Shown: positions 1-64,000 of the stretch, piece by piece
Position numbering within the stretch: the first letter of the stretch is position 1
Layout: the number at the start of each line of letters is the position of its first letter
NCBI GenBank assembly: GCA_015494465.1
Contig: WGBD01000006.1
Location: 10,431 to 74,430 of the forward strand
Reading direction: 5' to 3'
Length of the DNA stretch: 64,000 bases
Source of the DNA: Candidatus Omnitrophota bacterium
GTDB lineage: Bacteria > Omnitrophota > Gorgyraeia > S143-82
Program-made: the position numbers and the translations under genes
The notes under the pieces: generated by a model
Databases searched by the model: none
The model's input: only the letters and a program-made list of their open reading frames with translations
Told to the model about the DNA's origin: nothing

Positions 1-2027
1 TCATCCAAAGACCTCTCCGCCTCCGCCACCTCCCGGGAGACTTCCTCCATCTCTCTGGACAATTCTGCTAATCTCTCACTTATCCGGGAGACCTCACCCT
101 TAATCTCGTTGAGCTTCCCGGTGAGGAATACCTCTTCCTCGTTCAATACATCCATCTGGGCTTGAGACTCCTTCAGGGCGGATTCGAGAGAAGACAGAAG
201 CCGTCTGTCCTGCTCCACCTTGCTGCGTATAGAGTCTATCTGCCTATCAAAGGCCCTCTTGTACTCATAGGCCTCATCAAGGGCCTTCTTGGCCTCCATC
301 AGTTCCCGGTCCTTCTCACCAACCAGCCTCTCGAGTTCCGTTTTTCTATCCTTTAGTTCGGAGAGGTGCCTCGGCAGGGCCCTTGCCTCACAGACCACAT
401 GTATCCAGTTATCCCTCTCCTCTATGACCTGTTCCACCCGGGCGATGATACTGCCTATGTCAAAACCTGCCTTCTCTATCCACAGGTCCACTTTACGGGG
501 CTCGGGCAGGGTTATGTAACGGGCCTCCAGATGAGAGAGCATATCCATCTGGGCGTTCAGGGCAGAGACCTCTGCCTTCAGGGCCTCCAGTTCGGCCTCC
601 AACGCAGAATACCTCTTGGAGGCCTCCCGTATCCTGTCCTCCGCGGAGGGGATCTGTCTGTCCTGTATCTCGGATATGCGGGCCAAGTCCTCCTCTATTC
701 GTCTTTTCGTCTCATCTACCCTGCGGTGAATATCTTCTAACTCCTTTTGGAGTTGTCCTTTTTGCTGGCGCACATACCTCAGCTCCGACTCCACAGATCG
801 GATGTCCAACTCCCTTTCCTTCTGCTCGTTCACCAGATCTGCGTGGGCCCGGTTCAGCTCGAACAGTCGCGCCTTTAAATTTTCGAGGTGCCTTTCCTTA
901 TCCACGACGGAAGAGAGGATCTCTGAGAGCCTTCTGTCCACCTCCGCGCGCTTTCGCTCGACCTCCTCCCGTCTGGCACGCAATTCCTCCAGTTCTCCCT
1001 CCATCGCGCATATCTGGCGCCGTCTTTCGTCCAGCCTGCCGGCTATCTGTTCCCCCTCCCGGTAAAACAGTTCCTTCTGGTGCTCGAATTCCTTGATCCT
1101 CTCCTCGTTCATAGATATCTTGAGGCCCGCCTGCTCGTAATCTCCAAACCGTGCGGAAAGTTTCTCCTGCACTTCATTTATCTTTTCCTCCAGTTCTATT
1201 ACCTTCATCCTCAGGCGTTCTATCTCAGCAGACAATTCCCCTTGGGCCTTCTCCTTGATATGTATAGAGGCCTTTATCGTTTCCAGTTCAGCGCTCAACT
1301 TTTCCCGCTCCCCTTCAATAGAGGAAAGGGAATGGAGTGCAAGGCAGGTCTCCTTCTCCTTTAACTCGTTCATGAGTTCTTGATAGCGCAGGGCCTTTTT
1401 GGCCTGACGCTCCAGAGAGGAGAGTTGCCGTTTCACCTCTGCCATGATGTCCGCCACCCGCAGGAGGTTCTGCTCAGTCTCAGCGAGCTTGCGCAGGGTC
1501 TCTTTCTTCTTGCTCTTGTACTTGGTAATACCCGCCGCCTCGTCAAAGACCAGTCTCCTCTCGTCGGGCTTTGCGCTTAACAAGAGGTCTATCTTACCCT
1601 GTTCCACTATGGAGTAGGCCTCCGCACCTATACCGGTACCCATCAGGAGCTCGTTGATGTCCTTTAGTCTGACCTGATTACGGTTCAACAGGTATTCACT
1701 CTCCCCGGAGCGGAAGAGGCGGCGGGTGATCACCACCTCGTCCGCGTCGTAGTTAAGGACCCGGTCGGAATTGTCGAACCACACCGAGACCTCAGCCATG
1801 TTCAGGGCAGGGATGCGATCCGTACCGTTGAATATCACATCCTCCATCCGGCTGGCCCGCAGAGAGCGGGTGCTCTGCTCCCCCAAGGCCCACTTGATAG
1901 CGTCTAAGATGTTTGACTTACCGCACCCGTTGGGCCCAACGATAATGGTTATCCCCGGCAAGAAGTCCAGAGATGTCTTCTCCGCAAACGACTTGAATCC
2001 GAATATCTCTAATCTCTTCAGATACAT
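1..2027 (-). CDS. smc: chromosome segregation protein SMC, N-terminal ~675 aa (gene continues beyond window start)
   Basis: Reverse-complement translation from ATG at 2025-2027 gives MYLKRLEIFGFKSFAEKTSLDFLPGITIIVGPNGCGKSNILDA, the canonical SMC head with Walker A GPNGCGKS. The rest of the region is E/K/R/L-rich coiled-coil-like sequence. It is absent from the ORF track because no stop codon falls inside the window. Confidence 0.85.
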   Translation of the reverse strand, partial: MYLKRLEIFGFKSFAEKTSLDFLPGITIIVGPNGCGKSNILDAIKWALGEQSTRSLRASRMEDVIFNGTDRIPALNMAEVSVWFDNSDRVLNYDADEVVITRRLFRSGESEYLLNRNQVRLKDINELLMGTGIGAEAYSIVEQGKIDLLLSAKPDERRLVFDEAAGITKYKSKKKETLRKLAETEQNLLRVADIMAEVKRQLSSLERQAKKALRYQELMNELKEKETCLALHSLSSIEGEREKLSAELETIKASIHIKEKAQGELSAEIERLRMKVIELEEKINEVQEKLSARFGDYEQAGLKISMNEERIKEFEHQKELFYREGEQIAGRLDERRRQICAMEGELEELRARREEVERKRAEVDRRLSEILSSVVDKERHLENLKARLFELNRAHADLVNEQKERELDIRSVESELRYVRQQKGQLQKELEDIHRRVDETKRRIEEDLARISEIQDRQIPSAEDRIREASKRYSALEAELEALKAEVSALNAQMDMLSHLEARYITLPEPRKVDLWIEKAGFDIGSIIARVEQVIEERDNWIHVVCEARALPRHLSELKDRKTELERLVGEKDRELMEAKKALDEAYEYKRAFDRQIDSIRSKVEQDRRLLSSLESALKESQAQMDVLNEEEVFLTGKLNEIKGEVSRISERLAELSREMEEVSREVAEAERSLD

Positions 2028-2067
2028 AGCAAGTATTATAACACGCTACCCTGTAGCAGATACACCC

Positions 2068-5000
2068 TCATTCGTAGAAAACCACGCCACCTTTTACCGG
2101 CAGGCGGGTGCGCTTGCCCGGCTGTAATAGGCGATTTACCGGATAGAACCTCGTCCTCCACGATTCCACAACCGAAAACATCGCGGATCTTTCCTCCCCA
2201 GTGAACAGATACCGCAACTCCCAGAGGAAGTTCACCGCATAATCTACCTTCCTGACCAAGTTCCTACCTTTCCTCTTGAGGATCTGAGAGAGATATTCCT
2301 TGACGAACGGATACCTACTACCTATCCCCAACCTATCCCAGCGCTCAGGATTAAAGGAGAGGAGGTTGAACAAGACCTTAGATCCCAAGCCCGGTGCCCG
2401 ACTCACTTTCTCACTGAGGAGTTGATAACTTAGAGGGACACCGCTCCAGGCCGAAACGAACCCCAACACCCCTTCCCGCGCAAGTAGGTCCAGAACCTTG
2501 AACGGATCGTAATAGGTATCCTCTATCCGGGTATTGGCCAGATCGTAGAGAAAGCGGGGAGACAGTCTAGAGCTGAGACTCGAGAGGGCCTCCAACCTCA
2601 AGCATTCCCCATAGGGGCCCATGTGGGATATAATGTGGAGAACAAGGTTCTCTGCCTTCCTCTGCAGGGAATCGTTACTCCGGAGGATGCGGTATATCTG
2701 GGAGCGATATTTTGGATACAACTTAGAGACGGTACTGCCTATCTTGAACAGGATCCCCTCTCCATTCGAGGTCAATACTCGCCTGGGCCTCCGAGAAAGC
2801 CTCTTCCAGATATACCACCCTGTCAATCCAATTACTGCAGGGAAGAACAACGGCGTAATGGAAAAGAGACTCGCCTGCAATAAGCTGTACTTGATTCCGT
2901 TCAAGGTCAGGGGCAATAAGAATAAAGCAAAGGAATTTAACTTAGTTCCAGCGCCTTCTTCCAATCGCATCCGGATCAATCTGGTGTCCAGCGTCCTATA
3001 GAACTTGCTCAGATCCTCTGCAGCATTTTTGACCAACTCCCTCTCATCCGGACGCATGCCTTTACCGACGAATCTCTCCTCAAATTCCCACAAAAGCCTT
3101 GCGTCGTGCTCGAAGTCCTGCATATGATTCAAATAGTACTCAATCAAGACATCGTTCACTTTTTCGTCTCCAGTCAACATACTCAAAACGCACAGGGCCG
3201 TCCTCCAGCGCGCATAGTGAGCGAGGTTGTTAAACCTGTCTGGCTGGACTCCTGCCCTAATCATCCGAGAAAACACCCTAGGATTAATCACTATCACATC
3301 GCGCAAGAACTTCCTGTAAGCCAAAACCCTTGCCTCGTCTTCGAAGAATTCCGCGATCCCACTGTAATGAGGCAAAAGGGTAAAATTGTAGGAGGCTTTC
3401 CATCCTGGAATCATCTTCGCACGGAACAAGATTGGCCAGGACTCAACGGGAACCATACCGCTCCCAGTATAATATATCGAAAAGAACTTAAGGATACCTG
3501 AATAAAAGCCCTCAAGCTCCTGTTTAGTAAAGTCCCTCGCCTTTCTTAAGCGCTCCAGATACATTTGGGCCCACTCTTGGGACTTCTCGGGATCTCTAGG
3601 AGCCAACGGCAACAGACTGTACAACGATATCACGATTGCAGGAGGTCCGTGATGTTTAGGTCCAACTTTATAACTTGAAAGTTTGCGCAAGGGGTTATAG
3701 TTTTTAGGGGGAAGGTGCCATAAGAACGATATGCTCGTGTGCTTCCACTTCTTGACGATCCGGGCCACAGGCATCTCCAGATCGATGGCGGGAACGGCGA
3801 AAGTTATAATCCCGCCGTTAGGATAGAAAAACACGAAGGCACCCATATCAAAAACCCGGGCCAATTCTCCTCCCATGGATTCTTTGCTCTTCGAGGAAAC
3901 GGTTATATGTAATATTGATTGAGAACCTATGGACAATGAGCCTATGCCTCTTAGTCTATTACTGGGTTTTATGTGGTTCGCCCGTTCGATTATCTCTCTA
4001 CTAGAGGGTAAACCAACGAATACCGGAAATGCATCGTTGACGCGGGGGAATAGATCTTCTATTCGAATGTGGTACTGCTTCCTCTTCATCGAGAACTCGC
4101 AAATCTTATTCCCCTCGGAGTCAAAGACAACTCGTTTTCCAAGATCGGGGAAGGATTCCACTGTAACCTTTCCCAAGATCAGATTGAGCTTACCCTGTCT
4201 CTTAATCAGTTTTATCACCCTCTTATTCTCGGACTTTTTCTCCACTTTGAAGATCGCTTCTTTCTTTATCCACCAAGGCAGGACCCGACGCACATTGATT
4301 TCTACCCTAGCCATACTCACCTGATAATGCGTCTTACGCCACGAATCGTACTCGACGATCTTCACCTTATCCTTATCTTCGCCTTTAAACCACATAAAGG
4401 TAGATTCTCCCAGTTCCCTCCATTGGCCGGGAGTATAGATTATGTCCAGATTCGGGTGCTTGCTAAGCACCCTAAAACGATTCTTGGCTTTATCCACCAA
4501 GATCACAAACACCTCTTCCCAGTTTATCCAATTTTCTCTCTTTAAATAGAAGGTAAACTTAATGTCAGGGCCTGCATTCTCCTCCAATACACCTTTCATC
4601 GTGTAAGAGCCATTCTTCAGCAACTCGTAAAGTGGACTGCCTTCCCAATACACGGACTTAGCAAATCCGCACTTATAACCGCCGAAGTCCAAAGAAAATG
4701 CCGATTGGTGCCCCACGAATACAGGATGCCTGGTCTTTACGAACTTCCCACTCTGCACCGGTTTAACATAGTCCGGGAACAGCTTGGCGGGGGACAACAC
4801 GAGCTCCCGTTTCCCGGACTGTCCGAAGACAAACTTATTGACCTCCTCCCAGCCTAAGAAAGAAGAAATACTCATCCCGTCTTTATCTTTACGATACAAG
4901 CGGGCTCGCATCCCATTCTCCGAGAAGACGAAATCGAGAGAAAAAGCATAAGAGAGCCTCTGTTCGTCTCTTAAGAGATCCACTCCACGCTTCAGGATCA

Positions 5001-8000
5001 TGCTTCCCACGACCGGGGTTATCTGTTCGTAAAAATCTATTATGATCGTTTTTTCTTTTTCTAATTCTAAGACTCGGGAGACGACTATGTACTTATTAAT
5101 GTCTACCCTTTTAGGTTGAGCCCACAACCCGGATAGACTCGTCCACTTGGGCATGCGTAGCATTACCCACTCACAATCGATTGGATAATCCCTGAAGAAC
5201 TTCTCTACGAGAGAAGAAGCCAATAACATCTTTTTACCACCAGCCGCGTTCGCAAAAGATATCTTCTTTATCTCTCTCCACCAAGACCCATCGTAAGGAA
5301 TGGACTTTTCTATGTAGGAAAGCATATCTAGAAAGGTCATGTCTTCCTTACCGTTGGGTACCTTGCAAAGGCAAAAAGACTTGGAAAGACCTGCTAAGAC
5401 CAGATAATACCTGTAATCTCGCTTCTCGTCCTCTGGAAAGGCGATGCAATACATAGCCTTGCGCATGTAATCTAGCTCCCAGTTGCGGGTTATTTTAAAG
5501 ATAGGGTCGATAGAATCAACTATCGGTTTTCCCGAACCCCCTTTTAACCCAATCCAGCTCACCGTCTTTCGAACATGCAGGGCTTTACTCACCGGAACCG
5601 CAACCAACGAGACCTTTAAGACCTTATCAAGCAACTGCTTGGCTATACCAAATTCGTCGAAGATCTCCACTCTAGCACCGTATATCACCATCCTCGGTAC
5701 CCACTGCCCTCCTAACGGATGGGGCTCCAACCACACGATAACTGGCACATAACGACCGCCTATCTGGGCCCCTACTACCGCTATCTTGGTCTCATTCCCA
5801 AGCTCAAGACCCAGCTTTTTTAGTTTGTTCAAGAAGGGTTTCCGCTTCTCTATGCCCTCCCAGATCACCTTCTCGTGTCCCTTCAAAAGATCCGCCACCT
5901 TAAGAAGGGAGTCGGTCGCAACCACACTGCGATCTCCGTGGAGCTCTAGGTAGAGGCTGGTAAGGAGGGACCTGGTAGCTTTGAAGTTGTCAGGCAGGCG
6001 GTTCACCGGTTTAGAGAAGTGAAGTTCGAAGTGCTTTCCTCCCCTTTTATCGGGGGCCCTCTGCCTGGGCCTTCCTAGATACTTAGCAAGTATCGGCGGC
6101 AAAACCACCTCTGGAGGGGATTTCAAGTTAGGTCCCCACAGGGACAAGTACTGGTCCAGATTATTCAGAAAGTCCCTCAGCCAGCGCAGATCCATGGAGG
6201 CCTTAAGGGGCAAACCTTTTATCTGATGATACCTCAACTCTACCCTATCCACGATATTGCCCCTACCCCAGTCGACCTCGTAATGCCTAAACACCTCTAG
6301 AGGGAAGGTGTTTGGTATGTTCAGTTCTTTTATCAACTCTTTTCCCGAATAGAACCTCACCACTATGTAGGAACTCCCCAGCGGATTGGTCTTTCTCCAG
6401 GCCTCAAGCCAATCCTCTTTGAAGCTAGGCAGGTGTTTCACTGCCTTTGCCAGGTAAAGCTGTTGAAAGTCCTGAAAGATCTTCAGGTCAGGATCCATCG
6501 AGCCAGTGTATTCTGCCACCCTCTCTGCTATCTCGTTCAGGGCCTCGATCAAAGGCCCGTATGCTTCTCGGGCCTTTTCCTCCTCACCTTCTTTACTGGC
6601 GATGAGATCCTTCAGCTCCCCTGCCAAGGGGACTTCAGCGATATCGACCTTCTCTGCCTCCAATCTGGACCGGACCTCCTCCAATAAGGAGCTGACTAGT
6701 GATGCTTTCCCTCGGCTAAACTCTACCATCCGCTTCAGGCTATCCTCCAACCACTTAAGCTCCCCTTTCCTCTTCTTCCACTGCTTGGGCTTGGTGAAAG
6801 AGAAGGTCTTTGCGTACCTGACGAGGGACTCCACTAACCAACCCTTTACCTCTTTCGAATCGATTATTCCCCTGGATAGGACTTCGTCTGTCGGCTCCTC
6901 CAGGGCATCGATCGCAGTTAGACCAATGGCAGGGATCAGGTTCTCACCAAGGGACCTAGAGAGGACGGTTCTTAGTCCATCCCAGAACTCCTCTTTGTTG
7001 TTCACCGCAAGCTCGCCCACGACGAAGGAGAGATAGGAAAGCACCATCATCCTAGACCAAGCAGAACGGTCTTCGATTCCCTTCAAGATCGGGGCGAGTT
7101 CGCCCTTTACCACGAACCAAGGTAAATCTTCTTCTGGGAGATCCAAGGGGCCACTCAGATCGTAGGCCAGAGAATCCAGCCTCTCCTCCATATCCTCTGT
7201 CTCCTCCAGCCCACGGGAGGCCAAAACCGCAGAAGCGAAGGCCTTAAAGGCCCTACCGTAAAGGTGAAAGATCCTCAGATCGCTCGCTAAGAGATAGTCT
7301 GCGTACCTCCCCAAGGACTTGACCTCCTCATTTTTGTCCCAGCGATCAAATCGCTCCAGGGCCACGACCAACATAAGCGATGGTAGAACTCCACCAGAAA
7401 AGGCCTTTCGATCGAGAATCGCCGGCATCTTGCCCTTGAGGAGAGATCGGATCCCCTCCAAAGACTTCCTCGCGGATCTGGGGATCCCTTGGGCAGACTT
7501 CGAGCTCAAGGTCTTTTCGATCACTGCCTTCACATCCTCAGGCCTGTCTAGCCACCAAAGCAGTATCAACAAGGGTTCAACTACTCCGGGATAGGTGAAC
7601 GAGAAACCACCGGAAAGGCGTTTGAGGGAATCGACGATCTCACTCAAGCCTTTTGGTTCTGACGGACCTGACCGGTCGAGGCGATAGACCACTGCCTCAA
7701 GTAGATCTGCCAGGAAGACTTCCTCCTCAGGTGCAATTCCGTCTACGGACTCCAACCTATCCTTCAAGGCAGAGACCCAGTTCTCTCCCTGAAGCAGGAC
7801 CAAGGCACATGAGAAAAGCATGCGATACTTCCTATAGTCGGGATGGGAGAGCAACCGCTTGATCTGGCCGATCAACCAGTTGGTTTGATCAGGGGATAGA
7901 GAAGAAAGATCTCGATTCAACTCTGCAAACCTCCCTTCCCCCAACAAGCCAGCAAAACGAAGAGCGCACACGAAGGGATCGGTTTGCCAGTAAGGTTCGC

Positions 8001-10983
8001 TGAAGGAGCGGAGCACATCCACCCTCCCGATCTCTAGGAGGGTCGCACTCCAGGCCCGGACGATCAACTCCTTACTGCCCTCCAGTGCACCGATTTCGTC
8101 TTCCCCCGCTGACCCTAAGGCCTCTGCTATCACCTTCTCATTTATAGCCCGACTCTTGACAAGATAGACCAAAAACTGGATCAAAGACTCTATGCCCCCT
8201 TCCCGTGCCACCCCCAGAAACACCCGAGCCACCGCGCTGGAATCCTCTTTCAGACTGACGGTGAAGGTCTGAGCGACCCCGGGATTATTGGAACTTATCA
8301 GGGCCCGAGAAAGCTCAAAAGAAAATTCGTCTATCTTAGAAGGGCTTGCTTCTCCCCCTCTCTCCCTGGCTAGGTCCATCCAAAACTTCACTATCCCCGT
8401 CGATAACCTGATCAACCTCTGTTTAGAGGCCGACTTTTTCGCAAAGGCCTTCACCCATTCGTCGCGAACAGTCTCAGGGCGAGATGCGAACACCATCGTC
8501 AACCACTCAGTTGCAGTAGGGAGGTCCTCTTTGAGAAGTCCGGGAAAGTCCTTCACCCGGTCCAATATCTCTCCCGCTACCTCGCTCTTCAACAAATCGT
8601 CGACTCCGACAGCCTTTTCCATCCCAAAGAAAGCTTTCGCGATTTCCTGAAATACTCCTTCGTAGGTATTACTGTAACGGATCCTTTCGTCCAACAACAA
8701 ATCAATGGCGTTCGAGAAGGCACTTATCCGGTGCTTCCACTTATCCAGATCCTTTGCGGTGGCGTTATAGCTGACCAGGAACCTGGCCAGATTACTCACC
8801 AGCAGATCTAAGGTCTCCCCCTCCACTTGGGCCCCTAACAAGACCATCATCGCGCTGGCGAATCTAATCCCCTCGAGCTTCTTGTCATCCGATGTCATCT
8901 CCTCCAAGTTAAATCTCCCAAAAGACCTCACCAGCGCACTATACACTGGGACATAGGCAGGTTCCCAGATCACCTCTCCTCTGGGGAAGAAGGGTTGAGC
9001 AACCCTGGTAACCCACAAATAGAACAATTCCGCATCCTTGCAGTCAGATATTGGTGCGGAATCGATCCAATCGGCCAATTTTTCAGGAGAAAGTCTGTCA
9101 ATCGTCTTCTGCCAACGGGGCGTATCCGCCAACAGCTCCTTCAACTCTTCAGCCGACTTCGGGGCTGCCAACTCGACCGTTTTTCCTTTGGACCCAGGGC
9201 GTTTGCCTTTCTTTTTCTTAACCGACAGCCCTAAAAGTGGTAAGAATCCAAGGGAGGGGAACAAGGCAGATCCCAAAACCGCGACCAAAAACAAGACCAC
9301 CCCGTCGCGGTTATCCTTTAGTAATCGAACTGCCCTGAGGAGCACCGTTCGGAGCCTATCGCTCCACTTCCCCGTAACTGGGCCCGCCTTCAGAGGGGTC
9401 TTCCAGGTGATAATCGTGCCCGTCCTCCTTGCCACCTCTCTCAACAACGGCCGAAGCGAGGGCTCTTGCTTCCAGGCCTCAAAAAAGGCATTTACCACCG
9501 AATAGGAGTGCTTCCCTCCCTCTAGACCCAACAGGTCTCTCAACTCTCTCAAGGTCGAGACGAACAGATCTACGGTCTGGTCTTCAGATAAGTAAAGACC
9601 GTCCCCAACTTGGGGGGTGGCGACCATCTCCAGCTCCGCGGTAGGAGCGGTTGGATCGATCTTCCTGACCACTATCAAGGATAACGGCAGGCACCCCGCC
9701 TTGACGGGGAGATTGGCACCGTTCTCAATCCAGGCCCGGGTAAAGATCTCCCCCACCTGTCCGCATAGGCCAATGCGATATTTCTCGTCGAACTCGCTAG
9801 CAATGGCCCCTTTAAAGAGGGGCAAGGGCAGACCTGTCTTCTCCTCGACGGACGAGACCCGCCCTTTGCTTCCGTAGGCTATAACCGTCTTGTCTGCGAG
9901 GTAGTCGTAGAGAATCGCGAGCCATTGGCCTCTTCCAAGCCCGATCACATCCACCAGCTCTAACCTGACATCCTCGGGATACCTCATCCCCAGTTCCCTC
10001 TCCAAGGCCTCTAATACCTCTTTTGAGACCTCCTCTTTGGCAAAACGGATGTCCTGATACCCTACCGGAACGGGAGCCAAACGCAAAAACCCTTGATCGT
10101 CTACCTCCTTGCGCCTCAACCAGGAAAATACCGACTTCATCTTTATCCCACCCAGGGCCCTGACCAACTTCTTCCCCCGAAAGGAGAAGGAGACGGGAGA
10201 GAAGAATCTGTCCAGATAGGCGCGTTTCCACTCGTAAGGGTCGTCGCTAGGATCGTCGTCGTACAACCAGCTACCCAGCACCTCTACACCCCGCAAGGGA
10301 GCCCTCTTGGAGTCCAAAGTCTTCTTCCCCCTCCGAGAGAGCCTCCGCTTGAGGTGATTTGCCAACAGGTACACCGCAAAGGCCTCCCTCAACCTCCTGT
10401 AGGCGGGATCGCTGGATATCTTCTCCTCCAGATCCCTGGCAACCTGAGAGTAGAGGTCTGCGCACTCCCGGGAACCGCCCTTGAACTTGACCTTCAGCTT
10501 CACCTGGGAGACGAAGAACCTGTCTTCCTTTCCCTCCAGATAACCACGAGCCGGCTCCACCCAAAAGAAGGGGAAGTCAACCAATCCCTCCACATCTCCC
10601 GCAACCAGTCTGCGCAGGAGGATCGTCTCGAGGTCCTCCTTAAACTGGTAATCCATCGCCAAGAGCAGCCTCCCCACAGGGTTGTGCAGGAGTTCAGGGG
10701 GAAGCGGAGGATAGCCCGGAGACAGGTTCACCCACAGGATCTCCGGTGGTATCCTGAGGAAGGTCTCAAACAACCTCTCCACCTCTGATCTGGATAGAGA
10801 TAACCCCTCCTTGGGATACAGGATCCGATAGGTCCCCTTTCCTACCTCCAGCCCCAAGGGCACGGAGAAGGAAGGGCTACCCCCCCAACCTGCCCAGGCG
10901 TAGCCCGGGAATAGGGTGGTCGTCCCAAATATAAAGGCCAGGAGGCAAGCCTTTACTCTCGTCCAAAAAGGATCAGACATCAT
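2068..10983 (-). CDS. giant (2971 aa) uncharacterised secreted / membrane-anchored protein; no recognisable catalytic family
   Basis: Uninterrupted 8.9 kb ORF. N-terminal hydrophobic signal/anchor (MMSDPFWTRVKACLLAFIFGTTTLFPGYAWAGW). Internal TM helix near aa 535-560 (VVLFLVAVLGSALFPSLGFLPLLGLSV) followed by the polybasic patch KKKKGKRPGSKGK. Long Leu/Glu/Ala/Arg-rich, probably helical-repeat, region. Two hydrophobic segments near aa 2680-2720 (FALFLLPLTL..., ITPLFFPAVIGLTGWYIW followed by KRLSRRPRR). SD-like GGAGGG about 9 nt upstream of the ATG. Confidence 0.8.
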   Translation of the reverse strand: MMSDPFWTRVKACLLAFIFGTTTLFPGYAWAGWGGSPSFSVPLGLEVGKGTYRILYPKEGLSLSRSEVERLFETFLRIPPEILWVNLSPGYPPLPPELLHNPVGRLLLAMDYQFKEDLETILLRRLVAGDVEGLVDFPFFWVEPARGYLEGKEDRFFVSQVKLKVKFKGGSRECADLYSQVARDLEEKISSDPAYRRLREAFAVYLLANHLKRRLSRRGKKTLDSKRAPLRGVEVLGSWLYDDDPSDDPYEWKRAYLDRFFSPVSFSFRGKKLVRALGGIKMKSVFSWLRRKEVDDQGFLRLAPVPVGYQDIRFAKEEVSKEVLEALERELGMRYPEDVRLELVDVIGLGRGQWLAILYDYLADKTVIAYGSKGRVSSVEEKTGLPLPLFKGAIASEFDEKYRIGLCGQVGEIFTRAWIENGANLPVKAGCLPLSLIVVRKIDPTAPTAELEMVATPQVGDGLYLSEDQTVDLFVSTLRELRDLLGLEGGKHSYSVVNAFFEAWKQEPSLRPLLREVARRTGTIITWKTPLKAGPVTGKWSDRLRTVLLRAVRLLKDNRDGVVLFLVAVLGSALFPSLGFLPLLGLSVKKKKGKRPGSKGKTVELAAPKSAEELKELLADTPRWQKTIDRLSPEKLADWIDSAPISDCKDAELFYLWVTRVAQPFFPRGEVIWEPAYVPVYSALVRSFGRFNLEEMTSDDKKLEGIRFASAMMVLLGAQVEGETLDLLVSNLARFLVSYNATAKDLDKWKHRISAFSNAIDLLLDERIRYSNTYEGVFQEIAKAFFGMEKAVGVDDLLKSEVAGEILDRVKDFPGLLKEDLPTATEWLTMVFASRPETVRDEWVKAFAKKSASKQRLIRLSTGIVKFWMDLARERGGEASPSKIDEFSFELSRALISSNNPGVAQTFTVSLKEDSSAVARVFLGVAREGGIESLIQFLVYLVKSRAINEKVIAEALGSAGEDEIGALEGSKELIVRAWSATLLEIGRVDVLRSFSEPYWQTDPFVCALRFAGLLGEGRFAELNRDLSSLSPDQTNWLIGQIKRLLSHPDYRKYRMLFSCALVLLQGENWVSALKDRLESVDGIAPEEEVFLADLLEAVVYRLDRSGPSEPKGLSEIVDSLKRLSGGFSFTYPGVVEPLLILLWWLDRPEDVKAVIEKTLSSKSAQGIPRSARKSLEGIRSLLKGKMPAILDRKAFSGGVLPSLMLVVALERFDRWDKNEEVKSLGRYADYLLASDLRIFHLYGRAFKAFASAVLASRGLEETEDMEERLDSLAYDLSGPLDLPEEDLPWFVVKGELAPILKGIEDRSAWSRMMVLSYLSFVVGELAVNNKEEFWDGLRTVLSRSLGENLIPAIGLTAIDALEEPTDEVLSRGIIDSKEVKGWLVESLVRYAKTFSFTKPKQWKKRKGELKWLEDSLKRMVEFSRGKASLVSSLLEEVRSRLEAEKVDIAEVPLAGELKDLIASKEGEEEKAREAYGPLIEALNEIAERVAEYTGSMDPDLKIFQDFQQLYLAKAVKHLPSFKEDWLEAWRKTNPLGSSYIVVRFYSGKELIKELNIPNTFPLEVFRHYEVDWGRGNIVDRVELRYHQIKGLPLKASMDLRWLRDFLNNLDQYLSLWGPNLKSPPEVVLPPILAKYLGRPRQRAPDKRGGKHFELHFSKPVNRLPDNFKATRSLLTSLYLELHGDRSVVATDSLLKVADLLKGHEKVIWEGIEKRKPFLNKLKKLGLELGNETKIAVVGAQIGGRYVPVIVWLEPHPLGGQWVPRMVIYGARVEIFDEFGIAKQLLDKVLKVSLVAVPVSKALHVRKTVSWIGLKGGSGKPIVDSIDPIFKITRNWELDYMRKAMYCIAFPEDEKRDYRYYLVLAGLSKSFCLCKVPNGKEDMTFLDMLSYIEKSIPYDGSWWREIKKISFANAAGGKKMLLASSLVEKFFRDYPIDCEWVMLRMPKWTSLSGLWAQPKRVDINKYIVVSRVLELEKEKTIIIDFYEQITPVVGSMILKRGVDLLRDEQRLSYAFSLDFVFSENGMRARLYRKDKDGMSISSFLGWEEVNKFVFGQSGKRELVLSPAKLFPDYVKPVQSGKFVKTRHPVFVGHQSAFSLDFGGYKCGFAKSVYWEGSPLYELLKNGSYTMKGVLEENAGPDIKFTFYLKRENWINWEEVFVILVDKAKNRFRVLSKHPNLDIIYTPGQWRELGESTFMWFKGEDKDKVKIVEYDSWRKTHYQVSMARVEINVRRVLPWWIKKEAIFKVEKKSENKRVIKLIKRQGKLNLILGKVTVESFPDLGKRVVFDSEGNKICEFSMKRKQYHIRIEDLFPRVNDAFPVFVGLPSSREIIERANHIKPSNRLRGIGSLSIGSQSILHITVSSKSKESMGGELARVFDMGAFVFFYPNGGIITFAVPAIDLEMPVARIVKKWKHTSISFLWHLPPKNYNPLRKLSSYKVGPKHHGPPAIVISLYSLLPLAPRDPEKSQEWAQMYLERLRKARDFTKQELEGFYSGILKFFSIYYTGSGMVPVESWPILFRAKMIPGWKASYNFTLLPHYSGIAEFFEDEARVLAYRKFLRDVIVINPRVFSRMIRAGVQPDRFNNLAHYARWRTALCVLSMLTGDEKVNDVLIEYYLNHMQDFEHDARLLWEFEERFVGKGMRPDERELVKNAAEDLSKFYRTLDTRLIRMRLEEGAGTKLNSFALFLLPLTLNGIKYSLLQASLFSITPLFFPAVIGLTGWYIWKRLSRRPRRVLTSNGEGILFKIGSTVSKLYPKYRSQIYRILRSNDSLQRKAENLVLHIISHMGPYGECLRLEALSSLSSRLSPRFLYDLANTRIEDTYYDPFKVLDLLAREGVLGFVSAWSGVPLSYQLLSEKVSRAPGLGSKVLFNLLSFNPERWDRLGIGSRYPFVKEYLSQILKRKGRNLVRKVDYAVNFLWELRYLFTGEERSAMFSVVESWRTRFYPVNRLLQPGKRTRLPVKGGVVFYE

Positions 10984-11042
10984 CTAACCGTAGCCCTCCT
11001 ACCTATACTAAACATTTTAATAATCCCTTAAAAAGTATTATA
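10984..11042 (-). promoter_or_regulatory. AT-rich intergenic island upstream of the giant ORF: putative promoter plus ribosome binding site
   Basis: A 59-bp stretch of markedly lower GC than its surroundings. On the minus strand it reads GGCCTCGTAATATAATACTTTTTAAGGGATTATTAAAATGTTTAGTATAGGTAGGAGGGCTACGGTTAGATG. It contains TATAAT-like hexamers and a GGAGGG Shine-Dalgarno about 9 nt before the start codon. Confidence 0.35.
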
Positions 11043-11636
11043 TTACGAGGCCTTTCGTATGCCAACCTCAAACTCGCTCACGCAGGTATCCCCGTACTCT
11101 CGCCTCCTAACAAGCCTAAGGCAATAGGTCTCGTTCAGGCGCATACGGCAATAGTGTTCCAGAAATACCCGCGCCTCGGGCTTGAGTATACCGTATTCAC
11201 AGATGGCCTTTAGGGTGCTCCGTTCCCACCTGCCGTGGTAGGGGGGGTCTATGTAAACCACATCCACCTCTATCTCCTTGGAGGCCAAGAACTTAATAGA
11301 CCTCTTAATCCCCCAAGGCAGGATTATACAGCCCTTCTCCGGAAGGACTGAAGGGGCCACCACATAGGGTTGCCCCACCAACGAGAGATTTTTCTCTATG
11401 AGTTTGACGACCTCCGGATCCTTCTCGACGAATATCACCCGATCCATCCCCCGGGAGAGGGCCTCTATTCCCACCGCCCCGGATCCGGCAAAGAGGTCAA
11501 GGAAGGTTCCGCCTGAGAAAAACTCCCCCAATACGGTGAACAAGGCCTTACGGACCTTGGTACTGGTAGGGCGTATCTTGGCTATAAATCTGAGCTTTTT
11601 CCCCCGGTACCTGCCACCTACAAGGGTAAGGTGCAT
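11043..11636 (-). CDS. rsmD: 16S rRNA (guanine966-N2)-methyltransferase RsmD
   Basis: 197 aa. SAM-MTase motifs LDLFAGSGAVGIEALSRG and the N6/N2-MTase signature DPPY (VVYIDPPY). Confidence 0.85.
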   Translation of the reverse strand: MHLTLVGGRYRGKKLRFIAKIRPTSTKVRKALFTVLGEFFSGGTFLDLFAGSGAVGIEALSRGMDRVIFVEKDPEVVKLIEKNLSLVGQPYVVAPSVLPEKGCIILPWGIKRSIKFLASKEIEVDVVYIDPPYHGRWERSTLKAICEYGILKPEARVFLEHYCRMRLNETYCLRLVRRREYGDTCVSEFEVGIRKAS

Positions 11637-11642
11637 CTTGTA

Positions 11643-12044
11643 TTAAAACAGCCTCTTTGCCCTGCCGTTGAGTTCACTCTGACGGGCGGACTCGCACTTC
11701 ACGCAAAGGGTAGCGGAGGGCATTATCTTGAGCCTGCCCTTTGGGATGGGCTCCCCACAGCCCTCGCACAGGCCGTAGACACCGCGCTCTATCTTTTCCA
11801 AGGCGTACCTCAAGGCGGACAACTGCTCGTACTCCTTGGAAAGGATACCGGCGGAGAATTCCTTGTCGTATATCTCTCCGGACACATCAGCCATGTGCAT
11901 GCTGTAAACGGATGTCCTTTCCCCTCCTAAGGTCTCCCCGGAGATGCGCTTTATCTCTTCTTCCAGGCGCTCTATCTCCTTCAGAATTATCGGCTTAAAT
12001 ATCTTCTTCATCTCCGTCTTGGTAAGAGGCTTAGCCTTAGCCAT
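11643..12044 (-). CDS. DksA/TraR-family C4 zinc-finger transcription factor
   Basis: 133 aa with a C-terminal CEGC-x17-CVKC, the exact CxxC-x17-CxxC spacing of DksA/TraR zinc fingers. N-terminal region is coiled-coil-like. Overlaps the ileS 3' end by 8 nt. Confidence 0.7.
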   Translation of the reverse strand: MAKAKPLTKTEMKKIFKPIILKEIERLEEEIKRISGETLGGERTSVYSMHMADVSGEIYDKEFSAGILSKEYEQLSALRYALEKIERGVYGLCEGCGEPIPKGRLKIMPSATLCVKCESARQSELNGRAKRLF

Positions 12045-14778
12045 CTGCCCGTACCTCCCTATTTTCCAACTGCCTGACCACCTCCGTACAGCGAGGACAT
12101 AACTCCGGCCATTGCTTATCCATTCCCACCTCGGTTGACCAGTTCCAACAGCGCAGGCACTTCTTACCGCTGGCCCTCTCCACCCTGACCATCCGCTCCT
12201 GTCCCTTCTCCAGTTCCACTCCGGACACTATAAAGACATACTTCAGGAAATCTGCGTGCCTCTGTATCAGCCTGTAATCCTCATCTGGCAAGTATAATAC
12301 AATACTGGCCTCAAGTGAACTGCCGATCAAATCTTTTTCCCGGGCCTCCTCCAAGGCCTTAAGGACCATGTCGCGAATCTCCATTATCAGATCCCACTCC
12401 CGGCGCTCCTCAGGGGACATCTGAGGAAGAGACTCTGGCCAATACTCCAGGTGCACCGATTCCCCTCCCACCAGATGCTCCCAAACCTCGTCCGCGGTGA
12501 ACACCAATACCGGCGAGACTATCTTGGCAAGGGCAACCCCTATCTCGTACAGACTGCTCTGGGCGGACCGGCGCTCCAAGGAGTCGGGTGCGCTAACATA
12601 CAACCTGTCTTTGAGGACATCCAGATAAAACGAACTCATGTCTATGTTGCAGAAGTGGTATATCTGCTGAAACACCTTGGGGAAGTCGTAACTGCCGTAG
12701 GCCCGGTCCACTAACTCCACCAAAGTAGCGAGACGATCCACTGCCCACCGGTCAATGGAAAGGCGAGAAGAGAACGGGATCGCGTTTTCCTGGGGATTGA
12801 AGTCGTAAAGATTGGCAAGGATGTAGCGAAATGTATTCCTGATCTTGCGATAGGCATCTGCCATCTGCTTGAGTATGTCTTCAGAGAGCCTTACATCTGC
12901 CTGATAATCCGAGGACAGGACCCACAACCTCAGGATGTCCGCACCGTAATTCTTCAGGACATCCTGGGGGGATATCACATTGCCCAGGGACTTGGACATC
13001 TTCCTCCCCTGTCCGTCCACGACGAAGCCGTGGGTAAGGACCGCCTTGTAAGGAGCAATACCCCGAACCGCAGTGGAAGGTATGAGGGAGGATTGGAACC
13101 AACCACGGTGCTGATCGCTCCCTTCCAGATACAGATCCGCGGGGAAACTCAACTCGTTGTCCGCCTCCAGGACCGCAGAGAAACTACCCCCTGACTCAAA
13201 CCACACATCGATGATGTCCTCCCCTGGGGAGAAGTCATTGACCCCGCACTTTGCACACTCCTTACCTTCCACCAATCCACCGACTTCCTCGCTGAACCAG
13301 ACATCCGAGCCCTTCTCCGCTACCAGTCTGGCAAGGTTCAGTATCACATCCACATCCAACAACGGCTCACCGCAGGCCCTGCAGTAGAATACCGGGATGG
13401 GCAGGCCCCAATAGCGCTGGCGGGACAGACACCAATCAGGACGGTCTTTTACCATCGCCTTTATCCTCTCCCGACCTGAGGCAGGTATCCACTTCACCGA
13501 ATCTATGGTCCGCAGGAGTTCTTCCCGCAGGCCCTTGTGGTCCACCGACAGGAACCACTGATAGGTTGCCCGGAAGATTATCGGCTTCTTACACCGCCAG
13601 CAATGAGGATAGGAGTGGATTAATTTGGAAGAGTAAAGGAGTCGACCCAACTCCGACAGCCTCTGCAATATCAACTCGTTGGCCTGCTGTATGTCCTTGC
13701 CTTCCAGTTCCGGAAAATCAGGGGTATTGAAGAACCTACCTTTCTCGTCCACCTGCATTATCAGGTCCAGACCGCACCTCACCCCCAGTTGGAAGTCCTC
13801 GTGCCCGTGCCCCGGGGCTATGTGCACGAATCCGCTTCCCTCCTCAGCGGAAACGAAGTCCGCCAAGACCACCTTGGATACGCGCGAGAGAAACGGATGC
13901 CTGTACTTCTTACCTTCCAGATCCCTACCCCGCCTGCGACTTTTGACCTTCAGATCCCGCCCCAACAACTCCTTCACAGCAGGCAGACGGCTCTCAGCGA
14001 GGTAAAGTGCCTTATCCCCGTCCTCTACCAGGATGTAATCCAGATCCGGATGGACTGCAACTGCGGTATTTGCGTAAAGCGTCCAAGGGGTGGTCGTCCA
14101 TATCAGGAGGTAAACACCCTCCTGACCCTCCAGAGGGAACAGGACATAGATGGAGGGTGATTCCTTATCGTAGTATTCAACCTCCGCCTCCGCCAAGGCG
14201 GTCTCGCAACTCGCACACCAGTGCACCGGCTTGCGCCCACGATAGATGTAGCCCTCCTTGACCAGCATAGCGAACAATTCGTACAACCGGGACTCGTACT
14301 TAGGAGATAATGTCAGGTACGGCCTCTCCCACCTGCCCAACACCCCCAAGCGCTTGAACTCTGCCCTCTGGATGTCCACGAATTTAAGGGCGTACTCGTG
14401 GGCCATCCTGCGAAACTCCAGTTTGTCCACCTCGTGCTTGGTCTTGCCCAACTCCTTGAACAGCTGGTGCTCCACGGGAAGCCCGTGACAGTCCCAACCC
14501 GGCACATAGGGACAGTCAAAGCCCTTCAGAGTGTGGTATCTGATAACTATGTCCTTCAGTATCTTGTTCAGGGCGTGGCCCATGTGGATGTGTCCGTTGG
14601 CATAAGGCGGACCGTCGTGGAGGACGAACTTCTCTGCCCCACTGCGGGCCTCTCTTATCCTCCCGTAAAGGCCCATATCCTCCCACTTTCTGAGGCGTTC
14701 GGGTTCCCTCTTGGGCAGGTTCGCCCGCATAGGGAAGTCCGTCCGGGGGAGATTTAGGGTGTCCCTGTAATCGCCCAT
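12037..14778 (-). CDS. ileS: isoleucyl-tRNA synthetase
   Basis: 913 aa. HMGH (HIGH-class) motif PYANGHIHMGHALNK, KMSKS motif ([10 protein letters not shown]), C-terminal Cys cluster CLRCWNW...CPRC. Confidence 0.92.
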   Translation of the reverse strand: MGDYRDTLNLPRTDFPMRANLPKREPERLRKWEDMGLYGRIREARSGAEKFVLHDGPPYANGHIHMGHALNKILKDIVIRYHTLKGFDCPYVPGWDCHGLPVEHQLFKELGKTKHEVDKLEFRRMAHEYALKFVDIQRAEFKRLGVLGRWERPYLTLSPKYESRLYELFAMLVKEGYIYRGRKPVHWCASCETALAEAEVEYYDKESPSIYVLFPLEGQEGVYLLIWTTTPWTLYANTAVAVHPDLDYILVEDGDKALYLAESRLPAVKELLGRDLKVKSRRRGRDLEGKKYRHPFLSRVSKVVLADFVSAEEGSGFVHIAPGHGHEDFQLGVRCGLDLIMQVDEKGRFFNTPDFPELEGKDIQQANELILQRLSELGRLLYSSKLIHSYPHCWRCKKPIIFRATYQWFLSVDHKGLREELLRTIDSVKWIPASGRERIKAMVKDRPDWCLSRQRYWGLPIPVFYCRACGEPLLDVDVILNLARLVAEKGSDVWFSEEVGGLVEGKECAKCGVNDFSPGEDIIDVWFESGGSFSAVLEADNELSFPADLYLEGSDQHRGWFQSSLIPSTAVRGIAPYKAVLTHGFVVDGQGRKMSKSLGNVISPQDVLKNYGADILRLWVLSSDYQADVRLSEDILKQMADAYRKIRNTFRYILANLYDFNPQENAIPFSSRLSIDRWAVDRLATLVELVDRAYGSYDFPKVFQQIYHFCNIDMSSFYLDVLKDRLYVSAPDSLERRSAQSSLYEIGVALAKIVSPVLVFTADEVWEHLVGGESVHLEYWPESLPQMSPEERREWDLIMEIRDMVLKALEEAREKDLIGSSLEASIVLYLPDEDYRLIQRHADFLKYVFIVSGVELEKGQERMVRVERASGKKCLRCWNWSTEVGMDKQWPELCPRCTEVVRQLENREVRADG

Positions 14779-16940
14779 CAGGTCCGCACCTTCCTACCAA
14801 CGAGCACCAAGGGAGACGCTATGAATATGGTAGAATAGGTCCCGGAGATCACTCCAACCAGCAACGCGAAGGCAAAGTCGTTAAGAACCTCACCGCCAAA
14901 CAGGTATATGGACAGGACCACCAAGAGCGTGGTGAAGGAAGTAATGATGGTCCTGCTCAGCGTCTCGCTTATCGCGGTATTTATGATCTCGTAGAGCCCT
15001 GCCCGGCGCATCACCCTGCGCTTTTCCCTAACCCGGTCGTAGATCACGATCGTATCGTTCACCGAATAACCTGCAATGGTCAGCAGGGCGGTTATGATGA
15101 GCAGGTCCAACTGCCTGCCGGTGAAGGCGAGGAAACTCAAGGTCACCAAGACATCGTGCAACAGGGCAACTACCGCTGCCACCGCGAAGTTCCAGTGGTG
15201 AAAGCGGAAGGCCACATACACGAGTATCCCTATCAAAGACCACACCACCGCAAGGGTTGCCTTCTTCTTGAGGAGTTTTCCAATGGACGGACCTACCCTC
15301 TCAACGCGCAACAACTTGGCCCCCAGTTTTTCCCCAAAGGCCTTGTCCACCTTATCCACCACATCGTCCTTGGTCCGGATTATCACCGAACTCTTATCGT
15401 CCCTGAAGCGCTGTATCAGGGCATTCTCTACACCCAATTCCTTGAGGGTCTGCCTTATCTTGGCGGTATCCACTGGATGGTCAAACCTGTACTCCTGGAG
15501 ATATCCGCCCGCGAAGTCTATTCCAAACATGCTCTGGCCCCGGTAGAGAAAGACGCCTGCTCCACCTACGATTACCGCCAGAGAAAGCAGATAGGCCCAC
15601 CTGCGCCAAGCGAGGAAGTCGATCTTCACTCCCTCAAACACACTGGACATCGGCAACCTGCTCAGTCCGGTGTACTCCAAGAGGAGTTCAAAGACCAGTC
15701 GGGTAAAGACTATCGCGGTGAACATACTGGCCAGGATTCCTATGGACAGCGTTACCGCAAATCCCTTTATCGGGCCAGTCCCGAACTGGAAAAGCATCAC
15801 CGCAGCTATCAAGGTGGTGAGATTGGAATCCACTATGGTCAGAAAGGCCTTCTCGTACCCTGCCCTTATCGCGCTCCTCAAGGGTGAACCCGCACGCAAC
15901 TCCTCCTTGATGCGCTCGTTTATCAGGACATTCGCATCCACTGCCATACCCAAGGTGAGGATGATACCTGCAATGCCCGGCAGGGTTAGGGTCGCCTTGA
16001 ACAGCCCCAATCCCCCCAATATGATGAGGACATTGAACAAAAGGGCGACATCCGCGATAAGCCCTGCCAGACGATAATACAACAGCATAAACAAGAAGAC
16101 CAAAACAGCACCTATAAGGGCAGACTTTATCCCCTGGCGGATAGAATCCTGTCCCAACAACGGGCCAACGGTCCTCTCTTCCACCACCTTCATAGGGGCA
16201 GGCAGGGCACCCACCCGCAAGACCAGTGCCAGGTCCTGGGCTTCTGGCACGGTGAAGTGGCCGGTTATGGAGGCCCTACCCCCGGTAATCGGCTCCCTTA
16301 TCTGGGGGGCGGACTGGACCTTACCGTCGAGGACTATCGCCAGATTACGACCTACATTCTTCCGGGTAATCTCTGCGAAGACCTTGCTACCCTCGGGGGT
16401 GAATTCCAAGGAGACCGAGGGTTGATTGTACTGGTCAAAACTCATGTACGCCTTCTTAATGGCATCCCCGGTGAGCAGAGGCTTCTTCTCCACCAGATAG
16501 GGCCGACCTTCCTCGTCGTACAGGACCTCGTAATCCTCAGGTATGGGTTCACCTTTCAAGGCCTTGGCCAGCAACTGGGGATCCTCCACCACCAACTTGA
16601 ACTCTAACTGGGCGGTCTTGCCCACGATGTCCAAGGCCCGCCTCCTGTCGGTCACTCCCGGCAACTGCAGGACTATCTCGTCCATCCCCTGGCGGGTGAT
16701 GGAGGGTTCCTTCACCCCGAACTCGTCAATACGATTGCGAATCACCTCAAGGGCCCTCTCTATCGCATCTTCCTTATCCTTGGGAGGGATCTGGCTGGTA
16801 TCCACCTTCAAGACGAGGTGCATACCCCCCTTGAGGTCCAATCCGAGGTTGATCTTCTTATCCAACGGGAGGGCCGACCAGAGGGAGAAAACTAATACCG
16901 CCAGTACGACCGCCAATCGCCACTTGACCCGCCTGTCCAT
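14778..16940 (-). CDS. secDF: protein translocase subunit SecDF (fused SecD-SecF)
   Basis: 720 aa single ORF. SecD N-terminus KINLGLDLKGGMHLVLKV and periplasmic domain, then a second 6-TM SecF-like half (FRFHHWNFAVAAVVALLHDVLVTL). Confidence 0.88.
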   Translation of the reverse strand: MDRRVKWRLAVVLAVLVFSLWSALPLDKKINLGLDLKGGMHLVLKVDTSQIPPKDKEDAIERALEVIRNRIDEFGVKEPSITRQGMDEIVLQLPGVTDRRRALDIVGKTAQLEFKLVVEDPQLLAKALKGEPIPEDYEVLYDEEGRPYLVEKKPLLTGDAIKKAYMSFDQYNQPSVSLEFTPEGSKVFAEITRKNVGRNLAIVLDGKVQSAPQIREPITGGRASITGHFTVPEAQDLALVLRVGALPAPMKVVEERTVGPLLGQDSIRQGIKSALIGAVLVFLFMLLYYRLAGLIADVALLFNVLIILGGLGLFKATLTLPGIAGIILTLGMAVDANVLINERIKEELRAGSPLRSAIRAGYEKAFLTIVDSNLTTLIAAVMLFQFGTGPIKGFAVTLSIGILASMFTAIVFTRLVFELLLEYTGLSRLPMSSVFEGVKIDFLAWRRWAYLLSLAVIVGGAGVFLYRGQSMFGIDFAGGYLQEYRFDHPVDTAKIRQTLKELGVENALIQRFRDDKSSVIIRTKDDVVDKVDKAFGEKLGAKLLRVERVGPSIGKLLKKKATLAVVWSLIGILVYVAFRFHHWNFAVAAVVALLHDVLVTLSFLAFTGRQLDLLIITALLTIAGYSVNDTIVIYDRVREKRRVMRRAGLYEIINTAISETLSRTIITSFTTLLVVLSIYLFGGEVLNDFAFALLVGVISGTYSTIFIASPLVLVGRKVRT

Positions 16941-16957
16941 ACAGGAACTCCTTTAGA

Positions 16958-17218
16958 TTACAGTTTTCTGGCTATCGCGGACCTGTCTACGTCTATCTTG
17001 GCATCCCCGCCTATTCTCAGGGTAATCACATCGTCCCGCACCGAAGCCACCATCCCGTGTATCCCCCCGATGGTGACCACCTTATCTCCGGGGCGCAGAG
17101 ACGCTATCATCCTCTTCCGCTCCTCCTGCTCCTTTTTTGCGGGTAATATTACAAGAAAGTAAAATACCCCCAATACGATCAGAAAGGGGACCAACTGGAG
17201 GATTAGGTTACTGTTCAT
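16958..17218 (-). CDS. yajC: preprotein translocase subunit YajC
   Basis: 86 aa. Single N-terminal TM helix followed by the conserved PGDKVVTIGGIHGMV region typical of YajC. Confidence 0.85.
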   Translation of the reverse strand: MNSNLILQLVPFLIVLGVFYFLVILPAKKEQEERKRMIASLRPGDKVVTIGGIHGMVASVRDDVITLRIGGDAKIDVDRSAIARKL

Positions 17219-18779
17219 TATCGCTCTCCTCCTGGGAATCGCCCGAAGACAGATCTTTCATGCTCAGCCCTATCTTCGTCTGCTCGGGATCTACCTTGAC
17301 TACCCTTACCTTTACCTTATCGTGGGGCTTGAGCTGGTCCAGGAGGGACTTGTCCATCTCGGACATGTATACCAGACCTTCCAGTTCGTCTTCAAGCTTT
17401 ACGAATACCCCAAAGTTCGTTATCTTGACGACCTCGCCTTCAACCTCCGTACCAACTTTATACCTTTCCACTATCTCCGGCCAAGGATTGGGACGCAACT
17501 GCTTTATCCCCAATGCGATCTTCTGGGCGTCCTTGTCCACCGCCAGGACCTTTACCTCTATTTCCTCACCCTTCTTGAGCACTTCCTGAGGGTGGGTTAT
17601 CCGTCTGGTCCAGGACATATCCGAGACGTGCACCATCCCCTCTATCCCGTCCAAGACCTCGACGAATGCCCCATAATCGGTGAAACCACGGACTATTCCC
17701 TTGACTACCGAGCCAACCGGAAGCTTGTCTTCGACGTCGTCCCAGGGATTCGGCTGTAACTGTTTCGTGCCCAAAGAGATCTTCCTGCGGTCCTTGTCCA
17801 CATTCAAGACTACCGCGGAGACCCTATCGCCTACCTTGTACAGGTCCGAAGGATTGATGCTTCTCCTGACCCAGGACATCTCAGAGACATGGACCAACCC
17901 TTCCACTCCAGGTTCTAATTCCACGAAGATACCGTACGGCATGATGTTCACGACCTCGCCTTCCACCTTGGAACCGACGGGATACTTCTCCTCTACCCTC
18001 TCCCACGGATCCTCGGTCAACTGCTTAAGGCCCAAGGCCACCTTCCCCGCCTCTTTGTCCACGGAGAGGACCTTGACCTTTACCTTATCGCCTACCTTCA
18101 ATATGTCGGAAGGGTGTCCAACCTTGCCCCAACTCATGTCAGTCACATGAAGCAGACCGTCCACCCCACCCAGGTCTATAAATGCACCAAAATCGGTGAT
18201 GTTCTTAACGATGCCCTCCCTTATGTCCCCCTCTTTCAGCTCCTGCCAGAGCCTCCTCTGGGCCTCTTCTTTCTCCTTCTGCAGGGCATCCCTTCTAGAG
18301 ACGACTATGTTCTTGCGGAGACGATTTATCTTGATGATCATGAAGTTGAAGTTCTGGCCTAACACCTGTCTCTCTTTGCCCCGGAAGGTAGAAAGGGAAT
18401 TGGGGAGGAAACAATCCATACCACATATGTCCACTATGAAGCCACCCTTCACGATGCGGGCAACCTTCCCCTCGACGATACTGCCTTCCTTATATTCTGC
18501 GATTATCTTCTCCCAGCCAAGGAGCCTATCCGCCTTGCGCTTAGAGATCACCAGAAAACCGTCCTCGTCTTCGGTGTTCTCTATGTAAACATTTATTTCT
18601 TTCCCTATGTCTATGTCCTCCCAAAGGAACTCGTCCTTGGGGATAAAGCCCTCAGACTTGTACCCTATATCCACCACTACCTCGTTGCCGGAGATCCTGA
18701 CGACCTTACCCTTGACTATCTGTCCGTCCTTGATCTCCTTGATGTGCTGGGCATACAGTTCCATCAACTCACTACTCAT
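17208..18779 (-). CDS. rpsA: 30S ribosomal protein S1
   Basis: 523 aa with six tandem S1/OB repeats (recurring G.V.G.V..I..FGAFV....G.EGL.H.S..SW motifs). Confidence 0.92.
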   Translation of the reverse strand: MSSELMELYAQHIKEIKDGQIVKGKVVRISGNEVVVDIGYKSEGFIPKDEFLWEDIDIGKEINVYIENTEDEDGFLVISKRKADRLLGWEKIIAEYKEGSIVEGKVARIVKGGFIVDICGMDCFLPNSLSTFRGKERQVLGQNFNFMIIKINRLRKNIVVSRRDALQKEKEEAQRRLWQELKEGDIREGIVKNITDFGAFIDLGGVDGLLHVTDMSWGKVGHPSDILKVGDKVKVKVLSVDKEAGKVALGLKQLTEDPWERVEEKYPVGSKVEGEVVNIMPYGIFVELEPGVEGLVHVSEMSWVRRSINPSDLYKVGDRVSAVVLNVDKDRRKISLGTKQLQPNPWDDVEDKLPVGSVVKGIVRGFTDYGAFVEVLDGIEGMVHVSDMSWTRRITHPQEVLKKGEEIEVKVLAVDKDAQKIALGIKQLRPNPWPEIVERYKVGTEVEGEVVKITNFGVFVKLEDELEGLVYMSEMDKSLLDQLKPHDKVKVRVVKVDPEQTKIGLSMKDLSSGDSQEESDNEQ

Positions 18780-19717
18780 CTGCTATCACCCTCCTCTACT
18801 TTTTCCTTAAATAGGAACTTCTCTATCTTCTCCTTGAAGGCCCCCACAAACCAATCCGGAGTGGAGGTCCCGCTTATTATCCCCACCCTTTTCTTGCCCT
18901 CTACCATGCCTGCGGATACCTGATCTAGATCCCACACATGACACGCCTGCGTCTTCTCCTTGGCTATCTCGTACAAGCGCCGGGTATTCGCGCTCTTCTT
19001 ACCGCCCAAGACGAAGACCACATCGCACCTCTCCGCCAGATCCCTGACTTCCTGTTGGCGGGTAATTACATCCCAACAGACGGTATTGTAGACTCTCACC
19101 TCCTTCGCGGGAAAATTCTTCTCAATCAAAGAACCAGCGACGGATCTGTATGTCACTAACGATTGCGTAGTCTGAGAAACTATACCGTACGACTTAAAAT
19201 CAAGGGATAAATTATCATTTAAAACATCTTCCTTGTCAACAACTATCAGAGAAGGGACAAGCGACTTGACCGCCATAACCTCGGGATGGTTCTTATCACC
19301 CAACATCACCACGCCAAAACCACTGCGATGGAGATCAAGGGCGATCTGCTGAAGCCTTTTCACATAAACACACATAAGATCCACCGTGCGCAACCTCTTC
19401 TCTTCACACCTCTTGCGAATGTGAGACGGGCTACCGTGGGAGGGCAGGAGTAGCAAGGATCCGTCAGGGACCTCCTCTATGTCCTTTACCACCACCAGAC
19501 CCTTCTCCTGGAGTCTGGCTATCTCCTGTTCGTTGTGTATAAACATACCCAGAGAATATACCTTTTCGTGGGGATGTTCTTCTAAGACCCGCTCGAGCTT
19601 GGAAACCGCATCCCTGACTCCAACGCAAAAACCGCAATTCTTCGCTACCAACAACTCAATGCTCATCCGCTCGATTCTCTCCTCACGATCCTGTCTGGAT
19701 GCTCGGTCTCCAACCAC
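18776..19717 (-). CDS. ispH: 4-hydroxy-3-methylbut-2-enyl diphosphate reductase IspH/LytB
   Basis: N-terminus MSIELLVAKNCGFCVGVRDAV, conserved HNEQE and SSNT-like segments. The likely true start is the internal Met at about 19666, whose ATG overlaps the plsC stop as ATGA. Confidence 0.85.
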   Translation of the reverse strand: MVGDRASRQDREERIERMSIELLVAKNCGFCVGVRDAVSKLERVLEEHPHEKVYSLGMFIHNEQEIARLQEKGLVVVKDIEEVPDGSLLLLPSHGSPSHIRKRCEEKRLRTVDLMCVYVKRLQQIALDLHRSGFGVVMLGDKNHPEVMAVKSLVPSLIVVDKEDVLNDNLSLDFKSYGIVSQTTQSLVTYRSVAGSLIEKNFPAKEVRVYNTVCWDVITRQQEVRDLAERCDVVFVLGGKKSANTRRLYEIAKEKTQACHVWDLDQVSAGMVEGKKRVGIISGTSTPDWFVGAFKEKIEKFLFKEKVEEGDSR

Positions 19718-20403
19718 CTCTTAAGGCGAGCTATCTCATCCATGACCCGCTGACCTATCCGTTGGGCGAGCTCCTTATCCAGACGCTTGCCTTTGCCTTT
19801 ATGCCCGGAGAAGTCCAAGGGTCTCCCGATCACTACCGTGATCTTACTTGGGGAGAGCCTGACCGCCCCTCTAGGTAGGGCCTCAAAGGTCCCTTCTATA
19901 AACACCGGAACCACTGGCAAGCCCGTTGCCTGCACGACGAATCCCAGTCCCGGTCTAGGAGGAAGGAGCTCACCCGTCGGGGTCCGCTCCCCTTCAGGGA
20001 ATATCACAAACGGCTGGTTGGTGCGCTGAAAGTAGGTGATCCAGCGGAAAAACCTCTTAAGATCCCGAGGATTTGGCGAGATCGGCACCGCACCTTGAGA
20101 GCGGATCAGCCAAGTAAAGACGGGATTGAGCTCAAAGAGCTCGTGTTTGGCGAAGTAGCGCAAGGGCCGACCCAAAAAGGCTATACCTATCAACGGGGGA
20201 TCCAAGTGGCTTTCGTGGTTTGGAGCGACAATAAAACAGCCCTCTGGGATGTTCTCTCGACCGTAGACCTTTAGATCGTAGCCAAAGTGATAGAACGAGC
20301 CCACCACCCCTACCGAGAGCCAGTGGTAGAGGAACCTAAGTGGAAGCAGTGCCCTATTAAAAAACCAGTCCCAGACTACATCCTTAGAACTGGATGTCTT
20401 CAT
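19663..20403 (-). CDS. plsC: 1-acyl-sn-glycerol-3-phosphate acyltransferase
   Basis: 246 aa. Acyltransferase motifs NHESHLDP (HxxxxD) and FPEGERT. Confidence 0.85.
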   Translation of the reverse strand: MKTSSSKDVVWDWFFNRALLPLRFLYHWLSVGVVGSFYHFGYDLKVYGRENIPEGCFIVAPNHESHLDPPLIGIAFLGRPLRYFAKHELFELNPVFTWLIRSQGAVPISPNPRDLKRFFRWITYFQRTNQPFVIFPEGERTPTGELLPPRPGLGFVVQATGLPVVPVFIEGTFEALPRGAVRLSPSKITVVIGRPLDFSGHKGKGKRLDKELAQRIGQRVMDEIARLKRWLETEHPDRIVRRESSG

Positions 20404-21889
20404 TTACCATCCTTCTCTTTATCTCGTAGTAGATGATGTTCAGGGTGTGCTCTATGGACAGGTGGGTACTGTCCACATAAAAGGCATCCCTAGCCTTTCT
20501 CAAGGGCCCCATACTCCTGCGCAGGTCACTTGCGTCCCTCAGAAGCATGTCCCTGCGCAGGACCTCGAGGGCTATCTCTATCTTTCTATGCCTTAGGTCG
20601 TTGAACCTGCGCTTGACCCTCTCCTCAAAACTCGCATCCAAGTAGAACTTGAACCTGGCCTCGGGTATGACCTCAGTGGTGACATCCCTACCCTCGATAA
20701 CTGCCTTGCCCTGGAGGGCCATCTCCCTTTGGATTGCCACGAAGTGCCTTCTCACCTCTGGTTCCCGAGCCAGATAAACCACATTCTTGGTAACCTCCGG
20801 CACCCTTATCTCCTCGCTCACATCCTCCCCGTTCAGCAGGACCCTTGGAGGGACATCCTCCGTCAGCTCTATGGACGAGGCCTTCACGCACTCCACCACC
20901 GCATCCACATCCTCGAGATCCACCTCTTTTCGCATACAGGCCAGGGTCCCTGCCCTGTACATAGCTCCCGTATCTATAAGCCTAAAGCCCAAACGCACCG
21001 CTAGGAGTTTTGCGATCGTGCTCTTACCCGCCCCTGCAGGGCCGTCTATCGCCACCGTATAGACGCAATCCCCCTCTCGATAAGGGAGATAAGAAACGAC
21101 TACTTCCCGCCCCTCCTTTATCGCAGAGAGCTTCTCACCAAAGGCCTCGAGGAACGCATCCCCCGCCTCCTCCACCCACTGACGATTGTGGCGGAAGATA
21201 CCGTTCCAGAGGTGGATGTCCGCGTTGGCAATGCGGGTCAAGTCCCTAAAGGCCCCAGCGGAAAATCGAACCATCTCGTCCTTCACCACATCTCGATAAG
21301 AAAAGGAGATCAGGTGGGGAAGATGAGAGGTGTAGGCCAGTATGCGATCGTGCTCCTCTGCGGAAAGGCGGTACACATCCATACCCAAAAAGTTAAATAC
21401 CAGCTCTGCCATCTCCAAGACATCTTCCGGCACCCCTTCTACAGGACATATAACCGCCGGTCTAGAAAAGAACAGATCCTTTCGGGAATGCTCAAATCCA
21501 GTCAGGTGTGAGCCAGCGATCGGATGGGCCGGGATAAACCAGACCTGCGGATGGGCATCCCTAAGTTCCAGATACCGTCTGTAGATAGGGCCCTTTACAC
21601 TGCCCACATCCATGATCAAGGCCCCCGGAGAGACCGAAGAGAGGACCTGAGGTAGGTGTGAGATGATGTGATCTATAGGCGTTGCCAAGAAGACCACCTG
21701 GCTATCTGCTAGGGCAGAATAGTCGGTAGCGAAGGAATCGATTATCCCCAACTCCTTTGCCTTCTGCAATCGTTCGGGATTCCTGCCCACGCCCAAGACC
21801 TCTTTGGCCAAACCACTAAACCTCAACCTCCGGGCGATAGAACCCCCTATAAGCCCTACACCGACCACCGCTAACTTGACCTGTTCCAA
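20384..21889 (-). CDS. bifunctional prephenate/arogenate dehydrogenase (TyrA) - cytidylate kinase (Cmk) fusion
   Basis: 501 aa. N-terminal half: Rossmann KLAVVGVGLIGGSIA, HPIAGSH and SHLPHL TyrA motifs. C-terminal half: VAIDGPAGAGKSTIAKLLAVRLGFRLIDTGAMYRA, a canonical Cmk P-loop. Single open frame. Confidence 0.8.
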   Translation of the reverse strand: MEQVKLAVVGVGLIGGSIARRLRFSGLAKEVLGVGRNPERLQKAKELGIIDSFATDYSALADSQVVFLATPIDHIISHLPQVLSSVSPGALIMDVGSVKGPIYRRYLELRDAHPQVWFIPAHPIAGSHLTGFEHSRKDLFFSRPAVICPVEGVPEDVLEMAELVFNFLGMDVYRLSAEEHDRILAYTSHLPHLISFSYRDVVKDEMVRFSAGAFRDLTRIANADIHLWNGIFRHNRQWVEEAGDAFLEAFGEKLSAIKEGREVVVSYLPYREGDCVYTVAIDGPAGAGKSTIAKLLAVRLGFRLIDTGAMYRAGTLACMRKEVDLEDVDAVVECVKASSIELTEDVPPRVLLNGEDVSEEIRVPEVTKNVVYLAREPEVRRHFVAIQREMALQGKAVIEGRDVTTEVIPEARFKFYLDASFEERVKRRFNDLRHRKIEIALEVLRRDMLLRDASDLRRSMGPLRKARDAFYVDSTHLSIEHTLNIIYYEIKRRMVNEDIQF

Positions 21890-21903
21890 TGTCCACCTCC
21901 AGA

Positions 21904-22758
21904 TTATCCGCGCTTTAGCGCCCTCATCATCACCTCAATCGGAGGGTTCTTGCCCGTCCAGTGCTTGAACGCAACCGCTCCTTGACGCAACAGCATCCCA
22001 AGCCCGTTGGCGAACCTCATCTTCCTGCGCTTGGCAGACCGCAACAAAGGAGTGAGTGGCGGGTTGTATACCAGATCGTACACCAATGCCTTTTGATTTA
22101 TCTTAGACAGATCCACCACCTCCGGATCCGACGGTTTCATCCCCACGGGCGTAGCGTTAACCAAGAGGTCCACCTCGGGACCGATTCTATCCAAATCCTC
22201 CTTTTCTATCAAGCCAAACTCAACCTCCGGATAATTTTTTCGGAGATCCCTCATCAGGCGACGGGCCTTGCCTTTATCGATGTCGTTTATGTACACCGCC
22301 CTGGGCTGACAATCCGCCAGCCCGAAGCAAACCGCCCGGGAGGCACCTCCCGCGCCTATCACCACGCAGGTCTTGCCCTTCGGTGAGAAACGGCAGGTGT
22401 CTCGCAGGTCGCGTATAAACCCCTCCACGTCGGTATTGGTGCCTATCAACTTATCCCCTCGGCGGAATATCGTGTTCACCGCCCCTATCCTCTGGGCAAC
22501 TAAAGTCACCTCGTCGAGGAATCTTATTACCTTCTCCTTATGGGGTACCGTAACATTCAGGCCCTCTATACCCAGCCCGCGCATACCCTCGATCGCCCTC
22601 TTGAGATCCTGCGGAGGGACCTCAAAGCAGAGGTACACCGCATCTATCCCCAGATGCTGGAAGGCAGAGTTGTGCATCGCCGGAGACATACTGTGTCTCA
22701 CCGGATATCCGATCAATCCGTAGACCCTGGTAGTCCCGCTTATCCTAAACTTGGCCAT
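21904..22758 (-). CDS. aroE: shikimate dehydrogenase
   Basis: 284 aa. Substrate-site NVTVPHK and NTD motifs, NADP site GAGGASRAV. Confidence 0.88.
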   Translation of the reverse strand: MAKFRISGTTRVYGLIGYPVRHSMSPAMHNSAFQHLGIDAVYLCFEVPPQDLKRAIEGMRGLGIEGLNVTVPHKEKVIRFLDEVTLVAQRIGAVNTIFRRGDKLIGTNTDVEGFIRDLRDTCRFSPKGKTCVVIGAGGASRAVCFGLADCQPRAVYINDIDKGKARRLMRDLRKNYPEVEFGLIEKEDLDRIGPEVDLLVNATPVGMKPSDPEVVDLSKINQKALVYDLVYNPPLTPLLRSAKRRKMRFANGLGMLLRQGAVAFKHWTGKNPPIEVMMRALKRG

Positions 22759-22798
22759 ATACGATCCCTCCCCTTACACTTCCCCATTTGAGTTGGAC

Positions 22799-23827
22799 TC
22801 AAAACAACCGAGAGGAGTTCAGGCCCTTTCCGGTGATGTGTTTGTAGCCCTTCTCGGTGATCTGCCTGCCCCGCGGGGTCCTCTTCAGGAGACCTGCTTT
22901 CAACAAAAAGGGCTCAACCACATCCACCAAGGTATCCTGTTCCTCGTTCAGGGTGGCAGAAAGGGACTCTATCCCCACCGGACCACCGTCGTATACCTCT
23001 ACCAAGACCCTAAGGAACTTCCTATCCAACTCGTCCAGACCCAATTCGTCTATGCCCAAGGCAGACAGGGCCTCGTTTGCCACCTCGCGGGTGATCCGAC
23101 CGTCCGCCTTCACCTGGGCGAAGTCCCTGACCCTCCTCAACAAACGATTGGCAATCCGGGGGGTCCCCCGTGAGCGCCGGGCGATCTCCATCGCACCCTC
23201 CAGCTCCACCTCCACCCCCAAAAGGACGCTGGATCGCATGATTATCTTGAGGAGATCCTCAGGCTCGTAAAAGTCCAGATGGTAAAAGAATCCAAACCTG
23301 CTCCGCATGGGCCCGCTCAATAGGCCACTGCGGGTAGTGGCTCCGACCAAGGTAAATGGCTTTAGATTGAACTTGACCGTGCGGGCGTAGGGGCCTTTGT
23401 CTATCACGAAGTCTATCTTGAAAGACTCTATTGCGGGGTAGAGGAACTCTTCTATTACCCTCGGAAGCCTGTGTATCTCGTCTATGAAGAGGATGTCCCC
23501 CTCTTCCAAGTTCGTCAATATCCCCACCAGATCCCCCGGCCGTTCCAGAGCAGGGCCCGAGGTGGCCACCAATTGCGATCCCATCTCCTTGGCTATGATG
23601 TGGGCAAGGGTGGTCTTCCCCAACCCCGGAGGGCCCGAGAGGAGGATGTGCTCTATGACCTCTCCCCTCTGCTTGGCAGCGGAGATCCCTATGCGCAGGT
23701 TCTCTACTATGTGGGGCTGACCTATAAATTCCTCAAGGGACTGGGGACGCAGGGACCAGGAAAAGGCCTTGTCCTCCTCCAATTCGTTCGCACTCACCAG
23801 CCGGGAAATGTCAAAACCCTCGTCCAT
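22799..23827 (-). CDS. ruvB: Holliday junction DNA helicase RuvB
   Basis: 342 aa. Walker [19 protein letters not shown], Walker [12 protein letters not shown]-terminal winged helix. Confidence 0.93.
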
Positions 23828-23832
23828 AGTGC

Positions 23833-24747
23833 TCAGAAGTGTTTAAATCCCCTCGGGCCCAACGGCACCACGCTCAATCCATCCCTTAAGTACAATCCAA
23901 CTTTACCCGATTCGAGGACCTTCCCTATGGGATAAAACTTATACCTCGTATTAGGTAAACTTGCGTACAACCTGCGGGAGTCCTTCTCGTCCATACAGAA
24001 AAGAAGTTCGAAGTCCTCACCCATGTAGAGGGCCTCGTCAAACGAACGGGCGTCCTTGTGCAGGGGGATCTTCTCCCTTATCAATTCCGCAGTGCAATTG
24101 CTCTCCTCAAGTATGTGATAGAGGTCCGCCACCAAACCGTCGGAGATGTCTATCATGGCGGTTGGGCGAAAATTAATCACCAGATACCTGGCCTCAGGGA
24201 TCCGGGGAGAGACCAGCATGTGCCGACCGTAGATGCTCCCTCCCAAGGGGCCGGATACCCATATCCAGTCCCCCTTTCTGGCCCCGGATCTGGTGACCAG
24301 CCTGTCTTTCTCAACCTTCCCAATGCAACTCATACTCAGGTAGAGCACATCGCTCCTTACCGTATCCCCTCCCACGATCTCCACCGAGAACAACTCCAAC
24401 AAGAAGCGCATGCCCTCGAATATCTCCTCCAGATCCCGATCCTCAACATAGCCCGGCACGCCGACATCCACGGTAAGCCAGAGGGGATAGCCTCCCATCG
24501 CTGATATGTCGCTCAGGACCGCCCCAACCGCCTTCCTGCCGATCAATCCTTTGTCAGGGATGTTGAAGAAAAAGTGCTGACCGTCCACGATAGAATCGCT
24601 GGCCACAAGCAAGTAGTCATCCTTCAACCCGACATCCAAGACCGCAGAATCGTCTCCTATCCCGACGACTGTATCCTTCCTGCGGAGGGAAGCGAACCTG
24701 GATCGGATGTCTGCTACGAACTGAAACTCGTCCTTAACCATCCTCAA
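23833..24747 (-). CDS. thiL: thiamine-monophosphate kinase (PurM-like AIR-synthase fold)
   Basis: 304 aa. PurM-superfamily N-terminal motif [12 protein letters not shown]. Length and layout fit ThiL rather than PurM, HypE or SelD. Confidence 0.7.
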
Positions 24748-26819
24748 TCAGTCCTTCTGCGATAACTACTTCTGAGTTGTACCCCCACATCCGGAAAGGC
24801 CTTTATTCTCATTATAACCCAAAAAGTCGAACTACCGTACTTTTCGTCGCTGTAGGCAACCTCCAACTCCCAACAACCCAGATCCTTTATCACCGCGTAG
24901 GTCTGCTCCTGCATCGCCCCTTCCTCGAACTCGTAGCGATGATAGGTCTCCAGCCTCCATCCCTCCGCCACCTGCCACTTGCACTCAGCGACAGTTTGGG
25001 CCATATCACCCCTGCGATACTGATGGCCTAGCCCCACCTCCAGCGCATCAAAGGGCCTAAACCAGAGATCCACCGATCCGTAACGCCAGTCCCCCTCGTC
25101 GAGTCCATAGCGGTACTCCGCATCCAGCCTCCATCTGTCCGAAGGCCTATAAGTGCCTTCCAAGTCCAGATAATCGAACCAACTACCCCTCTCAGGCCTT
25201 ATGTGGTACATTGCGGACCAGTCAAACTTCAGGACATCCCGCACCGAGCCGTCTTCCCTTTTAACCTGAATCAGGTTCTCCATACCAAAGGAAAGGTCGT
25301 TGGTCCTCTCTATCCCGTCCAGCCAGTCGAACTGCTGGAGCCTCTCTGCCCTCACCGTCGGCCAGGGATTGTAGCGATAGCGTATCCAGGGCCTTACCAC
25401 ATGGCGCACATCGTCGGAGAACAGCTTGTAAAGGCGAGTAGAGAGGTCCAATCCGCAGTAGCCCACACCCCGCCACAGGCCCTCTTCTCCCTCCACATCC
25501 CGGGAATAATAGGTCTGCCGGACACCCACATAAGGAGAGATGTCGATGTGGCCCAGCGAGGCGGTGTAGAGCAGTTGCAGATAACCGTCCACCCTCCAAG
25601 CGGACAGGGCAGAAGAACCGTCGGAGAACCTGCGGGATAGGTTGTCTGCCTGCAAGTCCCCGGAGACATAGAAGTTGTCCAGCAACTTGTGGGAATAAAG
25701 TGTGTACTTCAGCTGGGGCAGATATTCCGTTTCGGTGTAAAAGTGATTCACCCGCTTCTCAAGATATAAGGAGAAAGTGCCTAAAGGATCGTCGCGGGTA
25801 TAAAGGAGGTAGGATATGGGAGTGGGATCGTATTCGTACTCCTCGTTGTAGTAGAAGTCCTTCAGGACATACTTATCGCTGAACTTGTGATACTCCAAGA
25901 CCAGTCTCTGATCATCGTCTATATCCCACTGGTGGATCAACTGAACCTTATACCTGTCCCGCTTGCGCAGGCCTCCCAGATCCTCCAATAGCTCATCGTC
26001 CTTTTCGTGGAGGTAATAGGTGCGCAATATACCACTGCCAAATGCAGTGTGGTAAAACAGATCCGGCCCGAATCCGATCCCTCTCTTCTCCCTCCAGTCC
26101 AGATTGAACTTGGCATCCAGGGAGTCGCTCAAACTCTGCTTAACCGTGGTGAGAACGAAGGCCCCCCAGTCCTCGTCGTGTCCGGGCACTACCTTTATGT
26201 TGGGACGCCGATCGTCCAACCTGTGTACATACTTGGGAAAGTAGAACAATGTGTACCTGCCCACCTTAAACCGGACCTTCTTCGCGACGACCTTCTCCCC
26301 GGGATAGATCTCAACCGACCTGGCCACCAGACGGTAATTCAAAGGATGGGGGCGGGCAGGATCGCAGGTGGTGATGTAACAGCTATCTGCGGAATACTTC
26401 TCCGGACCTTCCCTGCGCAACTCCTCTGCAGAGCCGTAATAAGGTCCTGATGAAAAGTCAGCCTTCAGGATTTTACCTCTCTCGTCGTCGAAGTCGTACT
26501 CCGCATAATCTCCCTGAAGCACCCCTCTGGGTTCCACTATCACGACATGCCCCTTGGCCCGGGCGAGATTCTCTTTGAGGTCCACATCCGCGTAGTCGCA
26601 GTTTATCCTCACATTCTCGTAAGTGACGACCACATGCCCCCGTGCCTCCACGAACCTCCCGCCTTCCTTGTAGGTAATCCTGTCTCCCTTTACCTCTATG
26701 GGCACCTTGGCCTGGGCAAGGCAGGAAAGAGAAAATACTAATGCCAACGCAAGTCCCAGTCTAGACCTCATCCTGCATCCTCCGACTACTTGCCTATCTT
26801 CTCCTTCAAGGCCTCCCAA
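24744..26819 (-). CDS. lptD: LPS-assembly outer membrane protein LptD/OstA
   Basis: Signal peptide [21 protein letters not shown] (probable true start at about 26771). N-terminal OstA domain ([37 protein letters not shown]) followed by a large beta-barrel-like, Y/W/D-rich region. Confidence 0.8.
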
Positions 26820-27487
26820 TCCCGCAGAAAGCGCTCTATACCCACATCCGTCAACGGATGCCTGACCAGAAGGGTAAGGGTCTTGAACGGTATCGTGGCT
26901 ATGTCCGCCCCCATCTTGGCCGACAGGAGCACATGTGCTGGATGCCTGACGCTGGCGACGATCACCTCAGTGTCAAAACCGTAATTGTCGTAGATCTCTA
27001 TGATGTCCCGCACCAGTCCCATACCGTCGTGCCCGATGTCGTCCAGCCGTCCCACGAAGGGAGATATGTAGGTCGCCCCTGCCTTTGCTGCCAAGAGCGC
27101 CTGATTCGGGGAAAAGCAGAGGGTAACATTGGTAGGAATCCCCTCCTCGCTCAAGATCCTCACCGCCTTCAAGCCCTCCAGGGTAAGCGGGATCTTTATC
27201 ACTATGTTGTCCGCGATCCTGCGCAGGTCCCGGGCCTCCTTCACCATCCCCTCTGCCTCAAGGGAGATCACCTCCGCACTAACCGGTCCGTCCACCACCG
27301 CGCATATCTTCTCCAACTGCTCTCGGGGATCCTTCCCCTCCTGGGAGAGAAGCGTAGGATTGGTGGTAACGCCGTCCAACAATCCCCACTCCTTGGCCTG
27401 CTTTATCTCCTCGAGATTGGCGGTATCCAAGAATATCCTCATAGCCTCCTCCTTGCAAATGTCACTCCTCATCCACCGCAAAACCAA
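26786..27487 (-). CDS. tal: transaldolase / fructose-6-phosphate aldolase (short Tal/FSA family)
   Basis: Probable true start [14 protein letters not shown] at about 27442, preceded by AGGAGGAGG. Conserved GVTTNPTL and catalytic-Lys region IKIP. Confidence 0.85.
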
Positions 27488-28661
27488 ATGTAGGCCTGTA
27501 CCCCGTGGGTATCAGTTCCGCATCCCGACTCGGTCTCTGGAATATGTCCCGCACCGAGAGCTTACCATCCTCCTCCAAGACCACCTCGGATATCTGGGCA
27601 ATCCTCCTGCGACCGTCCTTGTACCTCTTCATGAATATCAAGACATCCACCGCCGCACCTATTATCCGCCGAATGGCCTCCGAGGATATGTTGGAGATCC
27701 CGGACAGGAAGGAAAGGGTCTCCAACCTGTAAACCGCCTCCTCAGTGGAATTGGCGTGTATAGTGCACATAGAACCCTCGTGTCCGGTGTTCATCGCCTG
27801 CAGGACATCCAGGACCTCTTCTCCCATGATCTCGCCGATGATCAACCTGTCCGGCCTCATGTGCAAGGCGTTCCTGACCAGTTGTCTCAGTGTCACCTCA
27901 CCTTTACCCTCTATATTTCCCATACGGGTGTGCAGGTGCACCACATTATCCTGATACATCCTTATCTCCGAGACCTCCTCCACCACGATAACCCGTTCGT
28001 CGTGGGGGATGCTCCGGGCAAGGGCATTCAACAGGGTGGTCTTCCCTGCACCCGCACCTCCACAGACGATGATGTTCTTTCTCCCCACCACCAGATTCTC
28101 CAGGAACTTCCTCACCGACTCGTTCATCGTCTCCATCCGCTCCAGATCCGCAAGGCTCCAGACCTTCTCCCAGAACTTCCTTATGGTGACCACCGGATAT
28201 CTTCCCGATATGGGAGGGATCACTATGTTTATGCGCGAGCCGTCCCGCAATTGGGCGTCCACATAGGGCTCCAGTTCGGTAACCATCTTCCCAACCGGGG
28301 TAAGGATCTTCTCTATGTAATACTTCAACTGCTCAGGCGTGCGGAACCTCACATTGGTCTTCTCCAGCTTCCCTGCCCGCTCGACAAAGACATCGTAAGG
28401 CCCGTTGATCATTATCTCAGTAACCAGGGGATCCGCCATTAAGGGCTCGATCGGACCGAAGCCAAGGAATTCCTGGAGGAGCTCCTTGACTATCTTATCC
28501 CCCTCTTTCTTCATCCCCCATGGCAGGAACTTTCGGCAGAGCTCCGCTATTTTCTTTTCGATCGTCTCGTCGTCGTTTACCTCAAAGAAGTCAACCGGCA
28601 AGGAATCCAGGATCTTTCTCCGGATGTCGTTCTTTATCCTATCAAATTCCTCTGGGGTCAT
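27462..28661 (-). CDS. CpaF/TadA-type secretion ATPase (type II/IV secretion NTPase family), orphan
   Basis: 399 aa. Walker [17 protein letters not shown], Asp box and Walker [10 protein letters not shown], His box TIHANS. No pilin, secretin or TadBC partners in the window. Confidence 0.8.
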
Positions 28662-28667
28662 CGCACC

Positions 28668-29750
28668 TCACCTCCGATTCTGGTTTGGCGATATCAATTT
28701 TAACACAAGATCCACATCCACCTCAGAAACTACTACCGAGCCTATCCGTCTCACCAACACGAATCGGGCCTCTCCCTCGGAGAACTTCTTGTCCTTCTGG
28801 AGAAACCTGCCCACTCGCCTCACCCCTCCGAGTCTCGAGAGATCCACCTCGGTAGGCAATCTCCAGGCCCGTATCACATCCCTTAACCTCCTAAAGGTGG
28901 TCTCCCCACAGAGGCCCAATTCCCGCGACAGCCTCCCCGCATAAACCATACCTATAGCGACCGCCCTGCCGTGAGATATCCTGTGCCCGCTGGCGGATTC
29001 CAAGGCGTGGGCAAAGGTATGACCGAAGTTCAGGATAAAACGCAATCCCCTGGTCTCCCTCTCGTCCCGGGAGACGACATCCGCCTTTATCTTAGCGCAG
29101 GAATAGACGAAGTACTCCCAGTCCAGGTCTTTATAGTCCCCGGCCCGCTCCTCCAGATAGGAAAACAGACGCGGGGAGCGTATCACCCCGTACTTTATGC
29201 CCTCAGCAATCCCCTCCTTTACCTGCTCCTCGGGAAGGGTCCTCAGGAACCTGGTATCTATGACCACCTCACAGGGTTGATGGTATACCCCAACCAGATT
29301 CTTCCCGCTGGTGAGATTTATAGCGGTTTTTCCCCCAATGGAAGAATCTATCTGGGCCAGGAGACTGGTCGGCACCTGTATTATCGGCACGCCCCTGCGA
29401 TAGGTCCCAGCAAGGAATCCCGCCAGATCACCCACCACCCCTCCACCTATGGCGATAATCACCACCGATCGCCGGGCGCTGTCCAAGGAAGATACCTCTT
29501 CCACCAGTCGGGTAAATACCTTTACATCCTTGGCCCGCTCTGAATCCGGCACGGTTAACAGGCGGGCGGAGATGCGATCCACCAACCTGTTGATCTCTTT
29601 CCCCCACAATCTGAGTACAGTGGGGTTGGTTACGATCACTGGAAGTCGACCGGAAAACCTCTTATATGCCTCCACCACCTTGGAGGGGAAGGTGCCGGAT
29701 CCCACGACTATCCTGTAAGGAGAAGATGTCCTTACCTCTATCGTCTTCAC
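28668..29750 (-). CDS. aroB: 3-dehydroquinate synthase
   Basis: 360 aa. NAD-binding GGGVVGDLAGFLAGTYRRG, metal-binding His residues in HGHTFAHALE. Confidence 0.9.
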   Translation of the reverse strand: MKTIEVRTSSPYRIVVGSGTFPSKVVEAYKRFSGRLPVIVTNPTVLRLWGKEINRLVDRISARLLTVPDSERAKDVKVFTRLVEEVSSLDSARRSVVIIAIGGGVVGDLAGFLAGTYRRGVPIIQVPTSLLAQIDSSIGGKTAINLTSGKNLVGVYHQPCEVVIDTRFLRTLPEEQVKEGIAEGIKYGVIRSPRLFSYLEERAGDYKDLDWEYFVYSCAKIKADVVSRDERETRGLRFILNFGHTFAHALESASGHRISHGRAVAIGMVYAGRLSRELGLCGETTFRRLRDVIRAWRLPTEVDLSRLGGVRRVGRFLQKDKKFSEGEARFVLVRRIGSVVVSEVDVDLVLKLISPNQNRR

Positions 29751-31078
29751 CGCGACCTCTCCGTCCTGACCGGCCAGACCTCTTCCAGTTTCAGGTCCTT
29801 CTTAAAGGGACATATCACATTCGCAAATCCTACCCTCTTTGCCTCTCTTATCCTCTGCTCCAGTCGAGAGACCGGCCTTATCTCTCCGGTTAGGCCTATC
29901 TCCCCTATCGCCACCGTGCGGGGAGGGAGGGGTTCTCCCTTTAACGACGACAACATCGCCAACGCCACCGCCAGATCCAACCCGGGATCTTTTATCCTTA
30001 TCCCGCCCATCACGCTAACGAAGACATCGTATTCGTAAAATCTGTAGTTCAACCGCCTCTCCAGGACCGCCAAAATGAGCGATAACCTGTTGGGATCTAT
30101 CCCCTGCGACCTGCGCATAGGCACGCCGAAGCCCGAGGTCGGGGTGACTAGGGCCTGAACCTCCACCAGAAACGGGCGGGCTCCCTCCACTACCGCCCCT
30201 ATCGCAACGCCTGACTCCCCGGGATTATAGTGGGAGACGAAAAACTCCGAGGGATTTGGCACCTCCCTTAGGCCCATCCCCGTCATCTCGAAGACCGCCA
30301 ACTCCCCCGCAGGGCCGAACCGGTTCTTGACACTCCTCAATATTCTGAAGTCCTCGTACCTGTCACCCTCAAAGTACAGGACTACATCCACGAGGTGCTC
30401 CAGAGTGCGTGGACCCGCCAAAACTCCTTCCTTGGTAACATGGCCGATGATCAAAACCGTCTTTCCCTCTTCTTTGGCGTATCTGGTGAGCCTGCTTGCG
30501 CACTCCCGCACCTGAGAGACGCTACCCGGGGCAGACTGTACCTCGGGCAGATAGACCGTCTGGATGGAATCCAATATCACCACATCCGGATTGACCCCTC
30601 TTGTCCCGCTGAGGATGGCCTCCAGATCGGTCTCTGACAGGAGAAAAAGGTCCTCGTCGAGGGCGGACATCCTCTCCGCCCGGAGGCGTATCTGTGCGGG
30701 CGATTCCTCCCCACTGGCATACAAGACCCGCCGGCCACTCTTCGCCAGGGCCTTGCCTATCTGTAGGGAAAGCGTGGACTTTCCTATCCCCGGCTCTCCA
30801 CCCAGAAGGACCACCGAACCAATCACCAGACCGCCACCGAGAACTTCGTCCAACGAAGAGATCCCCGTAGAGACCCTCAATCCCTCGGAGGTCTCTACCT
30901 CAGTGATGGGGCGGGGACGGGCCGGTCGGGATTGGACAGCACCTATGCGGGCAGAAGGGACCACCAACTCCTCCGCGAAGCTGTTCCAGGCACCACAGCC
31001 TGGGCACTTGCCCAGCCACCTTATCGACCTGTATCCGCACTCCTGACAGACGAAGGCGGTCTTGGCAGTAGGCATCAC
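29747..31078 (-). CDS. radA: DNA repair protein RadA/Sms
   Basis: 443 aa. N-terminal zinc finger CQECGYRSIRWLGKCPGCGAW, Walker A GGEPGIGKST, KNRFG motif, Lon-like C-terminal domain. Confidence 0.92.
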   Translation of the reverse strand: MMPTAKTAFVCQECGYRSIRWLGKCPGCGAWNSFAEELVVPSARIGAVQSRPARPRPITEVETSEGLRVSTGISSLDEVLGGGLVIGSVVLLGGEPGIGKSTLSLQIGKALAKSGRRVLYASGEESPAQIRLRAERMSALDEDLFLLSETDLEAILSGTRGVNPDVVILDSIQTVYLPEVQSAPGSVSQVRECASRLTRYAKEEGKTVLIIGHVTKEGVLAGPRTLEHLVDVVLYFEGDRYEDFRILRSVKNRFGPAGELAVFEMTGMGLREVPNPSEFFVSHYNPGESGVAIGAVVEGARPFLVEVQALVTPTSGFGVPMRRSQGIDPNRLSLILAVLERRLNYRFYEYDVFVSVMGGIRIKDPGLDLAVALAMLSSLKGEPLPPRTVAIGEIGLTGEIRPVSRLEQRIREAKRVGFANVICPFKKDLKLEEVWPVRTERSR

Positions 31079-31869
31079 CTCTTCCTCTTCTTTGGACTGC
31101 GTTCACGGGTCCTGATGAACAACTTCCACGGATGCCTACGGATGTCGTCCATCAGGGCATTGAGTTTACGGTTGAGGTCGTAAGCGGTAATCTCGAGCAG
31201 GATGTACAGGGTATCGTCGTAAATGAACTTGCCGAGGCTACCCTCACCGCTCTTTACCGCAGAGAGTATCTCCTGCACATCCTTCAGGGTCCTGCTCAAT
31301 TCCTCCGAGGCCTGCCCGAAGTTCTCCACCGAATCCTTGACCGTCGCTATAAGCTGTTTATCACCTATGAGCTCGTTAAAGGTGGCAAGTCCTTTGCGTA
31401 TCTCCCGGGCGATCCCCTTGCCCTCCTCTATCAGGTCCTGCAGGTCCGTCTCCTTTTGGCCGTAGAGGATGTCCCCAGGATGGACCATACGGTCGTAGTT
31501 GATACCTGGGGTTATCTCTACTCCCTTGTCTCCCAACAGGCCAATGGATATTATCTCCACTTTGGAGTCCACCGGAAAGTGCACATCCGAATCTATGTAG
31601 GCGTAAACCTCCACCTGCGAGGTCTTCTTCTCGGTATCGTAGACGACCTTTACCTCCTTTACCGTTCCCACATTCACCCCTGCCAGACGGACCGGAGAGC
31701 CTATCTTCAACCCGCTCACATTAGGGAATACGAACTCCACATAGTAGCCCTTGTTAAACCAGGAGACATCCCCTGCCTTTAGCACGAACAAGGCAAGCAG
31801 GAATATCCCCAGAAATACGAACGCCCCAACCCGCACCTCAACGCTCTTGGACATACACCCTCCCCTCAA
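31075..31869 (-). CDS. mlaD: MlaD (MCE-domain) phospholipid transport periplasmic component
   Basis: N-terminal TM anchor followed by an MCE domain (VEFVFPNVSGLKIGSPVRLAGVNVGTVKEV). Confidence 0.8.
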   Translation of the reverse strand: MRGGCMSKSVEVRVGAFVFLGIFLLALFVLKAGDVSWFNKGYYVEFVFPNVSGLKIGSPVRLAGVNVGTVKEVKVVYDTEKKTSQVEVYAYIDSDVHFPVDSKVEIISIGLLGDKGVEITPGINYDRMVHPGDILYGQKETDLQDLIEEGKGIAREIRKGLATFNELIGDKQLIATVKDSVENFGQASEELSRTLKDVQEILSAVKSGEGSLGKFIYDDTLYILLEITAYDLNRKLNALMDDIRRHPWKLFIRTRERSPKKRKR

Positions 31870-32603
31870 TCGTAAAATGCCGAGATAAACCTCTTCACCA
31901 CCGGATCGTCGCTGTTGCGCACCTCGTCAGGTCCCCCATCGATTATAAACCGGCCCTCGTGGAGCATGCAAATCCTATCCCCTATCTTGAAGGCGCTGTG
32001 GAGGTCGTGGGTGACCACGATGGCACTCTTGCCCTGAGACTTCAACTTCAAGACCAATTCGTCCATCGCCTTCGCCCGTATGGGATCGAGCCCGGCAGTG
32101 GGCTCGTCGTAGAGCATGAGCTCCGGCTCGTACACCAAGGCCCGGGCGACTGCAACCCGTTTGCGCATCCCCCCGGACAGCTCTGACGGCATCTTCTCCC
32201 CGGCATCCGGTAGGCCAACCAACTCCAAGGCCTCTTTCACCCGCCTTCGGACCTCATCCTCAGGCAGGGCGTACTTCTCCCGCAGGGCAAAGGCGACATT
32301 TTCCTCCACGGTCAAGAAGTCGAACAGGGCCCCGGACTGAAATACCATCCCCATGCGCAGTCTCAAACGATTTTTCTCCCTCTCGCTCACCCCGGACATA
32401 GGCCTACCGAAGACGAGGACCTGCCCCTCGTCAGGCTCCATAAGGCCGACTATGTGCTTGAGGGTAACGCTCTTACCTATCCCCGAACAGCCGATTATCA
32501 CCAAGGTCTGGCCCTTCTCCAGGACCAGATCCACCCCGTCAAGGACCTTGCGACCGTGGAAGGCCTTGCTGACCGATCTTAGTTCCACTATCTTCTCGCC
32601 CAT
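31866..32603 (-). CDS. mlaF: MlaF ABC transporter ATP-binding protein
   Basis: 245 aa. Walker A GCSGIGKSV, ABC signature LSGGMRKRVAVARAL, Walker B LMLYDEP. Confidence 0.88.
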   Translation of the reverse strand: MGEKIVELRSVSKAFHGRKVLDGVDLVLEKGQTLVIIGCSGIGKSVTLKHIVGLMEPDEGQVLVFGRPMSGVSEREKNRLRLRMGMVFQSGALFDFLTVEENVAFALREKYALPEDEVRRRVKEALELVGLPDAGEKMPSELSGGMRKRVAVARALVYEPELMLYDEPTAGLDPIRAKAMDELVLKLKSQGKSAIVVTHDLHSAFKIGDRICMLHEGRFIIDGGPDEVRNSDDPVVKRFISAFYD

Positions 32604-32613
32604 CTCCGGAGCA

Positions 32614-33381
32614 TCAGAATATAAAGTAAAACAGACTGCTCAAGACCCAATCTGCACCAATTATCGCCACGAAGGAGTTCACCACCGAACGCATGGTCGC
32701 AGAGCCGACCCCCTCTGCCCCCCCTTCGGTTATCAGCCCCTCGTGGCAACTTATCATGGATATTATCACCGCGAAGACGACCGACTTGGTAATCGTTATA
32801 ACGATGTCCTTGAGCATAATGGACTCAAATGCGTTCATCAGGTACAGATTGGCAGGGATGGATAGGTTAAACACGCACACATAATACCCACCCATAATCC
32901 CCAACAGATTGGCGATCATCACCAATACCGGAAGGGATATCAGAAAGGCAAGGAACCGCGGGACCACCAGATACTTCACCGGATTCACCGCCAGGGCCCG
33001 CAGGGCGTCTATCTGCTCGGTTATCTTCATGCTCCCGATCTCGGCGGTGACCGCCCCACCCGCCCTGCCCGCCACTATTAAGGCGGTCAACACCGGTCCC
33101 AATTCCCTCACCAGAGACAGGGCAACCAAGGAAGCGATGTACATCTCCGCAGAGACCTTCTCCATCTGATAGGCGGTTTGGATGGCCATAATCATCCCGG
33201 TAAAGAGGGCAACCAGTGAGGCGATGCCAAGGCTGTCTATACCAATACGGACTACCTGTCTGAGGGTATGATTGGCTCTATAGGGAGGGACAAAGGCCCA
33301 GAGAACGGTTTGAGAGAAAAGGATAACCAGTCCCCCGAGATACTCAAACCACGATGAGATCAGATTAAGAAGCCTGCTCAA
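32614..33381 (-). CDS. mlaE: MlaE ABC transporter permease
   Basis: 255 aa polytopic membrane protein co-located with mlaF/mlaD. MlaE-type EITAMKVTEQIDAL-like segment ([12 protein letters not shown]). Confidence 0.85.
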
Positions 33382-35842
33382 CCCTCTCCACTTTGTCCTC
33401 GCTAACGGGGAGGAAGGTCAACTCCTCCTTGTCCGGCTCCCGCACCAAACGGACCTTCTTTTTATCCCTAAATGTGCCCTTGATTATCTCTTCCGCAAGG
33501 GGATCTTCGACATACCTCTGGATGGTCCTCTTGAGAGGCCGTGCGCCGTAAACCGGATCGAAGCCCTTCTCTATCAGGAAGTCCAACGCGGAGCGGTCCA
33601 GCTCCAACTCTATCCCGTGCTCCTTCACCCGTTTGAGGACCTCACCTATCTCTATGTAGACGATCTTCTCCAGATCCTCCCGATTGAGAGGTCTGAAGAC
33701 GATTATCTCGTCTATACGATTGATGAACTCCGGTTTGAAGACCTTCTTCACCTCGCTAAGCAACTTCTCCTTTATCTCCTGATAGGTGTACTCCTCTTTG
33801 GGCACATGAAACCCAAGCGAGCCCTGTTTCCTCAACAACTCCGCCCCCACATTGGAGGTCATTATCAGGATGGTATTCCTGAAGTCCACCCTCCGTCCGT
33901 AACTGTCGGTAAGCCTGCCGTCCTCTAAGACCTGCAGGAGGAGGTTAAAGACATCGGGATGGGCCTTCTCTATCTCGTCCAGCAGGACCACCGAGTATGG
34001 GCGCCTGCGCACCTTCTCGGTCAACTGGCCTCCTTCCTCGTAGCCCACATATCCCGGAGGAGCTCCCACCAGTCGGGAGACATTGAACTTCTCCATGTAC
34101 TCGGACATGTCTATCTGTATCAGGGCATCCTCGTCGCCAAACATAAACTCCGCCAAGGCACGGGCCAGCAGGGTCTTGCCGACCCCCGTGGGACCCAAGA
34201 AGATGAACGAACCAATGGGCCTGCGGGGATCCTTTATCCCTGCCCTGGACCTGCGCACCGCCCGGGCAATTGCGGATATCGCCTCGTCCTGACCGACTAC
34301 CCGTTTCTTGAGTTCCTCCTCTATCCTCAGGAGCTTCTCGCTCTCGCTCTCCTCGAGCCTCGTAAGGGGTATCCCGGTCCACTGGGACACCACCTGAGCG
34401 ATGTCCTCGGCAGTGACCTCCACTATGGACTCCGCCCGCTTCTCCTCCCACTGCTTGCGGGCCTCTTCCAGCCTCCTGCGGGCCTCCTTCTCCATGTCCC
34501 GCACCTTCGCTGCCTCTTCAAAGTTTTGCTGGGAGATCAGCTCCTCCTTCTGGGCCTTCAGCCTCTCGACCTCCTTCTCCAGTTCAACTATCTCCTCAGG
34601 AACGGTCATAACCGACAACTTCGCCTTGGCCCCAGCCTCGTCTATAAGATCTATCGCCTTGTCCGGCAGGGCTCTTCCGGTGATGTACTTGTCGGAAAGG
34701 GTCGCCGCTGCCACCAGCGCCTCGTCGGTGTACTTTATGCGGTGGTGCTCCTCGTACTTGCTCCTCAGACCCTTCAATATCTCCACCGTCTCTTCCACCG
34801 AAGGGGGCTCTACGATTATCGTTTGGAATCTGCGCTCTAACGCTGCGTCCTTTTCTATGTACTTCCTGTACTCGTCAAAGGTGGTAGCACCGATGCACTG
34901 TATCTCTCCCCGGGCAAGCGCCGGCTTTAGAATGTTGGAGGCATCGATGGCACCCTCTGCTGCGCCTGCCCCAACGAGGGTGTGCAACTCGTCTATGAAG
35001 ATGATGATGTTCTCCGAGCGCCTTATCTCGTCCATCACCGCCTTGATGCGCTCCTCAAACTGACCGCGGTACTTGGTCCCTGCCACCATCAGGGCAAGGT
35101 CCAGAACTATTATCCGCTTGTTGTGGAGGACCTCTGGGACATTACCTTCCACTATCCTCTGGGCAAGACCCTCAACTATTGCGGTCTTACCCACGCCCGC
35201 CTCACCCAACAAGACCGGGTTGTTCTTGGTCCTGCGGGAGAGAATCTGTATCACCCGCTCTATCTCCTTCTTCCTGCCTATCACCGGGTCGAGTTTGCCT
35301 TCTCTTGCCAGCTGGGTAAGGTCCCGCCCGAAGGCATCCAAGGCAGGGGTCTTGGACTTCTGCTGTCCCCCGGCCTGCTGTTCCCCGGTGGAAGGCCCGG
35401 GGATACCTGCACCCAACAGGTTCATTATCTCCATCCGCACCCGATCGATGTCCAATCCAAAGCCCTGCAGGACCTGGGCAGCGACCCCTTCTCCCTCACG
35501 CATAAGACCAAGGAGAAGGTGTTCGGTGCCGATGTAGTTGTGCCCCATCGCCCGGGCCTCTTCTCCCGCCAATTCCAGCGCCTTCTTGGCCCGGGGCGTA
35601 AAGGGGATGTCTCCTCCCTTGCCGACATCTACGCCGGGCTCTATCAATTTTTCTATCTCCCTGCGCACCTTCTCAAAGCTGACATCCAGCCTGCGCAGGA
35701 CCGCTGCAGCAACCCCCTCGCCCTCCTTCAATATCCCCAAAAGGAGGTGTTCGGTGGCTATGTAATCGTGGTGGAGGCGCCTGGCCTCCTCCTTGGCCAG
35801 GATTATCACCTTTCTGGCCCGTTCAGTAAATCTATTAAACAT
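33365..35842 (-). CDS. clpC: ATP-dependent Clp protease ATP-binding subunit ClpC
   Basis: 825 aa. Duplicated Clp_N repeats, two AAA+ modules ([15 protein letters not shown]; [15 protein letters not shown]), UVR-like coiled-coil linker. Confidence 0.92.
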
Positions 35843-36956
35843 TTCCTCTCTCCTCCTGATCCATGTCCGGTTTGATAAAGGTCTGATTCAACCTGTTGCG
35901 AAGGATGTTGGCCCTCTTGATGTCCCTCTGACGGGAAGAAAGCCTCCTTCCGCTTATCTTCTGCAGGTGTGCCGGTTGAATTATTATAAACAAATCGTTT
36001 ATCAATTTCAATTGGACCTCTTTTATTAGGCCCAGATCTATCCCCAGGCGCACCATAGACAGGTACTCCAAGGCCTCCGCACTGTTCATTATCCGGGCGT
36101 TCTTCAACAGGCCGTAGGCCCTCCATATCCTGTCCTCGAGCATTATCCTCGAGGTGCGAATTAACTTTTCCCTTGCGGTCTCCTCCTGCCCGATTATCTG
36201 CTTGGCGATACGGTTGATGTTGCCCAACAACTCGGCCTCAGAATATCCGAGGCAGGACTGATTGGATATCTGAAAGATGTTGCCGAAGGCCTGCGTTCCC
36301 TCCCCGTAAAGCCCTCGGGCGGTGAAGTTGAGCTGGCTTATCGTCTGCAGGACGCGGTTTATCTGCTTGGTAATCACCAAGGCGGGCAGGTGCATCATCA
36401 AAGATCCGCGCATGGCGGTACCGGTGTTGGTGGGACAGGCGGTCAGATACCCCAACTCAGGAGAGAAGGCGAACTCCAGGTGCTCGGACAGTTCCTCGTC
36501 CATCAGGTTTATCTCGTCCCAGGCCTGCTCCAGATCAAAACCCGCCACCAGCACCTGCATCCGGAGGTGATCCTCCTCGTTTACCATTATGGAAACGCCT
36601 TCGTCCGGGGTGATGGCCACCCCCTTCCCCAGCCCGTCCACGGTGTGCTCGTAACTTATGAGGTGCCTCTCCACCAGAAACTGCCTATCCACAGGGGCAA
36701 TCGACTCCATGTCGATGAACCAGCGATCGCGAAAACGATCCAGTCTCTCCAGTGCGGAATATATCTTCTCCCGCGCCTCTACCAGATCCTTGTCCTGGGC
36801 CCGGTGGGGAAACGGGTAGTTTGAAAGGTTCCTTGCCAGCCTTATCCGACTGGATATCACTATGTCCGATCTAGGCCCCGGGGCCAGCCACCTGCTCTGG
36901 TGGTGCAGGAGGTAGTCTATTATGTCCTTTGGATCCACCCTCGGTTCCAGATTCAT
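35835..36956 (-). CDS. mcsB: protein arginine kinase McsB
   Basis: 373 aa. Phosphagen-kinase fold (CPTNTGT active-site region, GTAMRGS); immediately upstream of clpC. Confidence 0.85.
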
Positions 36957-37471
36957 CCCTCTCCCCCCGATGCCTCCTGGGCCTCAAGGGCCTTTATCTC
37001 GTCCCGCAGACGGGCTGCCTCCTCAAAGGCCTCGGATTCTATGGCCTTCTGGAGCTCCTTGCGCAGTTCCACCAAACGCATCCTCCTCTGCACGGACTGC
37101 GCCACCTTCCTGGGATGCTTGCCCGTGTGCTGACTGGAGCCGTGGATGTTCTTTAACAACGGGACCAGGTAGTCCTTGAAGGCCTCGTAGCACTCACTGC
37201 ACCCCAATCTGCCCATCTTCCTGAACTCCCGATAAGAAAGCCCGCACCCGGGACATACGAGCTCCTCGGTCTTCTCCGCCCCGCCGGACTTCTTCTCCGG
37301 AGCGATACCGCCCAGAAAGACTTGAAACCCTATCGGCACCTGCATCTGGGAGGCCTTTTCCTGAGCACAGCTCTCGCAGAGGTGCATCTCCACCACCTGA
37401 CCGTTGACTATCTCGGTCAGATGGACGGTTGCCTCGTTTTTATTGCATATGTCGCAAAGCATAACTATCAC
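36953..37471 (-). CDS. mcsA: McsA (zinc-finger plus UVR domain activator of McsB)
   Basis: 172 aa. Paired CxxC zinc fingers (CDICNKNEA...CESCAQ; CPGCG...CSECY) and a C-terminal UVR-like helix (ELQKAIESEAFEEAARLRDEIKALE). Confidence 0.85.
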   Translation of the reverse strand: MIVMLCDICNKNEATVHLTEIVNGQVVEMHLCESCAQEKASQMQVPIGFQVFLGGIAPEKKSGGAEKTEELVCPGCGLSYREFRKMGRLGCSECYEAFKDYLVPLLKNIHGSSQHTGKHPRKVAQSVQRRMRLVELRKELQKAIESEAFEEAARLRDEIKALEAQEASGGEG

Positions 37472-37522
37472 CCACCTGTCCGAACCCGGGAATCCCGATG
37501 AGACCTTTTTCCATTATACCAC

Positions 37523-38701
37523 CTATACCAGGCGATAGAACCTCTTCTTGCCTACCTTAAGGATGCCTTTGTCCCGAGAGGAAAGGCGATAAAAGGGATC
37601 GGTAATCTTCCTCCCTTCTATCTGGACGCCTCCTTGGCTTATCAGCCTGCGCCCCGCATTCTTGCTCTCCACCAACCCGTGCTTCACCAAGAACTCCAGT
37701 ATAGGCACCTCTTCCAGAGACAACTCCGGGGCGGAACTCGGGGCCTCTTTCTTGGAGAAGACCCGCTCGAACTCCTCCCTTTCCCGATTCGCCGCCTCCT
37801 CCCCGTGGAACCTGCGCACCATCAACCAGGCCAGTCTCAACTTGGCATCCCTGGGGTGCATCCTCTTTACCTCGTCTATGTCCTCGTCGGTGAGCAATTC
37901 GTAGTAGCGGTACATCAACTCGTCGGATATAGACATCAACTTCCCGAACATCTCCTTGGGAGGTTCGTTCACCCCCACATAATTGCCCAACGACTTGGAC
38001 ATCTTCTGCTTGCCGTCCAGACCCTCCAGAAGGGGCAGGGTGATTATCACCTGAGGCTCCTGACCGAAGGCCTCCTGCATTGCCCTTCCGACCAGGAGGT
38101 TGAACTTCTGATCGGTCCCGCCGAGCTCCACATCCGCCCTCACCATAACCGAGTCGTACCCCTGGATGAGGGGATACAAGAGCTCCAATACCGTGATCGG
38201 CAGACCCTCTTTGTAGCGCTTGGAGAAGTCGTCCCTCTCCAGGAGCCTTGCCACCGTGTAGTTCATCGCTATCTTGGAGAATTCACTCAGGGTCATCTTT
38301 TCGTACCACTGGCTGTTGAAGAGCATCTCCGTCTTATCGGGATCCAGTATCTTGAAGGCCTGCTCGGTATAGGTGCGGGCGTTTCTTTCTACCTCTTCGG
38401 CAGACAAGGGCTTACGCATCTCGTTCCTCCCGGTGGGATCGCCGATGCGGGCAGTGAAGTCACCTATGAGAAAGACCACCGTGTGTCCCAGATCCTGAAA
38501 CTGCCTCAACTTCTGGAGGAGGACCGTATGGCCCAAGTGAATGTCTTCCGCGGTCGGATCAAATCCCGCCTTTATCCGAAGGGGGCGACCTTCGGACAAC
38601 TTCTTCCTCAACTGATCCTCGGGGATTATCTCGACGACACCCCTCTTTATGATCTCTATCTGCTCATCTACCGGTCTCACCTTGGGCCCCCTGTACGGCA
38701 A
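37523..38701 (-). CDS. tyrS: tyrosyl-tRNA synthetase
   Basis: 392 aa. HIGH-type [13 protein letters not shown] motif, C-terminal S4-like domain. Confidence 0.92.
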
Positions 38702-39500
38702 CTACCTTTATCCCCAACCTATCCGCGGATCTGACGACCCGCTCCTTATCCAGGATTATCGTTTTGCCCGCCTCTACTGCAAGGACGCTTGCCCGGGCAA
38801 GGGCCATCACCTTGATAGTTCTCATGCCCACGACCGGCACATCAAACCGCAAATCCTGCCTGGGTTTGCTCATCTTCACCACCACCGCCCCCGGCACGAG
38901 CAACCCTGCCCTCATGATACAGCGGTTCGTCCCCTCAAAGGCCTCCACTGCAAGTACCGTTCGGTTCTTGACCACCACCGTCTGGCCTATGTCCAGATCC
39001 CCCATACGCTGGGCTATATCCCGGCCGAAGTACACATCCTGCCACTGTTCGTCCTCGGGAGCAGAACGGGTGAGCGTTCCCACCCGAGCCATGTAGGCGT
39101 CCATAAAGCTGGTAGAGGGAATGAACTCCACCCCCTCCTGTTCTATCCGCTGTATCACCGCCGTGAACACCGTATCAGCTCTGCGGTCCTTGATCTTCTC
39201 CAGAAGGGTCTTTATCTCCAGGTCGAGGAACATGCGCGGGTCAAATATGCTAAAGGGGTTTATCTGTCCCGCCATCACCATCTTTCTAACCCCTGATCCC
39301 CGTATCGCCTCGAGGAGAGAGCTAAAATCGTATACATTAAACCAGAAAATCCTATCCACGAACCTGCGGATCTTCGGAGAGGTGTTACCCTTGATAGCAA
39401 AGCATACTACTTCCACACCCTTGCTCTTGGCGGATTGGGCCCAAAGGATCGGGAACCTCCCACTGCCCGCTATCAATCCTATGCGGTCCTTCCCCGACAT
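38664..39500 (-). CDS. lpxI: UDP-2,3-diacylglucosamine pyrophosphatase LpxI (DUF1009)
   Basis: 278 aa. N-terminal [12 protein letters not shown], typical of LpxI/DUF1009. Sits at the end of the lpxD-lpxC/fabZ-lpxA cluster. Confidence 0.7.
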
Positions 39501-40267
39501 ACCCCTCTCCGGGACTCTAACACGAAGGAGACGATCTTCTCCGCGTAAGGATTTCCGGGAAAGCTCTTTTTCACTATCTCGATCCCCTCGCTCCGACTGT
39601 GGCCGGAGAAAAAGAGAATGGAGTAGATCTTCCTTATTACCTCTATGTCCTGGCTAGAGAAGCCGGCCCGCTTAAGCCCTACCCGATTTATAGAATATAT
39701 CCTAGCGGGATGGCCGTCTGCCATTGCGTAGGGAGGGACATCCTGGACCACCTTGGAACAACCGCCGAGTATGGCGTAATCGCCTACCTTCACGAACTGG
39801 TGGATCGCGGTAAGCCCTCCTATAACTACCCTATCTCCGATCTCCACATGACCGGCCAATGTTCCGACATTTGCGATTATACAGTTGTTCCCTATCCGGC
39901 AGTCGTGGGCCACATGGACATAGGCCATCAAGAGATTGTTATTCCCTATAACCGTTTTACCGGTAGCGGATGTACCAGGATTTATCATGGCAAACTCACG
40001 GATGACATTGTTTTTACCTATGTAAAGGTAGGTCTCTTCGCCAGAATACTTGAGATCCTGTGGGGGGGTACCCAACACCGAATGGCTGAATATCCGCGTA
40101 CCCTCCTCTACGACGGTATTCCCGCAGATGTGGACATGAGGCCCCACCTCGACCCTGTCTCCCAAGGTAACCCCATCCTCTACGACCGCGTAAGGCCCTA
40201 TGGATACATCTATTCCGATCTTAGCCCTTGGGGAGACGACTGCTGTGGGATGTATCCGAACTCCCAT
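39479..40267 (-). CDS. lpxA: acyl-ACP:UDP-GlcNAc O-acyltransferase
   Basis: 262 aa of hexapeptide (left-handed beta-helix) repeats with the LpxA-type C-terminal helical domain; located in the lipid A cluster. Confidence 0.88.
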   Translation of the reverse strand: MGVRIHPTAVVSPRAKIGIDVSIGPYAVVEDGVTLGDRVEVGPHVHICGNTVVEEGTRIFSHSVLGTPPQDLKYSGEETYLYIGKNNVIREFAMINPGTSATGKTVIGNNNLLMAYVHVAHDCRIGNNCIIANVGTLAGHVEIGDRVVIGGLTAIHQFVKVGDYAILGGCSKVVQDVPPYAMADGHPARIYSINRVGLKRAGFSSQDIEVIRKIYSILFFSGHSRSEGIEIVKKSFPGNPYAEKIVSFVLESRRGVCRGRTA

Positions 40268-41586
40268 CAGTCAACTATGGCAAACATCAACTCCGCCTCA
40301 GCAACCACCTTATCTTCCACCCGAGCGATGCCCTGCAGCTGGCCGGTTCGGGACCTCACCCTCAACACCTCGGTCTCTATCTCCAGAACATCGCCGGGAA
40401 GGACCGGCTTGCGGAACTTCACATTGTTTATACCCATGAAGTAGGCAATCTTGCCCTTGTGCTTGGGATCGGAGAGCATCAACACCCCTCCCACCTGGGC
40501 CATCGCCTCTATTATCAACACGCCGGGCATAACCGGGCGCCCTGGAAAGTGCCCGACGAAGAAGTACTCGTTCATAGTAACGCTCTTGACGCCGATCGCC
40601 TTCTTGCCTTCCTCCATGTATATTATCCTGTCTACCAACAAGAAGGGATACCTATGGGGCAGGATCTTCATTATGTCGGTCACCTCTAGGACATCCTGTC
40701 CCCGGGGATCGAATTCGGATATGGCCCTCAAGGCAGCCTGCTCCGCACGCTCCTTCTGCCTGTACAGCTTCTCTACGAGCTGTATGTTCACATAGTGTCC
40801 GCTCTTGATAGCGACGATGTGGGCCTTAAGCCCGCAACCCAAGAGAGAAAGATCCCCTAGTAGGTCCAGTATCTTGTGTCTGACGAACTCGTCCTCAAAC
40901 CTCAGCGTGTTCTCCTTTACCCCAGTCTCGCATATCACTAATGTATTGCTATAATCCGCACCCTTGCCAAGGCCTATCTTGCGCAGTTCCTCCGCTTCCC
41001 GCTCCAGACAGAAGGTGCGCCCCAAAGCCACCTGCTCTACGAATGTCTCTGGCGTTATCTCCAAGCTCATGTACTGGGTGCCGAGGTAGGTATCGGGATA
41101 GGAAAGCGTATAAGAGACCTTGAGACCATTGTAGGGCAAGGCGACGATGGTGATCCCGCTACCACTGTCCACATAAACCGGATCTCGAACAGCAAATTCC
41201 TGCTTCTTTGCGGACTGCTCCTCTATCCCCGCAGACTGGATCAGCTCAACGAACGGATAGGTACTGCCGTCCAGGCCTGGAACTTCCATCCCATCCAGCT
41301 CCACATAGGCATTGTCGATTCCCAGCCCGTAAAAGGCAGACATGAGGTGCTCTATAGTGTGGACCTCCACGCCGTCTCGAGCGATAGCGGTGCGCCTAGG
41401 TGCCCTCTGATAATTCAAGACATGATCTATTCTCGCAGGGATCTTGAGAGAGGGGTTGACATCTACCCTTATAAAGTTTATTCCCTCGTTCTCAGGGGCC
41501 GGCTTTATGGTCAAGCGGACCTTCTCTCCGGAATGCAGTCCAACCCCTTCTATACTTACTGGTTTGGCTACGGTCTTTTGATTCAT
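40267..41586 (-). CDS. bifunctional UDP-3-O-acyl-GlcNAc deacetylase LpxC / 3-hydroxyacyl-ACP dehydratase FabZ
   Basis: 439 aa. N-terminal LpxC (KQKTVAKPVSIEGVGLHSGEKV..., HTIEHLMSA), C-terminal hot-dog FabZ (LPHRYPFLLVDRI, VMPGVLIIEAMAQ). Confidence 0.88.
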   Translation of the reverse strand: MNQKTVAKPVSIEGVGLHSGEKVRLTIKPAPENEGINFIRVDVNPSLKIPARIDHVLNYQRAPRRTAIARDGVEVHTIEHLMSAFYGLGIDNAYVELDGMEVPGLDGSTYPFVELIQSAGIEEQSAKKQEFAVRDPVYVDSGSGITIVALPYNGLKVSYTLSYPDTYLGTQYMSLEITPETFVEQVALGRTFCLEREAEELRKIGLGKGADYSNTLVICETGVKENTLRFEDEFVRHKILDLLGDLSLLGCGLKAHIVAIKSGHYVNIQLVEKLYRQKERAEQAALRAISEFDPRGQDVLEVTDIMKILPHRYPFLLVDRIIYMEEGKKAIGVKSVTMNEYFFVGHFPGRPVMPGVLIIEAMAQVGGVLMLSDPKHKGKIAYFMGINNVKFRKPVLPGDVLEIETEVLRVRSRTGQLQGIARVEDKVVAEAELMFAIVD

Positions 41587-41608
41587 ACCTCAGATCTCCG
41601 TTGCTTAA

Positions 41609-42703
41609 TTACTTCGAATGCGCCTTCTGAGTGAGCTCTTTAATCTGCTCTTCCAGCTGTTGCACCCGCTTCATGAGCTTTTCCACGGTCTTTTTGATGT
41701 CAGGCAGGGATGGTATAGAGGCTATTATTCTCTTGGCCAGGCTTATCGGCCGGGCAGGAGAACCCAGGACCACCGAACCCGGCGGAACCGACTTGGTCAC
41801 CCCTGACTGGGCCCCAACTATGGCACCGTCCCCTATGGAGATGTGGCCCACCACACCGGTCTGTCCTGCCAAGATCACGCCATTGCCTATCACCGTACTC
41901 CCCGATATACCAGTCTGGGCCACGATGATGGCGTTCTCACCGATAATAACATTGTGGGCTATCTGGACCAGGTTATCGATCTTGGTCCCCTTACCGATAA
42001 GGGTCTTATCAAACCGGGCCCGATCTATAGTGACATTCGCCCCTATCTCCACATCGTCCTCTATCACCACCGTCCCTATCTGGGGTATCCTATGGTGCAC
42101 CCCTTTCACCGTCGCGAACCCAAAACCATCGCTCCCGATGACCGTCCCGCTGTGGATAATGACCCGGTTGCCTATCGTTATCCTTTCCCTTATCGAGACA
42201 TTCGGATAAATAAGGCATCCCGAACCGATCTTCGTATCGTGGCCTATGTAGGTACCTGCGTAGATAATGGTATCGTCCCCTATCTCGACATTCTTTTCTA
42301 TAACCACATAGGCCCCTATGGCCACATTCTTGCCCAACTTCACATTTTCCCCAATGATAGCGGTTGGGTGTATTCCCTTGGGATGATCCACCTCTTGAGG
42401 GAACCAGTGCTCCACCAATCTAGCAAAAGCCAAGGACGGGTTATCGGTCAGTATAAGCGTCTTGTCCGTCTCGGGCAGTTTCATACTGGGGGAGGTGATT
42501 ATCACCGATGCCTTGGTGGTCTCCAGAAGATGGGCGTACTTTTCGTTGGCCAGGAAGGTGACATCGCCCTCGACTGCCTCTTTGATCCCCGATATCCCGC
42601 TAACCTCGACCTCGGGATCTCCCACGACCTTGCCGGAGACGATCTCTGCTATCTCCTTGGCCTTTATCCTCCTGGGTAAGACTTCACTACCCACCATAGT
42701 CAA
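41609..42703 (-). CDS. lpxD: UDP-3-O-acylglucosamine N-acyltransferase
   Basis: 364 aa. N-terminal LpxD domain followed by a long hexapeptide-repeat beta-helix. Confidence 0.88.
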   Translation of the reverse strand: MTMVGSEVLPRRIKAKEIAEIVSGKVVGDPEVEVSGISGIKEAVEGDVTFLANEKYAHLLETTKASVIITSPSMKLPETDKTLILTDNPSLAFARLVEHWFPQEVDHPKGIHPTAIIGENVKLGKNVAIGAYVVIEKNVEIGDDTIIYAGTYIGHDTKIGSGCLIYPNVSIRERITIGNRVIIHSGTVIGSDGFGFATVKGVHHRIPQIGTVVIEDDVEIGANVTIDRARFDKTLIGKGTKIDNLVQIAHNVIIGENAIIVAQTGISGSTVIGNGVILAGQTGVVGHISIGDGAIVGAQSGVTKSVPPGSVVLGSPARPISLAKRIIASIPSLPDIKKTVEKLMKRVQQLEEQIKELTQKAHSK

Positions 42704-42721
42704 TTCCTTTACTAGGTCGTC

Positions 42722-43231
42722 CTACTTCTTGTTCTTGGAATACCTTTCGTTCAGTATCTTTATGATGTCCTCGGTCACATCGTACCCTTCTCCGGCGTAC
42801 AAAAGCATGTCCCCGTTCAGTATTATGTCAAAGGAGTGCTCCTTGGCGTATTCATTTATCACCGCCTTTACATCCGAGAGGATGTCCTTCATAAACTTCT
42901 GCCGTTGGCGATCTATGTTCTGCATCGCCTCCAACTGGGCTGACCTCAGCTCTCTCTCTTTCTGCCGATACTCCTCTATCTTCTTGGCCCTCTCCTTTTC
43001 TCCTACCACTTCCAAAGAGGCCTTTATCTTGTCCATCTCTGCCTTCAGATCCCTGAGTTTTTTCTGTACCTCGTTGCGCTTTTCCATCAGTTGTTGATCG
43101 TACTCTATGGTCTTCTTATAAGAATCGAATGCCTTCCGCAAGTACACCACTCCTATCTTAAGTTCGCCTGCGAAGGACGGAAAGGTTGAGGTAAAGCACA
43201 CCACCAACAAACTCATTAAGACCTTCTTCAT
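42722..43231 (-). CDS. skp: periplasmic chaperone Skp/OmpH
   Basis: 169 aa. Signal peptide, then a highly charged coiled-coil region; positioned between bamA and lpxD as in many diderms. Confidence 0.8.
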   Translation of the reverse strand: MKKVLMSLLVVCFTSTFPSFAGELKIGVVYLRKAFDSYKKTIEYDQQLMEKRNEVQKKLRDLKAEMDKIKASLEVVGEKERAKKIEEYRQKERELRSAQLEAMQNIDRQRQKFMKDILSDVKAVINEYAKEHSFDIILNGDMLLYAGEGYDVTEDIIKILNERYSKNKK

Positions 43232-43287
43232 AAGCTGCCTCCTTATTTAAATCTTGATTTTACCACAAGGCCCCTCGTTTTCCCAGC

Positions 43288-45621
43288 CTAAAAACCCCGG
43301 GAGACGCTGAAGTGGACATGCCCCTCCTTTTTATCCGTACCCGGCTCAGTCTTGAGGGGGTAGCCGTAGTCCAACTTCATAGGGCCGAAAGGCGTCTTCA
43401 CCCTGATCCCAACGCCAACGCTGTAGTACAGATCGCCTGAAAGAAAGTCGTCACACTCTGCCCAGACATTTCCGAAGTCAAAGAAGGTAGCTAGCTTCAG
43501 ATACTCCATCAACGGGATGGTGTACTCTATGTTCCCTACCAGCAAGGATTCCCCACCGACTGGATCTCCGGTATTGGGATCCAGAGGTGACACCTTCCTC
43601 TCCCTGTAGCCCCTTATGGTGTAGGCACCGCCGGCAAAGAACCTCTCGTATATCGGCACCCAATCGGAATCATCGTAATTGTCTTCCAGTCCTACCCTCA
43701 ACCTAAAGGAAAGCACATTATCCTCGCCTATAAACGGCATATAATATCTGGCATCCATAAAGAAACGATAAAAGTCCTTATCACCGGAAAGGATCCCTCC
43801 TGCCAGATCGGTAGACAGGCTCAAGTAGTACCCGCTGTGGGGAGAGAATATGTTGTCCCGATGGTCGTCCGTCCACTTCAGACCCAACATGCGCAGATCG
43901 TTCGAGCCCTCTTCCCTCTTCAACTCTTCACTAGCGGAATCGGATATGTCGGTGATGTCCACCGTCTCTATCTTCAGATTGCCGTCTATACGGGTATATT
44001 CCCCTAAGGCCTTGCCCAAACGCAGGTTCACACCTTTGCGCTCTTCGTCGTAACTGTACCCTACATCCGTCTCCCTATCGTGGCTCCTGCGATACAGGTC
44101 AAAACCCGCAGATATCGGCCTGTCAAACAGCCACGGCTCGGTAAAACTCAACCAATAATCCTCCACATCCGAGCCCTTCTCGTACATTACCGAAAGTTTC
44201 TGCCCCCCTCCGGTAAACCTGGGCCAGTTGGTGATGTCGAAGTTGTTCTGGGATATCCGAATAAACCCGACGAACTTATCCACCGTGCTGTATCCGGCCC
44301 CAAAGGAGAACTCTCCCGTTTCCTTCTCCTTCACCCTCACGATAAGGTCCTTTTTCTGGGGATCGTCAGTATCCTTTATGTCGTAATCCACCTTTTCGAA
44401 GTATCCCAGATTCATCAGGCGCTGGAGACTCCGGCGGAGTTTTGCCCCGTTGAAGACATCACCGGGATAGATACGCAGTTCTCGCCGGATCACCTTGTCC
44501 TTCGTCTTCACATTGCCCTTTATTACTATCCTGCGCACATAGACTACAGAGCCTTCTTTCACCTCAAAGGTCAGATCTACCGTCCCCCGGGAAGGATCTA
44601 CCGAAGGCAAGGGAATAACCTTGGTATATATGTATCCATCTTCAAAGTACCTGTCCTGGATCCTGCTGGCATCCCGCTCGGTCTTGTAGGGATCAAAGGG
44701 CTCACCCACCTTCGTTTTGACCTTGCTCAAGAGCTCCTCTTTGCCTATCTTGGTATTACCGACTACATCTATTGAAGAAACCACATACTGCCTTCCCTCT
44801 TTAATAAAGATCTCCAAGATCTTGTCTCCCGGCCGTCTCGCAGGCAGGAGATCGTAATTCACTTCGACATCCAGATAACCGTGAGATATGTAAAAGTCCC
44901 TTATCCTCTCCATGTCCTCTTTTAATCTCTCTTCGGAAACCGCTCCAGAATTCCACAAAGAGGCCTTCTTGGTCTCGAGTAACTTTATAATATGCCCAGG
45001 CTTAAAGGCGTGTGCCCCTTTTACCACTATCTTCACGATCCTCTCCCTGGTGCCCTCGTTTATCTTTATCACCAGATCGCTCTCTTTCCTTCCAGGTAGG
45101 GGAAGGAGTTCGTAGGTAACTTTGACATCATTGTAACCCTTTGCCCGATACAGCTCTTCTATAGCGGTAATAGAATCCTTGAGCTTTCTCTCGTCAAAAA
45201 ACTCCCCTGGCTTCAACAGAATCTGTTCCAAGATCTTCTTACGAGGGATCCGTTTATTACCGCGCACTATTATCTTTCTAATCGCGGTCCTTTCTTTCAC
45301 CTTCACTACCAGCTTGACCCCACCGTCGACCTCCACCGGATCTATCTCCACATCAGAAAAGAATCCGGTGGCAAAGAGCGACTTTATGTCCTGGGATACA
45401 TACGCCGGATTGTAGACCTCGCCTACCCTGCTCTTCATCCGGTTGAGGATGGAAGTGTCGCTTATGGTCTCGTTACCCACGATCTCAATAGACTTGATGA
45501 TCTTGTTCTCCTCAGCGAAGAGATACATAGGTAAGACGGCCAAGGTCAAGGCACAAAAAAATAGAAAGATCTTGGGCGTTAGATGTAGTCTAGCCATAAT
45601 ACCCCCCTCTCGCTCATACAC
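43288..45621 (-). CDS. bamA: outer membrane protein assembly factor BamA
   Basis: 777 aa. Signal peptide, multiple POTRA repeats, C-terminal Omp85 beta-barrel with a terminal aromatic residue (F). Confidence 0.9.
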   Translation of the reverse strand: MYEREGGIMARLHLTPKIFLFFCALTLAVLPMYLFAEENKIIKSIEIVGNETISDTSILNRMKSRVGEVYNPAYVSQDIKSLFATGFFSDVEIDPVEVDGGVKLVVKVKERTAIRKIIVRGNKRIPRKKILEQILLKPGEFFDERKLKDSITAIEELYRAKGYNDVKVTYELLPLPGRKESDLVIKINEGTRERIVKIVVKGAHAFKPGHIIKLLETKKASLWNSGAVSEERLKEDMERIRDFYISHGYLDVEVNYDLLPARRPGDKILEIFIKEGRQYVVSSIDVVGNTKIGKEELLSKVKTKVGEPFDPYKTERDASRIQDRYFEDGYIYTKVIPLPSVDPSRGTVDLTFEVKEGSVVYVRRIVIKGNVKTKDKVIRRELRIYPGDVFNGAKLRRSLQRLMNLGYFEKVDYDIKDTDDPQKKDLIVRVKEKETGEFSFGAGYSTVDKFVGFIRISQNNFDITNWPRFTGGGQKLSVMYEKGSDVEDYWLSFTEPWLFDRPISAGFDLYRRSHDRETDVGYSYDEERKGVNLRLGKALGEYTRIDGNLKIETVDITDISDSASEELKREEGSNDLRMLGLKWTDDHRDNIFSPHSGYYLSLSTDLAGGILSGDKDFYRFFMDARYYMPFIGEDNVLSFRLRVGLEDNYDDSDWVPIYERFFAGGAYTIRGYRERKVSPLDPNTGDPVGGESLLVGNIEYTIPLMEYLKLATFFDFGNVWAECDDFLSGDLYYSVGVGIRVKTPFGPMKLDYGYPLKTEPGTDKKEGHVHFSVSRGF

Positions 45622-46957
45622 TATATTCTACCGCAAGATTCTCAAATCGGGCATATTCTTTTATGAATGCCAACTTTACGGTCCCAGTTGGACCGTTACG
45701 GTGCTTGGCGACTATCAACTCCGCCAGATTCTTGTTGTCCTCACGGGGGTAATAGTACTCCTCACGCATCAGCATTATCACCAGATCCGCATCCTGCTCT
45801 AGGGACCCAGATTCCCTCAAGTCAGACAACCTCGGCCTTTTATCCTCCCTCTTCTCCACCTCCCGGGACAGCTGACTTACCGCTATGACCGGGACATTCA
45901 ACTCCTTGGCCAAAAGTTTTAAAGAACGGGAGATCTGGGATATCTCTTGTTGTCTGCTCTCCACCCTGCCAAACCCCTTCATAATCTGGAGATAATCCAC
46001 GATGATAAGCCCGATGTCGTACCGGTTTTTCATTCTCCTTGCCTTGGCCCGCAACTCCAACACCGAGATCCCACTGCTGTCGTCTATGTACAGCGGCGCT
46101 TCAGACAGTTTTCCCGCTGCCATGGTAAGCTTGGGCCAATCGGAGTGGGAGAGGAACCCGGTCCTGACCTTGTGGGCATCAACCCTTGCCAGAGAGCAGA
46201 CTATCCTCTGGACTATCTGTTCCGAGGACATCTCTATGCTGAAGAAGGCAACCGGTATTTTCTTCTCCACCGCCACATATTCCGCTATGGTGGTCACCAA
46301 AGCGCTCTTCCCCATTGACGGACGCGCTGCTACTATTATCAGATCGCCGGGATGGAGCCCTGAAGTCAACTTATCCAACTCCGTCAATCCGGTGGGTATG
46401 CCGGTGACCGTCTCCTGCCGGCGATAGAGGTCGTCTATGCGGGCGATCACCTGCTTGACTATGTCCCCAACCCGAAAGACCTCCCTACCCCTCTCCTTCT
46501 CCTGGGCGATCTCGAAAATCATCTTCTCAGCCTCGTCCAAGAGGTCCGAGGCGTCCACATCGGTCTGATAGGCCTTTCCCGCTATGACATCTGCCCCCTT
46601 GATGAGTTCCCTCAAGATAAACTTGTCCCTGACGATGTCCGCGTAGTGCTTTACATTGGAGGCAGCGGGGACCACATTGGCGATATCGCTGAGATACTCT
46701 ATCCCCCCTACCGTATCCAATTCGCCCTTGTCCCTGAGGAGGGAACTGACCGTTACCAGATCGATAGGCCTATCCTGTAGGAAGAGCTCCTTTATTGCCG
46801 AGAATATCTTCTGATGGATCGGGGAATAGAAACTGTAGGTGTCCAGTAATTCCAAAGCGATGCTAACCGCTTCGGAATCCAGAAGCATCGCCCCCAATAC
46901 AGCCCTCTCCGCCTCAAGGTCTTGAGGGGGTATCTTCAGTGGGCTGGTAGAACTCAT
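45614..46957 (-). CDS. dnaB: replicative DNA helicase DnaB
   Basis: 447 aa. N-terminal DnaB domain, Walker A RPSMGKSALV, RecA-like C-terminal domain. Confidence 0.92.
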   Translation of the reverse strand: MSSTSPLKIPPQDLEAERAVLGAMLLDSEAVSIALELLDTYSFYSPIHQKIFSAIKELFLQDRPIDLVTVSSLLRDKGELDTVGGIEYLSDIANVVPAASNVKHYADIVRDKFILRELIKGADVIAGKAYQTDVDASDLLDEAEKMIFEIAQEKERGREVFRVGDIVKQVIARIDDLYRRQETVTGIPTGLTELDKLTSGLHPGDLIIVAARPSMGKSALVTTIAEYVAVEKKIPVAFFSIEMSSEQIVQRIVCSLARVDAHKVRTGFLSHSDWPKLTMAAGKLSEAPLYIDDSSGISVLELRAKARRMKNRYDIGLIIVDYLQIMKGFGRVESRQQEISQISRSLKLLAKELNVPVIAVSQLSREVEKREDKRPRLSDLRESGSLEQDADLVIMLMREEYYYPREDNKNLAELIVAKHRNGPTGTVKLAFIKEYARFENLAVEYSV

Positions 46958-47400
46958 TTACGGACAACCCACACCTTTAGAACCGCTTTGACTTCCGGAT
47001 GTAACTGTATCTCTACGTCGTATATGCCGAGTTTCTTTATCGGGGTGGGCAGGACCACCCAGTCCTTGTCTATCTCTATCCCCTCCTGCCTGAGGGCCTC
47101 GGCTATGTGGGCCTCGGTTATACTGCCGTAAAGGGTATCCTCTTCATTGGCATCTGCCACGATGTTGACCGACAGGGATCCTATCTTTTGGGCGAGTTCT
47201 TCGTATCTGGCCTTCTCCCTGGCAAGTTGCTTTTCCCTGCGCCTCTTTTCCTCCTCCCATATCCTCAGATTTTCTTTGGTGGCCAGATAGGCATAGCCCT
47301 TGGGTATGAGGTAATTGCGGGCGTATCCATCCTTGACCTTTACCACATCCCCCGCCTTACCGAGGTTCCTTACATCCCTTCTCAATATCACCTCAGCCAT
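46954..47400 (-). CDS. rplI: 50S ribosomal protein L9
   Basis: 148 aa. MAEVILRRDVRNLGKAGDVVKVKDGYARNYLIP is the canonical L9 N-terminus. Confidence 0.93.
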   Translation of the reverse strand: MAEVILRRDVRNLGKAGDVVKVKDGYARNYLIPKGYAYLATKENLRIWEEEKRRREKQLAREKARYEELAQKIGSLSVNIVADANEEDTLYGSITEAHIAEALRQEGIEIDKDWVVLPTPIKKLGIYDVEIQLHPEVKAVLKVWVVRK

Positions 47401-47415
47401 CGCTATCGCCTCCTC

Positions 47416-47652
47416 TTATCGCCTGACGAAAGGGAGTAGTGCAAGGATCCGGGCGTTCTTTATGGCATTGGCAAGCCTGCGCTGGTGCTTTGCACAGGCG
47501 CCACTGCTCCTGCGGGTAACGATCTTTGCCTTCTCGTTGATGTACCTCTGGAGCAATTCTACATTCTTATAATCTATGACCAACGATGGATCCTTGCAAA
47601 ACGGGCATTCCTTTTTCTTCAAAGGCTTCTTGGCCTTCTTTTTCTTCGCCAT
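47416..47652 (-). CDS. rpsR: 30S ribosomal protein S18
   Basis: 78 aa. CPFCKD...[13 protein letters not shown] and [17 protein letters not shown] match S18. Confidence 0.93.
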
Positions 47653-47670
47653 ACCGACATCCCTCCTCGT

Positions 47671-48153
47671 TTAAAAAGGCAAATCGCTATCTTCGGTTGG
47701 TCCTGCATCGCTCAGTTCGTCCACCGCATTGACGAAGTCTTCGTCAAAACTCACATCGGAAAAGTCCACTTCTGCAGGCTCGCTCTCGGAGAACTCCTGA
47801 GTGGCCTGAGCTACGGGGCCTCTGGGCGAATCCAGGAAGTGAACCCTGTCTGCCCTGACTTCTACCACACTGCGCCTGGTCCCATCGGGTGCGTCCCAGG
47901 ACCTTGACTGAAGCCTGCCCTCGACCAAGACCCTCCTGCCCTTGGACAGGAACTGCGAGCACAATTCCGCCTGCTTGTTCCACACCACCACATTGACATA
48001 GCAGGTCTCGGTCTTCCTCTCTCCCGCCTTATCCCTGAACTGGGTATTGATCGCCAAACGCATCGTGGCCACCGGCGTCCCTGCAGGGGTATACCTCAAT
48101 TCAGGATTGCGGGTAAGATTGCCTATCAAAAAGACCTTATTAAAAGAGACCAT
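47671..48153 (-). CDS. ssb: single-stranded DNA-binding protein
   Basis: 160 aa. OB-fold N-terminus MVSFNKVFLIGNLTRNPELRYTPAGTPVA, acidic C-terminal tail ending DSDLPF. Confidence 0.93.
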   Translation of the reverse strand: MVSFNKVFLIGNLTRNPELRYTPAGTPVATMRLAINTQFRDKAGERKTETCYVNVVVWNKQAELCSQFLSKGRRVLVEGRLQSRSWDAPDGTRRSVVEVRADRVHFLDSPRGPVAQATQEFSESEPAEVDFSDVSFDEDFVNAVDELSDAGPTEDSDLPF

Positions 48154-48157
48154 GATC

Positions 48158-48502
48158 TCACCTCTTTTTGTCGTCCAACAGGAAAAACACGAACCGCAGT
48201 ATCCTGTCGTTTATCCGGAATGTATCCCTCAAACGATTAACCACTCCCGGGGGCAGTTTTGCCACGACCCTATAGTACATAGCTTCCGACTCGTGGTCTA
48301 TCTCGTAGGCCAGTCTCCTGCGTTTGTCCCATATCTCGTCCTCGAGGATCTCCCCACCGTTGCGGGATATGGTCTCTTTGATCTCCTCCACCACTGCCTC
48401 CGGGCCCACATCCTTGGCCCCGGCAGCGAGGTCCTGCTGACGGACCCTTAGACGGATCAAAAACATACCCTCGTACTTACGCTCCATTTTCACCTCCAGC
48501 AT
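48158..48502 (-). CDS. rpsF: 30S ribosomal protein S6
   Basis: 114 aa. YEGMFLIRL N-terminus; located in the rpsF-ssb-rpsR-rplI operon. Confidence 0.9.
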   Translation of the reverse strand: MLEVKMERKYEGMFLIRLRVRQQDLAAGAKDVGPEAVVEEIKETISRNGGEILEDEIWDKRRRLAYEIDHESEAMYYRVVAKLPPGVVNRLRDTFRINDRILRFVFFLLDDKKR

Positions 48503-49070
48503 GCTTCATCACATAATTCGGATCGTTTACCTCAGACATCAGCTTTTGTGGATCCTCACCCGAGATCCACTTATCTATCGTGGCGAAGGCGGCTGATAAG
48601 TACAGACCCAAATCTGCCTTTTCCTCTTCCGAAAATTCGCTGAGCACATATTCTACCACATCCCCATCCCCAGGTCTACCTATCCCCATCCTGAGCCTCG
48701 GTATCTCCTCCGTCCCCAACGCAGAGATCACTGACTCAAGTCCCCTATGCCCCCCTGAAGATCCCCTCACGCGAAACCGCATCCTCATCCAGGGCAGGTC
48801 CATGTCGTCACAGACCAGCAAGATGTCCTGGGGCTTCACCTCCCGCCTAAAGCCCACGACCGCCTGCCCGGAATTGTTCATGTAGGTAAGGGGCAACAAA
48901 AAGTAAACCTCTCTATCCCTATCTACTGCCAGCGCAGACTTGGAAAAAAACCCCTTCTTCCACTTAAGACCCCGTCTCTTTGCGTATTCCTCCACCGTCA
49001 AAAAGCCGAGGTTGTGTCGGGTATAGCGGTACTTCTCCGGATAGTTCCCCAACCCGACTACCAGTTTCAC
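48477..49070 (-). CDS. pth: peptidyl-tRNA hydrolase
   Basis: 197 aa. MKLVVGLGNYPEKYRYTRHNLGF is the Pth N-terminus with the catalytic His. Confidence 0.92.
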   Translation of the reverse strand: MKLVVGLGNYPEKYRYTRHNLGFLTVEEYAKRRGLKWKKGFFSKSALAVDRDREVYFLLPLTYMNNSGQAVVGFRREVKPQDILLVCDDMDLPWMRMRFRVRGSSGGHRGLESVISALGTEEIPRLRMGIGRPGDGDVVEYVLSEFSEEEKADLGLYLSAAFATIDKWISGEDPQKLMSEVNDPNYVMKHAGGENGA

Positions 49071-49750
49071 TTGGCCTCGGATTCCTCCTTGCCCTTCTTT
49101 ATCACCTCGGGCTCGGCAGATACCTCTTCAGTTGCCTCGGTTTCCTGACCGCCTCCTGCGTATTCCAGGACGAATACGGCGGTATCCGGCGGATTGAGGA
49201 TCCTCACCCCTTCGGGAGGGGTGATGTCTGATACGTGTATAGAATCGCCTATATCCAGACCCGAGACATCCACCTCTATGGACTCGGGTATTGCGGTAGG
49301 TAAACACTCTACATCCAACTCCCAGACCATGTGCTCCAAGAGACCCCCCTTCTTCATGCCTACCGCCTCACCCACCGGCACGACCGGCACCCGCACATGG
49401 ATCTTTTCGGTAAGGGATATCTGGTGGAAATCCACATGAATCATCTCGTCGCTCACCGGGTGGTGGGCTATCTCCTGGACCAAGACCGTATAGGAGTTCT
49501 TGTTCCCGCTGGCGTCCTCCACCTCCATCTCTATTATCGTGTTCTCCCAATGGTGGGTATGGAGAAACTTCAAGAATTGGGAATAGGGAACATACACGGG
49601 AACCGACTCCTTGAGCCCTTTCCCGTAGATGACCCCGGGCAGGTTCCCCTGGGCCCGCAACTGCTTGAGGTAGGACTTCGTACTGATCGGCCTGACCTTT
49701 GCCTGCATACTGACTCTATCCATCTCACATCCCTCCTTATCCTCTCTCAC
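49067..49750 (-). CDS. rplY: 50S ribosomal protein L25 / general stress protein Ctc
   Basis: L25 beta-barrel N-terminal domain (RAQGNLPGVIYGKG) plus Ctc-type C-terminal extension with an acidic tail. Confidence 0.85.
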   Translation of the reverse strand: MREDKEGCEMDRVSMQAKVRPISTKSYLKQLRAQGNLPGVIYGKGLKESVPVYVPYSQFLKFLHTHHWENTIIEMEVEDASGNKNSYTVLVQEIAHHPVSDEMIHVDFHQISLTEKIHVRVPVVPVGEAVGMKKGGLLEHMVWELDVECLPTAIPESIEVDVSGLDIGDSIHVSDITPPEGVRILNPPDTAVFVLEYAGGGQETEATEEVSAEPEVIKKGKEESEAK

Positions 49751-50685
49751 CTAACCACTTGATCGAACAGACAACTAATAGAGACCTCCCAATGTATCCT
49801 CTTTATCGCCTCGGCAAAGAGCGAGGCCACCGAGACGACCTTCAGCTTTGGATGCTCTTTCTGGGGGATCGTGTCGCTTACGAACAACATCTTTAGTTCC
49901 GACCTATCTATCTTCTCCAGGGCATCCTTGGCCAGTACCCCGTGGGTAACCATCGCGTATATGTCCTTGGCCCCCGCCTTCTTCAGCGCGGAAACCGCCT
50001 CTATCAAAGATCCCCCGGTTGCCACGATGTCGTCTATTATCACCAAATTCCGCCCCTTAACCTCACCCAGTATGTTCATCGCCTCGGTCTGATCGGGCGA
50101 GATCCTCCTCTTGTCCACTATTGCCAACCCGGCCCCCATCTTCTTGGCGTAGGCCCGGGCCATCTTTATCCCGCCCACATCCGGCGAGACCACCGTGAGG
50201 TCGGGTATATTCATCTCTTTTAAAAAACTAATAAATACATTAATTGCATACAGATTGTCAACCGGAATGTCGAAAAATCCCTGTATCTGGCCTGCGTGGA
50301 GGTCCATAGTGAGGACCCTATCCGCCCCGGCAGTGGTCAGGAGATTGGCCACCAACTTGGCGGTGATAGGTACCCGAGGCTGGTCCTTTCGGTCCTGCCG
50401 GGCATAGCCGTAATAGGGCATCACCGCGGTGATGCGCTTTGCAGAGGCCCGCTTTAAGGCGTCTATCATTATCAGAAGTTCCATGAGGTTGTCGTTGGCA
50501 GGCGGGCAGGTGGGCTGGATGACGAAGACATCCTTACCCCGCACATTCTCGTTTATCTTGACCCTTATCTCTCCATCGCTGAACCGCCCCACCAGCGCAT
50601 CCCCCAACGGTATCCCTAGATAACCACAGATATCCTCGGCCAGTTTGCGATGAGCGTTCCCGGTAAAAACCGAAAGCTTATCCAT
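49747..50685 (-). CDS. prs: ribose-phosphate pyrophosphokinase
   Basis: 312 aa. PRPP-binding loop DDIVATGGSL and N-terminal FTGNAHRKLAEDIC. Confidence 0.93.
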   Translation of the reverse strand: MDKLSVFTGNAHRKLAEDICGYLGIPLGDALVGRFSDGEIRVKINENVRGKDVFVIQPTCPPANDNLMELLIMIDALKRASAKRITAVMPYYGYARQDRKDQPRVPITAKLVANLLTTAGADRVLTMDLHAGQIQGFFDIPVDNLYAINVFISFLKEMNIPDLTVVSPDVGGIKMARAYAKKMGAGLAIVDKRRISPDQTEAMNILGEVKGRNLVIIDDIVATGGSLIEAVSALKKAGAKDIYAMVTHGVLAKDALEKIDRSELKMLFVSDTIPQKEHPKLKVVSVASLFAEAIKRIHWEVSISCLFDQVVR

Positions 50686-51925
50686 CTCTCAACTCCTTCG
50701 CTGGAACACCAACCACCACCGCACCATCCCTGACATCGTGGCCCTTGGTAACCACTGCTCCTGCACCAACGACCGCCCTCTTGCCTATCCTAACCGGGGC
50801 TATGAGTATCGCCCCGCTGCCTATGAAGGCAGAACTTCCTATCGTCGTGCGATGCTTCCGTTTGCCGTCGTAATTGGCGGTAATAGTTCCCGCACCGATG
50901 TTGGTAAACCTACCTACCCGGGTATCCCCCAGATAGGTAAGGTGCTTGGCATACACCCGCTCCTCAAGTAGCGATCGGTTCACCTCAACGAAGTTTCCTA
51001 TTATACAATTGTCCTTTATCACCGTGCCACTGCGGATGTGGGCAAAGGGCCCTATCTGGCAGCTCTTCCCGATCTTAACACCCCTGCGGATAACCGTAAA
51101 CGGGAATATCTCCGTATCCCTGCCGATCTTGACATCCACCTCGATCCACACCGTCTCGGGCATGTGGATCGTTATACCCTTATCCATCAGGGACTCCACT
51201 ATCCTGCGCCGGGCTATAGACTCCACGACAGCCAGCTCCTTGCGGGAGTTTATCCCTAGGGCCTCATCCTCGTCGCAAAATACCGGCACCAAGGATGTCC
51301 CCTTGCGGTGCAGGTAAGAGACCACATCCGTCAGATAAAGTTCTTGCTGACGATTGTTGGCTTTGAGGGACTTCACCGCCTCCCTCAAAAGATCGGTCCT
51401 TATCACATAGACGCCGGTGTTTATCACCCCCGGATCCGGCCTCCGCCCGAGGTCTGACTTCTCAACTATCTCCACCACCACGCCACCCTCTATCCACACC
51501 CGACCGTAGGAGCCCGCATCCTGCGTCCTTGCCACCAACACCGCACCCGTACCCCGTTTAAGCCCGGCGCGGATCAACCTCCGCACCGAAGAAAGTCTGA
51601 CCAACGGCATGTCCCCGCACAGGATAAGGGCCCAATCCCCCTCTGCGCGGGCAATGGCCCGCTTCACCGCCCCGCCGGTGCCGTCCAGTCTCTCCTGCAC
51701 CACCGTCTTTACCTCATAGCCATTGGCGGAGATCGCCCTTTCCACCTCCTCCGCCTTGTGCCCCACCACCACTACGATGTCCTCGCCCACCCCCCGGGCG
51801 ACATCCAGAACCCAAAACAGAGACGGCTTGCCCAATACCGTGTGCAGGACCTTTGGCAGGGAAGAACGCATCCTCTTGCCCTTACCCGCCGAGAGGACTA
51901 TAGAGGTCAACCTAATCCCCTTCAT
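50678..51925 (-). CDS. glmU: bifunctional UDP-GlcNAc pyrophosphorylase / GlcN-1-P acetyltransferase GlmU
   Basis: 415 aa. N-terminal nucleotidyltransferase LSAGKGKRM, C-terminal hexapeptide-repeat acetyltransferase. Confidence 0.9.
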   Translation of the reverse strand: MKGIRLTSIVLSAGKGKRMRSSLPKVLHTVLGKPSLFWVLDVARGVGEDIVVVVGHKAEEVERAISANGYEVKTVVQERLDGTGGAVKRAIARAEGDWALILCGDMPLVRLSSVRRLIRAGLKRGTGAVLVARTQDAGSYGRVWIEGGVVVEIVEKSDLGRRPDPGVINTGVYVIRTDLLREAVKSLKANNRQQELYLTDVVSYLHRKGTSLVPVFCDEDEALGINSRKELAVVESIARRRIVESLMDKGITIHMPETVWIEVDVKIGRDTEIFPFTVIRRGVKIGKSCQIGPFAHIRSGTVIKDNCIIGNFVEVNRSLLEERVYAKHLTYLGDTRVGRFTNIGAGTITANYDGKRKHRTTIGSSAFIGSGAILIAPVRIGKRAVVGAGAVVTKGHDVRDGAVVVGVPAKELRDG

Positions 51926-51926
51926 C

Positions 51927-53147
51927 CTAGATCAGGTCCTCCCGATGCTCCTGTACGATGTGCATGTCCTTATCCCCCCGACCGGAAAGGCACAAAACTA
52001 CCGTTTTATCCCTATCCAGTTTCCTACGCAGGCGGGAAAGATACGCCACCGCGTGGGCAGACTCCATAGCGGGGATTATCCCCTCCAACTGGGAGAGGAG
52101 TTTCAACCCCTTTAGGGCAGATCTATCGTCAACCGCCACATACCTCGCCCGCCCGCTTGCCTTGTAAAAGGCGTGCTCCGGCCCAACCCCCGGATAATCC
52201 AAGCCAGCAGCAATGGAATGGGCGTTCACCACCTGCCCGTCCTCGTCCTGCAGGAGCATAGTCATCGCCCCGTGCAGGACCCCTTTCTTACCCCTGCAGA
52301 GACTGGCAGAGTGCTTTCCAAGACCAAACCCCTCGCCCTTGGCCTCCACACCGATCATCTCCACCGACCTGAGCCGATAGAACGGATAAAACAGGCCCAT
52401 CGCGTTGCTCCCCCCACCAACGCAGGCGATAAGCAGGTCCGGATAGGGCCTGCCCGTCATCTTCTTGAACTGGCGCCTGACCTCCTCCCCGATCACCGAC
52501 TGAAAGTCCCGCACCATCATTGGATAGGGATGGGGCCCCACCACCGAACCTATTATGTAAAAGGTATCCCGGACATTGCTCACCCAGTCCCGAATCGCCT
52601 GGGAAGTGGCCTCCTTCAAGGTTCTCGCTCCGGTCTTCACCGGGACCACCTCTGCTCCCAACAGGCGCATCCTCAAGACATTCAACTCCTGCCTGCGCAT
52701 GTCCTCCTCGCCCATGTAGACCACGCACTTCATCCCGAATCTGGCGCAGACCGTCGCAGTCGCCACCCCGTGCTGGCCAGCGCCGGTCTCGGCGATGATA
52801 CGCCTCTTTCCCATACGCCGGGCGAGCAGGATCTGTCCCAAGGTATTGTTTATCTTGTGGGCACCGGTGTGGAGGAGGTCCTCCCGCTTGAGATAGACCC
52901 GAAACCCGAGGTAATCGCTAAGCCTCTCTGCAAAGTAGAGGGGCGTGGGCCTGCCTGCGTACCGAGAGAGGTAGTAGAGGAGTTCCTTCCTGAATTCCGG
53001 ATCCCGTCTTGCCTCCTTATAGGCCCTTTCCAACTCCAGAAGGGCGGGGATCAAGGTCTCCGGGACGAACCTACCGCCAAATTCTCCGTAATATCCTCGG
53101 GAATCCGGAACTCTCATCTCCTGCTCTTCAGGTACTGATCTCCACAC
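51927..53147 (-). CDS. trpB: tryptophan synthase beta chain (stand-alone, TrpB2-like)
   Basis: PLP-enzyme motifs [14 protein letters not shown] and HTGAHKINN. No trpA adjacent. Probable start at the internal Met (~53117), overlapping the glyQ stop. Confidence 0.8.
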
Positions 53148-53959
53148 CTGCGAGCCAAGGAACGGATCTGGGCGATAAGATTCGCCCTCTCGCTAACGCT
53201 TACCGCTCCCTTGGCGTCGAGGAGGTTAAAGGTGTGCGAACACTTCAGCATAAACTCGTACGCGGGATAGAACAGATCCCTTTCCAGCAGGCGCTCCGCC
53301 TCGGATGCGTATGTCCGATAAAGATTCCACAGAGCCTCGGTATTGCTCTCCTCAAAGTTGTAGGTGCAAAACTGCCTTTCCTCCTCCTGATGGAGGTCCG
53401 CATAGGTCACATCCTGATTCCAGTCCAGTTCAAAGGCATTCTCCTTGCCGGTGATGAACATCGCTATCCGCTCCAGACCGTAGGTTATCTCGGCGGATAT
53501 AGGGCTCAAACTCACGCCAGCCACCTGCTGGAAGTAGGTAAACTGCGTCACCTCGAGGGTATCGAGCCACACCTCCCAACCCAAGCCAGTAGCCCCCAAG
53601 GTAGGAGATTCCCAATCGTCGTGAACGAACCTCAAGTCGTGCTCACCCAGATCTATTCCCACATAAAGCAGGCTCTTTTTGTAAACCTCCTGCACATCGT
53701 AGGGGGCCGGCTTCAGTATCACCTGATACTGATAATACTTCTGAGTCCGCAAGGGGTTCACCGCATACCTGCCGTCGGTGGGCCTGCGGGAAGGCTGGAC
53801 ATAGGCCACCTTCCAGGGATCGGGCCCAAGACAGCGGAAGAAGGTCAAGGGGTGGAATGTCCCTGCCCCAACCTCGACATCAAACGGCTGGGCGATAACA
53901 CAACCGTAATCGCTCCAGAACTCGTTCAACTTGTGTATAAGATCCTGAAAGTAGACCAT
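53114..53959 (-). CDS. glyQ: glycyl-tRNA synthetase alpha subunit
   Basis: True start [27 protein letters not shown] (internal Met of the 365-aa track ORF; the upstream extension is an R/G/P-rich out-of-context read-through into tpiA antisense). Highly conserved GlyQ core [21 protein letters not shown]. Confidence 0.88.
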
Positions 53960-53961
53960 CC

Positions 53962-54717
53962 TCACAGGGCCGACTTGACTATCTCCGCGAAGGCATCCGC
54001 CTTGAGGCTTGCCCCACCCACCAAGGCACCGTCTATGTCCTCTTGGGACAACAGGTCCCTGGCATTGTCCGGCTTCACGCTCCCGCCGTACTGGATACGC
54101 AGGGCATCTGCCAACGAATCCCCAAACTTTTCCCTGAACCAACCTCGGATGAAGGCGTGGACCTCCTGGGCCTGTTGGGGAGTCGCCGTCCTTCCGGTGC
54201 CGATCGCCCAAACCGGCTCGTAGGCGATTATTATCCTCCCCGCCTCCTCCGGGGAGAGATCTCCGAGGCCGTTGTCCAACTGGGCCCTTACCACCTCAAA
54301 GGTCCGATTGGCCTCCCTCTCCTCCAACTTCTCACCCACGCAAACGATAGGAGTAAGGCCTGCTCTTATTGCGGACTTCACCTTCTTGTTCACCCACTCG
54401 TCCGTCTCACAGAAGTACTGCCGTCTCTCCGAATGGCCAATTATAACGAATTCTGCACCCACATCCTTCAGCATCCAGGCAGATACCTCTCCGGTGAACG
54501 CACCCTTCTCCTCCCAGAAACAGTCCTGGGCGCCCAGTTTAATGTTGCTACCGCCCAGTTCAGAGGCAACCGCGTAAAGGCTAGTGTAGACCGGACAGAC
54601 CACTATCTCCACCTCTTTTACATCCGCCACCAACGGTTTGAGGGCCCTTACCAAGGCAAGCGATTCCGACACCAAGTTATGCATCTTCCAATTACCAGCA
54701 ATGACCTTCTTCCTCAT
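53962..54717 (-). CDS. tpiA: triosephosphate isomerase
   Basis: 251 aa. AGNWKMH, IIGHSERR, AYEPVWAIGTG motifs. Confidence 0.93.
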   Translation of the reverse strand: MRKKVIAGNWKMHNLVSESLALVRALKPLVADVKEVEIVVCPVYTSLYAVASELGGSNIKLGAQDCFWEEKGAFTGEVSAWMLKDVGAEFVIIGHSERRQYFCETDEWVNKKVKSAIRAGLTPIVCVGEKLEEREANRTFEVVRAQLDNGLGDLSPEEAGRIIIAYEPVWAIGTGRTATPQQAQEVHAFIRGWFREKFGDSLADALRIQYGGSVKPDNARDLLSQEDIDGALVGGASLKADAFAEIVKSAL

Positions 54718-54844
54718 CCCTGCGCCTCCTTAAAGTAAGGTATCGCATCGAGGACCTTCAATTTGGGAGTGCCCATTCTAAACACACCAAGGTGAAAATT
54801 ATACCACCTAACCCAACCCAATTCACAAAAAATCTTTACGAGTA

Positions 54845-54877
54845 CGAGACAGATTCTTTCTGGAAGATTTTGTCTCA
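54845..54877. repeat. palindromic hairpin repeat, copy 1 (GAGACAGATTCTTTCTGGAAGATTTTGTCTCAC)
   Basis: Inverted repeat GAGACA...TGTCTC with a conserved loop. The TGA stop of the thioesterase gene lies inside its GTGAGAC arm (minus strand), and a T-run follows on the minus strand. Same orientation as copies 2-4. Confidence 0.75.
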
Positions 54878-55270
54878 CAAGGTGAGGGTGTGGGTCAGCC
54901 AATCGGGGAGGCGCAGGACCTTTCCCCGGGCATCGGTAAAGACATGGCGGGTGAACCCCACTGCGTTCAGGGTGGATCTGGTGCGCATCTCGTAATCAAA
55001 TTCCAAGTAAAGACCTTTCACCACCCTTGGGATAAGGGAAACATCCACCTCTTGGGGATACCTCACCGGCACCTTGTAGTGGCAGGAGACATCCAACACG
55101 GGAAGAAAGTAGCCCTCCTTCTCCAGATCCGCATAAGTGCGTCCGCACACCTGCTCAAACCACTCGGTCCGGGCAACCTCCATCCAGACCAGATAATTGG
55201 CGTAATACACCACACCCATCTGGTCGGTCTCGGCATAGCGGACCTTTAATCTGGTCTTGAACTCCTGCAT
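54875..55270 (-). CDS. acyl-CoA thioesterase, 4HBT/YbgC-like hot-dog fold
   Basis: 131 aa. YAETDQMGVVYYANYLVWMEVAR, the typical 4HBT N-terminal catalytic region. Confidence 0.75.
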   Translation of the reverse strand: MQEFKTRLKVRYAETDQMGVVYYANYLVWMEVARTEWFEQVCGRTYADLEKEGYFLPVLDVSCHYKVPVRYPQEVDVSLIPRVVKGLYLEFDYEMRTRSTLNAVGFTRHVFTDARGKVLRLPDWLTHTLTL

Positions 55271-55275
55271 ACTGC

Positions 55276-56091
55276 CTAAAAGACCTCTAACACCCTACCG
55301 CTGAAGACCTTCCGCACATCCCCTTCTAAAAAGACCTCTTCTACCTCTCCCTTATCGGAGAACTTCACCTCCACCCCCAAGACCTCTCCTCCTTGCGTCT
55401 GGACATCCACCCGACTGGATTCCTTTACTCCCATCGCCATAAGCGAAAGCAAGGCCGAGGCCACCGACCCGGTCCCGCAGGCGAGGGTTTCGTTCTCAAC
55501 GCCCCTTTCGTAGGTGCGTATGCGGATCTTATCCTTATCCAACACCTTTACGAAGTCCACATTCGTCCCTTTGGGGGCAAAGTAGCCGTGATACCTTATC
55601 TCTCGGCCCATCCCAAAGACATCTATGTTATCGATGTCGTCGACGAACAGTATCGTATGGGGCACTCCCGTATCTACATAATCCACCGTGCACTTTCCCC
55701 AGGAGCAGTCCAGCAATATACCTCTTGCCAGATCCTTGGGTCGGGTCAGGCGCACCTTCGCCCGTTTGCTCTCCGGGAAATACCAGCCCAACACCTCCCC
55801 CGCAAGGGTCTCCAGCAGGATGAATTCCTTACCCAACCTCTCAGAGGCAAACCTCACCGCGCACCGGGCGCCATTCCCGCACATCTCGGCCTCGCTCCCG
55901 TCGGAGTTTACAATCCTCATCCGCACCCGATCTTCCCCGAGGAAACTCAACAGCAACACCCCATCCGCCCCTACTCCGTACTTGGGAGTGCACAGCCTGA
56001 CCACATCCTCAGATGTGATAGGCCTGTCCAACTCCTCTTCCACCAATAGGACGAAGTCGTTGCCCGAGGCCACCATCTTGGTGAACTCCAT
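55276..56091 (-). CDS. dapF: diaminopimelate epimerase
   Basis: 271 aa. FTKMVASGNDFVLL and the second catalytic Cys region CGTGSVA. Confidence 0.9.
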   Translation of the reverse strand: MEFTKMVASGNDFVLLVEEELDRPITSEDVVRLCTPKYGVGADGVLLLSFLGEDRVRMRIVNSDGSEAEMCGNGARCAVRFASERLGKEFILLETLAGEVLGWYFPESKRAKVRLTRPKDLARGILLDCSWGKCTVDYVDTGVPHTILFVDDIDNIDVFGMGREIRYHGYFAPKGTNVDFVKVLDKDKIRIRTYERGVENETLACGTGSVASALLSLMAMGVKESSRVDVQTQGGEVLGVEVKFSDKGEVEEVFLEGDVRKVFSGRVLEVF

Positions 56092-56094
56092 CGT

Positions 56095-56868
56095 CTACTC
56101 CTCCAAATCCTTCAATATCAATTCCGCAACCCGCCTTCCCGAAAGGTACATCGAACCAAAGGTGGGCCCCATTCTCGGCAAGCCATAAACCGCGCTCACC
56201 GACATCCCGCATACATACAACCCGGGGAAGACCTTTCCGGTCTTCTCCACTACCCTGTCCTCGGAGGCCACGATGTGCATCGCCCCTTCCCCGACTATCT
56301 TTACCAATCCACGCTTCTCGAGGGTGGACACCACACTCGCATCGTGCCCGGTCCCATCCACCACCGCCTTCGCCTCGAGGACGATAGGATCCAGGGTACG
56401 CATAGGCCGAGGAAGGTACTGGATCGGGCTCCAGTTTATCACCACACCAGAAACGACCCCATCTTTCAAAACCACATCCTCACAGTAGGTCAGGTTCAAT
56501 ATCTTTACCCCTTGGGATATGGCCTTTGATATGAGGCTTGCGCACACATATTGGGCATCCGCCACGAAAAGCCCGGGCTGGACCTCGTCCACCTCTATCT
56601 CCATCTCGCGCAAGACCTCATCCCCCGGAGCCCGGATGGTCAACTGATTCATCATGTATCCCCCGGACCAGGCACCTCCCCCAGGCGCGTTGTTCCGTTC
56701 AACCACGACCACCTTTTTACCCGCCTTGGCAAGGTAGTAACCGGCCACCAAACCCGAGGGACCTCCCCCTACTATCACCACATCGGAAACTATCGCGGAT
56801 CTCAAGAACTCGTAAAACCTATCGACGATAGCCAAAGACACTTCCTTCTCTCCATAAGAGACAAACAT
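56095..56868 (-). CDS. thi4: Thi4-family thiazole synthase (FAD/NAD-binding)
   Basis: 257 aa. Dinucleotide fold DVVIVGGGPSGLVAGYYLAKAG, NAPGGGAWSGG. Confidence 0.7.
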   Translation of the reverse strand: MFVSYGEKEVSLAIVDRFYEFLRSAIVSDVVIVGGGPSGLVAGYYLAKAGKKVVVVERNNAPGGGAWSGGYMMNQLTIRAPGDEVLREMEIEVDEVQPGLFVADAQYVCASLISKAISQGVKILNLTYCEDVVLKDGVVSGVVINWSPIQYLPRPMRTLDPIVLEAKAVVDGTGHDASVVSTLEKRGLVKIVGEGAMHIVASEDRVVEKTGKVFPGLYVCGMSVSAVYGLPRMGPTFGSMYLSGRRVAELILKDLEE

Positions 56869-56886
56869 CTCTATCCTCCCCTAACA

Positions 56887-57153
56887 TCATCCAAAACTGT
56901 ACACCTTCCTAACCGGCTCCAATACCTTCCACCGGCACTTAAGCCCCTTGGGGAAGGTCACCAGGTCTCCTTTTCCTATCTCCACATTCCCCTCGTCGGT
57001 CTCAACTATAACCTTCCCCTCGTAGAAGTAGCAGGTCTCGGCCTCGTCGTAAGTCCAGTCGAACTCTGACACCGGACAGGTCCAGGTGGGCCAGGACTCC
57101 ACTCCAAGTTTCTTCAGTTCCTCTTCGGTTGGTTTGCGCACCTCTATCTTCAT
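56887..57153 (-). CDS. small cupin-domain protein (cupin_3 / DUF861-like)
   Basis: 88 aa beta-rich protein; ...FYEGKVIVETDEGNVEIGKGDLVTFPKG... resembles the two conserved cupin strands. Confidence 0.5.
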   Translation of the reverse strand: MKIEVRKPTEEELKKLGVESWPTWTCPVSEFDWTYDEAETCYFYEGKVIVETDEGNVEIGKGDLVTFPKGLKCRWKVLEPVRKVYSFG

Positions 57154-57974
57154 ACCTTACCTCCTTTTTGTTTTGGCACCGGTATGTACTCCACCGCCGG
57201 TTGATATCTGACCGGTTGGGGATAGAGCATCATCAACTCGTAAATCTCCGTCGGCAACTCGTTGGATACATTGAGTCCCAAGGCCTTTGCCTCTTCGTAG
57301 GTTATTGGATAGTCGTGCGTCCACCTGCCCTCGGAAAGGATCCTGGCCAGCTCCTCTGCCCTATCCTCAGAGTAACGATCGGACAATATGGACTTCACCG
57401 CCTTGCGCATCTGCCTTATCGCTTTCTCCGCCATGTCCGCCATAATCAGGCTCTCGTCCTCTATCTCGTCTACCTTCTTCTCCTCCCGCAGGCGCAACAC
57501 TGAGGCAGCGGGGTACTTGCCCAACTGAGGATCCACCGGCCCAAGGACCGCATACTCGCTCATCACTATCTCGTCGCAGGCAAGGGCGATGAGCGTCCCA
57601 CCGGACATGGCGTAATGGGGGACAAAGGCGGTGACCTTCGCGGGGTGTTTCCTCAGGGCGTAGGCTATCTGAAGGGAACTCAACACCAGTCCCCCCGGGG
57701 TATGCAAGACTATGTCTATGGGCACATCCGGATCGGTCATCTGTATGGCCCGGATAACCTCCTCAGAATCGTTTACGTCTATGTACCTCATCACCGGGAA
57801 CCCCAGAAAACGCATAGTCTCCTCCCGGTGCACGAGTAGAATTACCCGCGATCCGCGCTTCTTCTCTATCAGAGATATCATCCTCCTGCGGGCGGATTCC
57901 AGAACCCACTGTTGGAATATCGGTTGAAATGCAGACAGCAAAAAAACCAGCCAGAACAGGTCAAATACGGTCAT
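57150..57974 (-). CDS. membrane-anchored Clp-fold serine protease (SDH / NfeD / SppA-like family)
   Basis: 274 aa. N-terminal TM helix; ClpP/crotonase-like core HTPGGLVLSSLQIAYALRKH and YAMSGGTLIALACDEIVMSEYAVLGPVDPQ. Confidence 0.6.
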   Translation of the reverse strand: MTVFDLFWLVFLLSAFQPIFQQWVLESARRRMISLIEKKRGSRVILLVHREETMRFLGFPVMRYIDVNDSEEVIRAIQMTDPDVPIDIVLHTPGGLVLSSLQIAYALRKHPAKVTAFVPHYAMSGGTLIALACDEIVMSEYAVLGPVDPQLGKYPAASVLRLREEKKVDEIEDESLIMADMAEKAIRQMRKAVKSILSDRYSEDRAEELARILSEGRWTHDYPITYEEAKALGLNVSNELPTEIYELMMLYPQPVRYQPAVEYIPVPKQKGGKV

Positions 57975-57996
57975 ACTCCTCCCCTCTCGTAAAACC

Positions 57997-58653
57997 TCAC
58001 CGGGCCATCTCCAGAACGATTATCTTCTTGCCTACCATTTCCAGCGAGGAAATATCCAATTCGGATTTACCCGCACGCACCACCTCAATCCCCTCTGCCA
58101 GAGACAGGAAGTCGTCCAGCGTCTTAATCGGGAAACCCAACTTCGGCGTCTTGTAGTGCATCGGCACGAACACTTTCGGTGCGGGCAACTGCTGAACGAG
58201 CTCCATGGCCTCCCGCGGACCTATGGTGTAGGTCCCCCCTATTGGCAGCAGTACCACATCCACCTGCGCCAGTTCGCGGATCAACTTCGGATCCACCCAT
58301 CCCTGATCCCCAAGGTGGGCCACCGAACGACTCCCGTCCGAGACCACGAACACCACATTGCTCCCCCGCAGGCGCCCGCCTTCCGGGTCGTGGTGGGAGG
58401 CAATCCCCTTTATCTTCAACCCACCCACCTCGTATTCGCCGGGGCTGTCAAACACCTGAAAATCTCCCTTCACCTCCGCAACGCCCGCGTGATCGTCGTG
58501 CTGGTGGGACAGCAGAACCACATCAGCAGATACATTCACCCTGTCGTACCCCACCGCACCCTCAAAGGCGCGCCACTTGTAGGGATCAAACACTATCCTT
58601 TTACCGTCGGCCTCCAACAAAAAACAGGCGTGGGCAAGATAGGTCAGCCTCAT
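57997..58653 (-). CDS. MBL-fold metallo-hydrolase
   Basis: 218 aa. HxHxDH motif SHQHDDHAG. Confidence 0.75.
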   Translation of the reverse strand: MRLTYLAHACFLLEADGKRIVFDPYKWRAFEGAVGYDRVNVSADVVLLSHQHDDHAGVAEVKGDFQVFDSPGEYEVGGLKIKGIASHHDPEGGRLRGSNVVFVVSDGSRSVAHLGDQGWVDPKLIRELAQVDVVLLPIGGTYTIGPREAMELVQQLPAPKVFVPMHYKTPKLGFPIKTLDDFLSLAEGIEVVRAGKSELDISSLEMVGKKIIVLEMAR

Positions 58654-59393
58654 CCCTCATCACCTCCCTGTAACACCCGTCTGGGCAGGTACTCCTCGTT
58701 AACATTCATCAGGGAAAGAAACGCGTTCTTCACCACATCCACCTTCGGATTGTTGCGCTTTAGATATTTTAGCACATCTTTTATCTGCTCCCGACGATTA
58801 TCTACCGCCCAGGGGCAGGGAGGCAGTTCAGGATACTTCCTTTGGCGGGCGAGCCTCCTCAACTCCTCCTCCCTCAAGTAGACGAGAGGCCGTATCACGG
58901 TTATCTCCCCGGAAAAGAACTCCTGTCGGGGGCACATCGTAGATATCGTCGCCTGAAAGAAGACATTCATCAGGAAGGTCTGCACCACATCGTCCATGTT
59001 GTGCCCCAAGGCAACCTTATTGCACCCGTGGGCCTTGGCGGAGAAAAAAAGGGCCTTCCTGCGATACCAACTGCATAGGAAACACTTATCCTTTTCGGCA
59101 GAGGAGAGATCCAACCCCGCAAGGGCCTCCCTATTTACCTCGTACTCAACCCCCGAACGAGACAGGAATTCTTCCACCACCTGGCTGGCCTCCGGCAGGA
59201 CCTCTATGTGGCAGGCGAACAACTCAAACCTCACCGGACTGCGTCGGGCCTTTTCCTTAAGGAATTCCAAAAGGGCAAGGCTGTCCTTTCCCCCGGAGAC
59301 TCCCACGAGGATGCGATCGCCCTCCTCTATAAGCCCAAAATCACCGATCGCCCTGCCGACTCTTCTGGATAGGTAGTAGAATAAATCCTTCAC
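58650..59393 (-). CDS. PP-loop ATPase, TtcA-like tRNA 2-thiocytidine biosynthesis protein
   Basis: 247 aa. PP-loop VGVSGGKDSLALLEFL and Cys motifs (CFLCSWYRR; CPWAVD) typical of the TtcA family. Too short for TilS. Confidence 0.6.
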   Translation of the reverse strand: MKDLFYYLSRRVGRAIGDFGLIEEGDRILVGVSGGKDSLALLEFLKEKARRSPVRFELFACHIEVLPEASQVVEEFLSRSGVEYEVNREALAGLDLSSAEKDKCFLCSWYRRKALFFSAKAHGCNKVALGHNMDDVVQTFLMNVFFQATISTMCPRQEFFSGEITVIRPLVYLREEELRRLARQRKYPELPPCPWAVDNRREQIKDVLKYLKRNNPKVDVVKNAFLSLMNVNEEYLPRRVLQGGDEG

Positions 59394-59405
59394 CTTAGGC
59401 GCAGA

Positions 59406-60131
59406 TTAGAGAAGCGCAAGCATATCCTTCACCGCCTTACGCATCCCGAAGAGGACTGCGTAAGAGACTATAGAATGGCCGATGTTGAGTTCGTAGATCT
59501 GGGGGATTTCCGCGATAGGGCGGACATTGTCGTAGTGCAGGCCGTGACCCGCGTTGACCCTCAAGCCCAACTTGTCGTGAGCGAACTCCGCAGACCTTAT
59601 TATCCTGCGCAGGTGGGACTGCCTTTCTCTCTTCGTCTTTGCATCCGAGTAGTGGCCGGTGTGTATCTCCACTATACCCACCCCGATGTCCCTGCTGGCC
59701 TTCATCTGATCCAGATCCGGTTCTATAAACAGACTCACCTCTATCCCTGCCGACTGAAGGCGCCTCACCACCCGCTGAAGGCGCCTGCCCAGCCCTATCA
59801 CATCCAGCCCCCCCTCGGTGGTAAGTTCCCTCCTGCGCTCGGGAACGAGCGTGGCCTGATGGGGTTTCAGGCGCACCGCCACATCCACTATGTCCCGAGC
59901 GATGGACATCTCCAAATTGAACCGTATGGATATCGCGGACTTGATCCTGAAGACATCCTCGTCGTTTATGTGCCTGCGATCCTCCCGCAGGTGGGCGACG
60001 ATGGAATCTGCTCCCGCCCTTTCACAAAGCACCGCTGCGAAGGCAGGGTCGGGATAGGTCGTGCCCCTTGCCTGCCGAATCGTGGCGACATGGTCGACAT
60101 TTACCCCCAACTTCTTCCTTTTCTGCCTCAT
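59406..60131 (-). CDS. pdxJ: pyridoxine 5'-phosphate synthase
   Basis: 241 aa. [17 protein letters not shown] and TTEGGLDV regions are PdxJ hallmarks. Confidence 0.92.
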
Positions 60132-60343
60132 ATGTTTAGTTTCCCCTCCTGATACAACTTCACGAAGTAGCCAATAGATCGGTTATAGGTCTTCTCCGCA
60201 AAGTCCGGGAAGTAGCAGGCCGGCAACTCCCCCATGGAACGGTGATAGGCAATGCACTCACAACAGAGCCCCTTCTTACTGCACGGCTCGTAAGAACAAT
60301 TGCACCGGGCGAGGTTCCTATCCCTGTTGGGACAAGAGGCCAT
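60128..60343 (-). CDS. small cysteine-rich protein of unknown function
   Basis: 71 aa with a dense Cys array, [31 protein letters not shown]...PAC (9 Cys). Overlaps pdxJ (4 nt) and def (26 nt); no family assigned. Confidence 0.5.
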
Positions 60344-60839
60344 ACTCCTCCTCCAATCTCTTAAGGGCCTTCAGAGAATCCTCTTTCATAGGTCCGCTTG
60401 CCCTGTCTATTATCAGCTTCCCGTCCAGATGATCTATCTCGTGCTGGATAACCCTTGCCAGAAGGCCTTCCCCCTGCCAGACCTTTTCTTTCCCGCTTAC
60501 ATCAAGGGCCTTAAACTTTATGTAACCCACTTTTCGTCTAACCGGCACATACACCCCCGGCAGGGAAAGACAGCCCTCCTCCATCTCCTCCTCTTTTCCA
60601 CCCACCTCCAATATCACCGGATTTATCAACTTAAGCAGGCCCTTTCCCACATCCACCACGATAATCCTCTTGTTCACCCCCACCTGCGGGGCAGCCAGAC
60701 CTATCCCGTCGTACTTGTACATGGCCCGAGCCATCTCCGAGAGGAACCGGGCAAGGTCCTCGTCGAACGACTCCACCTCGTCAGACCGCCTTCGCAACAG
60801 CGGATCCGGATAATGCACTATCTTAAGCATCAGATTCAC
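60318..60839 (-). CDS. def: peptide deformylase
   Basis: 173 aa. [26 protein letters not shown] motifs. Confidence 0.93.
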
Positions 60840-61191
60840 CCCTTATTATTATCGGCTCGGGCAGTTTGCCCCCGGAGATCTCCTCTTCACTGGCCCACCA
60901 ATAGGACAAAACGATTATCTCGTCCCCCACCTGTGCGGTGCGGGCAGCCGGGCCGTTCAGACAGACCACGCCCGAGCCCCTCTTACCGGGTATGGCGTAG
61001 GTCTCTATACGGGAGCCGGTGCTGAGGTTGAGGACCTCCACCTTCTCGTAGGGCAGGATGTTCGCCCTCTCCAGCAGGTCCTCGTCGAGCGTAATACTGC
61101 CCTCGTAATAGAGTTCCGTTTCGGTTACCCTTATCCTGTGTATCTTTGACTTCAACACGCATCGATTCATAATCACACCCCAACCGCTCAT
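60823..61191 (-). CDS. panD: aspartate 1-decarboxylase
   Basis: Probable start MNRCVLKSKIHRIRVTE (internal Met at about 61170). Self-processing site YEGSITLD and the CLNGPAAR region. Confidence 0.88.
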   Translation of the reverse strand: MSGWGVIMNRCVLKSKIHRIRVTETELYYEGSITLDEDLLERANILPYEKVEVLNLSTGSRIETYAIPGKRGSGVVCLNGPAARTAQVGDEIIVLSYWWASEEEISGGKLPEPIIIRGESDA

Positions 61192-61257
61192 TCCCTAACT
61201 CAAGATTTTACTACAAAAAGCCAAAAATCGGCAGGATATTATCCATCCCATCCGCCT

Positions 61258-61293
61258 TATGAGACGGATTCTTCCAGGAAGATTTCGTCTCAC
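61258..61293. repeat. palindromic hairpin repeat, copy 2 (TATGAGACGGATTCTTCCAGGAAGATTTCGTCTCAC)
   Basis: Stem GAGACG/CGTCTC with the conserved loop. Lies 18 nt 3' of the AAA-ATPase stop and upstream of panD. Confidence 0.8.
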
Positions 61294-61311
61294 ACGATCG
61301 GGTTAACCCGG

Positions 61312-62673
61312 TCAATTTGGGGAGAAATAATTGGTAATCTCCGACTGGAGGTCAAAGACAAGGCAGGCCTTAAGGCTATAATCCTTAACTTTTGCCTCTT
61401 TGCGCAGGTCGTAATTTACCAGAAGGGCCTTCTGAGGCCGATACTTGGCTAAGAATGAGTAATAACTTCGTGATAACGATATCTCTTTTAATCTCTTGGC
61501 CTTTACTTCTATAGAGGTCAATTTCCCATCACCGCTTCTCACTACAAAGTCGAGTTCGGCCTTTTGCAAAGTTCTCCAATAGTGCAAAGTCGTCGGGGCC
61601 TTGATTATCTTTAACAATTCACTCGCTACTGCATTTTCAAATAGAGCACCTTTATCATCTCGCCTCTCGAGATTCTCAAAACGCCCAAGGGCAAAGTTCC
61701 GCAGGCCTGTATCTATAAAGTAAACTTTAGGGGTCTTGATAAGTTCCTTTTTCCTGTTGGTAAAAAACGGCGGAACCAGAGAAATAACGAAGGTATTTAC
61801 CAGATCGTTCAGATACTGTTCCACCGTCTTCACCTGCAATCCAACTTCCCCTGCCAACTGAGAAACATTTAACAGGCTTCCTGCCTGGATTGCCAACAAA
61901 GACACCAACTTGTTAAAGGCCATTATATTTCTGACTTTAAGAAACCCCAAAATGTCCTTCTCTAAATAACTGGTATATAATTCTTCTAAGATGGAACTCT
62001 TCTTCTCGGAGCTCTGTTCCACCACTACCCGGGGATAACCTCCAAAAACTACAAACTCACTTAATATGCGAATCAACCTTTCTGCATCGTACTCTATGAG
62101 ATCTTCTCCCTTTTCTACCACCTCAAATAAGTCCTTATCAACATACCTCAGATACTCGTTGGCGGAGAGGGGCATAACCTGAAAAACCTTTTTACGCCCG
62201 GTGAGGGCCTCGTGGACCTTGCTCTTTATTTCCAGAGATGAAGACCCAGTCAAAACGAATTTTACCCCAAGATTCAAATCGTAAATTCCTTTGATAAAAA
62301 CCCCTGCGTTTTCAAGTCGTTGGACCTCATCGATGAAAAAATACATAACCTCGCTTTCCTTTTTACGGGATTTAATAAAGGAAATAACATCACCCTGATC
62401 CTGAAAGAAGGTTAGGTCTCTTACGAGGTCCAGATTGAAACGGAATATATTGCTCGGATTGATCCCTTTCTTTTCCAGTAAATACCTCTCTATCTGATCC
62501 AGAATGGTGGTCTTACCTACTTGACGAGGGCCAACGATTACCGTGATCTCTTTTTCATCCAGATGCTCTATGATGGAGTCTACTATATCCCTCTTAATCA
62601 TACCTAATCCTCTCCCAATCCAATATTTTTTACCCTCTATTACAAGAATAACCTGTATTAAAATTGTAGTCAA
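61312..62673 (-). CDS. AAA+ superfamily ATPase with C-terminal DUF4143 (COG1373-type)
   Basis: Walker A TVIVGPRQVGKTTIL, Walker B MYFFIDEVQ. The long C-terminal region matches the DUF4143 arrangement. Probable start at the internal Met MIKRDIVDSI (~62601). Confidence 0.75.
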   Translation of the reverse strand: MTTILIQVILVIEGKKYWIGRGLGMIKRDIVDSIIEHLDEKEITVIVGPRQVGKTTILDQIERYLLEKKGINPSNIFRFNLDLVRDLTFFQDQGDVISFIKSRKKESEVMYFFIDEVQRLENAGVFIKGIYDLNLGVKFVLTGSSSLEIKSKVHEALTGRKKVFQVMPLSANEYLRYVDKDLFEVVEKGEDLIEYDAERLIRILSEFVVFGGYPRVVVEQSSEKKSSILEELYTSYLEKDILGFLKVRNIMAFNKLVSLLAIQAGSLLNVSQLAGEVGLQVKTVEQYLNDLVNTFVISLVPPFFTNRKKELIKTPKVYFIDTGLRNFALGRFENLERRDDKGALFENAVASELLKIIKAPTTLHYWRTLQKAELDFVVRSGDGKLTSIEVKAKRLKEISLSRSYYSFLAKYRPQKALLVNYDLRKEAKVKDYSLKACLVFDLQSEITNYFSPN

Positions 62674-62703
62674 CTGAAATTTTGATTAACTTTGTATGTA
62701 ATA

Positions 62704-62739
62704 TATGAGACGGATTCTTCCAGAAAGACTCCGTCTCAC
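62704..62739. repeat. palindromic hairpin repeat, copy 3 (TATGAGACGGATTCTTCCAGAAAGACTCCGTCTCAC)
   Basis: Perfect 9-bp stem TGAGACGGA/TCCGTCTCA. The relE/parE TGA stop lies inside its GTGAGAC arm. Flanking 12-mer TCGGGGAGGCGC is shared with copy 1. Confidence 0.8.
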
Positions 62740-63020
62740 TTCTCGGGGAGGCGCCTTATCACCGTCTGGTAAACCTCTTTTCTGTGACCTATCTTTAGGA
62801 TTACCACAAACTCACCCTCTACCCGATAAATAACTCTATAGTCCCCTACCCTTAACTTGCGATACCCGCGCAATCCCCTACGCAACGGTTCACCATACAG
62901 GTCGGGATCCACCAAAATCCGCTTTTCTATTGCAGATTTGATCCTATCCCTCATATTCCGAGGGATATTAGGAAGGTCGCACTTTTTTACATCCGGATGG
63001 TAAACCGGAGTAAAGCCCAT
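62736..63020 (-). CDS. type II toxin, RelE/ParE family
   Basis: 94 aa. ...YRVIYRVEGEFVVILKIGHRKEVY is the RelE/ParE C-terminal signature. Abuts the antitoxin gene (stop-start adjacent). Confidence 0.8.
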   Translation of the reverse strand: MGFTPVYHPDVKKCDLPNIPRNMRDRIKSAIEKRILVDPDLYGEPLRRGLRGYRKLRVGDYRVIYRVEGEFVVILKIGHRKEVYQTVIRRLPEK

Positions 63021-63296
63021 CTACCCCCACACTTCCTCATGCGACAATCCAGAATCCAATGAAAAGGAGTTATCCCTCTTCCTTGCAATCTCATTCCAAT
63101 AAGAATCCTCCTGCAACTCCACAGCCTGTTTCAATAATTCCCTAGCCACAAGAGACATAGACAACCCGGACTTACGCGCCATTCTGCGGATAGATTCGTA
63201 CAACTCCGGCTCAAGGACGACATTCAAGCGTGCGTTTTTGGTGGGCATAGTATCACCTCCAAAACGGAGTGTATCACAAGTGATGACCCGGGTCAA
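63021..63296 (-). CDS. ribbon-helix-helix (CopG/RHH-type) antitoxin
   Basis: KNARLNVVLEPELYESIRRMARKSGLSMSLVARELL is a beta-strand plus two helices, the RHH fold. Probable start at the internal Met MPTKNARL (~63248). Confidence 0.7.
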   Translation of the reverse strand: MTRVITCDTLRFGGDTMPTKNARLNVVLEPELYESIRRMARKSGLSMSLVARELLKQAVELQEDSYWNEIARKRDNSFSLDSGLSHEEVWG

Positions 63297-63305
63297 TCTT
63301 TACCC

Positions 63306-63340
63306 TGTGAGACGGATTCTTCCAGAAAGATTTCGTTTCA
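63306..63340. repeat. palindromic hairpin repeat, copy 4 (degenerate: TGTGAGACGGATTCTTCCAGAAAGATTTCGTTTCA)
   Basis: Same loop as copies 2-3. The right arm is mutated (CGTTTCA versus CGTCTCA). Ends 4 nt from the TGA stop of the 81-aa ORF. Confidence 0.7.
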
Positions 63341-63344
63341 TTTG

Positions 63345-63590
63345 TCATTTGTTGGATGCTCGTGTATCGTTTTGGGGAAGTTCTTCTTTGCTCACCTCGG
63401 TTCCATCGGGCATCAGATATCGAATCTTACCATCTCTAAGGTAGACCACCGGGACCCCTAACTTAAGATGCCTCTCTATAGCCTCTTTAATAGCCTCATT
63501 CATTATCCTTTCCAATGTCTTACCATCAAAATCGTTTGGCACCTCATTCATCACAATCCTCCTTAAATCTTTCCAAATAGACTTTATCAA
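63345..63590 (-). CDS. hypothetical small protein (81 aa), partner of the upstream zeta-like ATPase gene
   Basis: ORF overlaps the upstream gene by 47 nt in the track. The internal Met MNEVPND (~63551) would give an 8-nt overlap. No recognisable family. Confidence 0.4.
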   Translation of the reverse strand: MIKSIWKDLRRIVMNEVPNDFDGKTLERIMNEAIKEAIERHLKLGVPVVYLRDGKIRYLMPDGTEVSKEELPQNDTRASNK

Positions 63591-64000
63591 CTACCTCCCC
63601 GTCGGATGCTATAAACCGAGCTTTACTTCCACCGTTATCAAAGAGATACCATCTATCGGCCAATAGCCTGTACTTATACCAAAAGTTGCACCTTGCCCGA
63701 TAATATCTTCTTATAACCACATCCTCAGGGATATAATGTCCTCCCAGCTGGGATCTATACTTAATCCGTTCAATACACACGCTAACATCCGCCACATCCA
63801 AAAAGAAAATCTTTATTACATAACCCCTTCTCTTGAGGTCCTCTATCACTTTAGCCCATATTTTCCCTGCCAGAGTCGTCTCAAAGCCAAAATTCTCACC
63901 TTTTTTCATCAACGAATGTATGCGCTGGAGCATTAATCTCCCAGCCTCTATTTGGGCATAGGAAGGCTCAAAGGGTGATAGTCCAACCGCTATCGCATCC
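63544..64000 (-). CDS. zeta-toxin / COG4185-like P-loop kinase-fold protein, C-terminal part (5' end beyond window)
   Basis: The frame stays open to the window edge; the extension reads DAIAVGLSPFEPSYAQIEAGRLMLQRIHSLMKKGENFGFETTLAG. The FETTL(S/A)G motif and following layout resemble zeta-toxin/AAA_33-type ATPases. Confidence 0.5.
   Translation of the reverse strand, partial: DAIAVGLSPFEPSYAQIEAGRLMLQRIHSLMKKGENFGFETTLAGKIWAKVIEDLKRRGYVIKIFFLDVADVSVCIERIKYRSQLGGHYIPEDVVIRRYYRARCNFWYKYRLLADRWYLFDNGGSKARFIASDGEVVDKVYLERFKEDCDE

Follow-up and report, generated by a model that had tools for sequence, protein, structure and literature searches.

The open reading frame between rsmD and smc in the window analysed here, a stretch of 64,000 nucleotides from a Candidatus Omnitrophota bacterium, is a genuine protein-coding gene under purifying selection. 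It has been inherited vertically and encodes P0001, the largest paralogue type of a small, undescribed protein family. This family is defined in the present analysis and is not a curated one; it combines a signal-like N-terminus, a module of ~250 aa termed N-dom, itself an undescribed domain, and a GG[ILV] tail. As a tentative functional reading, to which we assign a probability of roughly 0.4, P0001 may be a non-enzymatic, inner-membrane-anchored scaffold of an envelope-glycan or coat machinery.

Coding evidence and gene neighbourhood

The frame (2068..10983, minus strand) starts with ATG, comprises 2,971 codons plus a stop codon and is free of internal stops. The first-pass annotation had described a single uninterrupted reading frame of this length, which stands, with the strand now added. 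An independent ENA assembly (L003) carries the frame with 100% identity across 8,916 nt. GC content by codon position follows the order GC3 > GC1 > GC2 in 10/10 blocks of 300 codons, and codon usage falls inside the range of the neighbouring genes. Against orthologues, dN/dS was 0.16–0.18 (1,560 codons tested) and well below 1 in every part tested, with the lowest omega within the protein in N-dom (0.08). The neighbouring genes have values of 0.01–0.08, and P0001 evolves at 3–10x the rate of its housekeeping neighbours. An assembly artefact, which the annotation had named as a possible refutation, can practically be dismissed, as can gene fusion or a pseudogene: three related assemblies do break within the gene at nt ~1,965–2,216, but the identical 8,916-nt frame occurs in two assemblies, other genomes encode homologues that are collinear over the full length (3,034 and 3,057 aa), selection is purifying on either side of the break region and coding periodicity extends throughout the gene.

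The immediate surroundings also agree with the earlier description, which had placed the neighbours 40–60 bp away and had noted an AT-rich upstream island and a strong Shine-Dalgarno sequence (Table 1). An intergenic gap of 59 nt lies upstream of the gene and one of 40 nt downstream. The sigma-70-like site listed in Table 1 is a consensus match only, as the regional count of such sites does not exceed the shuffled expectation. An Rfam scan of window positions 1–13,000 gave no match. The window also encodes BamA, LptD and LpxC, as expected of a diderm host.

The proposal that the gene was inserted between rsmD and smc, next to the chromosome-segregation machinery, did not hold. The junction between rsmD and the giant gene is kept in no fewer than four related genomes (L002, L009, L010 and L011), which together with the host-like codon usage argues for vertical inheritance rather than insertion, and a horizontal origin was rejected on these grounds. 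Of the synteny proposed for testing, rsmD-X-smc, the rsmD side stood in these genomes, whereas adjacency to smc is not a conserved feature. In L002, the giant gene is followed by rpsO-pnp-ftsK instead of smc, and in L001 it lies downstream of a chemotaxis cluster. It comes after an MMPL gene in L004 and L005, and in L006 it has CNNM genes on one side and a pectate-lyase-like gene on the other. Since the neighbourhood of the giant is not conserved, we dropped the link to chromosome segregation.

Table 1. Features of P0001 and its locus (window positions)
Feature	Residues	Position	Strand	Remarks
Signal-peptide-like segment	1–31	10891..10983	minus	hydrophobic core after a basic n-region; A-W-A precedes G
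N-dom (conserved N-terminal module)	~40–292	10108..10866	minus	exhaustive HMM search and alignments
Poorly conserved linker	293–560	9304..10107	minus	18–25% identity to P0002, P0003; low AF2 confidence
Hydrophobic membrane segment GVVLFLVAVLGSALFPSLGFLPLLGLSV	561–588	9220..9303	minus	
Polybasic patch KKKKGKRPGSKGK	589–601	9181..9219	minus	
Helix-rich, non-repetitive region, alpha-solenoid-like (low confidence)	602–~1540	6364..9180	minus	
Mixed alpha/beta region	~1541–2444	3652..6363	minus	K/N/F/Y/I-richer, lower GC
Helical region	2445–2680	2944..3651	minus	AF2 secondary structure, low-confidence model
Hydrophobic stretch, hairpin-like	2684–2726	2806..2934	minus	
Polybasic stretch KRLSRRPRR	2727–2735	2779..2805	minus	
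C-dom (conserved C-terminal domain, ~230 aa)	2736–2963	2095..2778	minus	
C-terminal tail KGGVVFYE	2964–2971	2071..2094	minus	G2965 and G2966 invariant
secDF		14778–16940	minus	upstream neighbour
ileS		12037–14778	minus	upstream neighbour
DksA-type zinc finger gene		11643–12044	minus	upstream neighbour
rsmD (Cons_hypoth95)		11043–11636	minus	immediate upstream neighbour
Upstream gap (59 nt)		10984–11042		GC 30.5% vs ~54% locally
Shine-Dalgarno AGGAGG		10995–11000	minus	11 nt 5' of the ATG
Sigma-70-like promoter match TTGGCA-17-TATAAT (11/12)		11037–11065	minus	overlaps rsmD 3' end
smc		start 2027, extends past window edge	minus	downstream neighbour

Architecture of the protein

P0001 has two internal hydrophobic stretches besides its signal-like N-terminal segment. 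The latter, which the annotation had called a signal or anchor, reads ...GYAWA/GW in the style of the BamA and LptD leaders of the window, and the apparent pattern is conserved in homologues. Within N-dom, the invariant residues are W84, L87, D111, K115, W141, P144, R199, G278 and G279, and AlphaFold2 (AF2) reached a pLDDT of 65–83 for residues 40–215. The claimed internal hydrophobic segment followed by a polybasic patch is present as well; it may cross the membrane once as a helix or form a re-entrant hairpin. The patch is retained in P0003, P0004, P0005 and L004 and weak in P0002. Its lysine codons were checked and contain no long poly(A) run that could form a slippery tract. The conserved motifs PHPLGG (1754–1759) and WWR (1901–1903) mark the alpha/beta region. 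The C-terminal hydrophobic stretch was likewise found together with KRLSRRPRR as described. Its equivalent spans 34–38 aa in P0002 and P0003 and is missing from a 2,250-aa subfamily of relatives. C-dom is common only to the 2,250–3,060-aa subfamilies (P0004 against the profile of the three giants, E = 3e-15).

Two compositional claims of the annotation need revision. The helical-repeat region of ~1,900 aa was drawn too long, as the helix-rich part covers only residues ~600–1540 (~950 aa). In place of a beta-rich C-terminal third, there is a mixed alpha/beta region (~1540–2440) followed by a helical C-terminal part of ~500 aa. The low-confidence AF2 models, built from three-sequence alignments, predict all-helical structure at 600–1200, helices at 2445–2945 and mixed structure at 1772–2420. 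Because these models are poor (mean pLDDT 49 and 32), the assignment of the helix-rich region to the alpha-solenoids is of low confidence. TM-scores to HEAT/ARM/TOG solenoids were only 0.2–0.28 at a pLDDT of mostly 40–65 and bear on fold class, not on homology, and unlike HEAT/ARM proteins P0001 has neither a HEAT/ARM Pfam match nor a detectable sequence repeat.

Net charge around segment 561–588 is +8 after versus +2 before it. By the positive-inside rule, the bulk of P0001 is predicted to lie on the cytoplasmic side, and the topology is ambiguous. The charge bias around the membrane segment of P0002 is opposite to that of P0001, and P0004 and P0005 have two hydrophobic segments at this position. 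The hydrophobic stretches are hairpin-like and 28–38 aa long, with a Pro/Gly-rich middle part or a split in two, and with basic flanks on both sides.

No known family claims the protein. Pfam scans of P0001, P0002 and P0003 were without a match even at E <= 10, as were scans of P0001 against NCBIfam and the PADLOC models, so that an anti-phage defence protein was rejected. A single-sequence search of the PDB gave two chance matches only, to enoyl-CoA hydratase (E 0.76 and 0.92), and profile searches with the whole protein and with N-dom gave none. The homologies that had been named as refuting novelty (TamB/AsmA, adhesin, glycoside hydrolase) did not arise, and P0001, being in no curated family, is a plausible candidate for something previously undescribed. 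We looked for conserved Walker A, HExxH, GxSxG and CxxC motifs in the giants and found none, and LPxTG occurs 0 times in P0001, P0002 and P0003. In P0001, Pfam searches (E <= 10) detected no SecA_DEAD, C39, S8, GT, methyltransferase or NUDIX domain; dockerin (PF00404) and TSP3 (PF18884) repeats were also absent by Pfam, and no adhesin, SLH, lectin, hydrolase or peptidase domain was found. Internal repeats were detected neither in the protein by self-BLAST nor between 250-aa blocks by hhalign (maximum probability 1.1%), nor in the gene by TRF or seed extension. Given the lack of repeats and of adhesin or SLH domains, and a bulk that is predicted to be cytoplasmic in an ambiguous topology, the suggestion of a cell-envelope-spanning, adhesin or S-layer protein was not sustained.

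A protein family with a common head and tail

Among 1.84 billion cluster representatives searched, only two other full-length relatives exist, of 3,034 and 3,057 aa. Word-indexed searches with the single sequence or an alignment returned the protein itself and two relatives only, a genome scan only two truncated loci (both Omnitrophota), and a metagenome scan no confirmed relative. Full-length alignment with P0002 and P0003 revealed 28–31% identity, and both ends are conserved. An additional subfamily of ~2,250 aa has both ends in common with the giants. N-dom, the membrane segment with the polylysine patch and C-dom are also present in P0004 and P0005.

An exhaustive HMM search with the N-terminal profile gave 28 matches in 1.84e9 representatives, each at the protein's own N-terminus and the longest in a protein of 3,057 aa. 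A local HMM built from 28 members recovered P0001 with E = 7e-81. N-dom, which with the signal-like part makes up the first ~290 residues of P0001, heads ~30 protein clusters, and from sequence inspection all family members appear to have a signal-like N-terminus. Its alignment contains nine invariant columns and the motifs WVNL.P, G..LL..D..LK.D, R.WI.P, LKV, N....Y..LR and a terminal GG. The second hallmark, GG[ILVM] within the last 20 residues, occurs in 19/29 members versus 3% expected (binomial P ~1e-22), and the end of P0001, ...PVKGGVVFYE, conforms to it. In a comparison of 163 ORFs of at least 250 aa from the window and all fetched loci, this tail was found in 9/11 complete N-dom ORFs versus 1/152 others. 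All four taxon-named clusters (P0013, P0020, P0024 and P0026) and loci L004 and L005 belong to Candidatus Omnitrophota. A literature search for the GGIDL motif yielded nothing relevant, and no mention of the N-dom/GG-tail signature was found in papers on Omnitrophota giant proteins (PMC10066038; bioRxiv 10.1101/2023.11.21.568195; bioRxiv 10.64898/2026.06.07.730766).

Smaller paralogues connect the family with sugar metabolism. Behind N-dom, and without an intervening transmembrane segment, they bear PGM/PMM, GT1 (trehalose-synthase-like) or HAD+CofD domains. For instance, genome GCA_054040295.1 encodes P0002, P0010 (GT1), a HAD+CofD member, P0019 and a PGM/PMM member. The same seven-gene set was found in two genomes (L008 and L013). 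Two of its genes, the N-dom PGM/PMM gene and an N-dom gene of ~1,105–1,107 aa, are reversed in mutual order between the loci; the remainder (Bac_transf, two unknowns, GT9 and dCMP deaminase) has the same order in both. The giant gene itself never adjoins glycan genes in the loci examined and its neighbourhood is unconserved; thus the glycan link comes from the paralogues only.

Possible functions and relation to known systems

In the scaffold model that we favour, N-dom of the giant would be on the periplasmic side and the bulk on the cytoplasmic face. The task of the scaffold would be to organise the envelope-glycan or surface-coat machinery, or to tether it. This machinery would include the enzyme-bearing paralogues (PGM/PMM, trehalose-synthase-like GT1, HAD+CofD), some of whose genes adjoin Bac_transf and GT9, and its members would be targeted or docked through the N-dom and GG tail that they share. 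The helical prediction for residues 600–1200 and the lack of a conserved catalytic or NTP-binding motif support a scaffold. Reading the N-termini as signal peptides speaks against it, since the PGM/PMM and GT1 paralogues would then be outside the cytoplasm, an odd place for enzymes whose substrates are sugar phosphates or nucleotide sugars. Moreover, N-dom of the giant would end up in one compartment and its GG tail in another, which makes a simple docking model less convincing.

An unlikely but conceivable alternative is a host- or prey-interaction protein, akin in kind to the giant 'coat' or adhesion proteins of Omnitrophota, that would be surface-displayed or delivered into the host with N-dom and the GG tail as export or surface-sorting signals. 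Omnitrophota have been described as host-dependent or predatory, with attachment or an attack on cell walls as proposed roles of their large ORFs (PMC10066038; bioRxiv 10.1101/2023.11.21.568195). The rapid evolution of P0001, 3–10x that of its neighbours, would also fit this role. So would the signal-like N-terminus in all members and the design of a paralogous family in which head and tail are constant and the 'cargo' is variable. By analogy with the bilobed segments of chlamydial Inc proteins, the hairpin-like stretches might insert into a foreign membrane, and P0024 matches a chlamydial inclusion-membrane family weakly, at a score below the threshold (18 bits, cut-off 90; E = 0.0011). However, neither internal repeats nor adhesin, lectin, dockerin, hydrolase or peptidase domains (Pfam) were found, the gene resides in a core housekeeping block of stable synteny, and secretion-system genes are not consistently near family loci. 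A dN/dS well below 1 everywhere tested, and polybasic patches that favour a cytoplasmic bulk, also argue against it.

The compartment problem would be avoided by a wholly cytoplasmic, peripherally membrane-bound scaffold, perhaps a cytoskeleton-like or cell-organisation element, whose N-terminal and internal hydrophobic stretches are monotopic or re-entrant anchors, so that N-dom, enzymes and GG tail all stay in the cytoplasm. Such an arrangement would account for the enzyme domains that follow N-dom without a transmembrane segment, and for the same GG motif ending both N-dom and the protein. Stretches with a Pro/Gly-rich or split middle and two basic flanks suit it, and so does the presence of C-dom in members without the C-terminal hydrophobic stretch, since this stretch must then bring the chain back to the same side. 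We nevertheless regard it as improbable: the N-termini resemble ordinary Sec signal peptides (basic n-region and AxA-like end, compare the leaders of BamA and LptD), published DeepTMHMM surveys classed 39% of long Omnitrophota proteins as SP+TM, no cytoskeletal or SMC-related domain was found and smc is not a conserved neighbour.

A repetitive surface adhesin or S-layer-like protein would suit the size, the signal-like N-terminus and a lineage with large putative adhesins (PMC10066038), yet is very improbable in view of the missing repeats at DNA, protein and profile level and of the absence of Ig, cadherin, beta-helix, SLH, dockerin and RTX domains (Pfam). With TamB/AsmA/YhdP-type bridge-like lipid-transfer proteins, which span the periplasm, P0001 shares an N-terminal hydrophobic anchor, large size (~3,000 aa) and a diderm host; such an identity is extremely improbable, as P0001, P0002 and P0003 lack AsmA, AsmA_2, DUF490 or related Pfam matches at E <= 10, profile searches against the PDB were empty, the low-confidence models are mainly helical (600–1200 and 2445–2945) with no long beta-taco, and internal membrane segments with polybasic patches misfit a soluble periplasmic groove.

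Returning to the membrane-anchored scaffold, the common head and tail invite comparison with C-terminal sorting systems such as GlyGly-CTERM/rhombosortase, PEP-CTERM/exosortase and LPXTG/sortase. In GlyGly-CTERM, a transmembrane helix and a basic cluster come after the GG at the very end of the protein; PEP-CTERM and LPXTG substrates carry their motif ahead of a transmembrane helix and a basic tail. As in these systems, a short extreme-C-terminal motif is common to otherwise unrelated paralogues of one genome. The family tail contains Gly-Gly as in GlyGly-CTERM, and some family genes adjoin polysaccharide genes such as Bac_transf, as in PEP-CTERM. In contrast to sorting signals, only 3–18 residues follow the GG (5 in P0001), with no transmembrane helix or basic end; neither PEP nor LPXTG occurs in the P0001 tail, a sortase-like partner was not identified, and the tail comes with a conserved N-terminal domain.

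Giant ORFs of Omnitrophota, of the 'Archaeovorin' and multi-enzyme types, have been reported before (Kizina 2022, as cited in PMC10066038; West-Roberts 2023, bioRxiv 10.1101/2023.11.21.568195; Nielsen & Lui 2026, bioRxiv 10.64898/2026.06.07.730766). P0001 resembles them in phylum, great length, scarce annotation and fast evolution, and a signal peptide with membrane segments, their dominant predicted class, has a putative counterpart in P0001. The PGM/PMM and GT1 domains of the N-dom paralogues recur inside multi-enzyme giants. However, P0001 is 3–50x shorter and under the catalogue thresholds of 10 kAA and 20 kb, has 2–3 hydrophobic segments instead of tens to hundreds, and lacks their SecA_DEAD, C39, S8, GT, methyltransferase and dockerin domains. 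A more speculative and rather doubtful idea is that N-dom and the GG[ILV] tail form a hitherto undescribed, Omnitrophota-specific targeting or head-to-tail docking system, with a logic like PEP-CTERM/exosortase or cohesin-dockerin. It would bring the giant scaffold and the PGM/PMM, GT1 and HAD/CofD enzymes together in a single envelope or 'coat' machine at the membrane, and would thus correspond, in unfused form, to the 10–150-kAA multi-enzyme giants.

Widespread and ultra-small, Omnitrophota are uncultured and probably depend on hosts. Their very large orphan proteins are acknowledged as an unsolved problem, since excessive length, divergence and fragmentation in assemblies stand in the way of studying them. 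The N-dom family is more tractable, with a size of ~3 kAA, synteny and measurable purifying selection, and also because head and tail tie it to small paralogues in which enzymes of sugar metabolism can be recognised, and to a conserved Bac_transf/GT9 neighbourhood. Should head and tail prove to be targeting or docking elements, they would represent a new protein-sorting or assembly principle for the whole phylum and a handle to predict which Omnitrophota proteins cooperate; otherwise, our analysis still adds a new domain family of ~30 known clusters outside Pfam and NCBIfam.

Gene setting and constraint

The giant ORF starts with ATG and runs uninterrupted for 2,971 aa among neighbours that are all housekeeping genes on the same strand. 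The rest of the window is core genome as well (rpsA, ispH, a pdh-cmk fusion, aroE, ruvB, lptD, clpC, mcsB, bamA, dnaB, radA, lpxC-fabZ, glmU and tyrS). The presence of lptD, bamA and lpxC-fabZ therefore identifies the host as a diderm, and the fused LpxC-FabZ (FabA-like) together with the two outer-membrane markers shows an outer membrane with lipid A. The fusion of prephenate dehydrogenase (PDH_N/PDH_C) to cytidylate kinase also occurs in L002, the locus of a full-length relative, and in L009, the locus of a close relative. A gene for a T2SS-E/PilB-type ATPase is found 16 kb away from the giant; the window ORFs scanned included no further secretion or pilus genes.

Positions of features in the window and in the giant protein
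Feature	Position	Strand	Remark
smc, 5′ part only	begins 2027	-	downstream neighbour of the giant gene
Giant gene	2068-10983	-	2,971 aa
rsmD	11043-11636	-	upstream neighbour of the giant gene
DksA-type zinc-finger gene	11643-12044	-	neighbour on the same strand
ileS	12037-14778	-	neighbour on the same strand
secDF	14778-16940	-	neighbour on the same strand
PDH-cytidylate kinase fusion	20384-21889	-	501 aa
lptD	24744-26819		outer-membrane marker
T2SS-E/PilB-type ATPase	27462-28661	-	
LpxC-FabZ fusion	40267-41586	-	439 aa
bamA	43288-45621		outer-membrane marker
Conserved N-terminal module	aa ~40-292		
Hydrophobic segment	aa 561-588		followed by polybasic KKKKGKRPGSKGK
Conserved motif PHPLGG	aa 1754-1759		
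Conserved motif WWR	aa 1901-1903		
Hydrophobic stretch	aa 2684-2726		followed by KRLSRRPRR
Conserved C-terminal domain	aa 2736-2963		

The flanking gaps measure 59 nt upstream and 40 nt downstream. The upstream gap has 30.5% GC compared with ~54% locally and carries AGGAGG 11 nt ahead of the ATG; a sigma-70-like site (11/12 match) overlaps the end of rsmD. The single frame amid housekeeping genes, the gaps of 40-60 bp, the AT-rich island and the SD sequence described in the first-pass annotation are all present.

GC3 exceeds GC1 and GC1 exceeds GC2 in every 300-codon block of the gene, and its codon usage stays within the spread of the neighbouring genes. In an independent ENA assembly from a different sample record (L003), all 8,916 nt are the same (100% identity). 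In three close relatives with IleRS at least 90% identical (L009, L010 and L011), an orthologue of ~82% identity directly follows rsmD, cut in each case by a contig end or scaffold gap. Comparison with these orthologues over 1,560 codons (Nei-Gojobori) gave a dN/dS of 0.16-0.18, and of 0.08 for residues 1-200; ileS, secDF, rpsA, ruvB, dksA and rsmD range from 0.01 to 0.08 at similar dS. Purifying selection thus acts on the giant over the length tested, and it evolves 3-10 times faster than the core genes around it. A search of the gene for Rfam families, tandem repeats and meaningful DNA repeats found none. We regard it as very probably real and as forming an orphan family.

The short-read assemblies of the three close relatives all break inside the gene, at most ~250 nt apart (window ~8345-9020, gene nt ~1,965-2,640, aa ~655-880). 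In L009 the break is a run of 100 N at L009:15760, with sequence resuming only past gene nt 2,640, and in L010 and L011 it is the end of the sequence. The window itself has no repeat in this zone; strain-level hypervariability or a coverage problem could account for the breaks. In the 3′ third of the gene (window 3000-5500), GC falls to 0.45-0.47 from 0.53-0.56 elsewhere and GC3 to 0.54-0.59 from 0.63-0.73. This part coincides with a K/N/F/Y/I-richer alpha/beta region, and its codon usage is still in the host range.

A probable Omnitrophota family with a common N-terminal module

The first reading of the sequence had placed the protein in no family, a view borne out by curated libraries: Pfam (even at E <= 10), NCBIfam, PADLOC and PDB (sequence or profile) gave no match. 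Apart from the protein itself, an indexed search of 5.8 billion clusters returned just two homologues, both collinear: P0002 (3,057 aa) and P0003 (3,034 aa). They are 28-31% identical to it overall and best conserved at the N- and C-termini. When 1.84 billion cluster representatives were searched exhaustively (HMMER) with a profile of residues 1-1200, only 28 matches emerged, none longer than 3,057 aa. Two of them, P0004 and P0005 (~2,250 aa), match the giant at both ends, over the first ~290 residues and the final ~240, and also have its membrane segment and polylysine patch; in the middle of the chain they have no detectable homology to it. The remaining matches (367-2,531 aa) have only the N-terminal module in common with it, always at their own N-terminus behind a signal-like segment. 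Pfam and NCBIfam have no model for this module, in which W84, L87, D111, K115, W141, P144, R199, G278 and G279 are invariant among 23 aligned sequences. All clusters with a named source (4/4) are labelled 'hypothetical protein [Candidatus Omnitrophota bacterium]', and a species-representative genome set added two truncated relatives, both labelled Candidatus Omnitrophota. The ~82%-identical partial orthologues were never returned by the protein searches. As ORFs cut by contig ends seemingly are missing from the indexes, the counts given for the family are minimum values.

A distinct Omnitrophota protein of 3,243 aa (L012:146-9877) has the same module (E ~1e-99) and an unrelated body, so that proteins led by this module have reached ~3,000 aa at least twice. 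It adjoins a 1,069-aa protein with the module, and its C-terminal end ...EEERAVATPKELKEILTTIG recurs in this neighbour and in the family member P0027.

A second family feature is a GG[ILVM] motif within the last 20 residues, found in 19 of 29 members as against 3% predicted from the same-protein background (binomial P ~1e-22). Another 3-18 residues, mostly hydrophobic and strand-like, come after it. The tail of the giant reads KGGVVFYE; those of other members include KGGIVFNE, GGILIK, KGGVVF, AGGILLFAL, KGGIDLGRVSLVYLPRIQ and GGLLLSAVKVRFFQ. The window and the retrieved loci together contain 163 ORFs of 250 aa or more; the tail occurs in 9/11 complete ORFs with the N-terminal module (three of the nine came to light later and had no part in the discovery of the motif) compared with 1/152 others. 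Members lacking it often carry an internal GGIDL or GGIDF followed by a further domain, and the same motif, as GG[IVF]x[LF], closes the N-terminal module. In P0025 (C-terminus, residues ~1420-1493), P0020, P0022, P0027 and P0028, the internal GGIDL precedes a longer conserved module (...GxxIKF...GFTPVIINITPI..F.GL), of which the short GG tails may be remnants.

Several smaller members carry a central enzyme, namely PGM/PMM (P0009, P0014, P0017), a trehalose-synthase-like GT1 (P0010, P0011) or HAD/PMM plus CofD (P0012, P0015). The genome GCA_054040295.1 alone has genes for at least five proteins with the module: the giant of 3,057 aa, one GT1 and one HAD+CofD member, a member of 1,107 aa and a PGM/PMM member of 1,394 aa. 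The same seven genes occur in two genomes (L008, 235-7591, and L013, 10001-17574, each with the downstream genes). The PGM/PMM paralogue and one of ~1,105-1,107 aa come first, their order reversed between the loci; the remaining five, Bac_transf, two unknowns, GT9 (Glyco_transf_9) and dCMP deaminase, keep one order in both.

The giants have no conserved partner gene across the loci compared. P0003 lies in the same secDF-ileS-dksA-rsmD context, but rpsO-pnp-ftsK comes next; the P0002 gene follows a chemotaxis cluster, and the two truncated relatives follow an MMPL gene. Thus, the proposed association with smc and chromosome segregation reflects an accidental adjacency, and of the suggested rsmD-giant-smc synteny only the rsmD junction is kept, within one lineage.

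Anatomy and topology

The signal-like N-terminus and the hydrophobic/polybasic pairs reported earlier are all present. Both AlphaFold2 models rest on three-sequence alignments and are weak: residues 1-1200 reached a mean pLDDT of 49, with only 40-215 (65-83) and 610-720 (60-85) moderately confident and 600-1200 all-helical at low confidence, and residues 1772-2971 a mean of 32, an unusable model whose secondary structure is mixed to ~2420 and helical beyond. The conserved motifs, all unassigned, include PHPLGG and WWR; none of the Walker A, HExxH, GxSxG, CxxC and LPxTG motifs is conserved.

The N-terminus is similar to the Sec leaders that BamA and LptD carry in the same genome, which would place the N-terminal module outside the cytoplasm. 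A charge of +8 behind the first hydrophobic segment suggests that the following ~2,100 residues are inside. The ~2,250-aa subfamily has the C-terminal domain and lacks the C-terminal hydrophobic stretch, which is therefore a putative hairpin returning the chain to the same side. Several features argue against this topology. The charge bias is reversed in P0002, in P0004 and P0005 the polylysine patch is preceded by two hydrophobic segments, no transmembrane segment separates the module from the sugar-phosphate/nucleotide-sugar enzymes of the paralogues, and the module and GG tail of the giant would fall in different compartments. Similarly implausible predicted localisations are reported in Omnitrophota giant-protein surveys (bioRxiv 10.1101/2023.11.21.568195).

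Possible function

In the best-supported reading, to which we assign a probability of about 40%, the giant would be a membrane-anchored, non-enzymatic alpha-solenoid scaffold of an Omnitrophota-specific family acting in envelope glycan/coat biogenesis, with the N-terminal module and GG tail as common targeting or docking elements. The enzyme-bearing paralogues and the conserved Bac_transf/GT9 neighbourhood point to this process. An unlikely but serious alternative is a surface protein for host or prey interaction. Omnitrophota encode very large, membrane-associated, mostly unannotated ORFs, for which attachment or predation has been proposed (PMC10066038; bioRxiv 10.1101/2023.11.21.568195; bioRxiv 10.64898/2026.06.07.730766); unlike these, the protein studied here is below their size thresholds and lacks their hallmark domains (SecA_DEAD, C39/S8, GT, dockerin) and many transmembrane helices. 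A wholly cytoplasmic peripheral scaffold, with module and tail in one compartment, is still less probable given the Sec-like leader. A repeat adhesin is very improbable, as neither self-BLAST nor hhalign between 250-aa blocks detected internal repeats, and a TamB/AsmA-like lipid bridge slightly more so, in view of the empty Pfam search. An artefact can be practically dismissed by the identical frame in L003 and the purifying selection.

The PGM/PMM and GT1 domains of the small paralogues recur inside multi-enzyme giants (bioRxiv 10.64898/2026.06.07.730766). These common enzyme domains suggest, but do not show, that the family is an unfused counterpart of such giants. The signature of N-terminal module and GG tail was found neither in the cited Omnitrophota giant-protein literature nor by full-text motif search and, on this limited evidence, appears previously undescribed. 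Overall, the first-pass annotation was right in its observation and only partly so in its interpretation. An orphan ORF of ~3,000 aa in Omnitrophota will not surprise the specialist, as large orphan membrane proteins are already known from this phylum; what is new, concrete and testable is the family signature together with the context of its paralogues.

Follow-up and report, generated by a model that had tools for sequence, protein, structure and literature searches.

Introduction

Genes for flagellin and for mosaic surface proteins have a hypervariable centre between conserved ends, and their products are surface-exposed and subject to immune or phage pressure. In Rhs proteins, the C-terminal domain is marked off by the motif PxxxxDPxGL and has a GC content and codon bias of its own (PMC8636562). 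Composition also varies with recombination, as genes without evidence of it are GC-poorer, the observation behind the GC-biased gene conversion (gBGC) hypothesis (Lassalle et al. 2015, PMC4450053). The giant proteins described from Omnitrophota exceed 10,000–30,000 aa, with numerous transmembrane (TM) helices and a SecA-DEAD domain (West-Roberts et al., 10.1101/2023.11.21.568195), and neither of the two papers searched mentions intragenic composition steps.

The window, a 64,000-nt stretch of a Candidatus Omnitrophota contig, contains a giant gene with such a step. Its parts and upstream surroundings are as follows.

2068–10983, minus strand: giant ORF, 2971 aa, of an orphan family (ORF list and domain searches)
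10891–10983, minus strand: signal-peptide-like N-terminus, aa 1–31, ending ...GYAWA/G (sequence reading)
9301–10890, minus strand: predicted exported N-terminal domain, aa 32–561 (homolog alignments)
9232–9300, minus strand: TM segment, aa 562–584, then the Lys-rich stretch KKKKGKRPGSKGK (hydropathy 2.31)
5689–9231, minus strand: middle region, aa 585–1765, L/A/E-rich, of normal GC, 0.49–0.56 (composition and alignment)
8284–8733, minus strand: small second patch with atypical codon use, aa 751–900, GC 0.49, codon-fit –0.067
5689–5733, minus strand: conserved motif WLEPHPLGGQWVPRM, aa 1751–1765, family pattern PHPxGGxx[YW]VP (alignment)
2794–5688, minus strand: AT-shifted block, aa 1766–2730 (change-point analysis, codon and amino-acid decomposition, divergence tests)
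2809–2934, minus strand: hydrophobic hairpin or long TM segment, aa 2684–2725, then WKRLSRRPRR (Kyte-Doolittle peak at 2701–2719)
2071–2793, minus strand: conserved C-terminal tail, aa 2731–2971, GC 0.526, host-like codon use
11043–19717, minus strand: upstream syntenic block rsmD-dksA-ileS-secDF-yajC-rpsA-ispH (Pfam and yajC match)

Like flagellin-type genes, the giant gene has conserved ends and a centre of atypical composition that has diverged past recognition between fairly close genomes. Unlike in those genes, the topology of the protein suggests a cytoplasmic block, and exchange at this locus is known from no allelic series. With the Rhs/CdiA-type polymorphic toxins the gene shares a large product, a step in GC and codon use within the coding sequence, and the placement of that step right after a short conserved motif, where the protein is most variable. 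The differences from these toxins are several: the variable block lies inside the protein, ahead of a conserved 240-aa tail; the motif is PHPxGGxx[YW]VP, not PxxxxDPxGL or VENN; searches of Pfam, NCBIfam and PADLOC found no YD/RHS repeats, delivery core or known toxin domain; the downstream neighbour is smc and not an immunity gene; and a cytoplasmic location is predicted for the block, with no exchangeable variants known. As in gBGC heterogeneity, the block has a regional GC3 deficit independent of amino-acid content, and the gBGC link could explain such a deficit in a hypervariable segment that does not recombine, but the differences reported there (PMC4450053) lie between genes, whereas the step here lies within one. 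The giant ORF resembles the proteins of West-Roberts et al. in its probable phylum, great length, mostly unannotatable sequence, membrane association, and the placement of nearly all genes of the genome on a single strand. Unlike them, it has two to four hydrophobic segments rather than dozens, at only 2971 aa, and no SecA-DEAD, dockerin or peptidase domains.

Results

Architecture and surroundings of the giant gene

The giant protein had zero matches in Pfam, NCBIfam, PADLOC, PHROGs and PDB. Only two full-length homologs (~3000 aa) were found among 5.8 billion clusters, together with two N-terminal fragments in Candidatus Omnitrophota MAGs. Hydrophobic N-termini are present in both full-length homologs, and the first ~300 aa are the best-conserved part of the family (33–47% identity). 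The AF2 model of the N-terminal domain was marginal (mean pLDDT 51), and a fold search with it returned no match. The position of the TM segment at aa 562–584 is kept in both homologs. The middle region consists of a conserved island (aa ~1314–1765) and poorly conserved stretches, and ends in the PHPxGG motif, with invariant columns L1752, P1754, H1755, P1756, G1758, G1759, V1762 and P1763, which adjoins the 5' composition step directly upstream. The hairpin forms the 3' end of the low-GC block and has equivalents in both homologs. Beyond it, the tail is 35% identical to homolog P0003 over aa 2747–2968, with a codon-fit of +0.095. Hydropathy and the Lys-rich stretch after the first TM segment predict that the block lies in the cytoplasm, which speaks against the extracellular location that the sequence-only reading had offered for a beta-rich domain.

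The gene order from rsmD to ispH is identical in the 47% GC relative (L002), where the orthologs are 62–82% identical, and we used this region as the native reference for composition. The gene downstream of the giant ORF encodes an SMC-type ATPase of at least 1072 aa; in L002, the corresponding gene is rpsO. The neighbours of the giant gene are housekeeping genes, with no integrase or other mobility genes flanking the block, and no repeat pair brackets it, the only two-copy matches being 16–30 nt long at 73–94% identity.

A low-GC block inside the gene

GC in 400-nt windows was 0.43–0.49 over ~2800–5700 and 0.51–0.58 over the remainder of the gene; the mean across the window was 0.535 (400-nt windows, 0.535 ± 0.040). 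Block limits were set by maximum-likelihood two-change-point segmentation, which gave GC of 0.461 for the block, 0.538 for the 5' part and 0.526 for the 3' tail. GC3 was 0.564 in the block vs 0.657 outside (Fisher p = 1.2e-6) and GC12 was 0.410 vs 0.477. The block is also atypical for the host, the GC of 36 native genes being 0.547 ± 0.022. Its 5' boundary is sharp, with GC falling from 0.57 at aa 1726–1765 to 0.47 at aa 1766–1805, whereas the 3' boundary is gradual, GC reaching 0.52 or more again from aa 2730.

The step had been proposed from a few samples of 60–100 nt counted by eye, and since the SD of an 80-nt window is about 0.05, sampling noise could in principle have produced it. The log-likelihood ratio for the step (21.7–22.3), however, exceeded that of all 200 codon shuffles (mean 5.2, maximum 13.6); this comparison refutes noise, whose probability is now negligible. 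Sliding windows, GC3 and the change-point test thus all bore out an intragenic step, and the spot values were recovered at the 80-nt scale (0.35 near 4500, 0.29 near 5050, an average of 0.57 near 8050 and 10500). The mean shift of ~7.5 GC points is nonetheless smaller than the eye counts had implied. The AT-shifted zone, described as the 3' half, is real but spans 2.9 kb, only about 32% of the gene; nor is it C-terminal, as the last ~240 codons (2071–2793) are back at GC 0.52–0.54.

Amino-acid composition of the block

The K/N/F/Y/I-rich character ascribed to the low-GC part was confirmed, with enrichments of ×1.65 for I, ×1.5 for N, ×1.36 for F, ×1.32 for Y and ×1.29 for K, as well as ×2.2 for M and ×2.1 for H. 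L (×0.71) and A (×0.73) are depleted and E is also poor. The Lys-rich peptide quoted in the sequence-only reading corresponds to aa 2142–2170 (4474–4560). FYMINK content is 0.318 in the block vs 0.220 in the rest of the giant protein.

Amino-acid composition predicts a fall in GC from 0.558 to 0.514, ~60% of the difference seen, and the remaining ~40% is synonymous. A beta-rich domain that needs I, F, Y, N and K, and with them AT-rich codons, would account for the first share. In an AF2 model, aa ~1845–2395 are strand-rich, albeit at low confidence (pLDDT 30), and bamA, a native beta-barrel gene, is likewise lowered (GC 0.50, GC3 0.63). As the sole cause, however, such a protein-level constraint is largely refuted by the synonymous deficit: GC3 falls short of the amino-acid expectation by ~0.13 in the block, by 0.05 elsewhere in the gene and by 0.044 in bamA. 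Moreover, the AT shift persists through the final ~265 residues of the block, which look helical. The FYMINK contrast is also absent from both relatives (0.364 vs 0.344, and 0.272 vs 0.262), which indicates that the composition bias is not a family-wide constraint and that the fold does not demand it. We consider constraint alone to be improbable; the earlier suggestion of an amino-acid constraint is half right, composition being behind the larger share of the drop.

Codon use of the block

Two other readings bear on the origin of the block. The one we prefer, and to which we give about an even chance, is that the block is a native, hyper-divergent module of an orphan membrane protein that escaped the GC enrichment of its 54% GC lineage. 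The other is an in-frame replacement: a homologous giant gene in a rather distant Omnitrophota relative of lower GC (about 42–47%) would have supplied its counterpart of the block by crossovers in or near the PHPxGG motif at one end and the C-terminal hairpin or tail at the other, and the imported sequence would since have drifted part of the way to host composition, GC3 first and GC1/GC2 lagging. We regard this replacement as unlikely, though it deserves serious weighing.

The AT shift touches all three codon positions and nearly all amino-acid families evenly, and the block retains the host preferences for ATA, AGG and TTG; both observations count for a native block, although a shift at all positions would also follow from replacement. 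Codon-fit to the host was +0.125 ± 0.036 for housekeeping genes, +0.095 for the tail, +0.053 for the rest of the gene and –0.055 for the block. This is a gradient and not a native/foreign split, which again counts for a native origin and against replacement. Among native housekeeping genes, ispH comes near the block (GC3 residuals –0.109 and –0.13), showing how closely native sequence can approach the block value. Along the gene, outside the block too, codon-fit correlated with conservation (rho 0.49–0.63, p about 0.02–0.03).

On the other side, the block lies outside the host range, as the lowest codon-fit among the 36 reference genes was +0.038. The genes of an accessory island at 61–64 kb have similar values (–0.04 to –0.11). 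Synonymous choices in the block match the codon table of L002 better than that of the host, as do those of the accessory-island genes and unlike those of all 36 reference genes, which counts against a native block and for replacement. No dialect independent of GC appeared to set the block apart from the GC-normal tail, however: in a low-power test, GC3-conditioned fit was 0.000 for the block, –0.004 for the tail, 0.016 for the rest and 0.039 ± 0.016 for reference windows. With the third-base GC class fixed, the block thus appears no more atypical than the tail or the rest of the gene, in favour of a native block. Third-position skews, calculated by hand from base fractions, also equal those of the host (GC3 skew 0.144 and AT3 skew –0.130 in the block; 0.140 and –0.143 in host genes), contrary to what replacement would lead one to expect.

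Relatives of the block and its divergence

An equivalent block occupies the same position in both full-length relatives (965 aa here, 1015 and 1013 aa there), spanning the PHPxGG motif to the hydrophobic hairpin and followed by the same conserved C-terminal tail. As a separate protein, the block found only the giant protein itself among 1.84 billion representative proteins. Neither homologs of the block nor other architectures containing it turned up in this collection or in viral, phage and plasmid collections. With the module present in both relatives and no stand-alone homolog in these collections, an accreted or fused domain is not supported. Of the separate acquisition suggested in the sequence-only reading, only the in-frame swap described above is left, at the low probability given there.

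The giant protein as a whole evolves very fast, its identity to the relatives being at most 33–47% in the best islands compared to 62–82% for flanking orthologs, and the block appears to be its most diverged part in the host lineage. In global alignments, the blocks of the two relatives (P0002 and P0003) proved homologous (z = 5.9), and the block of the giant protein showed weak collinearity with each of them (z = 2.7 and 2.8; non-equivalent regions, –0.9 and 0.8). Outside the block, the two relatives are no closer to each other than the giant protein is to either of them. This discordance is as replacement would have it, but with three taxa, acceleration and replacement look alike.

The genomes of the relatives have 36% and 47% GC with flat profiles along the gene. 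GC12 of the block (0.410) is close to that of the 47% GC relative (0.422) and its GC3 is intermediate between that relative (0.48) and the host (0.66–0.69), again in line with replacement. Equally diverged windows elsewhere in the gene lack the AT shift (GC3 residual –0.059 vs –0.125 in the block, p = 0.002; GC12 0.483 vs 0.412, p = 6e-5), which indicates that relaxed constraint alone is insufficient and favours replacement further. Within the block, homolog-identical sites are as low in GC3 as other sites (0.505–0.562), and the effect is therefore regional and not one of site-level selection.

The sharp 5' boundary straight after an invariant motif likewise fits replacement, for which the recombination-derived differences in GC and codon bias between Rhs C-terminal domains and their shell provide a precedent (PMC8636562). 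Against it stand the gradual 3' boundary, the lack of flanking repeats and mobility genes, the absence of donor-like sequence from everything searched, and the extreme rarity of the family (three full-length members and two fragments). In addition, a donor at least 8 GC points off would have flanks too low in identity for homologous recombination, so that two in-frame illegitimate joins would be required.

The source is a metagenome assembly, and a gene copy from a related lower-GC population could have been joined into the contig across the block, with the conserved flanking motifs as possible mis-join seeds; the resemblance of the block to sequence of the lower-GC relative would agree with this. 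The reading frame, however, is intact over 8.9 kb, architecture and length are as in the relatives, and both boundaries fall within 13,983 bases of perfect identity to a 76-kb ENA scaffold, a record separate from the NCBI contig (782 kb), though the two may share reads. At 20–45% protein identity, the DNA would be too dissimilar for mis-assembly. Only with a closely related second population could it occur, and the block should then be detectably similar to known relatives, which it is not. We therefore think an assembly chimera highly improbable.

Discussion

In the reading we prefer, the block is a native module that did not follow a genome-wide change; we infer both the direction of that change and the cause of the lag. 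The genome would have become GC-rich (54%) relative to its relatives (36–47%). Most of the giant gene would have tracked the rise along with the housekeeping genes, but the block would not, its codons remaining AT-rich at every position and its amino-acid make-up rich in FYMINK and poor in GARP residues. Constraint on the protein sequence of the block may be weak or diversifying, codon selection there may be weak too, and the divergence may be too great for recombination with other strains. AT-biased mutation would then be unopposed by the GC-favouring force that holds the genome at 54%, which could be selection on G/C-ending codons or gBGC. Across bacteria, the GC-richer genes are those that show recombination (PMC4450053). 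Flat profiles in the relatives would be expected, since a weakly constrained region should be visible only where genomic GC lies far above mutational equilibrium. The place of the giant gene in synteny conserved with L002 also counts for a native origin. On the other hand, fast evolution should have brought the block into line with a genome-wide GC rise early rather than late. The abruptness of the 5' boundary counts against a native lag as well, as does a GC12 no higher than in the 47% GC relative.

A bolder and still more doubtful possibility is that the giant gene encodes the first polymorphic giant membrane protein in Omnitrophota, with a ~2.9-kb internal cytoplasmic cassette, from PHPxGG motif to hairpin, swapped in frame between distant lineages like Rhs/CdiA tips and recently imported from a lower-GC donor. 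Cassette exchange, if true, would add a new kind of modular architecture to a phylum that is uncultured and possibly predatory.

The GC step is a moderately interesting oddity. Intragenic composition steps are routinely taken as gene transfer or domain fusion; the step here sits in an ancestral, collinear module without outside homologs, which calls for caution in inferring horizontal transfer from GC alone. Apart from the step, the giant protein may merit structural work: it has ~3000 aa and no recognisable domain, and is encoded in conserved synteny beside secDF, ileS, dksA and rsmD while evolving far faster than its neighbours.

Composition of the giant gene

The sequence-only reading had described a giant gene with a strongly AT-shifted 3' half, and its spot GC counts were matched when we measured GC at the 80-nt scale.

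Giant gene in the window
2068–10983, minus strand, open reading frame of 8916 nt encoding 2971 aa

Mean GC of the 64-kb window is 0.535. Sliding-window GC was 0.43–0.49 at ~2800–5700, compared to 0.51–0.58 across the remaining giant gene. A maximum-likelihood two-change-point fit bounded the low-GC block at aa 1766–2730 (window 2794–5688), with a GC of 0.461 in the block, 0.538 in the part upstream of it and 0.526 in the tail (the final 240 codons). The log-likelihood ratio for the change points was 21.7–22.3, and a codon-shuffle null had a mean of 5.2 and a maximum of 13.6 (n = 200). GC3 was 0.564 in the block vs 0.657 outside (Fisher p = 1.2e-6), and GC12 was 0.410 vs 0.477. The intragenic composition step is real and statistically solid. 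The shift takes up about one-third of the gene, not its 3' half, and averages ~7.5 GC points, where the spot counts had given roughly 33–45% against about 58%. Since the C-terminal tail has normal composition, the block is internal and not C-terminal as first described; the Lys-rich peptide quoted as an example maps to aa 2142–2170.

The 36 native window genes used as reference had a GC of 0.547 ± 0.022 and a GC3 of 0.69 ± 0.04. Pooled intergenic GC was 0.512, unusable as a neutral proxy since small genes are probably present in the longer gaps. The spacers flanking the giant gene at 10984–11042 and 1966–2067 are very AT-rich (GC 0.31 and 0.42), a composition that would fit a promoter and terminator of its own. 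A second small patch of atypical codons lies at window 8284–8733 (aa 751–900), a poorly conserved stretch with a GC of 0.49 and a codon-fit (per-codon preference for the host's table vs one like that of the locus of homolog P0003) of –0.067. An accessory island occupies window 61100–64000 (GC 0.38–0.47), and its codon use departs from the host's as much as the block's does.

Genes of the accessory island
61312–62673, AAA_14/DUF4143 ATPase
62736–63020, ParE toxin
63021–63296, RHH antitoxin
63544–63933, zeta-toxin fragment

A family of three full-length proteins

No part of the giant protein matched Pfam, NCBIfam, PADLOC or PHROGs models or PDB sequences. Among 5.8 billion protein clusters, the only homologs were P0002 (3057 aa) and P0003 (3034 aa), and a profile of the three full-length proteins recovered the same three and nothing further. 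Two metagenome scans found no family members. A genome scan yielded only two N-terminal fragments, both ended by contig limits, with 36–37% identity over aa 18–384. Their upstream neighbours are ORFs of 742–745 aa, a context unlike ileS-dksA-rsmD. Assignment of the family to the phylum Omnitrophota rests on these fragments.

N-terminal family fragments on Candidatus Omnitrophota MAG contigs (GC ~0.45)
L004, 5821–9150
L005, 9962–12212

By hydropathy, all three proteins have a signal-peptide-like N-terminus and a ~530-aa domain, followed by a transmembrane segment (aa 562–584 here) and a Lys-rich stretch; ~2100 aa then lead to a hydrophobic hairpin (aa 2684–2725), RRPRR and a conserved tail. The positive-inside rule applied to this topology would place the long middle part in the cytoplasm, and the low-GC block with it. 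AF2 with the three-sequence alignment gave an unusable pLDDT of 30 for the block. For the N-terminal domain, mean pLDDT was a marginal 51 and Foldseek against the PDB returned nothing at E ≤ 0.001 (best 0.17). There is a hint that the block may be strand-rich at aa ~1845–2395 and helix-rich at aa ~2465–2730; no internal protein repeats were found in it. An assembly chimera across the block is unlikely, because the reading frame is intact, the architecture is the one seen in the relatives, and 13,983 nt of the ENA scaffold match without a difference.

Origin of the block within the family

Domain accretion or HGT had been offered as one possible source of the low-GC module, in which case homologs might exist as separate proteins. 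The search for such stand-alone homologs was negative: HMMER with aa 1791–2740 against 1.84 billion representative proteins returned the giant protein itself only, and the block had no match in viral, phage and plasmid collections. Between the same landmarks the relatives carry an equivalent block of 1015 and 1013 aa, compared to 965 aa here. In global alignments with penalised ends, scored against a shuffle null, the block cores of the two relatives were homologous to each other (z = 5.9), and that of the giant protein was weakly collinear with each of them (z = 2.7 and 2.8); non-equivalent regions gave z = –0.9 and 0.8 and the positive control z = 14. Equivalent, weakly collinear blocks in the relatives and no outside homolog in these collections thus lend no support to accretion or fusion in this lineage.

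From the amino-acid sequence and the window's own codon table, a GC of 0.514 was expected in the block and of 0.558 in the N-terminal part. Amino-acid composition thus accounts for ~0.044 of the 0.072 GC difference, leaving a synonymous remainder of ~0.028. I, N, F, Y, K, M and H are over-represented in the block, and L, A and E under-represented. GC3 in the block fell 0.13 short of expectation, compared to 0.05 in the remaining giant gene, and the lower GC3 was spread over nearly all amino-acid families. The host's unusual preferences for ATA-Ile, AGG-Arg and TTG-Leu are kept in the block; they are also present in the relatives and are thus uninformative between hypotheses.

The suggestion that the module is under its own amino-acid constraint did not hold as a family-wide property. 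The FYMINK fraction is 0.318 in the block vs 0.220 in the rest of the giant protein, but 0.364 vs 0.344 and 0.272 vs 0.262 in the relatives, whose GC profiles are flat (genomes of 36% and 47% GC). A mild low-GC patch (~0.48–0.50) also covers ompH and bamA (window 42722–45621), where bamA has a GC3 of 0.63 and a GC3 residual of –0.044. Native and beta-rich, bamA is a measure of the GC drop that amino-acid composition produces by itself in this genome.

Synteny and rate of evolution

At the locus of P0003 (L002, copy at 10001–19105) the upstream order ispH-rpsA-yajC-secDF-ileS-dksA-rsmD-giant gene is as in the window. The flanking orthologs (rsmD, dksA, ileS, secDF, rpsA and ispH) are 62–82% identical, whereas the best islands of the giant proteins (aa 1–300, ~1314–1930 and 2747–2968) reach only 33–47%, with similarity undetectable elsewhere. 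Shared order and these identities therefore indicate a giant gene that is vertically inherited at its present position and very fast evolving. Downstream lies smc in the window vs rpsO-pnp in L002; the third homolog adjoins chemotaxis genes.

Among the syntenic flank genes, ispH (window 18776–19717) is the least conserved (62% identity vs 70–82% for the others), and its GC3 residual of –0.109 is the lowest among native genes. Nearly all genes of the window (1–64000) lie on the minus strand, in agreement with the one-strand gene orientation per replichore reported in complete Omnitrophota genomes (10.1101/2023.11.21.568195). Cumulative GC skew fell monotonically over the 16 kb profiled. No tRNA or Rfam family was found anywhere in the 64-kb window.

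In-place evolution or an imported segment

Either in-place drift or replacement of a cassette could have produced the step. Weighing the points for native origin against those for import, we rank in-place evolution first and give it about an even chance. The block would then be a weakly constrained, non-recombining module under AT-biased mutation, while the remaining genome was pushed to 54% GC (compare PMC4450053). With the third-base GC class fixed, codon use in the block was, in a test of low power, no more atypical than in the GC-normal tail, and its third-position skews are those of the host. Host-likeness of codon use forms a gradient along the giant gene and correlates with conservation, also outside the block (rho 0.49–0.63, p ~0.02–0.03; codon-likelihood measure, 100–150-aa windows); conservation and the GC3 residual did not correlate in 75-aa windows (rho 0.20, p = 0.23).

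Replacement of the block by an imported segment ranks second, and we consider it possible but rather doubtful. The block's synonymous choices are closer to the table of the 47% GC relative than to that of the host (–0.055 per codon), whereas 36/36 reference genes favour the host table (+0.125 ± 0.036, minimum +0.038) and the toxin-antitoxin/ATPase island at 61–64 kb scores like the block. The block and the 47% GC relative have the same GC12, the block's GC3 being intermediate; however, the host-like skews, the GC3-conditioned codon use no more atypical than the tail's and the graded host-likeness speak against import, and the native ispH attains its low GC3 residual without it. The 5' boundary is sharp, directly after the invariant motif PHPxGG (aa 1751–1765), but the 3' boundary is gradual. 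The extra divergence of the block is confined to this lineage, and equally diverged windows elsewhere in the giant gene are unshifted (p = 0.002 and 6e-5). Nevertheless, no donor was found in any collection searched, there are no meaningful DNA repeats and no mobility genes, and a donor at least 8 GC points apart would have too little DNA identity for homologous recombination.

Relation to known systems

In Rhs proteins, the C-terminal part after a demarcation motif is variable, with GC and codon bias unlike the conserved core (PMC8636562). Rhs/CdiA, where a variable part adjoins a conserved core, is thus the nearest analogue. Unlike Rhs/CdiA, the giant protein has no YD repeats, its variable part is internal, its motif is different and no immunity gene lies downstream; every testable defining feature of Rhs/CdiA fails. 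Nor does it belong to the giant proteins described from Omnitrophota (>10,000 aa, SecA-DEAD domains). The step is a further instance of a known pattern, namely a segment that is hypervariable and atypical in composition, and by itself is of moderate to low interest. The uncharacterised, syntenic family of 3000-aa proteins is the more intriguing object.

What the first reader, a model, noticed from the sequence alone, without database searches (positions are those of the whole stretch)
54845..63340. Family of ~33-bp palindromic hairpin repeats, each abutting or overlapping a gene stop codon
Four same-orientation copies of GAGAC(G/A)GATTCTT(C/T)C(C/T)(A/G)GAAAGA(T/C)T(T/C)(C/T)GTCTCAC sit at 54845-54877, 61258-61293, 62704-62739 and 63306-63340. 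Copy 4 is degenerate.

Each lies immediately 3' of a minus-strand gene. The TGA stops of the thioesterase and of relE/parE fall inside the GTGAGAC arm (...TTG TGA GAC, ...AAG TGA GAC). The other two copies lie 18 nt and 4 nt past a stop.

Copies 1 and 3 also share the 12-mer TCGGGGAGGCGC. On the minus strand it encodes the C-terminal RLP(D/E) of both unrelated proteins, so the element may extend into, and have remodelled, the gene 3' ends.

Three of the four copies delimit the accessory cassettes at 61-64 kb. Candidate roles are REP/MITE-like mobile hairpins, terminator or mRNA-stabilising stem-loops, or recombination sites resembling integron attC (attC-like, but shorter than canonical attC).
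Basis: seen in the sequence. Interest (0 to 1): 0.65.

Follow-up and report, generated by a model that had tools for sequence, protein, structure and literature searches.

The report
Dispersed 33-bp palindrome behind stop codons
A 33-base palindromic DNA repeat, found only in one small group of uncultured bacteria, sits directly behind (and often supplies) the stop codons of unrelated genes, changes copy number between strains and marks the joints where small toxin-antitoxin gene cassettes come and go; it is most likely a new family of REP-type interspersed repeats, not an integron site or a terminator.

Summary
Four co-oriented copies of a 33-bp imperfect palindrome lie at window 54845-54877, 61260-61292, 62706-62738 and 63308-63340. 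In gene orientation it reads TGAGACRAAATCTTYCWGRAAGAATCYGTCTCA. A fifth copy lies about 150 bp beyond the window end.

I recovered 21 copies at nine or more loci in close relatives (about 90-94% protein identity). None was found in 34 kb of an outgroup genome (73-76% identity) or in the viral scan; the scans of species-representative genomes and JGI metagenomes gave one true copy among 17 hits.

- Six of nine upstream genes end in, or directly against, the element's TGA.
- Orthologous sites hold 1, 2 or 3 tandem copies, often with 31-nt spacers.
- The RHH-ParE cassette plus one element is absent from a relative.
- Synteny breaks at the array upstream of panD.
- A degenerate subfamily is spread over five loci.
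- Assemblies break inside the element.
- It has no U-tract, no attC core (RYYYAAC/GTTRRRY) and no extrahelical bases. No integrase or transposase lies within the 64-kb window or the 10 kb to its right.
- The shared 12-mer is ordinary coding sequence.

Best reading: a lineage-specific REP/BIME-like repeat that spreads at the DNA level and serves as portable homology for recombination. A minimal cassette-recombination site is not excluded.

The parts
54845..54877 (-). Element copy a, behind the 4HBT thioesterase. Its first three bases (gene orientation) are the TGA stop.
   Evidence: 56.7 bits. The orthologous site in relatives holds two tandem copies.
54837..54848 (.). Perfect 6-nt tandem duplication (TACGAG x2 on the + strand) straddling the distal border of copy a.
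   Evidence: Absent from the orthologous copy in L024.
54875..55270 (-). 4HBT thioesterase gene whose stop lies in copy a.
   Evidence: C-termini of orthologues.
61260..61292 (-). Element copy b, between the AAA_14/DUF4143 cassette and panD. Its centre CTTCC|TGGAAG looks like a hybrid of two relatives' copies.
   Evidence: 61.9 bits. Flank comparison with L035 and L024/L027.
61220..61232 (-). Separate canonical terminator-like hairpin followed by TTTTTGT, 28 nt downstream of copy b.
   Evidence: Conserved in L024/L027.
61312..62601 (-). AAA_14/DUF4143 ATPase cassette (429 aa), bounded by copies c and b.
   Evidence: Its own promoter-like site is at 62645-62673.
62706..62738 (-). Element copy c, behind ParE. 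The TGA stop of ParE is its first three bases.
   Evidence: 61.3 bits.
62736..63248 (-). RHH antitoxin + ParE toxin cassette, bounded by copies d and c. Absent from a relative.
   Evidence: L034 has 68aa|element|AAA with no RHH-ParE.
63268..63296 (-). Promoter-like site (TTGACC-17-TACACT) of the RHH-ParE cassette, 11 nt downstream of copy d. The same element-promoter linkage is seen in L039 and, truncated, in L038.
63308..63340 (-). Element copy d, behind the 68-aa gene (partner of the Zeta toxin).
   Evidence: 61.7 bits.
63338..63351 (.). Perfect 7-nt tandem duplication (TCATTTG x2 on the + strand) at the proximal border of copy d. This explains the '4 nt past the stop': in relative L034 the stop is the element's own TGA.
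63345..64000 (-). 68-aa gene and the Zeta-toxin gene (cut by the window end). This is the first cassette of the array. The fifth element copy and the DedA gene lie just beyond the window.

Best explanation
The element is a lineage-specific interspersed palindromic repeat of the REP/BIME kind, a non-coding and non-autonomous DNA repeat.

Shown:
- It is a 33-bp imperfect palindrome with a fixed orientation relative to the upstream gene.
- It sits at many unrelated gene ends, both housekeeping and accessory.
- It forms tandem arrays of 1-3 units, often with a 64-nt period.
- Its copy number differs between close strains.
- A degenerate subfamily has been copied to at least five loci.
- A cassette present/absent difference and a synteny break map to it.

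Inferred:
- Copies spread at the DNA level, probably as a single-stranded hairpin handled by a trans-acting enzyme. A RAYT/IS200-type tyrosine transposase is the obvious candidate but was not found. Gene conversion is an alternative.
- In this very compact genome copies survive only in the few nucleotides between a stop codon and the next promoter. That is why they abut stops and lend them AAA/AAG-TGA.
- Once dispersed, the copies act as portable homology. Unequal or ectopic recombination and hairpin-induced replication errors add or remove units, delete or insert the toxin-antitoxin and ATPase cassettes lying between copies, and rearrange the chromosome.
- The hairpin transcribed at mRNA 3' ends may protect or insulate transcripts, as REPs do. 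That would be a secondary effect.
For: - Repeat family, far beyond chance, with a fixed orientation.
- 21 copies at nine or more loci in relatives. They sit behind DedA, the 68-aa gene, ParE, the AAA ATPase, 4HBT, a radical-SAM gene, a CitMHS transporter and an acetyltransferase, and upstream of panD. At least three of these loci have housekeeping genes on both sides, so the element is not confined to cassette arrays.
- Copy-number polymorphism at orthologous sites. DedA|Zeta holds 1 (window genome), 2 (L033) or 3 (L020). 4HBT|tpiA holds 1 or 2.
- The subfamily ...GGAAAAAACTGTCTCA carries two shared stem-weakening changes and occurs at five loci. That implies copying, not independent mutation.
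- Contigs from several assemblies start or end inside the element, as expected of a multi-copy repeat.
- Narrow distribution. None in 34 kb of an outgroup genome (L021, L022, L040). One true extra copy among 185,579 species genomes, none in JGI metagenomes, none in viral contigs.
- Tandem REP/REPIN arrays with non-conserved spacers are described for classical REPs (PMC3337134).
- Not a terminator: no U-tract, and a separate canonical terminator follows copy b.
- Recombination role. The RHH-ParE cassette plus one element is missing in L034. The radical-SAM|panD junction in L027/L028 replaces the AAA|panD junction in the window. Copy b shares its left flank and left centre with the AAA copy of L035, and its right flank and right centre with copy p2 of L024.
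Against: - No transposase or RAYT could be looked for genome-wide. None lies in the 64-kb window or the 10 kb to its right.
- The genome-wide copy number is unknown. I saw 5 copies in 74 kb of the source strain, at only two regions.
- Classical REP doublets (REPINs) are inverted, whereas these arrays are direct.
- Six of nine upstream genes stop within 0-3 nt of the element. That is tighter than expected for random intergenic insertion and needs the compaction argument or a target preference.
- Three diverged RHH-ParE cassettes each carry an element just upstream of their promoter, in three different contexts. This fits a cassette-linked site better than a free-living repeat.
- Covariation is too weak to prove that the hairpin is selected: one compensatory pair, not above the shuffled controls.
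Confidence: 0.55

Rival explanations
1. The element is the recombination site of a cassette-shuffling system. It would work like an integron attC site, or like a lox/dif-type core site (13-bp inverted arms around a 7-bp asymmetric centre). A recombinase encoded elsewhere would integrate and excise small self-promoted cassettes (Zeta, RHH-ParE, AAA_14, HicAB) at it.
For: - Array DedA|el|Zeta+68aa|el|RHH-ParE|el|AAA|el|panD, with all genes co-oriented and each site at a stop codon.
- One cassette plus one site is absent in a relative.
- RHH-ParE homologues (74% identity) in three different contexts each keep an element just upstream of their promoter: 11 nt away twice, fused once. In L038 that copy is old and diverged, while other copies in the same contig are consensus.
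- Copy b looks like a crossover product, switching between the two central positions.
- G:T pairs favour the strand opposite the genes, 1.76 against 0.62 per element. Nivina et al. report the same for attC bottom strands, 1.24 against 0.39 (PMC5027507).
- The 33-bp size equals a loxP/FRT-type core (own knowledge).
- dif modules in Acinetobacter show that toxin-antitoxin modules can be bounded by short recombination sites (PMC6449649).
Against: - No RYYYAAC/GTTRRRY core, no AAC triplet, no extrahelical bases, no second box pair. The length is about half the shortest attC.
- No integrase in the window or the 10 kb to its right. The array is bounded by DedA and a 4813-aa gene.
- Copies also sit between housekeeping genes with only 24-64-nt spacers between them (4HBT|tpiA, radical-SAM|panD).
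- A stem-degraded subfamily has spread without cassettes.
- The cassette indel is not clean at the element. The 14-21 nt after the element are unrelated in the two genomes.
- Every cassette has its own promoter.
- The sampling of cassette contexts was biased, because I searched with ParE.
Confidence: 0.2
2. The element is primarily an RNA signal at mRNA 3' ends, and its similarity between loci reflects selection on that function. Candidate roles are a barrier to 3' exonucleases, a U-tract-independent terminator or insulator between transcription units, or a stop-codon-proximal hairpin that tunes termination of translation.
For: - It always lies between a stop codon and the next promoter, and is always oriented with the upstream gene.
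- Stable RNA hairpins are predicted for copies b and c on the mRNA strand, -20 to -22 kcal/mol.
- REPs within about 15 nt of a stop are reported to affect translation and mRNA decay in E. coli (own knowledge; I did not retrieve the paper).
Against: - On the mRNA strand copies a and d/e fold poorly, at -9.2 and -5.7 kcal/mol with z-scores of -1.4 and +0.5. The antisense strand folds better in these copies.
- 79.6% of cells are paired on the sense strand against 86.3% on the antisense strand.
- No U-tract, and a separate terminator follows copy b.
- Tandem arrays, the spread of a stem-weakened subfamily and near-identity between loci need a DNA-level copying process in any case.
Confidence: 0.15
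3. Chance similarity or an assembly artefact.
For: None beyond the short length of the motif.
Against: Zero matches in shuffles. The same element appears in independent assemblies from NCBI, ENA and Logan and in several related genomes.
Confidence: 0.01

Closest known systems
REP / BIME (palindromic units) and REPIN-RAYT systems of Enterobacteria and Pseudomonas
   Same: A short (20-40 nt) imperfect palindrome. Lineage-specific sequence. Located at gene 3' ends. Occurs as singletons and as tandem arrays with non-conserved spacers. Shows subfamily structure and copy-number differences between strains. Could act as recombination substrate and as an mRNA 3' hairpin (PMC3337134; own knowledge for BIMEs).
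   Different: The arrays are direct, not inverted doublets. There is no GTAG-type 5' tetranucleotide; the flanks are AAA/GTG and TAA. The element overlaps stop codons. No RAYT has been identified. The genome-wide copy number is unknown.
Integron attC sites in sedentary chromosomal arrays (VCR-type repeats, CALINs)
   Same: Co-oriented cassettes, each followed by a similar palindromic site that starts at or in the stop codon. Toxin-antitoxin cassettes. A cassette present/absent difference between genomes. More G:T pairs on the strand opposite the genes.
   Different: 33 bp against 57-141 bp. No RYYYAAC/GTTRRRY core, AAC triplet, extrahelical bases, or R and L boxes with a central spacer. No intI/attI nearby. 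Copies also lie between housekeeping genes. All cassettes carry their own promoters.
Acinetobacter pdif sites and dif modules (XerC/XerD-dependent)
   Same: Small modules, including toxin-antitoxin pairs, bounded by short palindromic sites and shuffled between contexts (PMC6449649).
   Different: pdif is 28 bp (11-6-11), with the inner parts conserved and the outer parts variable, and it flanks modules in inverted orientation on plasmids. Here the site is 33 bp with its outer six bases the most conserved, and all copies are direct and chromosomal.
MIRU-type intergenic minisatellites of mycobacteria (own knowledge, not checked here)
   Same: Tandem intergenic units in fixed orientation whose ends overlap the stop codon of the upstream gene. 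Strain-to-strain differences in unit number.
   Different: MIRUs are not palindromes and are 46-101 bp. Here a 33-bp palindrome alternates with a fast-evolving spacer of about 31 nt.
Intrinsic (Rho-independent) terminators
   Same: A hairpin just after a gene.
   Different: The stem is AT-rich (36-47% GC), no U-tract follows, and the same sequence recurs at unrelated genes. A canonical terminator is present separately after copy b.

Membership tests
Integron attC | Conserved R''/R' cores 5'-RYYYAAC ... GTTRRRY-3', with the AAC triplet as the cleavage point. | tested here: not met
   The alignment of 17 copies shows TGAGAC...GTCTCA ends. No AAC/GTT cores lie in or beside the element. Definition taken from PMC5027507.
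Integron attC | A folded strand with R and L boxes, an unpaired central spacer, extrahelical bases and a variable terminal structure; length 57-141 bp. | tested here: not met
   The element is 33 bp. It forms one 15-pair stem with a symmetric 1x1 to 3x3 internal mismatch and a 3-5 nt loop. No bulged bases.
Integron attC | An intI integrase and attI next to the array. | tested here: not met
   Upstream of the array lie DedA and a 4813-aa beta-helix protein. The remaining 61 kb of the window is housekeeping genes. The rest of the genome could not be searched, so a CALIN-like state is not excluded.
Integron attC | Bottom-strand folding advantage (more G:T pairs on the strand opposite the genes). 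| tested here: met
   1.76 G:T per element on the antisense strand against 0.62 on the sense strand, n=21. The copies are related, so these are few independent events.
REP / REPIN-RAYT | A short imperfect palindrome (about 20-40 nt) that is extragenic. | tested here: met
   33 bp with 10-13 Watson-Crick pairs of 15. It always lies between a stop codon and the next promoter, overlapping only the stop.
REP / REPIN-RAYT | Many dispersed copies per genome. | tested here: inconclusive
   5 copies in 74 kb of the source strain, 5 in 20 kb of L027, and nine or more distinct loci in the lineage. Contigs break inside the element. Whole genomes could not be scanned.
REP / REPIN-RAYT | A lineage-specific sequence. 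| tested here: met
   Absent from 34 kb of an outgroup genome at 73-76% protein identity. One true hit in 185,579 species genomes. None in JGI metagenomes or viral contigs.
REP / REPIN-RAYT | A cognate RAYT (Y1 HUH transposase) gene flanked by the repeats. | not testable with these tools
   Only about 74 kb of the source genome was reachable, and no such gene lies there.
REP / REPIN-RAYT | Inverted doublets that form a long hairpin (REPIN). | tested here: not met
   All neighbouring copies are direct. The model scores 57-70 bits in one orientation against 28-48 bits in the other.
Intrinsic terminator | A G+C-rich stem followed immediately by a U-tract. | tested here: not met
   The terminator scan does not pick up any copy. 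The tails read TAAGG, TATAT, CAGGG and so on.
dif / pdif (Xer) site | 28 bp (11-6-11) with conserved inner arms; modules flanked by inverted sites. | tested here: not met
   33 bp, with the outer hexamers most conserved and all copies direct. Definition from PMC6449649.
CRISPR array | Several identical repeats with unique spacers of similar length. | tested here: not met
   1-3 copies per locus, and the repeats differ by 2-6 bases. The 'spacers' range from 24 nt to whole genes and share their ends (TAAC...GGAGAAA). Nearby cas genes were not tested beyond the gene tables, which list none.

The most novel reading that the evidence does not exclude
The 33-bp palindrome is the minimal recombination site of an undescribed cassette-shuffling system in an uncultured (possibly Omnitrophota-related) lineage. 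A recombinase encoded elsewhere would exchange self-promoted toxin-antitoxin and ATPase cassettes at a site half the size of any attC, with the crossover at the centre of the palindrome. That would be an integron-like or dif-module-like platform that arose independently. The short tandem duplications at element borders would then be its footprints.
Probability: 0.15. Interest if true: 0.8.

Novelty: new member of a known kind. Interest (0 to 1): 0.4.

Why it matters
If the best reading holds, this is a previously undescribed REP-like repeat family in a poorly known, very compact genome from an uncultured lineage. The sample names suggest deep-sea vent deposits, but that is an inference.

It is a clean small example of how a short palindrome can lodge in the only free space of a compact genome, directly behind stop codons, and then drive change. 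The changes seen here are copy-number differences, gain or loss of toxin-antitoxin cassettes, and synteny breaks.

It also has a practical side. The element breaks short-read assemblies of these genomes and may misplace small contigs into the wrong bins; one copy sits on a 1.7-kb contig binned as Dojkabacteria.

If the cassette-site reading were right instead, it would add a new, much smaller kind of cassette recombination site.

Tried and rejected
- **Rfam (gathering scores) on the whole window:** no family.
- **Exact-pattern scans:** 185,579 species genomes gave 5 hits, of which 4 were chance and 1 a true copy on a 1.7-kb contig. JGI metagenomes gave 12 hits, all chance. Viral contigs gave none.
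- **Covariation:** one compensatory pair (A-U to G-C). The statistics are no better than shuffled controls because the copies are too closely related. I do not claim that a selected structure is proven.
- **Selenocysteine or readthrough signal:** TGA and TAA are in frame, 33 nt apart. Rejected because the proteins end at native length, and two genes stop before the element with their own codon.
- **Small ORF starting at the overlapping ATGA:** rejected, because there is no conserved stop or length.
- **DNA-uptake-sequence pairs:** rejected, because no single arms occur outside the palindromes in 64 kb.
- **CRISPR-like mini-arrays:** rejected (see the membership test).
- **12-mer as part of the element:** rejected.
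- **Centre 'flip':** CTTTCTGGAAG and CTTCCAGAAAG are exact reverse complements while the outer arms keep their orientation. I noted this but could not tell inversion by template switching from point mutations.
- **Paper search for the accession numbers:** nothing found. The phylum is only a guess, from Omnitrophota names among the 60-66% hits.


Full report
**1. Observation**

The four copies are real. A 32-mer consensus finds 61261, 62707 and 63309 with 1-2 mismatches, and no shuffle gave a match. GAGAC-N21-GTCTC adds 54846.

A covariance model built later scores the four copies at 57-62 bits on the minus (gene) strand against 33-44 bits on the other. It finds nothing else in the 64 kb.

The cores are 54845-54877 (a), 61260-61292 (b), 62706-62738 (c) and 63308-63340 (d). 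Read in gene orientation the element is TGAGACRAAATCTTYCWGRAAGAATCYGTCTCA. It forms a 15-pair stem with one constant internal mismatch and a 3-5 nt loop.

The TGA stops of the 4HBT thioesterase and of ParE are the first three bases of the element. The 68-aa gene and the AAA_14/DUF4143 ATPase stop 4 nt and 19 nt before it.

**2. Source and surroundings**

ParE is encoded on a 782-kb contig of MAG GCA_027052805.1. The window differs from that record at two positions in 11.3 kb.

Every called gene in the window is on the minus strand. GC skew of the + strand is -0.18. The rest of the window is housekeeping: ribosomal proteins, DnaB, BamA, Lpx genes, ClpC, RuvB, SecDF, IleS. There is no recombinase or transposase in the window or in the 10 kb to its right.

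That flank holds a fifth copy, identical to d, whose TGA is the stop of a DedA/VTT gene. The layout is:

- DedA | e | Zeta + 68aa | d | RHH-ParE | c | AAA_14 | b | panD
- about 6 kb further on: dapF-4HBT | a | tpiA

Each cassette has its own promoter-like site just after the preceding element.

The genome is so compact that the only intergenic gaps over 100 nt in about 74 kb are those holding the element. A nominal 100-nt gap between pdxJ and the next gene disappears with the longer gene start listed for that gene in the relatives.

**3. Distribution**

Exact-pattern scans gave one true extra copy among 185,579 species genomes. It lies on a 1.7-kb contig binned as Dojkabacteria and is identical to copy a. 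The scans gave only chance hits in JGI metagenomes and nothing in viral contigs.

Looking up near-identical proteins gave contigs of relatives at about 90-94% protein identity:

| Locus | Arrangement |
|---|---|
| L020 | DedA, then three tandem copies, then Zeta |
| L033 | DedA, then two copies |
| L024, L027 | 4HBT, then two copies, then tpiA |
| L027, L028 | radical-SAM gene (TAA abutting TGAGAC), three copies, panD |
| L034, L035 | 68aa \| element \| AAA_14 \| element, 31 nt, element |
| L038 | CitMHS (TAA abutting), two copies, HicBA |

In total there are 21 copies at nine or more loci. All are in the same orientation relative to the upstream gene.

Six of nine upstream genes stop within 0-3 nt of the element. 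Many contigs begin or end inside it.

An outgroup genome (DedA 73%, TpiA 76% identity) shows no copy in 34 kb.

A lower-GC contig from the same sample (L039) carries a diverged version between ParE and HicAB cassettes.

**4. Dynamics**

- **Copy number.** Orthologous sites hold different numbers of units: 1, 2 or 3 behind DedA, and 1 or 2 behind 4HBT. L033 looks like L020 minus one unit, with a hybrid element.
- **Spacers.** Four spacers are exactly 31 nt and share their ends (TAAC/TAAG ... GGAGAAA), which gives a 64-nt period.
- **Subfamily.** A subfamily with two stem-weakening changes (...GGAAAAAACTG...) occurs at five loci. The sequence must therefore have been copied between loci.
- **Cassette indel.** The RHH-ParE cassette plus one element is absent between the 68-aa gene and the AAA gene in L034. 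The 14-21 nt just after the element are unrelated in the two genomes, so the difference is not clean at the element.
- **Synteny break.** Upstream of panD the window has the AAA cassette, while L027/L028 have gltBD and the radical-SAM gene. The break lies in the element array.
- **Copy b.** It shares its left flank and left centre (CTTCC) with the AAA copy of L035. It shares its right flank and right centre (TGGAAG) with copy p2 of L024. This is consistent with a crossover at the centre.
- **Border duplications.** Five perfect tandem duplications of 6-10 nt straddle element borders. Each is missing from the orthologous copy of a relative where an orthologous copy was available (four of the five; none for L004). 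One of them explains why copy d lies 4 nt past the stop. I cannot explain these duplications.

**5. Structure and strand**

Covariation is weak: one pair switches A-U to G-C, and the totals do not exceed the shuffled controls.

The strand opposite the genes pairs better, 86.3% against 79.6% of cells. It has 1.76 G:T pairs per element against 0.62.

On the mRNA strand, copies a and d/e hardly fold better than shuffled sequence.

This pattern is what Nivina et al. describe for attC bottom strands. It rests on few independent mutations, though, and could reflect the strong strand bias of this genome.

**6. Gene ends**

DedA and ParE end at the same alignment position as homologues without the element. 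The element therefore did not truncate or extend them. It supplies TGA and often the preceding Lys codon.

The 12-mer shared by the thioesterase and ParE is 25 nt and 4 nt from the element. In the thioesterase it encodes the conserved RLPD. It has drifted at two positions in the orthologue while the protein is unchanged. It is not part of the element.

**7. What it is**

It is not a terminator. There is no U-tract, and a canonical terminator sits separately after copy b in both lineages.

It is not an attC site by any defining sequence or structural feature, and it is not a pdif site.

The best fit is a lineage-specific REP/BIME-like interspersed palindrome. It is a short imperfect palindrome at gene ends, it occurs as singletons and as tandem arrays with fast-evolving spacers, and it shows subfamily spread, strain polymorphism and assembly breaks. 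Tandem arrays with non-conserved spacers are known for REPINs.

It differs from classical REPs in three ways. Its arrays are direct, it overlaps stop codons, and no RAYT has been found. I could not search the genome for one.

The tight position behind stops is most simply explained by compaction, since only the few nucleotides between a stop and the next promoter are free. A target preference is also possible.

**8. The rival I cannot dismiss**

RHH-ParE homologues in three unrelated contexts each keep an element just upstream of their promoter: 11 nt away in the window and in L039, and fused and decayed in L038.

Together with the cassette indel and the hybrid copy b, this fits a cassette-linked recombination site. 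Against it are the housekeeping loci, the cassette-free arrays, the spread of a degraded subfamily, the absence of a nearby recombinase and my biased sampling.

I put it at about 0.2. I put the more specific version, an undescribed minimal cassette-recombination system, at about 0.15.

**9. Verdict**

The REP-like role is supported. The terminator role and attC membership are not supported, and neither is gene-end remodelling through the 12-mer.
- It is a new member of a known kind of element, of moderate interest.
- A whole-genome scan for copies and for a cognate transposase or recombinase would settle the matter.

Noticed in passing
window 63338-63351 and 54837-54848; L006 8862-8877; L004 about 1524-1543; L020 about 644-663: Five perfect tandem duplications of 6-10 nt straddle element borders: TCATTTG x2, TACGAG x2, CGTCTCAT x2, ATAATGAGAC x2 and ATGTGAGACA x2. 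Four of the five are absent from the orthologous copy in a relative; no orthologue was available for the L004 copy. They may be hairpin-induced slippage or footprints of a cleavage and repair process. Unexplained.
   Followed up: partly
Element centre, e.g. window 54856-54866 against L024 6544-6554: The 11-nt centre occurs in two forms, CTTTCTGGAAG and CTTCCAGAAAG. They are exact reverse complements, while the slightly asymmetric outer arms keep their orientation, even between orthologous copies. Copy b has the symmetric hybrid CTTCCTGGAAG. This suggests loop inversion by template switching or recombination at the centre.
   Followed up: partly
L039 749-794, 1410-1455, 2621-2668: A lower-GC contig from the same sample carries a diverged version of the element, plus a conserved segment of about 35 nt upstream of it (CTCAAGTTCACTATGGTAAAAT..GTTTCAC). 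The three copies lie between ParE and HicAB cassettes. The family therefore exists in at least one more organism, in a longer form.
   Followed up: partly
window 62608 and 62632: The window differs from the NCBI record of the same MAG at only two positions in 11.3 kb. Both lie in the 5' untranslated region of the AAA_14/DUF4143 gene.
   Followed up: no
whole window: Every called gene is on the minus strand, and GC skew of the + strand is -0.18. The coding strand is strongly purine-loaded, and gene packing is extremely tight.
   Followed up: no
window 2068-10983; L006 1-8269: Two giant genes. One is a 2971-aa ORF inside the window. The other is a 4813-aa protein with polysaccharide-lyase, NosD and beta-helix domains, just to the right of the window next to the DedA gene.
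   Followed up: no
L004 (contig JALVLD010000054.1, 1743 bp): A contig binned as Candidatus Dojkabacteria carries a copy identical to window copy a. It is probably a mis-binned fragment of the same lineage. The repeat seems to fragment assemblies and may misplace short contigs.
   Followed up: no
window 63268-63296; L038 1089-1117; L039 830-858: The promoter region of the RHH-ParE cassettes (TTGACM-17-TACACT) is conserved across three cassettes that share 74% identity. It holds an inverted repeat (ATCAC-TT-GTGAT), which is likely the operator for the RHH antitoxin.
   Followed up: no
window 60128-60343: A small Cys-rich DUF6485 gene (71 aa) lies between def and pdxJ and is conserved in all relatives.
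   Followed up: no

Follow-up and report, generated by a model that had tools for sequence, protein, structure and literature searches.

In the genome of an uncultivated Candidatus Omnitrophota bacterium, a low-GC foreign patch of 2.9 kb, made up of three self-contained modules, lies between a DedA-family gene and panD. The interpretation we favour, with moderate confidence, is that this patch is a mosaic addiction and defence islet, horizontally acquired, that was built up and modified module by module at a cluster of REP-like palindromes. The islet is foreign in composition, its modules are bounded by palindromes, its content is polymorphic between strains, and the palindrome itself originates from the host. 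It is a small hotspot of gene gain and loss next to panD, not an integron. The window, the whole stretch of DNA that was analysed, comprises 64,000 nucleotides and cuts through the islet; the DNA past its edge was read for a further 8.9 kb in a contig of GCA_027052805.1 (locus L001).

The islet ends ~180 bp past the window. This remainder comprises the start of the zeta-like gene (its first ~36 codons) and a further flanking palindrome, the fourth; the DedA-family gene and then a giant gene of 4813 aa, encoding a beta-helix protein, follow. Every islet gene is on the minus strand, as is panD, and the islet units are co-oriented (Table 1). Across its 2859 bp the islet has a GC content of 0.431, against a mean of 0.539 (sd 0.024, minimum 0.462) for core windows of the same size, and GC3 is 0.45–0.60 in the islet genes against 0.67–0.72 in the flanking genes. 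On the right flank, panD is the first core gene and heads a conserved panD-def-DUF6485-pdxJ block that is syntenic in relatives. The original prediction, made from the sequence alone, had described an accessory addiction or defence islet of low GC in which each unit is followed by a hairpin repeat. Gene calls and Pfam matches bear out its gene content (a DUF4143 ATPase, a RelE/ParE toxin with an RHH antitoxin, a small ORF and a zeta-like gene), and both the low GC and the alternating layout, with a palindrome copy after every unit, stand as described. The islet claim itself is upheld by the deviating GC and GC3, by differences among relatives, by the PDC-S01 and RelE/RHH matches and by the foreign relatives of the ATPase. 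The small ORF is also real, but the 81 aa assigned to it correspond to the longest TTG frame, and the called gene has 68 aa.

Table 1. Islet features, flanking panD gene and palindrome copies (window coordinates unless stated)
Feature	Position	Strand	Remarks
panD, aspartate 1-decarboxylase	60823..61191	-	Pfam Asp_decarbox E 8e-42
Palindrome copy 4	61260..61292	-	Between ATPase module and panD promoter
Module 3, single-gene AAA_14 + DUF4143 ATPase, 429 aa	61312..62601	-	DUF4143 E 1e-42; AAA_14 E 1e-30
Palindrome copy 3	62706..62738	-	Its TGA is the RelE stop codon; best-paired copy
Module 2, RHH + RelE/ParE + promoter-like site	62736..63296	-	
ParE/RelE toxin	62736-63020	-	Pfam ParE_toxin E 2e-12, 48 bits vs cutoff 23; TIGR02385 RelE_StbE 29.3 vs 27.9
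RHH antitoxin	63021-63248	-	RHH_1 E 4e-5, 24 bits vs cutoff 20.5
Palindrome copy 2	63308..63340	-	Just after 68-aa ORF
Module 1, Zeta_toxin-family P-loop protein + 68-aa ORF	63345..64000	-	Runs off window
Small ORF, 68 aa	63345-63551	-	Downstream of zeta-like gene, 8-nt overlap with it
Zeta_toxin-family P-loop protein, 187 aa	63544 to ~64107 (extended coordinates)	-	PF06414 37.6 bits vs cutoff 22.3, full protein
Palindrome copy 1	Beyond window, ~75 nt past zeta-like gene start		After DedA-family gene
Core palindrome copy, A-T subtype, flipped loop	54845..54877	-	Between 4HBT thioesterase gene and tpiA

As in known type II toxin-antitoxin and defence islets, the modules match RelE/ParE, RHH, Zeta_toxin, AAA_14 with DUF4143, and PDC-S01 above curated thresholds. 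A sigma-70-like promoter-like site, recognised by consensus match only, precedes each unit. In module 2 this site is TTGACC-17-TACACT (~63268-63296), and the RHH gene lies immediately upstream of the RelE/ParE gene, the two abutting at 63020/63021. By their family scores they constitute a bona fide type II toxin-antitoxin pair, for which toxicity and neutralisation are predicted. Three further loci of different context (L025, L026, L027) carry the same RHH-ParE operon together with its promoter. The ATPase of module 3, preceded upstream by TTGACT-17-TATTCT (~62645-62673), matches the PADLOC PDC-S01 model PDLC04789 over residues 1–397 (E 2.3e-89), which answers the proposal that the islet ATPases be searched against defence-system models. 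PDC-S01 combines an ATPase with a PD-(D/E)XK-like DUF4143 domain and is a defence candidate that has not been validated experimentally (PMC12988326). The module 3 ATPase is thus a candidate defence system with a putative anti-phage role. Its closest named relatives (55–72% identity) belong to Patescibacteria, its nearest relatives also occur in low-GC genomes, and a MAG of GC 0.44 that carries no palindromes (L020) encodes a homologue of 76% identity whose promoter region is also shared.

The repeat that separates the modules is an imperfect palindrome of 33 nt, TGAGACGGATTCTTCCAGAAAGATTTCGTCTCA, for which 100 shuffles gave no match; a covariance model found no copies in the window beyond the three in the islet and the one in the core. 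We counted five copies in 73 kb of this genome (on a 782-kb contig) and five in 20 kb of the closest relative, L007, in which the PanD protein is 92% identical. The core copy is diverged and supplies the stop codon of the 4HBT thioesterase gene, and the orthologous 4HBT-tpiA spacer of L007 contains two palindromes (16297, 16361). The presence of the palindrome in this core spacer marks the repeat as a host element; since core spacers and an islet-free relative both carry copies, it belongs to the host lineage and not to the islet specifically. In the genome, metagenome and viral collections scanned, it was found only as one identical copy on a 1.7-kb MAG contig (L003).

Several features point to recombination among the copies. 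All four islet copies carry a compensatory G-C pair at a position occupied by A-T in the core copy, 6.4 kb distant, and in the copies of relatives, and the DedA-side copies of a sister strain have an A.C intermediate there; few independent events lie behind this covariation. Copy 2 is identical to the DedA-side copy over 38 nt (window 63345-63308 versus L001 8833-8870, 100%), so that the zeta module is bracketed by a perfect 38-nt direct repeat. Tandem duplications of 7–10 nt occur at palindrome edges.

How does the locus differ among relatives? The nearest named relatives, going by the PanD and RelE matches, are Omnitrophota MAGs. In the relatives compared, the islet is either missing or present in a variant form. 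L007 lacks it altogether and has three tandem palindromes in a 275-bp spacer upstream of panD. Copy 4 and the adjoining panD-promoter flank align with L007 9879-9963 and are conserved there, copy 4 being orthologous to the third tandem copy, and blastn homology to L007 begins exactly at copy 4. In relatives further removed, both palindromes and islet are missing, and the gene upstream of panD differs from one to the next; this spot is a synteny breakpoint. In the sister strain (sample JOHN19-1) the islet is present without the RHH-RelE module and without one palindrome; its arrangement reads DedA-HP-HP-zeta..., orf68-HP-ATPase (L018) and ATPase-HP-HP, where HP is a palindrome copy. Sequence identity between the two strains is 80% in the orf68 segment and 94% in the ATPase segment next to it. 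In both strains, the palindromes on either side of the zeta module are identical or nearly so. Homology to each outside context stops at a palindrome or within ~20 nt of one. Just right of the palindrome, however, a stretch of 12–25 nt lacks homology between this genome and the sister strain, so the RelE-module polymorphism corresponds neither to a clean deletion from hairpin to hairpin nor to a clean insertion. Judging from these alignments, modules on the one hand and palindromes with their tails on the other turn over independently.

What could have built such a locus? We infer that the palindrome cluster upstream of panD would be a fragile, recombinogenic spot at which foreign modules were captured one by one. 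Recombination at or between directly repeated palindromes may then have led to gain, loss and homogenisation of modules, and the likeliest agent would be homologous or illegitimate recombination by the host. Once captured, a module might persist through addiction, in the case of toxin-antitoxin pairs, and possibly through phage defence. In addition, the palindromes probably serve to insulate transcription units or to end them. Copy 3 folds as DNA with -13.1 kcal/mol (z -6.5). The hairpins are only moderately stable, and on the gene-sense strand they contain a 3x3 internal loop and lack a U-tract, which leaves a terminator role weakly supported.

A rather unlikely alternative is that the palindromes are recognised by a dedicated enzyme whose gene lies elsewhere in the genome, so that palindrome-module-palindrome units are cut out and inserted as true cassettes. 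Such an enzyme could be a RAYT or an IS200/IS605-type Y1 protein with single-stranded hairpins as substrate, or else a recombinase of the IS110 or the Xer-like tyrosine type, and the locus would function much as integron cassettes or pdif modules do, with the integrase at a distance. In its favour, the sequence of the palindrome, beyond its structure alone, is conserved across copies and across species. All ~21 copies keep one arm orientation while only the 5-nt loop flips, and arm mismatches 10.28 and 12.26 are kept in nearly all of them; the architecture of the palindrome, two 13-nt arms and a 5-nt centre, is reminiscent of recombinase core sites. The near-identity of the zeta-flanking copies in the two strains fits this explanation, as does the fact that the unit of polymorphism is one module plus one palindrome, and two contigs from the same sample (L025, L026) likewise combine many toxin-antitoxin genes with interspersed hairpins. 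Against it, no candidate gene lies within 70 kb, and the non-homologous tails make the junctions unclean. The ATPase and RHH-ParE modules are found elsewhere (L020, L027) without any palindrome, unlike integron cassettes, and gene-free tandem clusters of 2–3 palindromes are common. The broader proposition, an undescribed short-site cassette system in which a trans-encoded hairpin or palindrome enzyme moves mostly toxin-antitoxin and defence modules among chromosomal palindrome clusters, seems to us quite unlikely.

Likewise rather improbable is a purely passive role, in which a REP-like element, or a terminator or insulator of transcription units, has invaded every real intergenic gap, or been favoured there by selection, without taking part in gene mobility, the islet having come by an unrelated route such as transformation and illegitimate recombination at the breakpoint. 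The core is so compact that the whole window has only four true intergenic gaps of at least 100 nt, and all four hold a palindrome; one hairpin per unit is therefore in part one hairpin per real intergenic gap, and a repeat that colonises every such gap would also land at module boundaries. The palindrome always lies between a stop codon, which it abuts or supplies, and the next promoter-like site 10–30 nt further on. Its occurrence in a core spacer and in the gene-free clusters of relatives, and the independent turnover of its tails, point in the same direction. Among gaps of at least ~50 nt, 4/4 in the islet hold a copy versus ~1/5 in the core (73 kb; ~0.04 in a hypergeometric calculation by hand). 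A passive element leaves unexplained that breaks in module homology coincide with palindromes in every comparison, that the islet copies evolved in concert locally and apart from the core copy, that a perfect direct repeat surrounds one module, and that the cluster sits at a synteny breakpoint; as a terminator, moreover, its sense-strand RNA hairpin is weak.

The original prediction had likened the layout to an integron cassette array that might continue past the window, and this part did not survive. The islet stops at the DedA-family gene, and in the 8.9 kb past the edge there are neither further cassettes nor a recombinase, an outcome named beforehand as speaking against such an array. As to the proposed search for intI, attI, a transposase or a tRNA site, precomputed Pfam annotation of 8.9 kb upstream and ~61 kb downstream shows no transposase and no intI with attI; apart from housekeeping genes, only DedA and the gene of the giant beta-helix protein surround the islet. 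The window is free of tRNA genes according to ARAGORN, and none lies in the 8.9 kb past its edge. A classical genomic island, with a tRNA or tmRNA site and a flanking integrase, was rejected as neither component was found in this DNA. In complete integrons, intI and attI are adjacent, and cassettes are co-oriented and mostly promoterless; their attC sites span 55–141 nt, with R'' (RYYYAAC) and R' (GTTRRRY) core sites around an imperfect palindrome. No RYYYAAC...(35–130 nt)...GTTRRRY pair was found on either strand of L001 8781-11840. A degenerate array (CALIN), with the hairpins as unusual short attC sites and IntI encoded elsewhere, would account for co-oriented units each followed by a conserved hairpin, for the wealth of toxin-antitoxin genes and for the differing sets of units between strains, but it is very improbable and largely refuted by the missing core sites, a repeat of 33 nt against at least 55 nt for attC, no intI within 70 kb, a promoter-like site before each unit, the same hairpin in core spacers and gene-free tandems, and modules that do not carry the repeat between genomes. 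What survives is a functional analogy to cassettes, without membership, in that the modules can be exchanged independently and have their boundaries at hairpins.

Among described repeats, the palindrome most resembles REP and BIME elements, which are 20–40 nt long and number tens to hundreds per genome: it is an extragenic, imperfect palindrome of ~33 nt at gene 3' ends with a lineage-specific sequence, occurs singly or in tandem, differs in copy number between close relatives and is associated with hot spots of rearrangement and insertion. Its sequence is unrelated to theirs and has no GTAG-type 5' motif, many copies overlap the upstream stop codon, and all share one arm orientation whereas BIMEs alternate; a RAYT (Y1 transposase) gene was not found in the ~70 kb examined. 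The modules also recall pdif modules and the minimal mobile elements of Neisseria, which are small, discrete, often toxin-antitoxin units without an internal recombinase, bounded by short imperfect palindromic sites or swapped between conserved flanks. The pdif sites of Acinetobacter plasmids, used by XerC/D, are 28 nt long (11-6-11) and alternate in orientation, whereas the sites here are 13-5-13, all direct and chromosomal; in contrast to the Neisseria elements, one flanking gene here is not conserved in relatives. As it stands, the locus exemplifies how a handful of selfish or defence genes can be kept and edited beside a core operon in the very compact genome of an uncultivated lineage, with modules exchanged singly between strains at a lineage-specific palindrome cluster. 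Should the palindromes prove to be joints recognised by an enzyme, they would represent a new short-site cassette mechanism beside integron, pdif and REP/RAYT, and the palindrome would serve as a sequence handle for variable gene cargo in organisms known only from metagenomes.

Finally, module 1 departs from the usual organisation of zeta/PezT systems. The Zeta_toxin P-loop kinase domain is common to both, and the zeta-like protein (L001 8914-9477) has a recognisable Walker A motif, GGPNGVGKTT. No epsilon/PezA-type antitoxin lies upstream of the gene, where palindrome copy 1 and the DedA gene stand instead, the DedA stop codon ~75 nt beyond the zeta-like start. Its only partner is the novel 68-aa protein downstream, whose gene overlaps it and is translationally coupled to it. 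This protein has no match in Pfam, PDB, PADLOC or PHROG, and its AF2 model has a pLDDT of 75.7. It belongs to a rare, uncharacterised family (24 matches among 1.8e9 representatives). The family, here coupled with a kinase of zeta type, is a candidate for a new antitoxin or regulator.

The stretch upstream of panD is well supported as an accessory islet, with near relatives that either lack it or carry a variant. Within 2.9 kb it comprises three units (a zeta-like gene with a small ORF, orf68; an RHH-RelE/ParE operon; and an AAA_14 + DUF4143 ATPase) and four copies of a REP-like palindrome, one ahead of the first unit and one behind each unit. All genes of the window are on the - strand. The switch in gene content that was originally predicted is borne out by the called genes and their family matches, and so is the low GC, which is 0.431 for the whole islet and falls to 0.40-0.47 along it, versus a core mean of 0.539 (sd 0.024, minimum 0.462 in islet-sized windows); GC3 is 0.45-0.60 in the islet genes versus 0.67-0.72 in the flanking genes. 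A predicted 81-aa ORF is present, but 81 aa is the length of its longest TTG frame, whereas the called gene encodes 68 aa.

Features of the islet, its panD flank and the palindrome edges (window coordinates unless another locus is named; L001 is the locus extending past the window end, L003 a small metagenome-assembled contig)
Feature	Position	Strand	Remark
panD	60823-61191	-	Asp_decarbox E 8e-42
AAA_14 + DUF4143 ATPase	61312-62601	-	
ParE/RelE toxin	62736-63020	-	abuts RHH antitoxin gene
RHH antitoxin	63021-63248	-	
Small ORF, called form 68 aa	63345-63551	-	
Zeta_toxin-family P-loop protein	continues past window end	-	complete length 187 aa (L001)
Palindrome-edge tandem duplications	window 63338-63351; L001 8863-8878; L003 ~1520-1540		

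Contig extension shows that the islet does not continue as a longer array, as had been thought possible, and instead ends shortly beyond the window edge at a DedA gene. In L001, a 20-kb locus of GCA_027052805.1 (contig JALUEM010000002.1, 782 kb; genes on the + strand of the locus) with 99.97% identity to the window across the overlap, the zeta-like gene completes, a palindrome copy lies ~45 nt upstream of its start with a TGA that is the stop codon of the DedA/VTT-family gene, and past this gene follows a 4813-aa beta-helix giant gene; the islet size of 2.9 kb follows from this order. The two sequences differ by two substitutions and one 1-nt indel over 11.3 kb, all three in the promoter region of the DUF4143 ATPase (window 62608, 62631-62632; L001 10389-10412). 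Neither the 8.9 kb of sequence towards DedA nor the ~61 kb towards panD contains an integrase or transposase; a tRNA scan of the window gave no tRNA, and blastn gave no plasmid or phage match to the islet. The panD side is all housekeeping (ribosomal proteins, DnaB, BamA, Lpx genes, ClpC, Mla, SecDF, IleRS). The core of the window is extremely compact. In the whole window only four true gaps reach 100 nt, each of which holds a palindrome; the seeming gaps at 16940-17208 and 47400-47671 are in fact genes, the former yajC-like, the latter for ribosomal protein S18.

Genome comparison agrees with the proposal that the islet is an insertion. Judged by PanD (92% identity), the closest relative (L007/L008, GCA_054004955.1 and GCA_054005615.1) retains the entire downstream block, from panD-def-DUF6485-pdxJ to 4HBT-tpiA-glyQ, is without the islet and has a radical-SAM gene upstream of panD; in its 275-bp panD spacer three palindromes stand in tandem, uninterrupted by genes. 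The window and this relative have an orthologous panD promoter region and an orthologous panD-nearest palindrome copy, and blastn homology begins exactly at this copy. The orthologous 4HBT-tpiA spacer has two tandem palindromes in the relative (L007 16297-16391) versus one in the window, so copy number varies at conserved sites. Both palindrome and islet are missing from relatives whose PanD is 76-77% identical, and in each of these panD has yet a different upstream gene. Because relatives differ there, the panD site is a synteny breakpoint, and the palindrome family that occupies it is confined to close relatives. A sister strain (ENA sample ERZ23491094, JOHN19-1; Logan run SRR13622961) has a variant islet: one piece (L031) carries the giant gene, DedA, two palindromes and the start of the zeta-like gene, another (L018) the end of orf68, one palindrome and the ATPase (95% aa identity) with the RHH-RelE unit absent, and a third (L019) the ATPase followed by two palindromes. 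Its divergence is mosaic, with 80% identity in the orf68 segment and 94% in the neighbouring ATPase segment.

What is the nature of the palindrome? As predicted, a copy stands behind each unit: the 33-nt sequence TGAGACGGATTCTTCCAGAAAGATTTCGTCTCA lies at 61260, 62706 and 63308, with 0 occurrences in 100 shuffles. A diverged copy at 54845-54877, the core copy, lies between the 4HBT thioesterase gene and tpiA and provides the stop codon of the thioesterase; a covariance model from 18 copies found no further copies in the window. The gene-sense consensus is (A)A-TGAGACAAAATCTT-TCTGG-AAGAATCTGTCTCA-TAAG, with 13-nt arms in which pairs 10.28 and 12.26 are mismatched in nearly all copies. Outside the tandem arrays, most copies contribute their TGA as the upstream gene's stop codon or carry it directly after that codon (DedA, RelE, 4HBT in both species, L018 orf68, the radical-SAM gene and CitMHS), and a promoter-like site lies 10-30 nt downstream. 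Fold energies are moderate (DNA -4 to -13, RNA -7 to -20 kcal/mol), and the islet including the palindrome has no Rfam match at E <= 1. A canonical intrinsic terminator as the sole role is not favoured, since the palindrome has no U-tract and, of three copies folded as RNA, two are stabler on the antisense strand and weaker on the sense strand. Nor is a transcription-factor operator favoured, given that the centre-to-promoter distance ranges between about -51 and -84 and that some copies are decayed or stand in tandem.

Exact-pattern scans of genome, metagenome and viral contigs, which did not include the source genome, gave one real match, the 1743-bp contig L003 (JALVLD010000054.1); the remaining matches are non-palindromic and due to chance. 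L003 is binned as 'Candidatus Dojkabacteria' and its palindrome is identical to the core copy of the window; the contig is probably a mis-binned fragment of the host lineage. Metagenome contigs from several samples (L002, L009, L018, L019) start or stop within the palindrome. Because short contigs begin or end inside it, assemblies break at the palindrome, and such breaks will conceal islets of this type in fragmented MAGs.

Several features mark the palindromes as dynamic DNA. The orientation of the arms relative to the genes is identical in all copies, and the 5-nt centre is TCTGG in some copies and its reverse complement, CCAGA, in others (alignment A2, columns 17-21). Such a flip of the centre between fixed asymmetric arms is a hairpin-loop inversion polymorphism, as would be expected from inner-stem recombination. 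Covariation is modest (4 pairs with double changes), with 85% paired cells in the alignment versus 36-55% when the partner is slid. Pair 9-29 is G-C in all four islet copies, A-T in the core copy, at a distance of 6.4 kb, as well as in the copies of the relatives, and an A.C intermediate in the DedA-side copies of the sister strain; this pattern is local concerted evolution, in which the islet copies have recombined with, or converted, one another. The zeta module is bracketed by two copies identical over 38 nt. Tandem duplications of 7-10 nt at the edges of three copies (CGTCTCAT x2, CAAATGA x2, ATAATGAGAC x2) suggest that the base of the hairpin slips, or that it breaks in a staggered way and is repaired. 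Homology between the window strain and the sister strain is missing from the 12-25 nt that follow the palindrome on its right but is present in the neighbouring promoter, so palindrome and tail turn over independently.

Where do the modules come from? The proposed PADLOC HMM search of the ATPases was run, and the DUF4143 ATPase matches the candidate PDC-S01 (E 2.3e-89), a very common, unvalidated single-gene candidate for which a fusion of an ATPase with a PD-(D/E)XK domain is described (PMC12988326). The nearest named relatives of the islet's ATPase are in Patescibacteria (55-72% identity). A 76% homologue with a common promoter region sits among core genes and without palindromes in a MAG of GC 0.44 (L020, GCA_015494585.1) and is found in the same samples as the host organism; homology extends from 20 nt past the palindrome to 24 nt short of the ATPase stop codon. 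The RHH-RelE/ParE operon, with its conserved TTGAC-17-TACACT promoter, occurs in three other contexts (toxin identity 71-74%). In L025 and L026 (JOHN19-1) a palindrome, decayed or diverged, stands ahead of it; L026 carries a diverged subtype, GAAACAAAAAGTTTCTGGAAGAAATTGTTTC. Both are low-GC, toxin-antitoxin-rich contigs of ERZ23491094 (L025 1-4182, GC 0.43; L026 1-2668, GC 0.36) that also carry HicAB and AbiEii-like genes (remnants), with intact, tandem or decayed palindromes between. An 'alternative pairing' upstream of each L026 hairpin resembles covariation, but a tandem copy that has decayed to its right arm is the better reading. In L027 the operon lies inside the aromatic-amino-acid operon of another organism, with no palindrome. 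As the L020 ATPase and the L027 operon are palindrome-free, modules move between genomes without the palindrome; within the host lineage, they sit between palindromes.

How might the islet have been assembled? Judged from 73 kb of host sequence, the most economical mechanism, towards which we lean by a little, is that the REP-like palindrome cluster upstream of panD serves as a recombinogenic landing and editing site at the breakpoint. Modules would be captured there and later deleted, duplicated or homogenised via recombination between direct palindrome copies, while toxin-antitoxin addiction, possibly together with defence, would hold them in place. A dedicated recombinase acting in trans on the hairpin or palindrome seems unlikely, and we give equally little weight to the palindrome being a REP or terminator element that passively colonised intergenic gaps and does nothing more. 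The islet itself is a toxin-antitoxin/defence islet of a known kind, and its palindrome is a repeat family of the REP-like type; a new cassette mechanism based on short palindromes is more doubtful still. The integron-cassette-like layout of the original prediction fails the defining tests of an integron or CALIN, and we therefore speak of an islet: a core-site search of the islet found no attC core sites, the repeat does not reach attC length, intI is absent from the neighbourhood, the units all have promoter-like sites of their own, and the repeat is a host element present at core spacers.

The 68-aa protein may be a functional partner of the zeta-like protein, as the two genes overlap by 8 nt. 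Its family is rare, with 24 matches at E <= 1e-3 among 1.8 billion representatives and ~20 small homologues, and has a conserved GVP...DGK...PDG motif. The AF2 model has one helix and three strands (pLDDT 75.7) and no Foldseek PDB match at E <= 0.001; the sequence has no match in Pfam, NCBIfam, PADLOC, PHROGs or PDB sequences, and its profile matches to designed propeller proteins are repeat-motif artefacts.

Finally, a second low-GC patch (0.37-0.42) at L001 6350-7100 is no separate insertion but part of the 4813-aa beta-helix/polysaccharide-lyase gene, in which it encodes a beta-helix repeat segment rich in Asn and Gly. Giant ORFs are found on either side of the region, of 2971 aa (window 2068-10983) and, past the window, 4813 aa. 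They are a feature of the compact host genome, in keeping with an Omnitrophota-like lineage.
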